In this document: positions 1 through 64,000 of the stretch, piece by piece
Numbering within the stretch: position 1 is the stretch's first letter
Layout of the letters: the number at the start of each line of letters is the position of its first letter
From: Sphagnum compactum
Taxonomy: Eukaryota
Assembly (NCBI GenBank): GCA_965153455.1
Contig: OZ234493.1
Coordinates: 28,572,213 to 28,636,212, forward strand
Direction of reading: 5' to 3'
DNA: 64,000 nt
Translations under genes and position numbers: made by a program
Notes under the pieces: model-generated
Databases searched by the model: none
Seen by the model: the letters and a program-made list of their open reading frames with translations, nothing else
What the model was told of the DNA's origin: nothing

Positions 1-712
1 ATGCGTGCGACGAGGCGCAGCGAGGCCGAAGAATTCAAGTACTACTCTCTCAGGATAATATTGAAGAAGATTTTTCTGTACCTCATTTATGGGACAATCA
101 GACATCGCTATGTCCTCGACGAAATCTCTTTTTACGCGCTTCTTCTGTAGCAGGAAACAAATAAACAGATGGAAATTTGTGAGAATCGTCTCCAAATGAT
201 CTTCGAAAACTTCTTTCTTTAGTGTTTCTTCTTCTTAGTGTTCCAATTCTTGTGCTTCTGGAGACCTTCTTTCTTTCGTCTTCTTGTTTCTTAGTGCTCC
301 AAATATTCTGTTTCTCCAATTCAAGTGAGCATACATCACATGCAGAAGGAGAAAAAATCGAAATCTAAATGCCAATTCACTCGGTTAAAAACGGCAACAA
401 ATATCTCATACGCTAAAACATGAGTATTAAACAAACCAAATCTTATCACAGGAAGCCATCAAAACAAGAACGTGACTACAAAAAACTATCAAAATACTCT
501 CAGGAGGGGAAAAAAAAAGAAGACAGAATTCTCACGAAAGAATAAAGAACTTTGCTTACTACTTCCAATGACATGAGGATTTTGCAATCTCCAGCGTCGT
601 CGTCGTTCTGTCGTTCGGTCGTTTTCTCTGATTTCCCACAAACAAATTGTACTGACACCAATGTCCGACAGATTGGCACTCTTTTCTACCGACAACAACT
701 TCCGATTCCAGC

Positions 713-904
713 TTCTAAAAAGTTCGGCAGTCCAACTTTCTACCGACGAAGCAGTCGGGAGGAAGTGCGTTTTGCCGACAATTGGTAAGTGTCCGAGGTT
801 CTAAAAAGTTCGGCAGTCCAACTTTCTACCGACGAAGCAGTCGGAAGGAAGTGCGTTTTGCCGACAATTGGTAAGTGTCCGAGGTCACGCCAGACTAACA
901 CTAG
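713..904 (+). repeat. 86-bp tandem duplication ending near a possible Helitron 3' terminus (CTAG|T at 901-905)
   Basis: TTCTAAAAAGTTCGGCAGTCC...GTCCGAGG at 713-798 and 799-884, followed by ...ACACTAGT. Confidence 0.6.
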
Positions 905-1296
905 TACGGACGAACTCCGGAGGTCCGGCTATGGCGTGAAGCTCAAGCTCAGTTATGGAGCAGCAAGAAGGAGGAGGAGGAGGAGGAGGAGGAGGGCGTC
1001 CAAAGGAAGAAGGAAGGGAATGAATTGATGAAGAGGAGAACAATAAGCAAAACTTATGTCCCAAGAGCAAATACAACAGGAAGGGATTTCGCATCAGGTA
1101 CAGAAAAACTTAACACCGACAACGCTAGATTGGAATTTCTCTCTATCTCTCCCTATTGCCAAAATTTCTTTCAACGCAACGAACTAAGATTTGTGTCCAA
1201 GAGAACGAGCAGGATGGATTTGCGTGAGGAATTTCTCTCTTTAGATTTCGGCCTTCAAGCCCATATATACTCTCACTCCTCGGGTGATTCTTCACA

Positions 1297-1984
1297 TCTT
1301 ATATATAAAGTGCCTTGTCTGTCCGTCGAGGTCCTGAAAGTCGAGGTCTTGTCCGTCCGTCGAGGTCCTGAAACCCAGATCGGGACCCGTAAAAGTAAAA
1401 TAACCACCCAAAAACCTGCCTGGCTCCTCTTTTCCGGGTTTTCGTGAAACCCGGCAGTTCTGTGCACGAAAACCCGGCAGTTCTGTGCACGAAAACCCGG
1501 CAGTTCTGTGATTATGTGGATGAAATATTATACGTTTTTAGTTCCGTCCAATGAGCTCAGAGTTCTGCATGGGTGGTTATGAGGATGAGATATCATGTAT
1601 TTGTAGTTCCGTCCAATTAGGAGGAATGATTTGTGGATGAAATATTGTAGTTTTGTCCACTTAGAGTTTTGGATGGATTGATTATGTGGATGAAATATTT
1701 ATGTATTCGTAAGTTCCGTCTAATGATAAGTTTTGCATGGTGATTTATTTGGATGAAATATCATGTATTTGTAATTCTGTCCAATTAGGAGTTCTGGATA
1801 GATGATTATGCAGGTGAAAATATTACGTATTTAGAGTTCCATCTAATTAGGAGTTCTGGATGGATTGATGATGTGGATGAAATATTATGTATTTATATAA
1901 TTCTATCCAATTAGGAGTTCTGGATGGATGATTCTGTGGCAGCAGGGCGGCTCTGAATGGTGCCCCTGCTGGCGTTTATACCAG
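1297..1984 (+). mobile_element. Probable non-autonomous Helitron with internal minisatellites
   Basis: A|TCTTATATATAAAG...GTCTGTCCGTC 5' end resembles the 6875-7199 element. Internal 22-bp and ~60-bp tandem repeats. 3' hairpin CAGCAGGG/CCCTGCTG (1940-1971) followed by CCAG|T. Confidence 0.5.
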
Positions 1985-3471
1985 TAATGTTCCATCTAAT
2001 TAGGAGTTCTGGATGGATTGATGATGTGGATGAAATATTATGTATTTATATAATTCTATCCAATTAGGAGTTCTGGATGGATGATTATGTGGATGAAAAT
2101 ATCATTATGTGCTGCAGTGATTCTTCACATTTGCTTCTTAGTAATGGTTAAATGACCATACTACTTTACTAAGTCACTAATCATTTGAATAAACCTTCCT
2201 TAATACAACACGTGGGATCCAATAGCATGCTGGTTAGCTCAGTTGGTTTATTTACTACCTACCAACTAACTAGGTAGGTAGTAAAAACAGCCCCTACCTA
2301 CTATGTATAAACTATCTTGGTACCTAGTAGTACCCTATTTTTGTTACCTACCTGTTTATATGTTAGACCATATGTTAGAGCTACTTCTTATACAATGGGT
2401 TACCAAGATGAAGCCGGGTAGTAACTCAGTTGAGGATCATCCACAACTAAGTCGTAACAGGCATCCATCCAGTGGATGGTGCACTGGTGGGTGCTGGTTC
2501 AACGGTTAGGTGTTAGGTAACCAACTTGGCAGTACGTTTGGTATATAGATCAACTAATTTTCTGGTTGATCTGGCCACAAGAAGATTTCTATCCTGGAGA
2601 TGGGGTTCAATATGTGAGATCAAATGAAAAAGTTGGATGCCTTCATCCCTTTTCATCCATCAACATGAGGGTTATGATTGTCACTTTGGAACCTCTAGAT
2701 GGGTAGGTTATGGCTCGTAACATGGCTCAAGGTCGTCAACTATTGGAAATACCTTTGACATTCCTACACCTCAAGTATTTCTCATAACTATCGGATCAAC
2801 TCGAGCTGGTTACCTAGTCAATTTACAAAAGCTTAGTTTGTTGCATGGAAATATGGATTATGCACTTGGTAACTACATTGGTCTATGGCTATTCAAAGTG
2901 GCTTATGTATCTATTACATATAGTGTGGAGTAGGGTGCCATTCCAATTCTGCATTCAATGGTAACAAAAGGATAATCAAAATCCAATTGAAAAAAAAGTA
3001 TTTGGACCACCAAAAAGTAATTAAATTGAACACCCTTAAGGGCTTACCCACCAACTACATAATTTAGAAATTAAACTATATTAAAAATTGAAAAAAATTG
3101 AATTTGAACAATCATAAACTATTTTATTCTTTGGTAAAAACAATGGTACATTAAATGAATTGAGGCAATTAATTTTCTGTGGTTTTTATTTTCTTTTAGT
3201 TTTAGAGTTTATTAGAGTTCCCACTCGAGTTTGAAGTTTGAAGGCAAGAATCTAAACCTTTTCCCCGTTCGGAAGTCTCAATATTTTACACTTTTAATAA
3301 CTAGCCAATACAGTTAACTTAACGCTAGTTCCAGCTGATGGGGGTTACAACGGGCAACTCAAAACGGTCAGATTCCATTTTTCCAGCAAACGGCTCTTCC
3401 CGTAAAATGTGACGGTTACAGAATTCCCGTTATGGGACGGTCGATTTCCTGGCGGCGGGTTTAACACCACC

Positions 3472-3502
3472 CGGGTAAATCCTGACGCCCGTAACCTACT
3501 AG
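3472..3502 (+). mobile_element. Possible Helitron 3' terminus
   Basis: CGGGT...GCCCG hairpin followed by TAACCTACTAG|T. The 5' end was not identified. Confidence 0.35.
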
Positions 3503-6500
3503 TTTTTTTTTGGGGACAAAAATCGCCAAAAGGTGATAACGTGGAACATTTCTGGCGAAATTTCTATTTTTCTTCCAGAAAGAGGTCGCAAAAATTTTCC
3601 CTCTGTTTTTTTTTGGGGGGGGAGAGGGAGGGAGGGAGGTTATCGCTGCAGGTCTGTCTACTGGTGAACTGTGTTTTAATCGTTCTGAACAAAAATGTCG
3701 CCAATTAAGTTGAAATCTGTCTGGGGATGCTCGCCACTATTGCTAAACTACAAAAATTAGGGAAAATAACATTACAGGACACCACCCGGCCATAGTTGCT
3801 GGGCACCGCCTACCAAATAATTCCCAATCGATTGGCACCGCCGGGTAAAACTTTGCACCATGGCTAATCACCGCCCGGGAGCGCCGCCTGAAACGTTTTT
3901 TCTGTCGTAATAAGAGCAGCAAGTTCCCAAGTGTTCTCTCATATCGCTCCCCAACATGAGAAGATTGGATCGGCGATTTGGTGCAGAATCAGCGTTTAAT
4001 GTAGGCGTCAATTGAGGCGGAAATGTCGCCAAATTTAGAGGAGTCTCCTACAAATTGCAATTCAAATTTGGCGGCGTTCTTTGATGGCTACAGAGCTGTC
4101 CTACTACTCCTTAGCTAAACCGACCTTCAACTTGTAACACTGTTTTGAGTAAGTCCAGCCTCTGGAGTGTGGGTGCAGGTGTCTGATTCTTTGCATGTGT
4201 TCTTGGCATGTGGTCTTAGCTGCTAGCTCAGCCATACCAGTCACCATTAAGAGAGCTTGTCAGAATCCCATTAAAAATATATATGATGTGAACCTGCAAC
4301 GCTTTTATTACTCAAGAAAATGCGGTGATTGAATAAGAGACAGAAAAATGTGAAAGTAAGAGCATCTCCACCGCACACTGCATAACTTGTTTTGGATGAC
4401 TATGATGAGGAAAGGTTTGCCTAATAAGCCCAGCATCTGCAGCGGTGCTCAGTGCTCAGTATGGGACCCTGCACACATCACCAGCGGTGCTCAGTAATGG
4501 GCCCTGTGCAAACGTATTTTTCAAGTTCAAGTGTAATTAATTATTTACTTTTTTGTAACCTCAACAATAAAATTGAAACTGGAACAGCAAATAGGTAGGG
4601 AGCTATTAATAGCAAATCGCCTGAAGCAATCATTATGATTGGCCAATCAGAATCGCTGAGCAGCAGTTAGATCGTAATTCGTACACTATGTTGTTCTGCC
4701 GGTGCACAGCATTGCAATGCCATTCACCAGACACCGCAAATTATGCTGTTATGCTCAGCCAAAACCAGTTTCCTCAGCCAAACTGGAATTTTCTAAACCC
4801 CTTAACATGGAACTGAGATGGTAAAACATGGCTTTCGCCAGCCTCTGCATCTTGTGCAGATATGCCAGCCAAAAGCCATTTTTTCAATATATGTAACAGG
4901 TAAGTTTTTCCTGTGCATCAGACAGTGACTGCCGCACAGTGCGTTGGATCCCTATCTTGATTGGTTTAGGTGGTTTGCTACTTAGTAAGTTTTGACTTTT
5001 ATAGTCCCAGTTTCATGCTTATGGGTGAGGGTCGGGAACAGTCGATAACTAATCTTAGATGTAAGAAATTGTGTTACAGGGTGGAATGCCGAGCATGGGT
5101 GGAGCTGCTAAAGACGTGTTGACATTTGACATAATTGTAAGTTGGAAATCTCAATGATTCTGAGCTAAATTAGAAGTCATCCTCGAATCACCAATAGCAC
5201 ATAGAATATGTGAAGTAGTAATGGTGGAGGGAACTACAAGCGGTGGAAGCATATATAATATGTGAAGTGGCCATTGCAATGGCCTAAGGGGTTGCAAGTG
5301 GTGGAAGTTGAGAGGTGGCCAAGGCCAATTGGAATGCTACAGTATTGAGCCATGATAAACTTTTCTCTGATTGGTTAGGACAATTCGGTGGTCTTCAAAT
5401 TCCAATTTCAAATTTCGGGTTTCATGGGTCTTAACTAGGAATGATCATTACAGGCAATCTTAAGCAATCTTAAGATTGCTGACAACATTTGAACGGTACA
5501 CTCATCAACTAAGGGCATCTGCACCTTCAGCTTCAGTTTAGGAAGATCTCGAGCTCTTGACTTCAGATGTTCACAATTTGCATTTCAGTTTTGCAAGGCC
5601 GGCAAGCTACATCTGCTAGCTCCACCTTCAGCAAGAACATTTAATGCTACTGGAAATGAACCCCAGCTGCACCCGCGGTGCATCTTCAGCTTTGGAATTT
5701 CATGCCGATGAAATGCAACTGGACCTTCCAAAGTTGAAGGTGTACCTACTCGATGGTAAAGGCTACTCGATGTGTAGCCCTTACCTAAGTGCCGTGGTAC
5801 ACTGATAGCACACTGATTTATTGTCAACAAGGATTAAATAGCATATTAGGTTTATATAAACATTGAAGCCACATTGATATGAACGTGTAAGAAAAAGGAA
5901 GGGGGACGGGCTTGATAAAATAAGAGGAAAAAAATTTGACACGGTCCCATTTAAAACAAGGTATTATTTCATCTCCATTACACATAATTAAACAAAAAGA
6001 AAAATGGTGCAATATTCAATTGTTCAACTAATGTACATTGTTCATGATAGAGATTATATAGCACTAATTATGTATAACCCAACAAATGCAATAATTTGCC
6101 TAAGGTCAAGCTTATAATTTTTTATAATAAAGTCATACTTATTTACCTAGAGAACTTGAACTTATTTAACATGGGGTAGCATCAAGGTTCAAGTTCTAAT
6201 TCAATTTTGAAAAAAGGTCAGTTATTTGATTAGGTTTCAATGGCAGTTCCAATAGAACTCAAAACCTCTAACCCGGAGATTCTATAACTTTCAATTTAAC
6301 TTAAGACTTGCCTAAATTGTAGAACCTTCCAACACTGGTATCTTCAACATATAAAATATATAAGTCAAGCTCCAAATCTCAATGATGTGGAGTTAAAGTA
6401 GAAATTGTCTACTTTAGAAATAGAAGTAGAAATAAGTCAACAACATAATATATGAAGAGATAATGGGTGAGACTTATATAAAACGTGTGAACCGATATAA

Positions 6501-6874
6501 TGGGCAAGGGGTCAGCAAACTATAAAAGTCTAGAAGACAATGGTTTGCAATAGAATGTCAATTGCACAAAGTCCATGGAGATGGAAAAAAGCTCAATTAT
6601 CAGTAAGTCCAAATGTTCTAGAGCTATAAAAGGAACCAATATTTTGAAAAGTGGAGGTTGTTTAGAAATTCTACCTTGTATTATTGTTGGGACTTGTTAG
6701 CCTTTCAAGGCAGCTCCCTACTACCTTGTCTAGTTGAAAAAAAGGAATTATTTTATTGATATTTGTCAAAATTGTTGAGGATTGAAGTCCCAACTTGTTT
6801 TAAAATATTTATTGTCCAAACCATCGGGTTACTATTACAGATCCACAACAAAGTCACTTTGTACATAATAGATA

Positions 6875-7199
6875 CTAGTGTGAACCCGGTGCATAATGCA
6901 CCCGTCGAGCTCCTCCTCGCCCGGTCTTTCCCATTGCCCACTCCGGTTTTTTATCCTGTCGATCCCCTCGTCCTTCGCATTTTTCACTCCGATTCTTTAA
7001 CCCGTTGATCCTCCCCCTGTTCCCCTGTTATATATAATTAACTTCTCGTCCCGTGCTGGCCTCCTCCCCCCGCCCGTGCTGACCCCCCCCTGCTGGGCCC
7101 CTCGCCTCGTCACCTATCACCCGCTGCTTCACCGACCCCTCCCTCCCCCACCCCCCAAAACCTCCGTCACAGACAGACTTATTGAATTAATATATATGA
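6875..7199 (-). mobile_element. Non-autonomous Helitron (~325 bp)
   Basis: On the minus strand: A|TCATATATATTAA... 5' end, hairpin GGTGCATTATGCACC about 13 nt before the terminal CTAG|T, and no TSD. An uninterrupted copy of the target site lies at 7293-7320. Confidence 0.85.
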
Positions 7200-9249
7200 T
7201 TTGAAAAAAAAAAATACATTATTGACCAAATGGTTGAGGAGTAAAACCTAGTTCACCTTTCGAACATTATTTGGAAAGATATAATACATTATTCACTCTG
7301 TACATAATAGATATTTGGAAAGAAAAAACAAAGTCGTGAAATTGACTTTCAGTTTTGTATATAGTTATACAACATGTGCTTATGCGGTCAGCAACATGTA
7401 TTTGTGACCCGGTTTATAAGAGCATCTCCAGCAGTAGGCCAAAATTAGTGAGTCAAAATTTGGAGGAAGTCTGTGGCTTGAAAAGGCCAAAATTTGGACG
7501 AAGGCTGTGGCTTGAAAAGGCCGTTTGCTCCTCCTCTAACCCTGCCCATTTGATGGCAGGGTTTTCAAAGGTCCATGAAAAGGAAAATGACTCTACCACG
7601 ATTGGCACTTGTACTGGCCCTTTTCCAACTGATAGCAGAGCTGGGATTTTTTCAGTTTTTTAAAATAGTGACGCACGGGCCGGTACCTTCCACTGGTTAG
7701 AAGATCCCAATCCAGCCTGGCAGGTACCTTCTACGGTGGAAGATCCCTCTTGATGAAAACAGGTTTCTTCAGGCAGGTAATGGACCTGAAAATACAAAGG
7801 AAAAATCCAGGTGGTGCTTTACCCCTGCAAAGCGGTTCCCCAAGGTTTCAATCGGTCAGATTCCCAACCAGGTTTAGGGTTCATGTTGCTGTTTAATGTG
7901 ATTGTTATGATAGAGAAGAAACCAGTGACAAATGTCATGTTTCGAAACTCTAGTAGATGCGAAAACTACAAGTGTGAACAGGTGTGAATTTAACCAATTT
8001 CTACCTGACATGTGCAAAAAAAGACAACCCACGTGGTAAATTCCACCAGGAGATTGTTTTAAGATTATTAGACAAGAGGGTTCAAAAGTTTACTTTTGAT
8101 AGCTTACTCATGCAAACATGTTTCAAAAGCCGTAAATTGGCCAATTTCTCGGGAGTGTGTGCAAGCTTGGCTAAATGCATAAGTTCCTGGAGGTTGCAAT
8201 AATAAAAGAGCAGGATTTGTCTTAAAATTTACCTCACACCAAATTTGACTCACTCCTCTTTTGGAAGATTAGCACGCCTCGTGCTTCACAAAGGTGAAAA
8301 AAAAACCATGCACTGTATTCACACCAGTCAGTCAAACCTTGTAGCATAACCACATAAGTACCCACGCTGCATGTAGGGAACGCTGCAAAACGCAATGTGT
8401 TTAACATCCTGGGACTGAAAGTGCAAAGACACTAAACGCCCTCCCCTCAATCCAGCATTGTCGGGCATAAAAAGTGATTGACAATGCCCAAAACCTGATT
8501 TTTTTGTTTCAAGGTTCGGCTGTTTTAATCTGCGACATATGTTAAATGCAACAAAAAGGAATTGTCCCTTTTTCTGGGTCAAAGGAATGTTGCTAGTTGA
8601 TACTTTTTCTCTCAGGGGGGAGGTGTTAGATTCAAATTCAGCCTGGTGCAACAATTTTTTTTTAAAAACATATAAATTATGTTTTTTTACAGAGCATGCA
8701 AAATGTGAAAAAACCTGCCCGATTCAACACAAAACATGCAAAGCACAAAAAGACAAGCCAAAAAGGTGCGAATGAGAGAGAGCGAGCTTGATGGGGGTGT
8801 TTAGCATCTCCCGTTGTTGTGAATATCAGACTCAACAATTAACAAGAGTAGCTAGTGTAGGCATAGTTAACCAAGAGTGAATTTCGTCTAACAGCCAATG
8901 GAAAGTAAATAGAATTATGACTGGCAGTTGTCAGTCTAGTTGGGAACTTGATAGGAACACTTGGGAGGAGGAAAAAAACCAAAGAATTCCTGGTTCTTCC
9001 CCTGCCCCTGAAACTATGACCCCCTGGAGTATTGAAGTATTCAATCCAAACATAGAAACATATAAAGATGTTCAAATATCTGAGCTTACTTTTATGGTTT
9101 CAAGAGGACAAAAGTTTCTCCACAGCACTATGCACCAAATTGAGCTTCCCCATCCCACGGCTCCTGGTCTCAACGCATATACAGCCAGCCCATAGATTTA
9201 ACAAGGATACACCTATTTTGTTGTGTGCATCGAAAAAAGCATATAGTCA

Positions 9250-9530
9250 CATATTTAGATGTTTACATTAACAAGCCGACAATTTCTTTCATCGATGTGA
9301 CGACATGACATGATCAATGAAAGGTTTTGAAGGTCTTCTTCATTCAATTATACATTCATTTTGTAGGCAAAGGGTGTCAATGATTCTTGAGAGAATTTAG
9401 GTTGTCACTATCTTCCGTCAGGCAGTTGTGACAACATGAAAAGCCTCTTCTAGTTCGGTGTTTTTTCAAGTTTTTCACTGATCTCCTTGTATGATTTGCT
9501 TTGTGCTACTAGTGATAGGTTTAGGTCTTA
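9250..9530 (+). mobile_element. Second, shorter fragment of the same RLE/CRE-like LINE 3' end
   Basis: FRCLH*QADNFFHRC...FCRQRVSMILERI*VVTIFRQAVV is homologous to 60580-60780. Confidence 0.5.
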
Positions 9531-12500
9531 GGTTTTGTGTTTTCTCCTCTTAGGGCTCCCCATTGTGCATTTTGCACTTTCAAGTTTCATCCTATCTTCT
9601 TTTTACTTCTCTTGTTCCCTTGTTGGATTTTTTCCTTTATTCATTTATTATATACAGTATTGGCTAAATCATATGTGACAAAATGAAGTATTATTGGGAA
9701 CAACAAAAATCCAAAAACTTCCAACACCTTCCTTGTCTTACCCAAAAGAAAAAGGTACATTTTGGTTCATCTCATTTGTGACTTTGTGTAGGGTTGAGCA
9801 TTGTCAATCACTTTTTGCACTAGATGATTGGTGGTGTCTAGAGATTTTCGGACTGGTCAAAGCTCGTTGGGGCTGTCTAGAGACTTTTTGTAGGCCAAAA
9901 TGCTCTTGTAACAAATGATCAGATTCCAAGCTGGGGTTGCTCGTTGATGTTCAATGCGGTTTTAATTCCAAATGGTGGGTTCTATTCATAATCTAGGAAT
10001 GTGTTGAATTCAGCCATCATGTTGCAGCCTACAGCTGCCTGTTCACAAGCATCGAATGATGTAACTCAAATCTAGTAGGTACCAAAGTAGGCTTACTCAA
10101 ACACAAAGAATCTCCAGACAAGAGTAGCTGGCAACTGAATAAGGCAACACTAAACACAAAGGAACCATGCTCTACCATTGTTTACCATCCACATGGAGCA
10201 CTGAGACCCTAACAAGAATACAGACAATTATATCATCCCTTGTTTGGTGATGTGACAATTATTTGGTGTCCAGGTAATTTGTGTGTCATCAGCAAAGGTC
10301 ATGCAAAGGTGTAATCAGCAAAGGAGATTCAAAGGTGTCATCAGCAAGGGGCTGTGTTGGGGTGACATGCAAACAGCTTTGTTCAGCGATTTTTTCATCA
10401 CTCCATGCATGCATGGCAACGTGGTATTGACTCATTTCTGTAGAATGTTCTGTTAGTTGAAGCATGTTATTTAGTCTTTTTGCTCTGTTAGCAATTGGCA
10501 GATGTCTGTCACCGAATTTCATTGAAGCCTTCAATGAACTGGGTTGTTACAACTGGGAAAGAAGAAAGAAAAGACAAGCCTGCAAATGTGGCAGAAAGAG
10601 ATGGTTTTGGGTATGTGCATCTCTCTAATAATAATAATAACAATAAGATTGTTCAAAATTGGTGTCTTAAATGTTGCATGTCTTTTTGCATGTGACTCAT
10701 GCAAAGCAAGTTGCAAGTAGCATTTATCAAGAATTCCCTTGCATTTTACACAACATCCAGAGCTTGTCTGATTTTTTAACAAATGTTAAACTTGTCTGTA
10801 TAGAATTTCAAGTACTTTTGAGAGAGGAAGTTTCTTATCACATGGGAATTCCAAAATTTGTCAGGATTCCTTTTTTCAAATAATTTGCTGCAACTGATGA
10901 GCTCTGACAGATGAAAAAAGATCATCCAATGAATCTTTGGTTGACCATCATCCAGTTGGATGAAACCCAATTTTAGAACCCCCCCCTCCCCCCCCCCCCT
11001 TGCACACTTTTAGAACCCTCAGCTATGGGGGAGTACTAGAAGAAAAACTTCATTTTTCGACTTGTCTTAGGCGACTAAAAGTGTCTTTTGCGACTAACTT
11101 TTAGTCGCCTCAGACAAGTCGAAAAATGAAGTTTTTCTTCTAGTTTAGCTGAGGGAACAAAAACCCAATGAAAAACAAAGTGTCCTGTCCACACACCATC
11201 CATCCATCCATCCATCCATTGTGCTAGACTTGGCGGTGCTAGTTTGCCATGGCTGGCTAAAAGAGGGTATACAGTGTAAAGCACACCCTCTATTTTTCAG
11301 TGTAGTTTCAAGGTACCATGATGGGGGCCAACTTTGGCAGGTACAAGTGGGGGATCACATGCAATGACACAAAGGAAGATGGGCTTTACATAATGTGCCT
11401 TGGTGTAAGGCCCTTACTGTCAGTGCATTATTCACTGGAGATGTTTGCAACCGACCTCTGGTCAGTTCCAGGCCTTTTTTATTGACCCAGTCTGTCTGTG
11501 TACAGACAAGGGTTACTTACTGTATTGGTTAAGTAACCCTCAATAATAGAAGGGTGTTGAGTAGGCTTCTTGTCTTGTAGTGTGTAGAAAAAATGTTTAG
11601 AAAAAATGTTTATGACCAATGAAATTGTTGGATTTGGTGGTCTGAATTTTGTTTGTCTTCGTTATTATCTCGAGTGAACTAACAATTAAATGTGTATGTA
11701 AGAGGGTTAATTAACTCATAGGTTTGTGAGGATTTAAGAGGACTAATTAATTAATTAATGGGGCATGTTAGAAAGGCATCACTATTTTCAATGTTCAACA
11801 AAATAAGGTTATGAGCAAGCTCCGTCCGAGTTTTTTTTTTTCAACCAATGGAGTTATTATTAGATTTGGTGATTTGAATTTGCTTTCTTAGTTACCTTGA
11901 CTGAACTAACAGTTCAATGTGTAATGTTTTATTTACAGACAAAGTTTTAGCAAATTACTTGTGCACTTTGTTCTAGTAGTGAAGTTCGTGACAAGGGGAA
12001 ATGAAAAATGCAAAAATGATTTTTGAGGGTTTCAATTGTTAGAAGTTTAAAAATGGCTAAAATCACAAGGCTTTTATATATTTGGTTTCAAGAACTAATC
12101 TCCCCTTCCCCCCCCCTCCCACCAAACTTAAATTTCTTTACTTTCATACATAGTTTATAGCCAAATTTTGGCTGAATCTTCCTATGGATGGATGATCATC
12201 ACTTTGGTTACATCACAAAATTCATAAAGAATTCATTGGTCAATTCCTTGTAATCACAAATTGCGTAAGACATTTGTATTCATTTCCTTTACTCCAAAGA
12301 AATCTATGAAACAACTTGCTAGCACTAAACATGTGCTTGTCTATTATTGTTGCCCAATAGGGAACCATTTCATTTTTAATTTTTTTTGGAACTATATAGG
12401 AATTATCACAAGCAATATATGTGTGACTAGTATCATGTATTTTCCAAATTAAAAAAAGCTTGATCCATTTGTTTCAAGATTTCTTCTTTAAATCAAAGAT

Positions 12501-12849
12501 CTTGAGTTCCAATGTTTTTCTCAAAAATCATTAATTTTTCTTCACAAAATGGTTTTCATCCATGAAAAAGAAATATATGATTCTTGGGATGCTTTTCATA
12601 GGCAACGTGGTGAACCCTTTCCCCTTCTCCCCCATGTAAGTGGGTATGTGGATAAAAGGTGCACTTGGACCATGCTCCATAATGGTGATTTGCCCCAAGA
12701 TGCACAAATCTTGGGGGCTTCAATCCACATTGAGGATGTATATAACTTGTTGCTTGATATGGCTTATGAAACATGATATACGTAATGGAGTTAAAGATTA
12801 TATCAACATGGTATTTTATTATGTAGTTTAAAGGTCAATTTAAGGGAAA

Positions 12850-14240
12850 ATAATTCTACCTTGATTTAATTAAATTATTTAGTTTTCTTGGATGGATATT
12901 AGAATCCTCACTTTGTTCCATTTTTGTCTACTTTTTCCAAACTTCTTGGGCCAAGTTATACACACTATACCAAAACATAATTTTTACAATTGATTTTTTC
13001 CAACTATAGTCAAATCAAACCCATTGCTTATTATGCCCATGGATGTCATTGATGTCATATAGGATTTGTCATGGGTGTCATGTTTTGACATAGTGACATT
13101 TGTGTAAATCTAATTGAAGAGACTTGATAGAATTATATTTAAATTTTAGCAATTTTTTTATATGTTGTCACATATTAACAAGCCTTAGAAAAATCATGGG
13201 CGAAACAAGTACTTTGAAATTTTTTAGGTCCAAAGCCAAACATTGACAACTCACAACAAACTTCAAACTTTAATGTAGTTGTCATAACATTCAAGTTTGA
13301 TCCCTTATCCTTTACATAAACAAAACTTTTTTTTCTCAACCAATATTCATCCAATAATTTTGTTAAATTTATTGCCAAAGCTTGATTAGTAACTTTTGTT
13401 GCTTCAAACAAACCAATAGCAACATGCTTTTGTTACCAATCAACTCCTAATTTTTTTTATTATAAAGGAAAAAATGTCATATGCACCTTGGGACAATCAC
13501 AAATTAAAACTTGTTGGAATGTTGAACTATGCTAATTTTGATAGAACATACTCTTGTTTTGTTTTTCTCCGCCAATTTAAACAACACCTCTTGATTCAAA
13601 ATAATTTTTTGAAGGAAAGACCATTTAAGGACATAAATGTAAGGTTAAACAATTGAACCAAAAAATTTCCACAAATTACATTGGCAAATGATTTTTGATA
13701 ATCAAAAGGCCTAAGTTTTGTAAAAATGATTTTTGTTACACATCATCTTTTTTGAAAAGATCTTTTGTAACAAAAAAAATTCAAATTTGACCTCTACACA
13801 AATTAGACCTTTTTTTCATTGGTTGAATTTAAACATTTTTTTTCAATAGACTATTGATTTCCTTCTCAAAATTTTGGGCAATAATGGCATGATCTGCATT
13901 CACATGTTTATTGAAAGTTGAACTGCACCATTTGTTTTGTAATATAATATTAATTCTTTTCTTGCATGAATTTTTTGATTATATGCATTGACAAGATTGT
14001 TGTAATAAAAAATACAATGCATCATCTCAGTTTTTTAAAATCAATTTCTTTGTTATCATTAACACACACAAAAAACCTAATAGTGTGCATTTCTAACATG
14101 AAGTTTCCATTTAATTTTTAGAACATGCAATTTTAAAAGTTTCATTTTCATTATTTCTTCTTCATTTTCAAGACCTTTGTTGCTTTCTATTTCCACATAA
14201 GGATATTCTTTAAAACCTCTTCCATAGGAATATGACTAAT
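12850..14240 (-). pseudogene. Decayed hAT-superfamily transposase
   Basis: Fragmented minus-strand frames read FFVCVNDNK (BED-finger-like), LGLLIIKNHLPM*FVE, LHLCP*MVFPS and FEATKVTNQALAINLTKLLDEY..YVKDKGSNLN..CFAHDFSKAC (hAT DxxxN and CxxH motifs). Many stops and frameshifts. Confidence 0.75.
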
Positions 14241-16072
14241 AAAAATTTCAAATGTTTCATTTTAAGTTTTTTTTTTTCATTTTGATTTAATTGCTCCATT
14301 TTTTCTCAAAAGTGTTACACAACAAGAATGGAAAAACCAAAAAAAAAAATTGTTTTACCAAACAATGGTTTAATTTCTAACTTACAAGTTGATTTAACTA
14401 TCTAAAGCCTACCAAATATAACTCCAAACATTTACAAACATATTTTCTTCATTATAATGTTGCCATGTTTAATAATAATAATAGATAAATAAATAAAACA
14501 CAAGTTGAACATGAGTTTTTTTGTTGCATATGAACTTGAAAATAAATCAAAACAAATAAATAAACAAATGATTTTTTAAAAAACCTAAAAACAAATGGAA
14601 AGAAAAATCTTTACTTATGAAATGGAAAATGGAGTTATAATTTCAATGTAATGTTTCCATGCTTTTCATTGTCAAACTTGCACAAAACAGGCGAGGATGG
14701 GGGGTAATACCAAACTAATGCAATGGGTTGGGTAACAATGTGAGGAGATGAACAACATGGAAAACAGGTCAAAAAGGTATCAAAATTGAAAGGTCAATTA
14801 GCAACATGAGATGCCAAATAGTAGTAGTTTGAGAGACTAAACAATACCAATGCAAGGGGTAAAGTAGCAATGCAAGGTGTCAAACAACAATGAAAGCGGT
14901 CAAGCATAAATGTGAAGTGTGTGAAGTCCCAAGCAACAACACAAAGTGCTAAACAATAACAAAAGGGGCCAAATAATAATGCAAAGGGGAATGTAACAAC
15001 ATGAAAAGTTGTATAAGAAATGGAAGGAACCAAGACGAATAAAAACCTATAGGCCACCCAAAAAAAAATTTAACACAAGAAAACAAAACCAAAGTTGAAA
15101 GCTCAAGCTACGAAACACAAAACAAAATTCAAATGAAACACATAAATGAAACAAACAAAACAAAGTGGGACCCAAGCTAGACTTGGGACCCATTTTATCT
15201 TCTTATGAAGACAATGACAAGAAGAAAAGAACCAACAATTGGGGCAATGTCACCTTAAAACATGAAACACTATTTTTTTCTTTGGATACCTAGACTATAA
15301 ACTAGTAATTAGTAAAATAGCCTAAGAAATAGACTAAACATTATGCCCCTAAAATTGAAAATTGTACCATGTTTTTTTAAATACCTTGTTAGGGTATCGT
15401 TATTATCAAATTCATACACCTTGCGAATGTGTCAAGGGGCAAGTTCTCACCTTAATGAAATCTTAAGGGTTGAATATCAACCCAAATATCATTATGAGTG
15501 ATATTTGGCAGCTCTCCTAGTTAGGACAAGGAGAACTTTCTCAAACTTCTAACTAGTTTTCACATGATTTTTTATATTCACTCAACATTGGTTGAAACTA
15601 GTTGACATGGGGATGCAATGAACTATAAGCTATATAGTTTCCCAATGTTTGTTTGAACTATGAGGCTAGTTTATTAAAAAAATACACTTACTTTTGAAGC
15701 ATGAAAGGAATGTTGGTCATGGATTAATTTCAAGCATGTTTGTGGTCATTAATTAGAGGTGATAATTACAATATATGAGTCTTTTATCATCAAGTGAATC
15801 AAACTTTCATCTTGGTGGATTTTTATAAAAAAAATTGAGCTTGCAATGTTTTGGACATATAATGTGAATACCAAATATCTAGCTTTGAAGGTGTTGTTCA
15901 AATATTTTTGCTTTGCAATATGATGTAACACAATATTGGTATCATGATTGCCATCATATTTCATAGGACTCTTACTTCTTTCAAGTTCATAATTAAATGT
16001 GTTATCTTATTTGAACTTTTTGAAATGTTTTGAATGGATTGTGCAAATGATGTTATCTTGTGTGGAGTAGAA

Positions 16073-16457
16073 TGTCATGGCCTAGGATATTTTGGGATAC
16101 TTTTAGCAATGTCATGTCCTAGGATATTTTGGGCAATATCATGGCCTAGGATATTTTGGGATACTTTTGGCAATATCATGGCCTAGGATATTTTGGGATA
16201 CTTTTGGCAATGTCATGTCCTAGGATATTTTGGGCAATATCATGGCCTAGGATATTTTGGGCAATATCATGGCCTAGGATATTTTGGGATACTTTTGGCA
16301 ATATCATGGCCTAGGATATTTTGGGACTAGTATGGCTCAGGGTTATAAAAAGAGATAGTTTGGGGAACAACCCTTTAGCAGATCAACACCAGTTGATGGG
16401 TCAGTAAAGCTTGTCTTGTCTTGTAATTCTCCACTTGTTTGTAGTCGGTCCATAATA
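16073..16457 (+). repeat. 5' LTR (385 bp; U3 has 8 copies of a 27/37-bp unit)
   Basis: TGTCATGG...CCATAATA. TATAAAA at 16344-16350. The non-repeat 3' part differs from the 3' LTR by 3 C/T transitions. Confidence 0.93.
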
Positions 16458-16597
16458 GTTTGATCTGCTCCTTCTTCTTGTTTGTTTGTTTTGTTGTTTC
16501 AGTAAGTAGCTAGAGGTATATTGGAGTGAAACTTGGAAAGGTTATAGACTATAGGACGCTTCTACTCTCAAAGTTTCAAAAGAAAAGGATATGTTTT

Positions 16598-17250
16598 GAG
16601 AGAGATCCAAGCATCTGAAATTTCAAGTGTAGATCTGGTTTTTTGGTCATATCTCCTTTGTGTAAGCTTTTTTGGGTCTGTAACTTTGTGATCTTATAGA
16701 TCATATAGGAATATATGTGTGAGAGAAATTTCATGTCATTTGGACTTGTATTGAGAGAGATCCAAGCATCTGAAATTTCAAGTGCAGATCTGGTTTTTTG
16801 GTCATATCTCCTTTGTGTAAGCTTTTTTGGGTCTGTAACTTTGTGATCTTGTAGATCATATAGGAATATATGTGTGAAAGAAATTTCATGTCATTTGGAC
16901 TTGTATTGAGAGAGATCCAAGCATCTGAAGTTTCAAGTGCAGATCTGGTTTTTTGGTCATATCTCCTTTGTGTAAGCTTTTTTGGGTCTGTAACTTTGTG
17001 ATCTTATAGATCATATAGGAATATATGTGTGAGAGAAATTTCATGTCATTTGGACTTGTATTGAGAGAGATTCAAGCATCTGAAGTTTCAAGTGCAGATC
17101 TGGTTTTTTGGTCATATCTCCTTTGTGTAAGCTTTTTTGGGTCTGTAACTTTGTGATCTTATAGATCATATAAGAATATATGTGTGAGAGAAATTTCATG
17201 TCATTTGGACTTGTATTGAGAGAGATCCAAGCATCTGAAGTTTCAAGTTT
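16598..17250 (+). repeat. 155-bp tandem repeat x ~4.2 in the retrotransposon 5' leader
   Basis: GAGAGAGAT(C/T)CAAGCATCTGAA... starts at 16598, 16753, 16908, 17063 and 17218 (partial); copies are nearly identical. Confidence 0.95.
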
Positions 17251-17286
17251 GAAGATTGAAAGCGCAAAAGTGTGAGAACTACCACC

Positions 17287-18261
17287 ATGGACAACTTAGA
17301 ATCCAACATCGATCTCACTCAAATCCTCGCCGCCCTTCAGCACCTTCAACAAGAAAATGCCGTGCTTAGAGACTCGGTGACCCGCCTACAGAATCAGCCA
17401 CCACCTCCTGCCCCAGTACTTTCTGCTCTTGTAATGGCCGCCCAAGAGCCCAAGATCAGTCTGCCAGAAAAGTTTGATGGAACGCGCCTCAAATTTCGAG
17501 GCTTTGTCAGCCAGGTACGCCTGATCATGCAACTACACCCCCGTCGTTATTTTGATGACACCATTCGTGTAGGATTCGTTGGAACCCTACTTACTGGGAT
17601 AGCTGCAGCATGGTTTGCTCCCATCCTGGAAACATCATCCCCTCTTCTACAAGATTTCAACGCCTTTATGGCAGAATTTGAAGCAGTATTTGGGGACAGT
17701 GATAAGGCCAGGACTTCAGCCAACAAGCTACGTCGCCTCCAGCAAGGGACACGTTCGGCCATCGTCTATGCCTCAGAATTCAGGCAGCTTGCCTGTGACG
17801 TCAATTGGGGAGAAGCTGCCTTGATTGATCAGTTTCGCTGTGGGCTTCGTGATGATGTTCAAGATCTTTTGTTGACACTCGCAGACCCTTCTTCCTTCAG
17901 TGAAGTCATCACCCAGGCAATTCGGTGCGATAATCGTCTGTTCGAACGTCGCCAGGAAAAGAAAGTCACCTCCAACGCCCAGCTTTGGAACAGGCGGCCT
18001 ACTACGCTCCCCTTAGTTCCCCAAACAACACCAGTTGCCCAACCTGCCTCTTTTGGACCTGCTCCGATGCAGATCGACACAACTAAGTTTAAATCTTTGA
18101 CAGAAGTCGAGAAACTTCGCCGAAGGACAAACAATCTATGTCTTTACTGTGGCAACCCAGGGCATATAGCTCGTCAATGCCCTCAAAAGCTTGTCAAACT
18201 TCAGGTACAAGCTGTGGAAACTCCCCAGGAGTTAGAAAACAAGAACATCCGGTCACAGTAG
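17287..18261 (+). CDS. gag: Retrotransposon Gag (capsid + CCHC zinc knuckle)
   Basis: ATG at 17287 in ACCACCATGG context. Motifs EPKISLPEKFDG, LRRLQQGTRSAIVYASEF, PMQID and CLYCGNPGHIARQC are typical of Ty3/Gypsy (PEG10/sushi-like) Gag. Confidence 0.95.
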   Translation: MDNLESNIDLTQILAALQHLQQENAVLRDSVTRLQNQPPPPAPVLSALVMAAQEPKISLPEKFDGTRLKFRGFVSQVRLIMQLHPRRYFDDTIRVGFVGTLLTGIAAAWFAPILETSSPLLQDFNAFMAEFEAVFGDSDKARTSANKLRRLQQGTRSAIVYASEFRQLACDVNWGEAALIDQFRCGLRDDVQDLLLTLADPSSFSEVITQAIRCDNRLFERRQEKKVTSNAQLWNRRPTTLPLVPQTTPVAQPASFGPAPMQIDTTKFKSLTEVEKLRRRTNNLCLYCGNPGHIARQCPQKLVKLQVQAVETPQELENKNIRSQ

Positions 18262-18309
18262 GAGCCGTGCGACTGGATCTCACCCAACACCACCTTTGCA
18301 AAGGCTCCT
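18234..18309 (+). promoter_or_regulatory. Putative -1 programmed ribosomal frameshift signal (slippery site + pseudoknot)
   Basis: A_GAA_AAC at 18234-18240, 6-nt spacer, stem 1 ATCCGGTC (18247-54)/GACTGGAT (18271-78), and loop AGGAGCC (18260-66) complementary to GGCTCCT (18303-09). Confidence 0.7.
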
Positions 18310-21300
18310 GTTCCGCTGTTGGTCCCAGTCCCAGTTTCACTCAGTATGTGGACATCATTCGTATTCCAGAAGACATACCACAAGTGTCAGCTTTGGTGGA
18401 CTCCGGCGCCACCTCTTCTTTCATCGACCAAACATTTGTCGTCCAACACAACATCCCTGTGGTCAAGAAGTCAACCCTTGTTCCGGTAGAGGTTATTGAT
18501 GGGAGAACCATTGCTTCTGGTGCAATCACACACGAGACAACCCCTCTAGAACTCTGTATCGACAAGCACAAGGAGAAGATTGTTCTCAACATCATTTCCA
18601 CCCCTCACCATCCCATCATCCTTGGTCTGCCTTGGCTAGAAGCACACAACCCTATCATTGATTGGCGATCTAGAACCCTCACCTTCAGCGCACAACGATG
18701 CACCTCTCAAGAACCCCACGCTCAGAAAAACACTTTGTCTAGTCCTGCCAAGAACCCTGTGGTCGAGAACCTAAAGAGGGTCAGAACCAATTCCAGTTTT
18801 ATCAAGTCTGTTATGTCAAATCATGCAGTCAAGAACCCCCGGTTGGTCAGAACGAAACCTTGTCCTGTCAAGAATCTTGTCAAGAATCCTGCCCAGAAAA
18901 CCAACCCTGTTCAGATCTTCGTTGATAGAGCTGTCCCTTTCTATCGGGCTGCTAAGAATCTTCAAGTCTTCGCCATCCATGTCAACCCAGCCAACACCAC
19001 AAACCCCCAATCAGAACCAACACCTGTCAAACTTCCCAAGAAGTACAAGGACTTTGTTGATGTTTTTGAAAAGATTAATGCTGATCAGCTCCCCGCCCAT
19101 AGTCCATATGACTGCCCGATTGATCTAGAAGAAGGACACTCACCACCCTTTGGTCCTATCTATGGCCTATCGGAACCGGAACTCCAAGCCCTGCGTGATT
19201 ACCTTACTGAAAATCTTGCCAAGGGGTTCGTTCAGCATTCCAAGTCTCCAGCCGGCGCCCCAATTTTGTTTGTCAAGAAGAAGGATGGCTCCCTTCGACT
19301 CTGTGTGGATTATCGTGGACTCAACAAGATAACCAAAAAGAATCGATATCCTTTGCCCTTGATTTCACGTCTCCTAGATCGACTACGTATCGGGAAGATC
19401 TTCACCAAGCTTGACCTCCGTGGAACCTACAACTTACTCAGGATTCGCCCTGGTGATGAATGGAAGACAGCTTTCCGCACACGCTATGGCCACTTCGAAT
19501 ACACGGTCATGCCCTTTGGCCTCACCAATGCACCCGCAGTCTTTCAGCATCTGATGAATGATATCTTCCGGGATTACATGGACGAATTTGTCGTGGTCTA
19601 TTTGGATGACATTTTAATCTTTTCCAAGGACCAGGAAACCCACGACAAACATGTACGATTGGTGCTTGCGACGCTGCGGGAGCATGGCTTATACGCCAAG
19701 TTGGAAAAATGTGAATTCGACAAATCTTCAGTGGCGTTCCTCGGCTACGTGATCTCTCCAGATGGCATTTTCATGGACAAGTCAAAGGTCGAGACCATCC
19801 AGTGTTGGGCTACTCCATCCTCGGTCAAGGACGTTCAACGCTTCCTAGGGTTTGCCAACTTCTATCGTCGGTTTATCAAAGGCTACTCTAAGATCACAAC
19901 ACCGTTAATAACCCTGACTTGCAAAGACAAGCCCTTCTCGTGGAATCCAACGGCCCAGGCTGCTTTTGATACTCTCAAGATGGCATTCACCTCTGCACCC
20001 ATCCTGATACATCCCGATCCTGCCAAGCCATTCATTGTGGAAACGGACGCTTCAGATTTTGCCTTGGGAGCTATTCTATCTCAATTTGGAATAGATGGGT
20101 TGCTGCATCCAATTGCTTTTTATTCACGGAAGTTAACCAGTGCCGAAATCAACTACCAGGTCTACGATAAGGAACTTCTGGCAATCATCACGGCATTCGA
20201 GCAGTGGAGACCGTATCTTGCCGGAGCTCAACATCGAGTCCAAGTTCTAACAGATCACAAGAATCTCCTTTATTTCACAACTACTCGGACCTTAAATCGT
20301 CGCCAGGCACGCTGGTCTATCTTCCTAGCTGATTTCGACTTTGAGATTCAGTATCAACCCGGCACCCAGCAAGGGAAAGCTGACGCGCTATCTCGTCGTT
20401 CAGAATATGAACTTCGAGCGGGGGATGAGGCCTACGGCCAGCAGAACCAGACTTTACTCAACCCCGAGCAATTTCGAGTTGCAGCAACAATCAGCACCCT
20501 CCCAGACTCATACCTTGTCAGGGACATCAAGATGGCAACTGAGGAAGACACCTGGGCTACCAACATCAAGAAGGAACTCCAGGAACGACCAAGGAACCCA
20601 AATCGTGATGACTTGGATCAATTTGAGCAGCAAGACGGACTTCTCCTTCGAAATAACCTGATTTATGTACCCGAAGGACCTATACGCCTAAAAATCCTGA
20701 GGGAATGCCACGACAACACCCTGGCAGGTCACTTTGGAATGGCACGGACTCACGAACTAGTGTCAAGGACTTACTGGTGGCCCAAAATGAACAAGATGCT
20801 ACGGGAGTATGTCAAGTCTTGTGATACATGTGCTCGATCCAAGGCTCCCAGGCATCGCCCGTTTGGACTCCTACAGCCTCTGTCAATTCCTAGCCGACCT
20901 TGGGGATCTATTGCAATGGACTTCATCACGGACCTCCCTACTGTCAGAACCAAGAATTCAATACTGGTTGTGGTCGATCGACTCACCAAAATGGCCCATT
21001 TCACCCCTTGTTCCAAGTCAATTACGGCAGAAGAGACAGCTTAGTTAATTCTGGATGGGATCGTCCGACTGCATGGACTCCCCGAGGAAATTGTGTCCGA
21101 CAGAGGTCCTCAGTTTGCATCCAAGTTCTGGCATCGTCTATTCGAGCTTCTTGGAGTTGACATTCGGCTATCTTCAGCTTTCCACCCTGAGACAGATGGA
21201 CAAACCGAACGGACAAATCAGACACTCGAGCAATACCTTCGCTGCACTGTGAACTACCAACAGGACGACTGGCTGGACCTACTATCTCAAGCAGAGTTTG

Positions 21301-21992
21301 CTTATAATAACACAACACATGCATCGACCGGGGTCAGTCCATTCTTTGCCAATTACGGTTTTCATCCCAGGTTCAGCCTTGAAATTCCTGGAGACTCCGT
21401 AAACCCCTCGGCTGAAGAAAGGGCCACGAGGCTTGGACAGGTTCAACAGAACCTTATGGCAGAACTCAAGCTAACACAGGAGTGGCAAAAGAAGCAAGCA
21501 GACCGCCGACGCAAGGACCATCCAAACTTCAAGGTTGGAGACAAGGTCTGGCTTCTCAGAAAGAACATTGCTACCACTCGCCCATGTGCCAAGTTGGATT
21601 ACAAGCGCCTCGGACCTTTCAAAATCGCCAAATTGGTTGGTCTAGTGGCTTGCCAGTTGGAGCTTCCACCCCAGTTCAAAATCCATAATGTTTTCCATGT
21701 CTCCCTGCTTGAGCCCTATCATGAAAACCCGATCCCAGAACGTCATCAAGAACCCCCAGCTCCAGTCGAAATTGAAGGCCAAGAAGAGTTTGAAGTTCAG
21801 GAGGTCTTGGACTCCAAGAAGATTCGTGGAAAGCTCCTGTACCTTGTCTTTTGGCGAGGTTATCCTCCTTCTGAAGCTACTTGGGAGCCTGCTGGAAACC
21901 TAGTTCATGCCCAAGACTTAGTTAATCGGTTTCACCAACGATATCCTAACAAACCGGCTCCATCTAGAAGATGTCGCTTGAGGAGAGGATAA
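18234..21992 (+). pseudogene. pol: Retrotransposon Pol (PR, RT, RNase H, integrase, chromodomain) in the -1 frame to gag, broken by one in-frame TAG at 21042-21044
   Basis: ALVDSGAT (protease); LCVDYRGLN and YLDDILI (RT); ETDASDFALG, DKELLAI and TDHKNL (RNase H); H-x6-H...CDTC, IAMDF, SDRGPQF and DGQTER (integrase); FEVQEVLDSKKIRGKLLYLVFWRGY..EATWEP (chromodomain). ORFs 18138-21044 and 21093-21992 are in the same frame. Confidence 0.95.
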
Positions 21993-22222
21993 TGTCATGG
22001 CCTAGGATATTTTGGGATACTTTTGGCAATGTCATGTCCTAGGATATTTTGGGATACTTTTGGCAATATCATGGCCTAGGATATTTTGGGACTAGTATGG
22101 CTCAGGGTTATAAAAAGAGATAGTCTGGGGAACAACCCTTTAGTAGATCAACACCAGTTGATGGGTCAGTAAAGCTTGTCTTGTCTTGTAATTCTCCACT
22201 TGTTTGTAGTCGGTCCATAACA
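21993..22222 (+). repeat. 3' LTR (230 bp; 3 copies of the U3 unit)
   Basis: TGTCATGG...CCATAACA, immediately after the polypurine tract at 21980-21992. Confidence 0.93.
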
Positions 22223-23769
22223 GTTGTATTACATATATTGTCCCTTATATGAAAAGTTCATGTCATGCAATGTTATATAACGTGATTTTGATATTATGAA
22301 TATCATCCTTCATGTTTTTTAGCAATGATACATGCATTTTTGGTGACATATGTTGAACTATTATTCCTTGTTGTATATTTTCAAGCAAAAACCTTCTTTT
22401 TAATATTTGCCCACTTCCAAGGGCAAGAAATTGTCTTTTTGCAAAAATGAATGAATGCCATGGACAAGAAATAATGTCATTAATGTTCACACCAAGTGAA
22501 CATGAAAAATGACCATGATGCATAATACATTGTAAATATAAATAATAATTATACATTATCCCATAAAATGCAACATTTTAGTGGATCGATTGAACAAACA
22601 AAAGGATGATATGCAATTATTAAAGGAATGAAACAAGGTTGTATTCCTGACACACCTTTAAGTTTGTCAAGTGGTAATGGTGGTTGAGAAATGTGTGTAG
22701 AAATCTACCATGCCCTTTTTGTCACTTCAACTACATATATAAGCAAAGAGACTGTTTAATAAAATTTTGAACTAAAAATTGAGTCATAGACACACACAAA
22801 TTCAACCATGACCTACATTTTGGTAAAAAACACTACCCTCATTAAATTATATTTTGCAAGTTTTATTACATGTTTCTATGGGAATTGTATATCTATATGA
22901 CTTTAAAAAAAATAAAATTGGTGGAAGTTCCCAAAACTCAAAATGTTTCAAGCCCAAACTATGATTGAAATTTTTTAAACATAAGGGGTCATTGACACCC
23001 TTGGAATCATGACAATCAATGGTTTTTTAATTGTCCCTAGCTCTTGAATCAATGTTGAAATATTTACATGTATTTTGTCATTATAAGCAATTGATGAGGA
23101 TTGGAAGAAAATGTATTGTTTATTATATAATTGAAATTTTATTGGAACTTTGAGCCAACCTTGGGGATAAATTTATCATCAAATAACTCGAAGTTCAATT
23201 ACAAACATTGATTTTTTTCAAAAAAATTTGTGACTTTCCAACAACAAAAAATAGGATTCCTTTTTCCAATGTCATTCGACTTTTTTTTTCTAATGTTTTG
23301 GGGAAAATTTCAAAAAAATTTGATGTCAAATAATTTTTTAAAGAAGGAAAATCTTTGATGAGAAGGTGGTAAAATAGTGAATTTTCTCAATAAAAATTTA
23401 GAGATTCTATGAAAATGTCATATATGTCCATACAAATGACATTGTTGGACAATAATAGTTGTCAAATGGTCTCGCTATAAGGTATAAGGAACAAGTGTAG
23501 ATTTTTGTTGGTAGAAAACTATGAACATGAAACTTCCCCAACTTGTTTTGATATAACCACAAAGGTGTTGACAACATTGATTAGTATGTGTTGGACATTA
23601 GTGGCTTGAGTGTAATATTCAAACCAAACAACTTGCACCTACATAGGTAAGGTGTTATGCTATTTGCATGACACAATCATGACATCCTTATGAACCATTC
23701 AAATATCAATAACTATAGAAATCACTAATGACACCAACCTTGATGCATTGTGGTTCCATAAGACATAAC

Positions 23770-23975
23770 ATACCATGAAAACCAATTGTTGACTTGTGAA
23801 CTCTCATTATGAACTACACATATTGCTAAGTCTTGATAACATACCAATGAAAATCAATTGTCAACTTGTGAATTTTCATTATGAACTACATACATATTGC
23901 TCAGTCTTGGTAAAATACCAATGAAAATCGATTGTCAACTTGTGAACTTTCATTATGAATTACACACATATTGAG
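23770..23975. repeat. ~64-bp degenerate tandem repeat x3
   Basis: ACCAATGAAAATCAATTGTCAACTTGTGAA..TTCATTATGAACTACAC is repeated three times. Confidence 0.8.
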
Positions 23976-24556
23976 TCACATTATGAAGAAGGCACAAATT
24001 GCAAAGTTGTAGATTGTTCTAGCAATTTTGTGAACTAGCGACTTACAATATGCCAAAGTCAAACTTACTTGGCCATATCTAATTGTAAATACATCATTCT
24101 TCATAGAGGTTGTTGCCCAAAATCAAATAAGATAACAAGGGTTAACAAATTTGTATCAGCAATACAGCTAGGCTGTCTCATTTGCATCATGCATGGTTGA
24201 AAATTGCTACTTTGATAGTGGTTTGCAAGCTCATGTTCAACACTAAAGAAGGCCACATTGTGGAGTAAAGGTATGTGACACTCAACTTGTGTAACAAGAA
24301 GGGTTAGGGTGGTTCATAAGCCAAATATGTACTAGTTCCGTATAACTTGTAGAAGAGGCAAAAAGCTGACTGAATCAGCACGGCAGATCTTGTTGTCCAA
24401 TTTCCTTGTGACGTTGCCCTAAGTCACCTTCCTAAGAATCATGTTGGGCAATGGGGAAAAAGACCCAAATCCCAACAATCGTTGGTAAGCACTCCCTTCA
24501 TGCCAGAGTGCCGGTAAGTGGATGGATGGTAAGTGATCAGGAAACAGTTCTCTGTT

Positions 24557-24734
24557 GGGTTTAGGGTTAAACCCTAAACCCTAAACCCCATGGTGGGTTA
24601 GCTCATTTGCTATTACAGTTTCCAAGTCCATGTTGGTGTGCTCTCTCTCTCTCTCTCGCACACACACACACACAAACCCCCATGGTGGGTTAGCTCATTT
24701 GCTATTACAGTTTCCAAGTCCATGTTGGTGTGCG

Positions 24735-24783
<49 letters not shown>

Positions 24784-24792
24784 AAACCCATG
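24557..24792. repeat. Head-to-head plant telomeric motifs followed by a duplicated unit with (CT)n(CA)n microsatellites
   Basis: GGGTTTAGGGTT|AAACCCTAAACCCTAAACCC at 24557-24588, then AAACCCCATGGTGGGTTAGCTC...(CT)n(CA)n twice. Confidence 0.85.
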
Positions 24793-25852
24793 TGCCTATA
24801 AGTCATCCTTGACAAAGTCTGTGTCGATGTGCACACCCACACCTCATGCATAGCACCATTTTTGACAAGTCTGTGTTGATGCGCACACACACACATTGTG
24901 TGTAGTGCCATCTTTGACAAGTCCAGTGTCGGTAGGCACAAAGTTTCACCATGTATAGCACCATCTTTTTGAAGGCCCTCCTTTTTGGTGTGAATCATAC
25001 CAACCTTCAAAGGCCAGGTCTGTTTGGGTCTCTGCTGAATAATTATTTGATTTTGAAGATTTCATTTGAACAAATGAGATATTCTCAAATATTTCAAAAG
25101 GTGCTTCATTTTCATTCACAACCAAATTTCTTTGAGAAAAACATTTTTTTTGAAAATTTCAGCATGTCTAAAATTAATATAATTTATGTTGAAGGTAGCT
25201 GCTACCATAGGCTAAGGTCAGTTTCCACATTGACCAAACGAAATAATTATTTTTTTCCAAAAAAATAATTCGTTTTAAAATTTGAAATTATTGAATTTTT
25301 CATGATCTAATGATATTGTCACATGGTGTCCTGAAATTATTCCAAGTGTATAGCATATGATAATTAAGACGATTTTCAACATGTCAACTTCATATTTTCA
25401 CAAAAGATCATTTTATTTTGAGGATTATTTAATGACAAAACCAACCTTAGGTTAAGGTATTCAACTAGGGTAGTTGTAATCATATTCTATTTAGTTGCAA
25501 AGCTGTGGCTGATGAATAATACCATAAGAGAAATTTATGTTCTTTTACAGTTAGTCAAAAGAGGTTATTTGTATCTACTTTTGAAAAAAGGTTCTGGGTT
25601 CCGAAAAATGGAAAAGTATCATCTGTAAGTAGAACTATTGAAAACTGGGCTACAAGAAGAGATTTGCCTATTGAGCTGCTTGCTGAATTTGACAACAAAT
25701 TCTCACCCAATAATAAATATTCTGAGATACCACCAGAATTTTTGAATTGCTCTTGTTTCAAATTTTGTTGAAATTAAAGGGTCTGCTGCTTTCTTCTTCT
25801 TCTCTTATTTCACCGATTTTGAAGTTTTCAACAGCTTGGGTCCTCCTGCTAT

Positions 25853-26022
25853 GGAATACTTTTGCACAAAAACTAGTCAATAAAGTCTTGTTCTGCAACT
25901 GAAATTGTGTGGACATAGTAGTCAGAATTGTTTTTGGGGAATACTTTTGCACAAAAACTAGTCATTAAAGTCTTGTTCTGCAACTGAAATTGTGTGGACA
26001 TAGTAGTCAGGATTGTTTTTGG
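25853..26022. repeat. 85-bp tandem duplication
   Basis: GGAATACTTTTGCACAAAAACTAGTCA...GATTGTTTTTGG at 25853 and 25938. Confidence 0.9.
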
Positions 26023-28646
26023 GGGGGGACCTTGACTGCAAGTTTGTCTATGTCCTGCAAAAAAAAGTTTCTCTAGTTGATGTAAAAGTCATGTTTGCAT
26101 TGTGTATTGAACCCGTGTGCAGAAGTGATTTCGACTTGTTTCCTTGACTCTATGGTCAAATATGACTCATCATTTATGTCATGTTTTGATTTAGTGTTGT
26201 AATACTTTTACCATTCCAGCATTTTTCTTGACAATTTTTTTTCTTCCATTTTTTCACTTCAGTCATAAAAGTAAAAATTTCCTGGAATTCTTACAGTTGA
26301 GATGGGAGGAAAAATGCCAAATAATTTTGCATTATTTAGGCACACCGCACCACCAAGCTTTAGGGCAGCCAGTCAATAATGATGTCAAACAAATTTGTAG
26401 AACTTTCAACATTAGGAGCAACTGATTTTGAGAAAAACTTGACGAGGACCTGATTTTGAGAAACTTTGGCATTTATTAAAAATAATTTAATGTGTTGTGT
26501 GGTTCTCTCTCTTTTTTTTAACCACTAATTCCAGTTCTTTGCAAGACTTGAGAGAAACGACTTGATTTTTTATTTTTAGACTTATGAGAACTGATCACGG
26601 TATCATTTTTCTAAAAAAATAATAATCAAGTCAATTCTCAAATAAAGTGATTCTCACAAATGTGATAATACTTGCCTTTTGTATCTAATTTTCACAATCC
26701 AAATCTCAAATTTATATTAATTAAAAAAAATCTCAGTTAAAAAATAATTTAAAAAAAAAACAAACTTGTGTTTGTATGTTTGGGTGTCGCCTCCCATCAC
26801 TTCCCTATCTACTCTTCACTAAACTAACCTAAATCAAAATTTAAATTAACCTAATCTATTTTAAAGTAATTTAAAACTACTCTTTAACTAAGATATATAG
26901 ACCTATGAGAGAACATTTAAGATCTTAAAGGAAGTTGAATCCTCACACATTGTTTGTTTGCTTCTAAAGCTCATAGAACATTTGTAGTCATCCAAATGGC
27001 TCAATTTGATAAATGAATGGGGAAGAGACATGGCGTGCTTGATGTAAAAAGGTTTAGTGCTTAGTGATGAGAGAAATAAAATAGATTAAGATTTCAAGCT
27101 TAAAATCTTGGATCGTTGCCTTTTCAAAAATACAAAGAAATTTTGTAAAGCCCTAGTCGATGCACACATTAGATTTTAAATCACTCAAAATGGATTAAAA
27201 ATGAAAAAGATATGGGGCTGGAATGACAGAGAGATCTAGAGTTATTTTCACAAATTTTTTGAAGCAAACTATCATTCATCCTCGTCTTGTGTTTTCTGCC
27301 TTGCTCTTTTATTTTTGACATTTCAAAAACATTTGCAACCCTCCAGTTTGTGCATCCAATGACACAAAAATCGCTCAATTGGTTGAAGATGAGAAAAATA
27401 TTGAAAAAAATGTTCGATGATAAGTAAGTATATGTTCACTGATGGGCAGTTTAGTGCTCTGAGAAATGGATTTTGGTTCTCTCATTGAACTGATTGATTC
27501 TAAAAAAATTTAAAAACAAAATAATCAATTCTCAATAACCTGGTTCTCACTTAACTGAGAACTGTCAGTTCAATTCTCAAATTGATTATCATCAAATGTG
27601 ATACCAATCCATTCTCATTGTGAGAATCAATTTGAGAACTGAGGATCCGAGTGAGAACCTCCCAACATTGATAAAAACCCCAAATTTCATCTAAATTACT
27701 TCTAAATAATATACAAATATCTCTACTCTAGCCTAGTCTTGCGCTCGCTATACAGAAATGCAGCAGCATCATGAACAACAGTTTGTACTGCTAGCACAAA
27801 TTCTTGGGTTTCATCGATGGGCATTTACCTTATTTCCACTGTACTTTGAAGAAGTAAACAGACCTTACTTCCATCAGTTTAGCAGTGGCTGCAAATGCCA
27901 ATCAAAACATGTCAATAAACCAAAGGCAGGAAAAGAGAATTGTCAATGCCTGCTTGATCAAACACCAAACATCAATTTCAGGAAAAATGTCACATTGTAC
28001 CAAGCCAAGCCAAGCCAAGGTGAGAGCACAGCCATCAAGCACTCGACTCATACACTCATCAAACTAATTAAGGTGTGCTTCATTCAGGTCTTCAAAGAGG
28101 CACAAATATGTCCAAATGGAGGTTTCATTGCATTCATGACCATGAATTGCAATTTTGGAATTCAAGTTTTCTCTATAACAGGAGTTACTGTTGATACAAA
28201 GGAGGAGAACCCTTGGGGCCTGCTTGCAGGTTTCTATAGGACGGTTCAGGGTGGTCTAAAAGCCCCACAATCTCAAATGAGTGTGAAGGCAAATTAAACA
28301 GAATCAAATTAGACAAATGTCAATTCGATCCCACATTGCAGATGCACATGGAGAAAAACTTACAGACGCAACAGCAAAAATGAGTTTGCACTATTGCTGT
28401 TGACAACTTCAATATATAGAAAATGACTCTGATTTCTCAACTGCAGTAACTTCACCTGCATCCAAGGGAGCAGAATTTGAGAGATTCAAATTCCTCACAT
28501 GCCCACTCTTATACAATTAGTTTTGGTGCCCAAATGAGATGAGAAATCTGGGGCATTGGGGGTAATAAGCCACCCCCATGGGATCGTACACAATTCAGGT
28601 ATGAGTCCCAGGGAGCAATAATGTGGTAGATTTTACAAAACTATTT

Positions 28647-31600
28647 CTATGCTGATAAGATATTTGAGGCAATGGCTGTTACACTAGAAAGCACAGCCAA
28701 TATTACCATTACCCAAGCCTCCCATTTGTCTTTTAGCGTTGCTATCCTGGGCTTGTCCCTGAATAACCCCAACCCCAGAAGCCAACAGTCAGTCAGCATG
28801 CATCAACATCATGGTGAAGTCAACCTGATTATCAACAAGGGAAAAAATAGAGGAAATATGATTAAGTCCATGACACATTGAGCATCAAAAGCATTGAACT
28901 CACTTGAGCAAAATGAGGGCTGGGAAGATAAAGGCCAAGCAAACACTTGCTGTTGCCCCAGTAAATTGGAAAGCAACCCAGATACTGGGCACCATTGTTG
29001 AGCCAATAAAAATAAGACCCACCAATACACCAGTGAGGAGAACAAAGCGAAGGTTGTCATGGACAAGGGGATGTGCCTTTGGGAATAGGAGTCCATCTAC
29101 GTTGAGACGGAGTGAAAAATGCAATAGAGGGAAAACCAACATGATGTGAACAGCATAACTGGCACGCACAATGAGTGCAATTGTGTGGGCGAATGGAATA
29201 CCAAGATCCGTATCAAAATTCGCTAAAACATCATCACTTGTTGCCTCACCAAAGAGAAGATAAGCAAACATGGCAGTGCATAAATAGATGCCCGTGCACA
29301 GCACTAAGGAATCACGAACTACTTTCTGCATCTTTAGATCAGACGGCTCCGTTGAGACCTCAAGCTCATTTGCAATTGGATGCACTGAAACAAGCATTTC
29401 AAATCACAACAGTTTCCAGAGTGTTAAGATTCACTCCCTTTGTTGTAACAACACAGGAAATTGCAGGTGCAAGATAGATGCCAATTATAATCTAAGTGAA
29501 GTTGGAAAAGCACAAGAGGGAGGGAGCAAGCAAGAGAAAACAGACCATTGTGGTGACAAATGTAAGCAGTGACCATTACAGGAACAACTGTAAATAGGTG
29601 CCAAAAGGAAGTTGTGTCATGCACATCAGGTGTCAGTCTTGGCCACTCAATCTCTCCTGCCACTAATTTCCATAAGGCAACTGCCACCGTAATCACCACA
29701 AACACTAGAGCCAATGCAACTGATAATGCAGAGCTCCATTTTAATGAATCTGCCAAACATGGGCCCCACAACAACCAGACCATAATTAATAAACCAGAAA
29801 CCTATTTCACTGAGTATGTCAGATCCTGATATGCAAACCATGTGTAAAGAATAGATGCCATGAGACTATCAATGCGCACATTTGTTTTTGAGTCACATGA
29901 GCCCCACATTCCATTAGCTTCTGTTGGTTGGTCACCATATATGATTAAAAGGACAAGATAATGAAACCATTCAAGCCTTCTTTGTTTGGTTTTATTGCAT
30001 AACTCAAAGCTGCAACTGTGTATGAGAAGAATGTAGTTCTAAGAGTTGACAAAGGCCACCTAAACCCAAAAGAAGCTCTGTTTCTTCATATCATGCAAGT
30101 GAGGAGCCACACATAACATTAGCATTACAATCTGCATCATCATGTATGAATGGAATTTGACTAAATGAGCACTTAACACTGAACAGAAGCAATCTCACAG
30201 CTGTTTTAAAAACTGTGGTGATCATCAAATTGATGTTGCAAAGAGCTGGAGGTAAAACCTATGATTCCAACTTATTTCATTTGAGAGACAAGGGTAAATA
30301 GGTCACAACAGGATACACAACCAACAAGAAATGAGGAAGGACCATGGAGAAATGGTACATGAGATGACGGTGATGACAAGTTTGAGATCAGGGCTGATAG
30401 TGGCAGAAAGACAAAAAATTACCGATGTGTTTGTAAGAACAAAGTGGGAGGAGAATAACAACAGTTGTGGTGAAGAGAACAAAAACCCGCTCATTCCACC
30501 ATGTTCGCCCCCCTGCCCACTCCTCCAGTACACCCGTATGGTGTGGCCCCGCACCGGTTGTCCCAGACATAACATCCCCTGATGATCATTGCAAACTCCT
30601 TTAGAGCATTGTTGCACAACCATTACAGGACTGATCTAGAGCTATTACCTATCTAGTACATCTATAATATTTGGTATTTGGTACTCCTAAAAGCCCATTT
30701 AAGCATTCAAAACTTCCAGGCTGTTTCTTGAACAAATCTTTCTATTTCTCCTCAATGAGATTGTAAAAGCATGAGAAAAATCAAAGAGAAAACCATAACA
30801 AAACTCCTGGTCAATATCATCACAAGCAAAGAGACTTTGCTGATTCACTCTCAATTGTCTGGTACCAGGCTAGGTTCACTCCCCACCATATATACATGAT
30901 TTTCTGAGAGCTGCTGGAGAATATTTTTATTTGGATCCCAAAAACTCTGGAGAAAGTTGACATGGATGGGGTCAGCAAGAAAATAACTCTGAAGTCAATT
31001 CTGAACCATGATGATGCTATGGAGAATCATAATCCCTGAATCATCTAGGGATTCAAGGATAAAGGAAATAGAAAAAAATAATAACAAAGCTATCTTAAAG
31101 GGATGATCTATCCAAGCATTTCTGAGTCTGAATCTCTCCAAGGCATAAACATTGGAGAGACCTAGTGAAATGGGATGCAGCATGGAAGATTCATCAGTCC
31201 CAGCCCAAACAGGAAGAAGAAAAAACATGACTGAAAACAAAAATACTGAGACTGCCCTTGCTGATAAAACTTTAAAAATACAAAGGTTTATATTCCAAAA
31301 AAACACCTAATAAAGCAATTTCATTAGAAAGCAAGAAGAGGTTGAAGACAATATACATTTGATGCCAAGCAAGAAAGAAGCAAAACCCTATCTTCACACT
31401 GGATAGTGTGGCAACAAATTCCATTTCAAATCCTCATTTCCACAAACAATGATTTGTTTTGCAAAATGGGAAGTGGGTCCAGAAGAACCAATCCTGACTG
31501 TATGTGACAGACATGAATGACTGTAAAAACTGTCAGTAAGGAAAGCAGCACAAAGGGAAAACACGTTGTTAAAAGGGATCATAAAAGAAAAAAGAAAAAA

Positions 31601-32203
31601 ACATTTTCTTTGATGAGAAAGGAGAAATGCATGAGGAGGACAGGCAGATCACAATTTAATGAGAAAAAGGAGACTTGGAATGAGGAAGAATGTATGCAGG
31701 AGAAAGCGCGGAAGAGTGTACATCACCATACCTATGATAACGATGTAGACAATAAGGATTCCGACATTGTTGATGATGATGCACAGCTGCACTGCAATCC
31801 TTCCCGCTTCACCGAACGCATCGGCCATCAAGGCGCCATAGGATCTAGCTTTACAAGGCCTAGAGTATCGCAGCAACGCCTGGATAGAATTCTCGCTCAG
31901 AATTGCTGCAAACAAGATAGCCAGGAGTCCTAAAGGCAAACCGAGCACCTTCATAGTGGCAGGCAACGCCATAATGCCCGCTCCAACGATGGTCGTCGAT
32001 AGATTGAAAACGGCAGAAGGCGTCGACGCCTGATGGTAATCATCTTCCTCCTCCTCGCCAATTGCCAACAGATCCTGTCTCTTGCTTGGCAACAAAGGAC
32101 TCGTCTCTGAACTCTGCTGCTGCTGCTGCTGCTGATTCTTCTTATTACGCTTGTATTCCAAGTCTCGAACTTCACCTCCTTGCTCCTGAACACTATCCAT
32201 CAT
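28647..32203 (-). CDS. AVT6: Amino acid transporter, AAAP/Aa_trans family, AVT6-like (474 aa, 5 exons)
   Basis: join(complement) 32203-31732, 30578-30423, 29749-29546, 29384-28904, 28758-28647. All introns are GT-AG and the total of 1425 nt keeps frame. Motifs AVFNLSTTIVGAGIMALP, DSLKWSSALSV, TAYICHHNVHPI, DDVLANFD and AFQFTGAT. The start ATG is inferred. Confidence 0.92.
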
Positions 32204-32846
32204 CCTCCCCGTCCTCCGTGCTTCTTCGTTCTCACTGCTCCACAAAGCTTTCGTCTCTATTCTCACTTACGGAAACTTATTACAGATACTAAAACTTCGA
32301 AACTAGGACTGGGGAGGGGACCCCAAAAAAACCGCACAGACAACAAAAAGCACACAAGAAAGAAAGCCAAAAAAAAAAAAACAGCAAAATCCGTTGTTCG
32401 CACACAAGAAAGAAAGGAGCAAGGAAAGAAGCGGAGGAGAGGAAACGTTCAAGAAAGGAGCAAGGAGAGGAAGAGAGAGAGCACAAATGGCGTACATAAA
32501 AGGAAGGAGAGAGAGAGAGAGAGAGCGCAAATAGCGTACATAAAAGGAAGGAGAGAGAGAGAGAGAGAGAAGGGGGGGGCGGGGAGAGACCAATGGGAAA
32601 ATAAAAAAAAGTTTTTTTTGGGGGGTTTTGTGGGGAGAGGAGACCAATGGGAAGTTATAATATTTGTAAATGTTTGTTTTGGTGGGGGGGAAGGGGGGTG
32701 TGAAAGAATCCTGGTCGCTGAAAAAAATGGAATCAGGTGCTCTCTGATTGCCCAAAATAGATACCTACCCAATTGTGCTGTACCTACCCAATTGTGTTCC
32801 ACAAGTTGTTGGTTTCCAACAAACTAGTGTTCTTTATTAAGGAGAA

Positions 32847-33247
32847 TTGGGGCTTCCTTTGGGGAGAATTAATTAATAGGTGTGGAAAATTGGTTACCCA
32901 TCTGGTAAACCAATATTGACTAGGGTTGGCTTGATTAATAATGAAACTTTGGGGCTTCCTTTGGGGAGAATTAATAGGTGTGGAAATTGGTTAATTAATT
33001 ACCTATCTAGTAAACCAATATTGACTAGGGTTGGCTTGATTAATAATGAAACTTTGGGGCTTCCTTTTTGGAGAATTAATAGGTGTGGAAAATGGTTAAT
33101 TAATTACCTATCTAGTAAACCAATATTGACTGGGGTTGGCTTAATTAAGAAGGAAAATTTGGACCTCCTTTGGGGGGGGGGGGGAACTAACAGGTGCACA
33201 GAAATTTGGGAACCTACCTCGGAAACCAATATTGACCAGGGTTGGTT
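32847..33247. repeat. ~102-105-bp tandem repeat x ~4 upstream of the AVT6-like gene
   Basis: TTGGGGCTTCCTTT...AAACCAATATTGACTAGGGTTGGC units start at about 32847, 32949, 33054 and 33159. Confidence 0.9.
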
Positions 33248-36200
33248 GTCTCTATATGGATGTGCAGAAGCTCTCCGAGAAATTTCTTAGGTGAAGAAGC
33301 AAATTCCTTTATAGAGCAGCTTATAGCTTATACCAATAAGGAGTCAAGATTTGCTCCCATTTGTTTAGTGTAATTGGGGAGCATGTTTACCCATCCTATT
33401 TTGTCCTCTCTTTTGAGAGGAGGGGAGGGGGGGGGGTAAGGGGTGGGAAGGGGCTTTGAAAAATGGAACCCTTGCTTTGGATTTTTAAAACACCCATTGG
33501 TACACAAAGCTCGGGACCGCCGCTACATGAATATCCCTCCTAAAAAAAAGTGGAGGAATCTTAGGTCTACTCCTTAAGAGTGGGGAGGAAACTTGTGTCT
33601 ACTTGCTAATAGGTGTAAGATCCTTCCCAAGTAGGCATAATTTCCCGTCCCCTCATATGAAGTAGGGGTAAGAACCTTTTTCCCTCTTATGTTTCATATA
33701 AGGAAAAACCCAAAATCAATAAATAAATTGTCCGCAGTTTCAAAAACAATAATTCAACCATTTGGTGAAATTTTTGCTCGCCCCAAAATTATTAAAACAT
33801 TGTCTGGGCATTCACTCAGTGTACACTTCCGACAATTGGAGTGGAGACCCCTCCTCCCTTCTCACAATTCGGCTATTTTATTAAGTCAGGATTGTTGAGG
33901 TTTCAAAAATAAAAATAAAAGTGGAGATGTAAGAAGACATTGTCCTTCTTTTCCATATTTTTTTTCCTCTTATTTTGTCCCCCACCTCCCCCCCCCCCCC
34001 CCCCCCCCCCCTCTCGCTTTTTCTTGGAATAAAAAGTCTTGCAAGTTTTATAGTACTCAACTTGGAGAATACATACCATACTTCGTACACAATAAAGGTC
34101 GTCCACTTGCTGGTTTGTTGGACTGGTGGGTGGGTTTAAGAAAGGTTTTGTTGGAACATACATGCCTTGCCACCAAATTGGACAAAAGCAAAAAGGCAAG
34201 AATGGCCGTTTAAGTTACTTCCTCTTTCATCGAAAGGCAACAAAAAGTGGTTCAAAGTTTTCTTTGGGTTATTTATTCTTAATGGAAAATTTGGAGGAGA
34301 CTCTCCAGTGGCTTTCTTTTAACTATATTTTCAATGGCAACAAGGGGGGCGTTCATAGTGAAAAAATGGTTGGAAAATTCTCCTTTATTGTTTATTCTCA
34401 ATGGAAACAAAAAGCAAGGGGAAGGGGGGGGGATGCTTATGGTAAGATCAAACCCTCAACTTACAATAGAAAATGGTCCATGAAGGTCCTAAAAAACAAC
34501 TCATATTTCACAATAGGTAAAACACTTGGTGAACATTCATCAAAATGGGCTGACCCAATGCAACTGGGTCTCTCAGTTAAGAGTAAACTGGAATTTGATT
34601 TGATTTTGGGAACCAATTCCGGAGCCAAATCAGATGAGAATCAGATGTAATTATAAACACTTTGATTGAGATAACCTTTGAAGAACAGCTCGGGTTTGGG
34701 CATCTGGACCAGCAAATATTAAACAGGCCTAAGATTGTAAATGCATTAACTATAGAAGTATTGCTTCACATGTTTTGTCTTGGTGGTGCTGTTCTTTTTA
34801 CCTTTCTTTTCAAAATTTGAACGGTTTTTTGGTGCAAAACCTGATTCTAATGGGTTTCTCTATGGAAATTATTCATGTTACGTCGAATTTGTAATTTACC
34901 ATGCCATCCCCATCCTTGTCATATGGAATGGGATGTCACATCCCATGCATGTCAATGGTCGATCATCTTCCCCTTCGGATTTTTCTAGTGTTTGGCTTTT
35001 TGGCTGGCCATGTTTCAACATTTTCTTCTTTCGTCTTCTTGGTTTGATCCTTTGGATGAAATATCATAATTCTAGCAAATTCAAGTTTGCTATAAGTGTT
35101 ATTCATTTTATGTGTGCTTCTCTTGAAACAAAAATTGGGCATGAAAGTCTAAATTTTGTTTGAGCTTTTACCACAAGTGCATTCCCACAAATACTTAGGT
35201 CATGACAATCAAAAATATTTGGTGAAGTTCAGTATCCATCTTGTAACTAATTATTTCATTGAAGTTTTCATTTCAAGTTTGTGTTTAAGCTCTTAGGCTT
35301 TCTTGGAGGTGTTTGAAAGAAGAAAATGATGTGCATGATGTGCCTTGTTGTAAGTGCTTGACAAAAGTTGTCCTCACACTTTCAAGTTCATCTTCAATGT
35401 TGCTAACTAGAGTCGCAAATTTTTAAAGGGTGTTGCGCAAAATACAACGCTCTAAGTGTATGCATTCAAATTTGTGCAAAATCTACCAATCTTAGTGTTT
35501 GCAACTACTTGTACTTCTCATTTTCTGAATTTAGTGCACATTGCAATGTAACATGGGGTGAGTTGTAATTTGGGAATTGATATTGTAACAACCTTGGGCA
35601 AGCAACAAATGTATAATCATGATGACAAGGGTGCCAAACCTTAAATTTGGTGTTCGAACTTGAAAATTCACCTCAAAGGTTTAAAACCATGTAGAAGTCC
35701 AAAAGCCTCTAAGTAGAAAAAAAAAATGTAGGATTTCGAAAATATTTTATTATAGATATTATGTTTAGGTGTTATTAAATATATATTATCTTTTTGCACA
35801 ATTATGGGCACAATTAGTTGTTAAACAGTTCTTTTTAACATGGTGGTGGGTCTATGTTGCAATAGAAAGGAACACAAAATCTTACGGCAATTAGAAGAAT
35901 TTAATGTTTTGAAGATTCTATTTAGTATGGCTGCAAAGAAGAAGGTGAGATGGGTTTGAAGAATTATTGAAATACTATGTGAAATTGACACCTACTCAAA
36001 TGAAAGAGTAATGGATCATTCTTGAACTTTATAATGAGCTTCTATTGGAGATATTTTCATCATGAGTGACACCATTAAATGGGGACAAGGACTATCCTAA
36101 CTTCCTGTATGCATATTGTGGGAGAGAATGGTCAATTAAGTTTTAAAAATTTGACCATAGGTCTCAAAGATGCCCAAATGCTCCCACTAACCCAAATACA

Positions 36201-38294
36201 AATAAACCCATATGTATTCCAGTGTTTTCCAGTTTGGTACTACCCAACTATCAAAGGTGTTGAAATGACAAATTGAAAACAATGATGCCTCTTCAATTCA
36301 ATTGAACTTATGGACCTAAACTAATGTTGAAGCAAAAACAACGTTGAAGAAAGTTTCAATCAATGGCGAGCATGTTCATGTCCAAGTGTGTACTTGTTCA
36401 AAACTTTTTAAAAGTTGTTACCAAGGCCTCGTTACAATAGAGATCATAAAAAAAGTGCACCAAAATTTTTAGGACAAAGGGTGCCAAAGTCAAATGTGGA
36501 ACCATGGCCCAAAACGTGACATGCAAATACACCAAATGATGTGTCCATAATGGATGTTTCACATGAAGAACCCAAATTTGTAGATCAAATGACCAAGGAA
36601 ACCCAATTGATTAATCAATATACAACTACCACTGTTGATAGTAATATTGATGAGATAGTCACACAAGTGTTGAACTCACTTGACCATGCACAACAATGGG
36701 ATAACAAAGTTGACACTAATATTGAAAGTTGTAACACCTTCCAAAACATGTTAAAGGCAGTTGGTTCAAGTGTATTGGATCCACCTCATCACAACATGGG
36801 AGGAAAAAATCAAGGTACTAGGATTCTTTCACACATCCATCCGTTTTTATTGCACTTGGATGTTGTTTTGTGAAACTTCCACACATTGAAAGGGTGTTCA
36901 ATATCATTTTTGAAACTTGTGGATGCAGAAGCTAATCAACATGTCATGGTCCCATGGGAACCGCCCATACCTCTACCAGTCAAAGTACAATCTAACTTGT
37001 TTCACTTGCTTCCATACATGTTGAGGAAGTTTGATTGGGAGAGTTCTTCCCTAGACGATTTCAAGAGCCAGCTTGCAAGTTATTAGACTTGTTTAGAAGG
37101 ATGGGATGAATGGATTAATAGCATGTTTATGGCATCATTTAGTCTTTGGATTCGCAAAGATCAAATAAGCCACACACCCATCTACTATTATATTTATGAA
37201 TATTTGATTTGTCCTACCATGTATATATACAACATGGCACATGGTTGGATCGTTGTCTAAAAAGAAGAATTTGACATGCAATCCATTCTCATCACTCTAA
37301 CTCCAACCTTTAAAGTTTTGGTTGCACTTAGTTTACATAGCATTGTTGCATAAACTCCCAAAGAAACACAGTTTGCATTGTTGTTAGTCATGTGGTGAAC
37401 CCTACAACCTCATATGATGAATTCAACAAATTGTTTTATTATATTAAATACAAGTTACTTGAACGAGATAATAAAAAGTTTGAAACCTAATGGTGGGAGG
37501 AGTGTGAGCATGTGGACAACAAAATGTAGGACTTTGATGGAATTGTTGTTCCGGAAGTTGAGTGAAGAACATGGGGTTGGCACCCATTGTTTGACATCTT
37601 CACAATAATTCCCTATTTGCAGGCCCTTGCCCCCACCTTTCCTTGGACACATAACAACAATGAGGCCATAACCATATGTGATAGAATTTTTAACATGGAA
37701 ATGGTTGTTATGTTTTACCTAGTGTCATGGTATGCAAGGTTTTTTAGGCTTCACTCATTCTCAAGAGGGACAAACATTCCCCTATTCCACCCATTGCATG
37801 GCACTACTAAAAGAACTTACAAGCTATGGTTTTCTAAAGGGCTCAATAATTGGCAATGGCAGACAATACTTACAATGATGCAAGAAAAAAGGGCCCATGT
37901 TGTTTGCAAGTGGGGTGGGATCATTGAATGGAGAGGGTTGGTAAGCCAAAGCCCAAGAAACTTTTTAAAAGTTAGTAAACTATTCCAATCGGTGGCCAAG
38001 ATTCTATACATGGTCACAAAATGTCTAATTACAAACCATCCAAGAATTTGTAGTGGGCAATAGGAAGGATCTTCTCAATGGTTGGCAAATTCATGAATGG
38101 GGGGTGCTTGCCAATTCTTTCGATTTCACATTCACAAAATGGTTGATGTGATGAAAACACATTAATCTTGGTTGGGTAAATACAATAACAAGTTATGTCT
38201 TGCCCACCAACACAATTGTTCCAATTATCAAGAATATGTTTTGTGTAGCATGCACATTTGTATATTCAAATATTATTGGAAGAAATTGTAACAC

Positions 38295-38800
38295 GTTTTT
38301 ATAACATGACCTATGATGGCGAACACTTGCTTTTATCAATTGTTTTGCATTAAATCCAATTAGGGTGCATTCCAAGTTTGAATTATAACATGTGTGGGTA
38401 GTTATTGTAACATGATCTAAGATGCCAAACATTGCATTGTGTCAACTTTTTTGCCTTAAATTCACATTTAACACAATCCAAGTTTCAACTATAACATGTG
38501 GGTAGTTTTTGTAACATGGTTTAAAATGCCAAACAATTGCCTTTAACAACTATTTTGCCCTAAATTCACACAGGGCCCAGGCAAATTCCAAGTTTCAAAT
38601 GTAACATCTTTGTGGGATTTGTAACATGGTCTAAAATGGCAAACACATACCCTTAGCAATTATTTTGGCCTAAATTTGGTTGGGGGGCATTCCAAGTTTC
38701 AACTATAACATGTGGATAGTTACAAATATTTCATGGCAAACACTTACCTTTATCAATTGTTTTGCCCCAAATTGGGTCAGGAGGCATTCCAAGATTTGAA
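38295..38800. repeat. Degenerate ~110-bp tandem repeat x4-5
   Basis: Recurrent CATTCCAAGTTT..ATAACATG..GTAACATGGT..AAATGCCAAACA..TTTTGCC.TAAATT. Confidence 0.75.
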
Positions 38801-40769
38801 ATAATGGAACATGAATCAAGGACAACCACACGGAACAAGATGAAGGATTGTCACATGCAATGGTTCCTTGCTAGGGAACGATTCTTTGTGGGTCGGGATG
38901 GTACAGACTTTGATGTTGTGAAACTTGTTTTTCATGTTGATGCCCAAAAAAGGAGTGCCAACATAACCAACAATGCCAAGGAGGCTCACCTTCACCTAGT
39001 GGATGGGGAAGGTTCACAATTAGCGGTTGTAGTTGCATACCATGGTTTCAATGATCACCAAACATCCAAAGTTGCTAGTAATAATGTTTCTTTATGTGAC
39101 ACAATTGTCCCAATGTTTTAGTTGCATGTTGAAAGGTTTTTGTATAATGTATGCATTCTTTGCAACTACAAAGTGTCACACAACTTGTAGGGGTTTTCAC
39201 ACAAGTTGCAACAAGATTAAACTTTACAAATGTAATGGAACTAAGTTGATTCAAATCAAACATAACCTTTAATCAACTTGGTAATGTCACCCAATTCAAA
39301 CCAAGCCAATTAGATTTACAAATGTGCTTGCCATTTCAAGATATTGAGTGCATAACTAATGTCAATTAACTAGCTAAAAACCTCAACCATGAGCTTGCAT
39401 TAGCAGTGGCATCACAATTTGCAAATTATAAATGATTTAATGTGGTGCAACATCTAGCCATTGACAACATTTGCCACCAGAACCAATAATCATTGTGTAT
39501 GAAAACATCACAACATGTTATTATGCTTATAAAAGATGACTCACCACAACATTTGTGGGAAACGTTAAGGTTATATTTTATTCCCATTATTTGATTGGAC
39601 TATGTTCATGTTCATTATTATTTGTGACATTTGCAACTTGAGCTAGTAACATGGTTGGTGTATTGTTTCTTGTTTTCATTGTAAGGTTACCAAGTTGTTG
39701 GATGAAATTAAGAAATGACACAACTCTGGACACATTGGTTATATTATCTTTTTCAAGGGTTTCAAAAGTATGGAAATTGATATCTTCTTTAGTGATATAA
39801 ATCATCTCATAAACTTTGAAGCATTGGCTTTTAGAAGATCTGTCTACGTCTAATGCTCAAAAAAACTTAAGTTCTTAATTCTTGAAATTGTTATATGTAA
39901 TCTACACAGTTTCACGTCTAAATGGAGTTTTTCACCGTTACGCATTTTGGATTATAAATTGTTATGTTGCTACTTCTTCTGATTATGAACAATATCGTCT
40001 GTCTTTGTGTCGAACATATTGAGTAGAGCCAATTTTGCTAGTTGTGTTGCTCACATCATTGTAGCCCATTTTTGTCCTTGGTGTCGTTGGTTTCATGTTT
40101 TCCTCTTCCTCATCCATTAGGACATCTTTTGGGCATGGTGTATTTGGCACCATGCTTTCTTCTTTGTCAACTGACTTCATCATTCCATAACCAAAGCATG
40201 TCTCGGAGTCCTCCTCTTCCACCTCGTTGCTAATTGTATTAGTCTCCACTAGCTAGTCCATTTCCCAGTTGTAAGTGAGTACTAGTGCTACATATGGATC
40301 ATCATCTGCATTTGAATTGTTTTGTAGCCAATTTTTTTTAAAGATCAAATCACTTATTATTTTGGGCACATTAAACCTTAGTAGGTAATCGCATTATGTT
40401 AAGGACACAAAAATACGCAAAAACAAAGGCTAAAGGAAAGTTTTAAGTCTAACTTTCAAACAAGGAACAAGACAAGATTACGTGCTTCAAAAACAAAAAC
40501 ACAAGAACTAAAAACAAGAACACAAGATGTGCAAAACAAATGTGAATCGAATTTTTGTTGTGCTAACATATGCAAACATGAAAATAACATGACAAGGCTA
40601 TGGTGCAAGATCGTGCTTAAGATTAATGTTGAACAAACTAAAGGAAATGAGGGGTTTTACTCTTATTTATACCCCTTTAGGGACTTAGCTCAAGGCAGCT
40701 TCCAAGGAAACTTCTATGTGTGCTTCAAATAAGGAAGCTTTTTGAAAACCTTCATAGTTGAAGATTGAC

Positions 40770-41015
40770 TATGAGTTGACTAAAACTTAATTAAAAGTAA
40801 ACTCGAACTTAACTAGGACTCAATTAAAAGTTAACTAGGACTTAATTGAAAATTAACTAAAAGTTAATTAAGACTTAACTGGGAGTTAACTAGGTTTTAA
40901 CTGGGAATTAATTAGAACTTAATTGAAACTTAACTGGGAATTAACTAGGATTTAATTAAAATTTAATTGAAAGTTAACTGGGTCTTAATGGAAAGTTGAT
41001 TAGGACTTATCTAAG
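40770..41015. repeat. Degenerate ~11/21-bp TTAACT-based minisatellite
   Basis: Repeated TTAACTAGGACTTAATTGAAA variants. Confidence 0.75.
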
Positions 41016-44000
41016 AGTTATGGATGAACATTATGGATGAATTCCATCCATCAGAAGATGGTGTTTAATGTTCGCCTCCATCACACATTGTTGATGAAAT
41101 CATGTTCTGAAATTTCTATTTGTCGAATCTGTTGGCCATGGATTATCTTTAATGGTTGTCGTAAACTACTTAGAAATTTCGGGATAAACATTTTGATAAT
41201 TATCCCATATATCTTGTAATCTTGCAAATGGCTAGTTAATGCCTAGTATCCAACCACTACCTAAAATTCTACATCTACACTTTTCATATATCTTTTCTCC
41301 ACATGCGAGTACAAATCCAAATCTGATGGTGTTTGACAAAAATATTGTGGATATGGATATTGTGACGTGATGCAAATGAAAAATCTATTTTTTTTTATGG
41401 AACCTTTCAATCTCAAAATAAAACCAAATTGAATGCACAAAATATCCTAAGTTTGGGAACATGTCGAGTTGGTGACATACTTGTAGTGGTCCCCTCAAAT
41501 TATGCATTTAAATCTAGCATGATAACTTTGTTTTTAATTGGACCATTTGTTGGTAGATGTGATTTTGGAACAATAACATATGCCAAAATGGCTCCAAATG
41601 GCAGAATAATTACATCTGTGTCAATTGCCACAAAATCAAATATTTGTTCATCATCTAATGCTTAGATATAATATTTTCAATGATTATTTGTTTCAACGAT
41701 CATTATGGATTTGTTCAACAAGCAATTTGAACATTCAATTTTTACCCTCATTTTCTTTCTTTTTCAAAACTAAATATTTCCTTTTGAGATCACATACTTT
41801 GAAAAAATATTCATGTTATCACGTGTAATGAACCACAATTTAATGCAAACAATGGGGTTTTAGATCCCCCGTCATTTCTCGACACGTTTTTGTTTTCAAC
41901 TATCGTACATTTCTTGTGGTTTCGGGATTGGCCTTATCATCTAAATAATTCATCGGATGTTTTAACACTTTGTTCTTCAATTCTAGTGGCACTTAAGCTC
42001 TCTTACAAGGAGTTGCATGCATTCATCTTTTGGGTTTCATGAATTTTGTTGATATCAAGTTGTCAAGGGTAAACAAATCCTCTATCAACAAATCACTCAA
42101 CAAGCTTGTGAAAAAAAGTTCTAGAATCAACTTCTTAAAATTTTTGCATTCTTTGAAGAAATCCATGGCATGTGTGAACATTGACCAATTATAGTCTGTC
42201 ATATCTTCCTTGGAAATATTTATAACTTGTTTGAACAATGCAAGACATTTTGTGTTTATCTTCGCATTTGCCCATCACCATGCCACCCATTCATCTATTT
42301 TGTCAATTGTCCTTTTCCATTATGTTCCCCATGTTTTGATTTTCAGTAATGCTAGAGGGGGACTAGTTGGGTTTTGTTTCTTGGATATTCTAAGGGTTTT
42401 TTTGTCATGTCGCATATTCTATCCAATATGCTTGAGATTAATGTATTTAAAGATTCCAAGGTGTTGGGTGTGACATTTGGTGTCAATTTTGTTCTTCCCA
42501 TTGTAGAATAAAGATTTCATGATTGCAAACACGTGGTAGAGGTAAAAAGGATGGAGCTAGGCAATTTGGTTGGAATAAATGCAATTTCAGGTATATATCA
42601 AGCAAATTACTAGTAGAAGGGGGAAAAAACAATTTGATTGTACAAGTGGTAAAAATGGTGTTAGATGTAAGAGGTTGAGAATGTGAATGAAAATAACAAA
42701 TAATTTGAAATGGTATAAACAATGTAGAATGTCATAGGCTACCTAATATTGTCTCAATTCTTAAAGGGCACATGCTTCTTGGTGGTGAATGGGTAGTGCA
42801 TGGATTGACACATACCTCTTGCCAAAGTTCATGAAAAAGTTCATCCATTTTACTTATCATCCATAAATATCGTTCATCCATGAACACATGGAAAAATATT
42901 CCTCCACATCACTAAATATTTTGTCCCATGTGTCAAAAAAATTATGTTGACGTCAACAAAATGATCTTAAAAAGATTCCCTTGGGTTCATTTGTTCCCAT
43001 TACCTGCTCACTACTCATGCTCACACGCTCACGAGATAACAACCTTGTTATACAACATGTGTAGTTACATAAGACAAGTTACAAAAGACATTTTTTTATT
43101 AGTTTAAGGAAATTTTGTGTTTCTCAATAGTTTCATGTTCATATCACTCCTCTTCTCACATCGACAAATTCCTTCCCATGCTTTTCACCTCAAAAGAAAA
43201 TTCCTAAACTTGTTACAAAATAATGTTCAATAAGGTTTTTTAAAGGAAGACAAGAAAATCCAATTGAAGAGTTGTGTAACTTAAGCATTAGACAAGGTTT
43301 TTTCAATGAAATATTTCATGTAATCCATGAATGCCTTAACAACACATTTTCCAGTATAGGAAGGTGTTTCCATAAGCATTTCATAACCATCATCACAACA
43401 CCACAAAAAAATTTACCTCAATAATAATGTTGCGCTTACACTTGAAGCTCATGCAAGTTTCACGAGAGCTCCATTACATGTACTTCAACAAATTGCATTA
43501 ATTCTTCAAGCATGTTAAAGAACCTAATGCGATACAACAAACACTACTTGAGATAATCGTTTACATTATTGGTGTGCAATAAACCAATTGATTGTTGCTT
43601 GAAGTTGTAGGACAATGGTGATGGAGGTTCAAGCTAGTCTAGCGATGGAGATGATATGTAGGCACCAACAAGGACTGTTACACTGCATTAGGGTTTAGGA
43701 TCCAAGATGGCGGGGCTATGTGGATTGTCTTAATTTGTGCAAAGGATGTTTGAAATCAACGCATGTTACATGGGCCCGTCCAATGAGATGACATGCAATG
43801 GTCGATGTACCCGTCATCCCATAGATGCCATAGCAACCATCACGTGTTACAGAGGATATATTATGTAACATGCAAATGTGATGGTTATGCATGCGAAGGA
43901 GGATGGGGGGTTTGGAAGGGAGGCCCATTTTGGTGACGTCATGTTGAGTGACAATACTTCTGTAACTAACGCATTTACAATCTTAGGCCTGTTTAATATT

Positions 44001-47000
44001 TTTTTCGTCCAGGTCGGGACTTTGGAGCTTTTTAATACATTTTTTGCTCGGCTGTCCTCCATGTTGGGAGGGGAAACAGGTCTCGAAGTCTCCCATAAAG
44101 TTGTTTGCCGTGTTGTCTGTTATATTGCCTCATCAGAAGCCCACTCATTTTGCAGGAAATTATTAAATTTTGGGGTCGTGGGGAAAAGGGGTGGGGAATT
44201 TGCCAAATTTTGTCTCAGGAATCAACAAAATGTCTTCGTTCCGGAGAGTTTGGGGGGAGGGGCCGGCTTGGTACTGGCTAGGGGGGGGGGGGTGTGGAGA
44301 CTTGGTCGGAACGCCTATATCAGTTGTCCGCTCCCCCTTGCAACAAGTGAAATTGTGTCCATTTGACACATAAAATATCGAGCAAAGCAATATTTTGTTG
44401 AAGGTTCCTCTTATGTACCATACCTACAAGTGGGACTTGTGTATTTACTACTATTGAAATTTAGGGTTTCTTCCATCACTTTGAATAAAAAAAATCATCT
44501 TCATAGAAGGCTAAGACTTTGAGCTTATAGATTGGAGTTTCTATATCATTTTTTGTAAAAAAAATTTACAAACATATCTTGGATTATGTGCATATATAAT
44601 ATTATGTATTTTAATAATTTTTAATTATCTTTTTGTAGGTTTTGTGACAATGTGTGCTGTGTAGGAGGAAAGTTAGATGATAAAAAAAATCCTTGTCCAT
44701 TTGAATCAAATAAGAACTTTTGAAATCATAAACCCTAAATCTTATTTGTACTCAAAACCGCATCCACTTCAACAATCCTAAACCCTATATTCGATAATTG
44801 CCATGAGTTGAAACAAAACCTTACCCAAAACCTTACCCAAAAGCATTTGAAGAAATTTCCCAAGTGTATTTGAAAGGCACCTGATGGTTGTGAATATTTT
44901 GCACCTACTACTTACAAGCAGGTGGGACCTTACACCTATGTAGGTAGGTGTAAGACCCCTCTTGCTCCTAAAAGAGTAGGTGCAAGATCCCTCCAAGTTT
45001 TACAGTCTCCAATTCCTGAATCAGAATCTCCATTGTTCTTTTTAGGGAATTTTCTTTATTGTACCCGAAGTGATGATCATCCATTGCAAGATTTAGCCAA
45101 ATCTAGAAATACATTTTTAAAAATCAATCTTCTACATTTATGGCTACAACACTGAAAACGAAATATAAAAAATAAGGATTTTTTTAATTTTATTTTTCCC
45201 TCACTTTTGACAATTGAAGCCCTCCAAAATCACTTCATTTTCAAATCTTTAATTTTTTAATTTCGATTTTAGGTGAAATTTCACCAGGAAAAAAAAGGCT
45301 GCTCCTGATATAAGTTAGCCTTGGGTGAACCAGCAGCACACACAATGTTACCATGGTAACAAATTCCTGAAATTTTTAAAAGTTGCTTCTAACCATGGTA
45401 ATATCCCATCCTAACCTCTGGTTTATGTGTAGTTAACTTTATAAACATTGTAAAGTTTTACTCTGCATCTTGCGGGGTAAATATTGCCGTATTTGTTTGG
45501 CTTTTTATAATAGGAGATTCGTGTTGCCGAATTTGGCCCAACCGAACAAATCTAAACCCAGTGGAACACTCTACCATTGCCATTATCCTCACGCATACAT
45601 AATAACTGGTCTCATATTTACTTAAGTAGGCTAGTGGGGATGGGGAAAGAAAGAGAATGGCATTTTGCCAAACTTCACTAATCATCATAATTAGAGTGGG
45701 TTGGGAATTAGTGTGATTTGCACTATAGTATGTGTGCAATTACTCAAATTCGAGGTTGAGAACTTGCTTACCGTGTGAACCAATGTTGCGAAGTTCTCCA
45801 GTTTGGAGTAATAAACTCACTTTTCAGGTTTAAGTTCTTGTGACCTTGGACCCGAATCAGCCGATCCATAACTCATAAAACTAAATATGAACTACTTTTC
45901 TTCAAAAATGATTATGGGCACCCACCCATTATATACAAAAAATGATATAATTCTTTCAAAACGTGATCATGTGATTGAAAACATTCAAATACACATGTCA
46001 TGACAAGTGCTTTTTTTTGGGTTTGAAAATTTGCACAAATATGAAAAATAAATATGAAAAGGAAATATTTGATTTTAAAAAGAAAAAACACTCACTGGAT
46101 TTGAAAAAAATTAACATTCATGTTGTGACATTTCCCTATTGGTTTTGGTTTGGTAACAATTTTTTAAATGTTTAGATAGGTTTTTAGAACATGTCATCAT
46201 TTAATGTGAGATCTCTTTTGGGTTCCTCGTGACTAATGTGATGTTAAAAAATGAAAAAATAAAAATGACAATTTTTACAATAATATGATGTTTTACATTG
46301 AAATAGATTTTAAAAAAATTTCCCCCTAATTATGACCAATTTGTCATACAATTTCAATTTTTGATATTAAGTTAATGATAGGGCCACACCTTGTTAAAAT
46401 TGAAATTATAATTGTGAAAAAAAATTCTTGAATAGAGGTTCAAGTTCTTTAAGTAGGCAATTAAATTTTTTTTGTTGAAAAGTTGACAAGTAGGCTAAAC
46501 TTTATAAGTAAGTGATTTGTTTTAATTTATTGTAAAACTTCATACTTATACAATTCCTAATTTTAATTTGTTGTGAAACTTTGTACATATATTACAATCT
46601 CCAATTTCAAGGGTTGTGTAACATGTACAAGGAACTCGGACCCAGTTTCTTAAACCTCGCCCAAAAGTAAGTACTTGAATTTGAAAGAAAAAAAATGCCA
46701 AAATTGGAAACGTAAGTATAGAAATTTGAAGAACTAGATTCAAACTCACACCTGAAGAGCATACATACCAAATTTATTTATTAAAGTGTCAAAACCAGGA
46801 CTGAAAGTTCCTCTCGAGAAGGAAGAATCACCCAACACTAGTGTGGATCAATGTTGCTTGATTTTGGGATTTTTGAAAAAGTTCAAAAGAACTAGTGGAT
46901 TTTATGAAAGAACCAACCAAAGAACCAAAAGTTAGAGTAGAATTTGGGACTGGTTCTTTTGGTTAGTAGGGATCAAACCCAATAAGTTGATGCAAAGATC

Positions 47001-50000
47001 ATATCCCATTTGTAATTGTGGAAATGGGTTCTTTGATTTTCTTCGTACTACTACGCATCTAAGCTCCATATACCCAAATCACAAATCTACTCTGGTTTGG
47101 AGTTTGGAGCAGACTAAATTGAAAGAGATCAATGTAATAATTTCCAACATCGAGGACAATCCTGAGTAGAGAGTGTTGTGACCAAGTGGCTAAAGTAAAT
47201 GACAAGGTAGGTTTGGAGGGAAACACAATAGTCCGTAAATTTAGTGTTGTGGTGGAGGAGTGTAGTACACGACCTGATTTGGTAATTGAAAGAGATTCCT
47301 TAAGTTGGTTGCAAACTTGGCAATTACGGTATTTAGTTGGAGGTCTGGTGTCTGGTCAACATGTATGATCTTTGAATTTATTTATTTTTCTTTTCTTTTT
47401 TTAGATCGGAAATTAAATTAAAGTTTTTTTTTTGTTTTTTTGAAAAAAGATTTGTGATGTAGCCAAACTGACAATCATTCATAAGAAGATTTAGCCAAAT
47501 TTGGCTATAGAAGCAAATATGAAAAGTAAAAGTTTAAAAGAATCCTTAACATTTTGGACTACCATGCTAAAACCCAATAGAGAAATCTGTTGATTTTTTC
47601 AAAAAACGATTTCAAAATCTGGCTAGGCTACTAGAAAACAAAAATAATAAATTATAGCCATTTTGAAAAAAATAAATAGTGAAAGTGGCTAAATTTAGCC
47701 AGGAAAAAAAGAATGCTGAGATTCTGATTCTAAATATAAACAGACAAATATATATTTAGTAGAATTCCCAGGTTTAGACTCTCAACAGAAACAGCAGCTG
47801 TTTGTTCTCAATGGAAACTTTGTTGCCAGAATATTGGAAACTCCAGAATACTGCAAAATTTGGCTTTTCATTTGACTTGAAAGCCAACAACAAAAGGCAA
47901 GAGGCAATAATAGTGGATTTATAAATTGATGGGCGGTGGTGGGAACTGGGAACTGGGAACATATGATGGGAACTGGGAACAACCAACCAATTTTGCAGGC
48001 TCCCCAGCTTTTAAGACAAGTGTTTGGTGCAGCAAGCTTTTGGTGGGGACTCTCTTTTGTTGTTCACAAAAGGTGGCCTCTGGCATCAAAGAGATGGCAG
48101 CAGCGATGCCTCTTTCTTACTGGAAGGCCAGAGTAAACCAGTAGCACCATGAAGAAAGAACCTCTGACTCCAATTCTACACAAAGGGGTGTGTCACACTG
48201 TGGCCCTGCCATTTTTACATCAGAAAGTATCTGAAGGCAAAAGAAGAATTATGGAAACTCAAATATTTCACCATGCAAAACTATAATACCTAATCTTCAA
48301 AAAAAATCTCTTAAAGAAAGCCAAAATCCTTCAAGATATTATTATAACTCTATAATAACTAATCTCAAGTTTCAACACAAGACAAAATATCATCTTTCAA
48401 AAATCCTCATATAAAAAATAGACCTATTATTATTATTACCTAGGTGCACACTCTAAACACAACTAATATGTTTGCTACAAGCTTTAAAAAGGTGGAGATT
48501 TTGAGTGATCAAAGTGCCATGCCCTATTCACAATGGCATTAGATGATGTTTTTTCTTATAAAGCTCCTTTGAATGTCTGAATGGCTTTTAGGCTTTTAAT
48601 GTGTTTGTGTCATTTCGATCTATAACATCACCCATTCATAAAAGACATGTGCAAGTTGTTTTGTTCATGGTTTTGAGTCAATATACTCATTTGATGTGTT
48701 ACTTGAGCAATATTCCAACCCAAATGTTTTTGCCCCTTCAATGGTTTATGGCATGTAAACATCACCCATTTGCAAGAGGCAAGTAAGAAATATTCACAAT
48801 TGTGTATAGTTTGATGTGGTGTAACTTGCTTGAATGAAGCTTTAAAAAATTATGGATTTTCAGCAACAAAGGTTGACTTAAATGAGTTTGTCTAATGCAA
48901 GATTTGTAATCACAAAAAATTACAATAGCACATATCAATTCTCTTGCATAAATAAAACATCAAATTTGCGAAAGTCTAATTGCTTATAGACAAAATCTAT
49001 TTGTTGTTCCATTTAATAATACACTTGAAAATTTTGCTGAAATTGCAATCAAGTTGTCACAAACATATTTTGCTTTCAACCAACATTTCTAAACCAACAA
49101 TGGACCAATCATTTGAGGCATTAGACAAACATATAACAAACATCAATAACCATGTAAAGTAATGTGAATTTGCTTGCACTATCAATGCATTGAGATTAAA
49201 AATGGATAATAAAAATGACAAAGAAGTGGACTTAAGTTTATGCACATATTTAAGCCATCTTAGATTTAATTATATATACTTTTTGCATCAAATTTTGATA
49301 CCCTATATCTATTTAAATTTATAATTTGGTAATTAAAGTTGTGAGGAATGATGAAAATGCAATTGAACATGGTATGAGCATAAGATAAAACATACCATAT
49401 GTATTTAGCATATCTTTCAATTAGGCAATTGAAAAATAACAAATTAAAATATTCATTTAAAGTGTAAGTGTTTTAAAATCATTTTTTGGTCAATTGTGTG
49501 AAGGGATCTTTCATTTCACATTCTTGCACTTTTGATTACTAATTCATTTATTACTACTAGTTCGTCTAATTGAAGTTAATGATACTAATTAGGCCTATTA
49601 ACAATAATTCTTTTCAAAAAATCGTATGTTATACTTTCTACTTGTTTTTATAATATCAAGGATTAATGTATCTCCTATATTAATTATATCTTGGTTTTCA
49701 AAATAAACATAATCAAGTTATAAAACTAATTAAATTGTAAGCTTTACCCAACAATCAATATATGAAACCCTATATTTTTATTCATGTGTTTTGTAAATTC
49801 AAAAAATAATGTTTCCCTTGGGTTTCTTACTATAAGTCAAATCTAAACCTAGATCCAATTGTTGTCTCTTCTTAAATAAGTCCAAGTTCTTTAATTATAT
49901 TAATAAATTACACTTGATGCAAAATTGAACATTGATTTGCAAATAAAGAAACAAACAAGTGGCGTAGGTTGCAACAACTAGTGAGGAAAAATATGGTGAT

Positions 50001-50854
50001 TGACATTGCAACAATGTCCTCAAAGAAGCTTGTGGAGATGAGGGAAAATTGTTGCATTGACACCAATGAACATTTTAGCTTTAAGATTTCTTTTGAGCAT
50101 TGAAAGAAGAGGTATTCTCTTATATCCTAAGTTGTCACAAACTCATGGACATTGTAAAAAGTTGCAAAGTTGTGTTAGGTTTTCACCTTTGTTTATTCAC
50201 ATTACAGTTGCTAGATGTTTTAAGTTGCTTCACTTTAACACAAGTGTCCAAGGATGTCTAGTGACAATGGTATTTTGTGCATTGTTGTTGAAAAGGGAGG
50301 CTGAAAATGATGAACTCGAAATGACGAGGCCAATTTTTGCTTGGTGATTTAAATGTGGCAATGGGGATTTCAACAATGTCCTCTTTATACCAATAGCTAA
50401 TTACCATGAAGGGGACATTAGAGTATTGTGATGGAGATGCTTTAAATTAAATTCATTTATTAATATCTTATTCCACCTATAACACTAAATTCAACTCTTT
50501 CCACTTACTTTGATATGGATTGTTGGCTTGACCCCAAAGGGAAAAGAGCATGTGAACATAAAATATCTAGGTAAACTTTTGGCTTGCACTCACATTATGA
50601 ATCTTAATATAAGGGTGGCTTTAGCAAATGTCTATTGAATAATTAATTAATTTTGAAGATTATTTTCAATAAAATAATTCAAAAAATTCAAATTTTTGTC
50701 ACAAAAATTTGTCCTTTGAAATTTTATTTTTTGAAAATTTCAAGATTTTAGAAATACATATTATTTTTGCTGAAGTTGCTAAGGTACTATGGTTTCATTA
50801 TTTCTCGTGATTTTATTTGAACCTAACATTAACACCAAAACCATTATGAGTTGA

Positions 50855-51150
50855 TTCTTGTACTTTCATGCATACTACCAAACTAACCTTCTCAATTGAA
50901 TTTGAATGACATGATGAAAAACCAACATTCATCAATTTTTTTGAAAAACATACAATTTGTAATTGTTTATTGTTCATGAAATCCTTAATACAAAGGAACT
51001 ATTTCTTGTATTTTCATGCATACTACCAAGCTAACCTTCCTCAATTGAATTTGAATGACATGATGAAAAACCTACATTCATCAATTTTTTTGAAAAACGT
51101 AAAATTTGTAATCCTCCATTGTTCATGAAATCCTTAATACAAAGGAACTA
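50855..51150. repeat. 148-bp tandem duplication
   Basis: TTCTTGTA.TTTCATGCATACTACCAA...TACAAAGGAACTA at 50855 and 51003. Confidence 0.9.
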
Positions 51151-52229
51151 TATTGGACATTTTTTGAAGGCTAAACATTGGATTGCATACATGTGAAACA
51201 CATGACATTTTAACTTTCTAGCACATTTCCTCTTGGAGTTGAAAACATGTTACAATATCACTCAATTGAAGAAAAATACAACAATAGTACTCAAATTATT
51301 ATATATTGTCATGTGTAATGACAATACATGACAATTATTACTACAAAATAATAATAAAATAGTCCCCAACTTCACTTCTCCTCTATCTCCCATTTCATTT
51401 TGTTAATTTAAAATTGTGAGATATTGGAATAAGAAGTATATGTTTTTTCAAGTCATTTTTTCCAAGATGTATTTTCCTCCTTGTGATAAAGGGCTTTTCT
51501 AGTTCAACTAACATCAATGTTTATTTTTTTCATGAATTTTTCCCACTATGGCAAAGAACAAAAGTGCTTTGTGGTACTCATACAATTTTATTTTTTGGAA
51601 AAATGGCCCTAAGTTGCCATATTTTGAAAGAATAATGTCTAAATTTGTCATACTTAGACTATAGGTTAAAAGAAATCACCAAATTAAGGTAGGAATTTGG
51701 AGTAAATCAAATTAATCCATGATGATAAATAAACTATTGATAATGGATAAATAAATCATAGTTTTTACATTTTTTTTCATTACATCAAAACGCAACATTT
51801 ACAACTTGGGCTAGATGGTAACTTTCATGATTTATTTATTGATTAATAAATTATGCAATAATTATATTATTATTATTATTATTAGTTTGAAATTAGGTTT
51901 TTAAAATATAAATTTATAATAATGAAAATGGCAACCATGTGGATATGTGCACCATGGCATGTGATTTTGAACATGGCCCACACATTTTTCAATCTTATTA
52001 TATAATGTCACTAGTACAAAAGTGGGGTGTAATTCACTAACTTAAATCACTATGGGACTTTTAAAGTGAAATAGGTTCATTGCACTTTTTTTATTTCACC
52101 TTAATAAAAGTTATTTCACTATAGGGTCATTATGTAAACATCAAGTTTTAGTACCAGTTGACATAATTAATTATTATAATTTATTATAATAAATAGGTTC
52201 AGTTGTATGTTGTTGTTTTAAATATCATA

Positions 52230-53065
52230 AATTACTTCAAATTATACCCTATATTATTCTAAGCTACCTTAATTATTCTAACTTATAACCTAAGTCATTA
52301 TATGTTATTATAAATTATTATACCCTTGGTTATACCTTGAACTATTATAGGTTATTATATCTTAAAGTATCTTACCTTATTATAAATTTTTTATTTTAAA
52401 TTGAATTATTTAATTAAACTTAGGTTATACTAAAGGTTATTTTATTTTAAATTAATATATGTTATTTCAAATTACATCTTAAGCTATTCAAGGTCATTCT
52501 ACTTTATGTTATAATAAGTTATTTTATTCTAACGTATAATAACTTATAATAACATAATTAAAATATGATGACTTAAAGTAAAATAACATATATTAATTTA
52601 AGGAGGAATAACTTATGATAGAATAATATAAAATAAAGAACAATAGCTTATGATATAATAACAAAAAAAACCTATGGTAATATAGCCTACAAAAAAAAAA
52701 CCAATAATAACCTATGGAAATATAATCTAGAATAGCCAACAATAACATATATTACAATAACCATCAATAGTCCATGGTAATATAGCCTAGAATAACTAAC
52801 AATTGCTTATAATAAAATAGCCATCAATAATTTACAATAGAATAACCAACAATAACCTATGGTAATATAACTTAAAATAACTAACAATAGCCTATAATAG
52901 AATAATCACCAATAGCTTATGGTGATATAACAAAAAATAGCCGATGATAAAATAAACAAGAATTGCCTATGGAAAAAATTATAGAATAGCCAACAATGAC
53001 TTATGATGAAATAACATGTAATAGCCTATGGCAGAATAGTCAAGAATCGCCAAAAATAGTCTATT
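52230..53065. repeat. AT-rich arrays of ATAACCTAT-type units in opposite orientations (foldback-like)
   Basis: The left part is rich in TAGGTTATT/TATTATTCTA and the right part in AATAACCTATGGTAATATAGCCTAGAATA. Confidence 0.5.
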
Positions 53066-53124
53066 TTTTAATAAAAAATGTATAATAATATGTGAGAACA
53101 AAAAAAATTCATTCATTTAAATAA

Positions 53125-53185
53125 CGGTTCAATGATTAAGGACTTGTTCATTAAATATGGAGGTGAAAGGTTCAAACCTTCACAC
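53125..53185 (+). mobile_element. tRNA-derived (SINE-like) head relic
   Basis: A-box-like CGGTTCAATGATTAAG and B-box GGTTCAAACC (53169-78) inside a T-arm-like stem GTGAAAGG/CCTTCAC. No complete cloverleaf. Confidence 0.35.
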
Positions 53186-56100
53186 TTACACCCTAGCTTG
53201 GTGGGCAAAGTGTTTAGGAAGGCTAGGTTCATAGCTTAGGTTAAGTAGTCTAATGAAAGTTTTTAGGTGTGTAATATTAAGTATTAGTGAATTTAATTAA
53301 TTATTAATGATTTAGTTATTAGTGAATTTGATTAATTATTGATGAATTCAATTAGTTATTAGTGAATTCATCTCTTAGTAATAATTGGTCCTTGTTTATT
53401 GAAGGGCTACACACTTTCACCATGGTAAATTTGTTCAATTTTATTAAAAATATAATAAATACTAAGTGAACTTAGACGCATATTGGTGTAGTGCGTGACA
53501 CATTCTAATGATTTCTGAAATTGGCATTGTGCTCAAGTCATCACCAATTCAATAGCTAACATAAGCCTACTTGTAAAAATCTCTAGTGGATCAAGGTATT
53601 CACTCAACTAGCCCAAAAAGGGAAGGATTGTGGTGACAAATTTATGTTTTACAATACGTCGTGATAACAAGGAAGCAATGTCCAATGGTCAAACATCTCT
53701 ACAATATTCAAAAGGGCTTGTAGTCCAACACAACTTTATAGAATACAACACAAATGGAAAGGAAGAAACTTTTGTGCTTTTCCATGTTTAAAAACCATCT
53801 ATTCTAGAAATGAATTTTCAGTTTACTTTGTCATAGAATCTTTTTCTCATGTTAGCTTCAAAGCTGGTGCTGCCGTTTTTCACAGAATCGTCTTCTCCTA
53901 TTACCTTCGAAGAAACAAAACATTGCAAGAAAGCTACAAAAGCTACACTTGCACTTGCACTATGAGCACAAATTTTCTTCACCCCTATTTTCATCACTAG
54001 TTCTCAGTTTTCAGATTTCATCCCCAGATTGAGGACTTCACAAATAATCAAAACTAGGATAGGGGATGGGGCAGGGTATGAGACTTGGGGAGGACTTTAC
54101 GGATAACTTTAATATGTTAATAACAAAATTGTTGGTTTGTAGCTAAGTTGCCATCAAAATTGTCATTGAATGTTGAACAAGCTGCTCATCTGTTACTGGT
54201 TATGTCAGGTTCTAACAAAATCATGAGGGATGACAGATCTGCGTAACACGGTTAGGTGATATGAATGTGAAGATGAATTGTGATTTTCTTATATATAAAA
54301 ACCTTAAAAGGGTATATTAATGCATGTTCTTGAAATTATACCCAGAGTTTTCTAAATTGAAATTATACCCGGATTTTTTTAACCCCAAAATTATACACTG
54401 AAGATGCAAATGACAAAACCTTCGACTTTGCCTATGGAACAGATATTTCAGATACACGGATCATGTGTGGGTTCGATGCTGTTTAGTGTACTCAAAAAAC
54501 TGTCAAGATTTGGATTCCAGATGCGCCTCCCTTATTCTGAAGGCCTACCCGGTACAGGATTCATCCTGTTTCTATTTGGCAAAATGGTTACAGTGCCAAC
54601 CAATGTTGTGCAGGTACTACAACCAGGAACAAAATTCCCTCCAGCAATCAGAGTATTAGACATCAGGATGGTTCTTTAATAACATAATCACAATTCTCAG
54701 AAAATCAGAAAACCAGTTTTGATATATAAGCACCATTCTCTTCAAACTAAAAATAATTAAGGACCACTCAGAAACCTCCAATGCTGTTCAGATTCTTGCA
54801 TGCAGCAATTTCTCTGAGTTATGAGAAAACCAGAATTAGAGTGCATGGAGTTTTTATTCCTATGTATTGGTAAGAAAGAGACTTGGGCACAGCACCTCTT
54901 AAGTTACCCAAAGTTTGCACTGAAACAAACAAGTGTTCAATCAATTTCTCTGCCTTTGAAATCCAGCATTTGAGAAACCCTGACTCCTAAACCTGAAAAG
55001 AGTATTTCTATTTTCAGAGAATCTGTCTCAAAAGCAAAGTCATTTCACAAAACCATCAAACTGCAGACATAACCAATAGTGAACTCTTGGGAGAGCCCAT
55101 CTTTTGCAAGGGTGCAAGCCGTTGCTCTCATTTGTGGTTGAGATCTGCACAATTTCCCAAAGTACTATTGCACATCCATGCATATTGAATTCCCCAAGTA
55201 TTTCAGTCAACTGAAACAATCACAAGGGTTGAAAGGGTTTTGGCAGGCCAGATCCAAGGGGAGGGCTCTGTGTTTCTGGTGTCCAAACAAAACTTGAACC
55301 CCTCCTGTTGACTCATCCGACACACTAAAAATCACCAAAAATGGATTCGAATTGAGGAAGTTGTGCCCCCCAAAGTAGAGGGGGTCAGGAACCCAGAAGA
55401 ACAAACCACCAAACCCTAGAAAGCTACTTCTCAAACACCCAAAAAAATTCCTTGTATGTTTCTCTATTGCTATCAGAGTTCAAAGATGATTAATAAAACT
55501 CAGGGTGGCAGTCCTAAAGAACATTAAATCATTTAAAATGAACAAGAAATAAGAAAGTTATAAGCTTTGAAAGTAGGACAGATCCAAAGAGCAGAAAAAA
55601 AGAAAAGTAAAACCCCATTTTGAAAGTTAGAATGCTTCTTTTTATTCTTGCTAAGTTACTCATTTTCCTTTACTCTTCAAAGATGTTCTCTAGAGCTTGA
55701 GGTAGGGCTCCCATAAAATGTTAAATCACTCAAATTGAAACACGTGACAAAAATTTAAATAAATGTTCGGTGATAGAGTAGTGATGAGTGATGGGCAGTT
55801 CTACCCTACCAAACCAGGACATCAGTATACCCCCTGTATTTCTCAATCCACAAATCCACAGGTCTGAGCTCCACACAGATTTGACCCACATGAAGGCAGG
55901 GAAAAGAGCTCAAGAAACCATAAAAATTTCAACAAAAGCCATTTCTTTCAACCCGGTAATTCCTCATTCATGGTCCCTCCACCCATTTACATTAGTCTTC
56001 ACTATTCTAGGACACCACACAAACAGAGACAGTACATTAGATCCAACACAGACTAAACACACCATATAACTTCTCAAGCACATTCCAGGAACTGTGTGTA

Positions 56101-56933
56101 CTTAGGGAGAGTGACTCTAGTCATGTGAACATTTCAGCAATTTTAATATGACCAATCACTAAATCAATCCAGAATTCCTTATATAGAGACAACAAGCCCG
56201 AGTATTTTAGGATCACATCAACACCTACAACTTTACCTTATTAACTTCACTAGTCTGCGTCTCGCAATCTCCCATTCTAAAACCAGTCTAAAGGATTGCA
56301 GAAAATCTACAAAATATCTGCATCAGCTAATATCCACTAGAGCCACAGGAAAAAGTAATATGATGTAGAGAAACCTGCATACAATTTCAGGTAGCAAAGC
56401 AAAGAGTTTAGTTATAACTTTAAGAGGTTCACTATGAAAGCGTCAGACAGTTTCCCTTTCTAAAGTATACTGGGTGTAGTCAGTAGGGCTGCATCCACCC
56501 GAAAGCATATCCATCCTGTAAACTCAGACAGTCCCTTACCTTCATGAGTATGTCACAAGATGTTTGTTCAATAGACGATCAGTACCTTACTCATGTACAT
56601 AATACATCCATCACCACACAGGAGAAGCAGCATACAGACAATCTGACATCCTCCAAAACAATTGCATAAGCACACATAAAGCCGGGAACTACTCTCTTGT
56701 GTGAGATACCCAAAGAATGCAGATGTGATCACCATCACACTGCAAACAACTTCGCCTCACATATGATGAGATTCATAAATCATGATCCTGATCCAGCTGC
56801 AAAACGTAACTCCCAACATCAAGCATGAAACATCCAAATAACCCACCAAAATATTTGAAGAGTTCACTCGCATGCATTAGTCTGGCTACAACCAAGCCAA
56901 GAACAATGGCATGGTTTACTTCAAATGTGTGTC

Positions 56934-58831
<1,898 letters not shown>

Positions 58832-59015
58832 GGTTGCAAAACGCAACACGAAAAGCTCGCCGCCGGTACAAGAGCTTGGATAAGATGGGGCAGATCGGTC
58901 GTCTGTTTCCCCTTCCGCGAGAACAGAGAGCTGCAAAGAGACTGAACTCTGTGCAGCCGCTGAGCATTACAAGCAGCAGCATCGTTGTTCGTTCTTGGCC
59001 CCATTCAGTTGACCT

Positions 59016-59052
59016 AATCTCAACGGCCAGATTTGAGCAGCTAACCCTAATC
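59016..59052. promoter_or_regulatory. RPS3 upstream motifs: AACGG-containing box and telo-box-like site
   Basis: AATCTCAACGGCCAGATT (59016-59033) and CTAACCCTAAT (59041-59051), about 200 bp upstream of the ATG. Telo-boxes are known features of plant ribosomal-protein promoters. Confidence 0.45.
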
Positions 59053-59521
59053 TTGAAGATCGACGCCAGGATTCGCATTCCGGAGTCCACCCCCTCGGCA
59101 CTACTAACTCACGTCCAATCCGATTTGCGGGTAGCGACGGGCAGTCGAGAATCTCTGTGCCCGCACTGAAAGTTTTTGGCCTTTGCCCGTCCATGTGTAC
59201 ATGGCCACTTCAACAATTAGACAAATTTATTTTTTTATTTTTAAAAGTGCGACTAATTGACTAAAGGGACATTATTTTACCCCCAACACGTTATAGTCAT
59301 TTTGCCCATACCAGGGGTCTGGACAGGTGGTAATTTTCATTAAGGAATGAGGTATTGTAGTACCTTTAACATTTCGGTAACAAATTGTCAAATATTTATT
59401 TAAATTTCAAATCTTAACTTTGGCACCTAGTTTTTTAACTCTGAAATTTTTGGCAGATAATGGTTATAAAAATTAATAAACATTCATTTGCCAATGTTAT
59501 GGAATAGTCTAGTGTGTCTAG

Positions 59522-60052
59522 ATCGTTTTAGTTCAAAGACATTGTCGTGGAAGGTATGTAGTTCAATCGTTTCAGTTCAAAGTCATTGTTATGGAAGGTT
59601 TGTAGTTCAATGGTTTTAGTTCAAAGTCATTGTTATGGAAGGTTTACAGTTCAATCGTTTCAGTTCAAAGTCATTGTTATGGAAGGTTTGTAGTTCAATG
59701 GTTTTAGTTCAAAGTCATTGTTATGGAAGGTTTACAGTTCAATCGTTTCAGTTCAAACTCATTGTTATGGAAGGTTTGTAGTTCAATGGTTTCAGCTCAA
59801 AATCATTGTTATGGAAGGTTTATAGTTCAATCGTTTCAGTTCAAAGTCATTGTTATGGAAGGTTTCCAGTTCAATCGTTTCACTTCAAAGTCATTGTTAT
59901 GGAAGGTTTACAGTTCAATAGTTTCACTTCAAAGTCGTTGTTATGGAAGGTCTATGGTTCATCTGTTTCAGTTCAAAATCATTGTTATGGAAGGTCTATG
60001 GTTCAATCACTTCAGTTCAAAATCACTATTAGGGAAGGTCTACAGCTCAAAA
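59522..60052. repeat. 44-bp minisatellite, ~12 copies, upstream of RPS3
   Basis: GTTCAAAGTCATTGTTATGGAAGGTTTACAGTTCAATCGTTTCA units start at 59531, 59575, 59619 and onward. Confidence 0.95.
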
Positions 60053-60199
60053 CCTAACAGTTGAACTTTTAACTTTATTAATATTTTGGCACAAATAATG
60101 AATATTTTTTCAAAAGTTCAAAAAAATCAAAAATTAATTTAATTTATGCTGAAATGGTAAAGATATTGCGATATTGCTTATGGAATATGGTTGATTCAT

Positions 60200-60790
60200 G
60201 TCATTTGTGGCTAGCCTTTCGATCCAATAAAGATCCACTTTCCTTGCGTATGGTGAAGAAAAGATTACATTTCATAACTATGTTTGGGATGTCTTTGCTT
60301 CCATCACAAAAATTGTAATGTTTCATGTTTTACATGGGCAAACTCATGTTTTTTCATCATTTTTCATTTAGTCTTTTCATTTGTGGGTTGATGTTGTGTT
60401 ATTGGTTGATGGTATTTGCATTTTGGTCAACATGGTTATTGTCAATCTCACCTAACCAAATTGGATTTCACATGTTGTTTCATCTCTTGAGGTGGTCACA
60501 ATGACGCAGTTCAAATAAAAGAAGAATTTGATGAGCATGATGGGCATTTTATGAATTCGTTTTTTCTCCCTTGCTATAAAAGTTTTTGATTGCCTACACC
60601 AATAAGTGAATAATTTTTTTCATCAATGTGCATATTACAAAAAAACATTGATGGTGTTCCTCTAGTAGTTCTATGTGTTTTTAAAGGTAAAAGGTGTTGA
60701 TAGCTTTGTAAAGAATTTAAGTTGCCTTTATTTTGAAACACACCGTTGTTGCAAGTGATGGCTTTTCTAGGGTTACCACGCTTTCATGTT
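60200..60790 (+). mobile_element. Decayed 3' part of an RLE-type (CRE-like) non-LTR retrotransposon
   Basis: Degenerate reading VDVVLLVDGICILVNMVIVNLT...SLAIKVFDCLHQ*VNNFFHQC..., with a relic CCHC region upstream, resembles the RLE C-terminus of site-specific LINEs. Recognised by eye only. Confidence 0.5.
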
Positions 60791-63700
60791 TTTCATTTTA
60801 ATTTTTTTTACTATGTATTTATTTTGTGATTGGTGCAACTTTAGGACATAATTTATTCTTTTGCCCTTTTATGGCCCATTTTGGGTTTTATTTTTTTGGC
60901 TTGGATTTGGATCCTCTTTTTGTTTTTTCTTCCCTCTTTGTTGGGTGCTTTGTTTAATGGAAGTTGTTAGGGTTTCATCATCAACATGGTGTTCACTTAA
61001 TAAGTGATTGCCCAAAGTGGAGGGAAGGGGGTGCTTATTTTAGCAATGCATTGTTCTAAGGGCAAAAGCAAGGTGTTATTTGTCATAAAAAATATATATT
61101 TTAAAAAATTCATTTTTTTCTTGTGATGCTCCGTAGGTATCATAGGGTTGCATATCATGGGAAAATTAAATGCAAAAATAAAGATGGGGAATTTTTTAAA
61201 ACAAAACACTTGCACCTTTTTTATTGGAAAATTTCCATTTGATAACATGCCTTCTAAATACACTATAATTTTTTTGTTGATAATGTACATTTTATTTGTC
61301 ACATGTGTTTTGCCAATTCCTCCTTTAAGTTAAAGATGAAAATTGAAGCAAAAACATTTTATGGCTATTATGGTCACATGAAGGGTTCAATTTCTAATTT
61401 TTTCACATTTTTTGCCAAATCCTTCTTTAATATAAAAAGGAAACTAGGCAAGATTATTTTCCAATGACAAGAAATTCGAGAAACTAATATATGAGAGATT
61501 TTGCATAATATTTCATATGGTTGTCTTGAGACAATTGATTTTGCATAATCCTTCATATGGTCATCCTTGGACAATTATAGAAACAATTCCAAAAGCAATT
61601 CATACCTACCTCATCTCCAAGCCTAACTACTTCATTCCTTTCCTAGCAGTTTACCTCCTATCATTATAATTATATCACCTTTTTTTTCTACCCACAAACT
61701 TGGATATAAAAAAACAAACTAACATGTGTTTTTTCATGTCCATGATATTTATATCAATTCAAATTAAATTTGACATTGGCATAAATAATGATGAATTATT
61801 AAAAACGATATGGGAACATAAAGAGAAGAGGGAAAAAAAGCATTCATCACTAATAATGTGTAACAATGCAAGGCCCAAATATATATATGATTGTTATGGC
61901 CATATGGTCAATTTGTAGTATTTATCACCTATGTTTCATGGGCTTCCTACCCCTTTGTAAATTAGGGGTATCTATTCAAATATATTTTGTTAGTTCTTCC
62001 TTTAAGTTGGAGAGGAAAATCAAACACACAAAATTATTTATAGGGCAAAAGAAAATTTAGATATTTTGAGCAAATGTGAGGGGTATAGTTTTTTTTTGTA
62101 TTAAAAGATACATTTTGTGAATTTGTCCTTTAAGTTAAAAAGGCAAGTTAAATGATTTTTTTTTTTTTTTGTATCTTAAGGATTGTTAAAAGCTTGAACC
62201 AACTTATCAAGATGGGTTAATTTGAATTTGCTTAGAAGATATTATTGCATTTTCATGTTTTTAGCATTGTTTGAAGGTTTGGAAAAGCTTGTCACCACAA
62301 GTTTGTCAAATTTTCACATGAAAGCCGCCAAGGTCATGACTAATTGGTATAGCCCTTTTGGAACGAAAAAGAACTTGAGCTCAAACTTAATAGTGTGTAA
62401 GTGAAACTCAAGTTGGCCTTTTGGCAATGAGTTTGACTTAGGGGTGCCAACATCTTGTTAAGTTAAATTTGTCAATGTGCTTACAAAATTAAACAAAATC
62501 ACATGAGATTGAAATTTTTTCGATAATAAACATGAAACAAAAACTAAACTAAAATCTTATGAAAGATCATTTACACTTAGTTCACACCTTAAAGACCATG
62601 ACCCTAGTTTAAACAATAACTTGTCAAATATGATCACCTCTAAAGGTAAGAAAAATATTGGATGGTTAAGAATAATGAATCAAAATATGAACTTTATCCA
62701 CCAACAAACTTTGACAAACTTAAGAATAAATGTTCCAAACAAAGTTTGGTAGTTTGTTCAAAAATTGTTTTATGTCAAAAAATTTATCATTGTGCTAATC
62801 TAAGAAAAGATGAATGAAAATTGTGTTAATTCGAAATGTGTGAATTATATTGTGTTTTATGTGGGTTGAAATAGGTTCCTAAAACATTATGTGAAAAGGA
62901 TAGACTCCTACTCATTATTTTTATCTTTGAATGGATTTGGCATTAGTTAAATTTTTTTCATTAATTTTTTTTTCAAAAAATGGCAAAAATAAGTATAAAT
63001 AAAATTTCATCAGATCTAACACTTGAACCTTGGTTTATAAGGTCACTCATCCAAAATGACTAAACAAATTGGGATTGTTATATATTTGTTACAATGTACT
63101 ATCTCTTGTTAATATTATTGTCTATGTCGAATGTTTTAGAAAATAAAAAATTGAATGACAAAATTCAAGATTTAAAATATATTAATTATTTGGCAAACAT
63201 TTGCCGAATCCATTCAAGGATTACAATATCACATAGTTTATTTTAAAGTTATTCAAATAAATTTTAAAACGTGCAATTTAATTTATTTATTTTTATATTA
63301 GTTGCACAATGGGTGAAAGCAAATTATGGTGAATGAAAAATGTTAATACAAATCTTGTTTTTAAAAATTGTGTGTGTTTGAACTTCCATTGACTCAATAT
63401 TAAAAGGTTTTTTCATAAATTGTATTCATAATAACATATTCCAAAACCCAAAAAAAAGTGTCAAAAGAAATTACATTTTATATTAATATTAAATGATTAA
63501 TTTTTCTGAAAAAAAAAACTTATAACAACATTTTGGAAAGAGCAAATAAACTTGGCAAAGTACATACATACTTAATCATGTGTTGAATATGAATTGATTA
63601 CACCATTTCAATCCATGTGAATAGTTTCATTCATGTGATTTTAAAAAAAACATCCAAATGAAAATTTCCATTCCAATGAATGTAAGTTTGTGTAAATCTG

Positions 63701-64000
63701 TAAATTTTTTTTGTTGAAACATTATTCTCTTTTGAAAAGTAAGAAGGATTGTATTAAAGGCCTTGTGTTAAAAATTCATATTATGTGTTTGTCAAAACAT
63801 AGATGAAATGAAAGAAAAATTGTCCCCAAAATGATAATAAAATGCACTTTAAAAATGTACATTTTCTTGCCCAAGTTGGGGCCTACATATTGTGCTTTCA
63901 CCCTAATATCTCTATCCTACCATGCATGTTTTTGAAATTGTCATGCTAAGTTAGGGTTTGCTTACATATCATCTTACCTTCCTACTTAGTTACCTACATT

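Follow-up and report, generated by a model that had tools for sequence, protein, structure and literature searches.

The window, a 64,000-nt stretch of DNA, was found to contain an old and defective copy of a high-copy Tf1/sushi (Tcn1-like) Ty3/gypsy chromovirus of a Sphagnum-like moss, and the family to which this copy belongs most likely primes reverse transcription with its own RNA (probability about 0.8 for this reading as a whole). Self-priming had been proposed in an earlier note on this DNA, and the proposal was supported by the lack of a primer-binding site (PBS) starting with TGG, by a complement to the LTR placed 2 nt past its end with the matching site 33 nt past the TATA box, and by compensatory changes in related elements.

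Structure of the element and state of the copy

A Ty3/gypsy chromovirus was identified at 16073-22222 on the plus strand, with gag, a PR-RT-RNaseH-IN region and a C-terminal chromodomain between the LTRs, and no further copies of it were found within the 64,000-nt window. The Pfam domains followed the chromovirus order (Retrotrans_gag, zf-CCHC, RVP_2, RVT_1, RT_RNaseH, Integrase_H2C2, rve, SH3_Tf2-1 and Chromo), and the Chromo match covered the full profile with E = 2e-14. The features were as follows.

16071..16326, + strand: tandem array in U3 with repeat units of 27/37 nt, about 7.7 copies (Tandem Repeats Finder and repeat search)
16073..16457, + strand: 5' LTR, 385 nt, starting with TG; direct repeat with 21993-22222
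16344..16350, + strand: TATAAAA box, predicted core promoter from its letters and from the same spacing in relatives
16377..16386, + strand: predicted self-primer AGCAGATCAA, the putative first 10 nt of R; exact complement of 16460-69
16392..16402, + strand: 5' arm of two further predicted helices, from R to the U5 end (16447-16456), in MFE and consensus folds
16458..16459, + strand: GT spacer between LTR end and PBS; 'gt' also precedes the PBS in most signature-bearing loci
16460..16469, + strand: PBS TTGATCTGCT, complementary to 16377-86, 2 nt past the 5' LTR
16592..17248, + strand: 155-nt tandem repeat, 4.2 copies with 98% identity, in the untranslated leader from PBS to gag (repeat search and Tandem Repeats Finder)
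17287..18261, + strand: gag, first ATG through TAG stop (18259-61); Retrotrans_gag, Ty3_capsid and zf-CCHC
18093..21044, + strand: pol frame, shifted by -1 from gag and open up to an in-frame stop at 21042-21044; encodes protease, RT, RNase H and integrase zinc domain
21045..21992, + strand: remainder of pol, still in that frame, with integrase core, SH3_Tf2-1 and chromodomain (aromatic F, W, Y)
21980-89, + strand: polypurine tract GAGGAGAGGA, overlapping the last pol bases just before the 3' LTR
21993..22222, + strand: 3' LTR, 230 nt, TG...CA; primer-site copy at 22142-22151 reading AGTAGATCAA

The end of the 5' LTR was set by alignment to the 3' LTRs of two relatives (L006 and L007), which end in ...GGTCCATAACA and are divergent beyond. 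In the window copy the terminal CA of the 5' LTR was changed to TA (T at 16456), and the LTR end reads ...ATAATA. Since the LTR end was fixed by the 3' LTRs of the relatives, the PBS was placed 2 nt (GT) after it.

The two LTRs shared 97% identity over their last 211 nt. Their unequal lengths (385 and 230 nt) were explained by the different copy numbers of the U3 array, of which the 3' LTR holds only 2.7 copies (21991-22091); from 7.7 against 2.7 copies it follows that the length of the array has changed after insertion or during reverse transcription. The array may be enhancer-like. Each of the 27/37-nt repeats contains the palindrome CCTAGG, and of the stretch compared with RNA libraries, the array had the highest summed contig depth in these libraries.

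The gag and pol frames overlap at 18093-18261, with pol in the -1 frame. The spacing from gag stop to pol start was kept in two relatives (L004 and L011), which is read as a shared frame offset. In another relative (L002, 10088-10330), a 41-nt deletion directly follows the gag stop. Beyond about 21 nt past the LTR, the leader in the L011/L004 subfamily shows no relation to that of the window element.

The window copy is defective, with a stop in integrase, the CA to TA change at the LTR end and no target-site duplication (TAGAA at 16068-16072 against GTTGT at 22223-22227). Due to the in-frame stop in integrase and the mutated LTR terminus, this copy is unable to complete the cycle. Target-site duplications of 5 bp were detected in L004 (ATAGG) and L011 (ATAAC), and the lack of one in the window copy may be due to mutation or to recombination of two copies.

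Pairing between the LTR and the primer-binding site

The segments 16377-86 and 16460-69 form a 10-nt inverted repeat with 100% complementarity and 73 nt between the arms, and the helix has no continuous extension on either side. The site in the LTR starts 33 nt after the start of the TATAAAA box, at a pyrimidine-purine step. Thus the box at 16344, the site 33 nt on and its exact reverse complement after the LTR, all described in the earlier note, are present in the sequence, and its statement that a TGG-start PBS is missing was borne out as well: no TGG was found in the approximately 60 nt after the 5' LTR, and the window element does not show the feature of a tRNA-Met-type PBS, namely a TGG start within a few nucleotides of the LTR. 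A complement at least this long in the LTR was found for 0.4-0.45% of random windows from the element interior (p ~0.004; 16- or 20-nt windows, 2000 and 1000 draws), an estimate that leaves out the coincidence of the TATA spacing.

A C>T change in the 3' LTR copy of the site had also been noted and was taken to preserve pairing as G-U. The change is present (T at 22144, in a CAG context), and it proved to be private to this copy and to have arisen after insertion, the equivalent position being C in five related LTRs (L002, L004/L005, L006, L007 and L011). It would have no effect on priming by the element's own RNA, because that primer would come from the 5' LTR.

Covariation in close relatives

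Relatives were collected as 79 loci from a pol profile search of metagenome contigs and 1 viral-contig locus, giving 80 loci. The scan of viral contigs yielded one distant locus only (L001, 43% identity). The close relatives L002, L004, L005, L006, L007 and L011 showed 85-94% pol identity and were alignable with the window element through the LTR.

In L011 (85% pol identity), the LTR site was AGCAGACCAA and the PBS was TTGGTCTGCT, a compensatory change from T:A to C:G compared to the window. This change was kept in L004 and L005, in which two more transitions in the PBS resulted in one G-U pair and one mismatch; L004 and L005 are identical over the aligned stretch from LTR to PBS and may be one locus in two data sets. 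In L002 the pairing was lost by deletion of the PBS. The PBS region of the L011 type reads TGGTCTGCTCC, where a TGG-initial site of tRNA type is formally possible.

The abundance and variation of the family were evaluated at 16280-16590 in a DNA run (X4). The summed word depth was about 400-10,000, which fits a high-copy family. Within 16377-86 and 16460-69 no other letter reached 5% in X4, and 16375, 16376, 16400 and 16404 were variable; this invariance of primer site and PBS, seen in contigs that drop rare variants, lent weak support to constraint. One contig from an RNA library (X16) carried G>A at 16381. Contigs of the RNA runs X15, X16 and X18 (three studies) and of X4 showed no pile-up of starts or ends on 16280-16590, a comparison in which contigs cannot show a transcription start, and the RNA contigs were fragmentary, with little or no cover at about 16456-16477.

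Covariation in distant relatives

The earlier note had proposed to look for compensatory covariation between the start of R and the PBS across copies, and such compensatory pairs were detected in L011 and in seven further loci, L008, L013, L014, L017, L022, L023 and L015. Perfect matches at the homologous place, each with a different sequence, were as follows.

L008: site AAGGAGATCAA, PBS TTGATCTCCTT
L013: site AAGGTGAACAA, PBS TTGTTCACCTT
L014: site AGTCTGGTCAA, PBS TTGACCAGACT
L017: site AATTCGAATCAA, PBS TTGATTCGAATT
L022: site ATTCCGGTTCAA, PBS TTGAACCGGAAT

L023 had its own pair at the homologous place, with 12 bp including one G-U. In L015, the site ACTCTCGTCAA (3' LTR) and the PBS TTAACGAGAGT differed by one mismatch in 11; compared to the window, six positions were changed on both sides and, apart from that mismatch, still matched. 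The motif CAACACCAGTTG of the window is found in the L015 LTR directly after the site. Several families of the AGTTCGAATAT and AGTCTGAAAT types were also obtained in the scan.

For the LTR-pair test, 81 sequences (the 80 loci and the window) were searched, and 31 of them had some direct-repeat pair. Twelve were set aside, of which L001, L008, L024, L029, L036, L040, L045, L064, L071 and L079 had only terminal contig overlaps and L017 and L020 were tandem or complex; L013 and L039, with repeats within coding sequence, were dropped from this pass. A helix of at least 9 bp (with at most 1 G-U) starting 0-2 nt past the LTR was found in 10 of the 12 relatives with TG..CA pairs, with p<=0.026 against 1000 interior windows per relative. 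The exceptions were L004, which is decayed, and L015. An apparent lack of pairing in L015, L021, L022, L043 and L068 was explained by incorrectly placed or uncertain LTR ends, or by decay, and pairs were found there by the scan free of boundaries.

That scan, which needs no LTR boundaries, was based on a full signature: at least 10 perfect bp, a PBS 2 nt after CA, and a TATA box 28-38 nt ahead of the site. Of the 80 loci, 18 carried the signature on the sense strand and none did on the antisense strand; many of the 18 come from few related families and should not be counted as separate cases. When the TATA box was not required, the rule of at least 10 bp and CA+2 gave 41/80 sense and 17/80 antisense. 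In the window, L011, L023 and L044, the site starts exactly 33 nt from the start of TATA, and in most of the other matches this distance was 31-35 nt. Long perfect inverted repeats were also seen in flanking DNA of L006 (6842-6999, up to 20 nt) and L028 (6048-6235, 16 nt); these are unrelated to the element.

Predicted folding of the RNA

In the predicted minimum free energy fold of the RNA from 16377 to 16475, nucleotides 1-10 paired with the PBS, and after a 1-nt bulge AC paired with the GT spacer. The RNA of L011 was predicted to fold like that of the window. The consensus fold of three sequences kept the helices, with one compensatory pair. Two further helices between R and U5 were weakly indicated by the models, and in the consensus fold the change from G-U to A-U at column 24/134 of these helices was one-sided. 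The folding energy of the whole structure was not unusual in the window or L011 (z = -0.52 and -0.95, respectively). With such ordinary overall energies, the case for self-priming rests on the specific pairing rather than on stability.

Proposed mechanism and alternative explanations

By the proposed mechanism, the transcript would begin at A16377, about 33 nt downstream of the TATA box, and its 5' 10-mer, AGCAGAUCAA, would fold back over R-U5 in the cell to pair with the PBS. On the model of fission-yeast Tf1, the RNase H of the element would then cut after the paired stretch, and the freed 3' end would prime minus-strand synthesis. No tRNA would be needed for priming.

The possibility that a tRNA of the host, half of a tRNA or some other small RNA acts as primer at or near 16460-16472, the match to the LTR being incidental, was considered very unlikely. 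In this case the 3' end of the tRNA or tRNA half would pair with GTTTGATCTGCTCC. The L011/L004 subfamily reads TGGTCT... at this place, like the start of a tRNA-type PBS, and Neumann 2019 (PMC6317226) reports half-tRNA and imperfect tRNA PBSs for other plant lineages. However, the PBS of the window has no TGG, and a host tRNA would not change with each family, whereas site and PBS co-vary across at least 8 different pairs; the fixed distance of 31-35 nt from TATA to site would also be left unexplained. No tRNA genes were found within the 64,000-nt window, and one doubtful tRNA was returned by ARAGORN on all 80 loci. An accidental complementarity without function in a dead element was regarded as extremely unlikely. 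The helix has only 10 nt, the copy is a defective one that carries a stop codon and a TA terminus and lacks a target-site duplication, and short inverted repeats are common in AT-rich DNA, as illustrated by the antisense matches obtained without the TATA condition (17/80). But such a match is rare at the PBS place (p ~0.004), the pairing recurs with different sequences in relatives, and the full signature was found on the sense strand only (18/80 vs 0/80).

The helix between the 5' end and the PBS might also have been conserved as a structural part of the leader that serves, for example, in packaging, dimerisation or the control of translation, with something else as primer, which we considered unlikely. 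Retroviral leaders have such stems, covariation proves that a pairing is conserved and not what it is used for, and further R-U5 helices were predicted. Against this, the 3' arm lies exactly at the place of the PBS, 2 nt past the CA of the LTR, with no other PBS candidate nearby, and the layout matches that of Tf1 and Tj1, the mechanism having been demonstrated for Tf1 (PMC4600332). Self-priming remained the preferred reading.

A wider reading of the family is possible, and we hold it doubtful when all its parts are taken together. In it, the primers and PBSs of the Sphagnum family and of its moss and fungal-like relatives would form a natural co-evolving series in a fixed frame, with TATA 31-35 nt upstream and a GT spacer past the LTR, the moss-like subgroup having a primer end CAA (PBS start TTG); the family would still be active and might have passed horizontally from or to fungi. 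If this were true, the PBS would be recopied from the primer in each cycle, and the RNase H cut would be set by the conserved CAA/TTG end and not by a fixed 11-nt length as in Tf1. Activity would here be based on the very high copy number and on the presence of the sequences in field RNA libraries.

Classification and comparison with known systems

The chromodomain of the window element (...EEFEVQEVLDS...LYLVFWRGY...TWEP) has F, W and Y at the three aromatic cage positions, as in group-I chromodomains, and the consensus of the relatives has Y, W and Y. Among moss elements, group-I chromodomains were described in Tcn1-like ones by Novikov 2012 (PMC3350952). The named proteins among the best 120 pol matches were from two fungi (Cunninghamella and Powellomyces) and one frog, and no seed-plant protein was among them.

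According to Neumann 2019 (PMC6317226), most chromoviruses of the Tcn1 clade, which is found in mosses and club-mosses, have no tRNA-type PBS and are predicted to self-prime, the rule being a complement of at least 10 bp to the 5' LTR that starts 0-5 bp past the 5' LTR; self-priming was predicted there for 12% of the plant elements analysed, including the copia TAR lineage. In the window element, 10 of 10 nt are complementary and start 2 nt past the LTR. The earlier note had inferred a self-priming chromovirus in a plant genome, in contrast to most plant LTR elements; in view of this prediction for the moss and club-moss clade, such priming is not new for plants. The element is a further case of a known type, since the Tcn1 clade was already predicted to self-prime by the same rule.

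Membership in the Tcn1 clade is likely, the element having been placed by its chromodomain, pol matches, priming rule and moss host rather than by a tree. The clade (REXdb chromovirus|Tcn1; PpatensLTR, SM-Tcn1) shares with the window element the moss host, the gypsy order and a C-terminal group-I chromodomain, and also the fungal nearest named relatives, the lack of a tRNA-type PBS and the LTR complement of at least 10 bp within 0-5 bp. SM-Tcn1 is described with a T-rich stretch after the LTR, which is also seen in the window element. In the relevant passages of Novikova 2010 (PMC2864245), Tcn1-like elements are reported from all mosses examined, and SM-Tcn1 is given without a priming signature. 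The window element differs from the known members as a Sphagnum family. The word Sphagnum was not found in the main text of Neumann 2019 (PMC6317226) or Novikova 2010 (PMC2864245), and no description of this Sphagnum chromovirus family was found in the literature searched; the supplementary tables of Neumann 2019 may list Sphagnum elements.

Tf1 and Tj1 of fission yeasts are, like the window element, chromodomain-bearing Ty3/gypsy elements. Tf1 primes with the first 11 nt of its mRNA, compared to a predicted helix of 10 bp in the window, to which 2 pairs are added beyond a 1-nt bulge. Tf1 has a single ORF, whereas gag and pol of the window element are in different frames. Tf1 of Schizosaccharomyces pombe and Tj1 of S. 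japonicus have a PBS complementary to the 5' end of their own mRNA, as predicted here, and they obtain their primer when the transcript is cut (PMC4600332), as would be the case by analogy in the window element. Self-priming has been demonstrated in Tf1, and for Tj1, an element with a gag stop codon, it has been predicted (PMC4600332). Unlike these two, the window element has a moss host and is known here from sequence alone.

The TAR lineage of plant Ty1/copia elements (Houba, Osr-1) is also predicted to self-prime (Neumann 2019, PMC6317226), but it belongs to another superfamily, with copia domain order and no chromodomain, and has only the predicted priming mode in common with the window element. 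The seed-plant chromoviruses (Tekay/Del, Reina, CRM and Galadriel) are Ty3/gypsy elements, most with a chromodomain or related C-terminal domain. They mostly have a tRNA-Met PBS, and the chromodomain, in those that bear one, is of group II (PMC6317226, PMC3350952); neither feature was present in the window element.

Host setting and significance

Six RNA-library rows from five studies contained 28-38% of the sampled words of the element, four of them labelled moss metagenome and two plant metagenome, which does not in itself demonstrate that the element is transcribed. An amino-acid transporter exon at 28900-29403 (minus strand) showed 99% identity to one Sphagnum protein; identity was 80% for a second Sphagnum protein and 69% for Physcomitrium. 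Because of the identity of this exon and the moss-labelled RNA libraries, the host was taken to be a peat moss or a very close relative, in agreement with the moss and club-moss hosts of the Tcn1 clade.

Sphagnum is ecologically important, and to our knowledge its repeat content has been little described. With the present results, the plant elements for which priming by their own RNA is predicted include a family from peat moss. The prediction is backed by covariation and by the fixed spacing from promoter to primer, which are not reported in the relevant passages of the clade-wide survey (Neumann 2019, PMC6317226). A clear rule for primer and PBS helps to annotate LTR elements that are missed by PBS finders based on tRNA, and the existing knowledge of the self-priming mechanism is unchanged.

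In the remainder of the window, an AVT6-type gene for an amino-acid transporter (Pfam Aa_trans) has exons at 28900-32266 on the minus strand, and an ORF with a KH_2 domain was located at 58000-58404.
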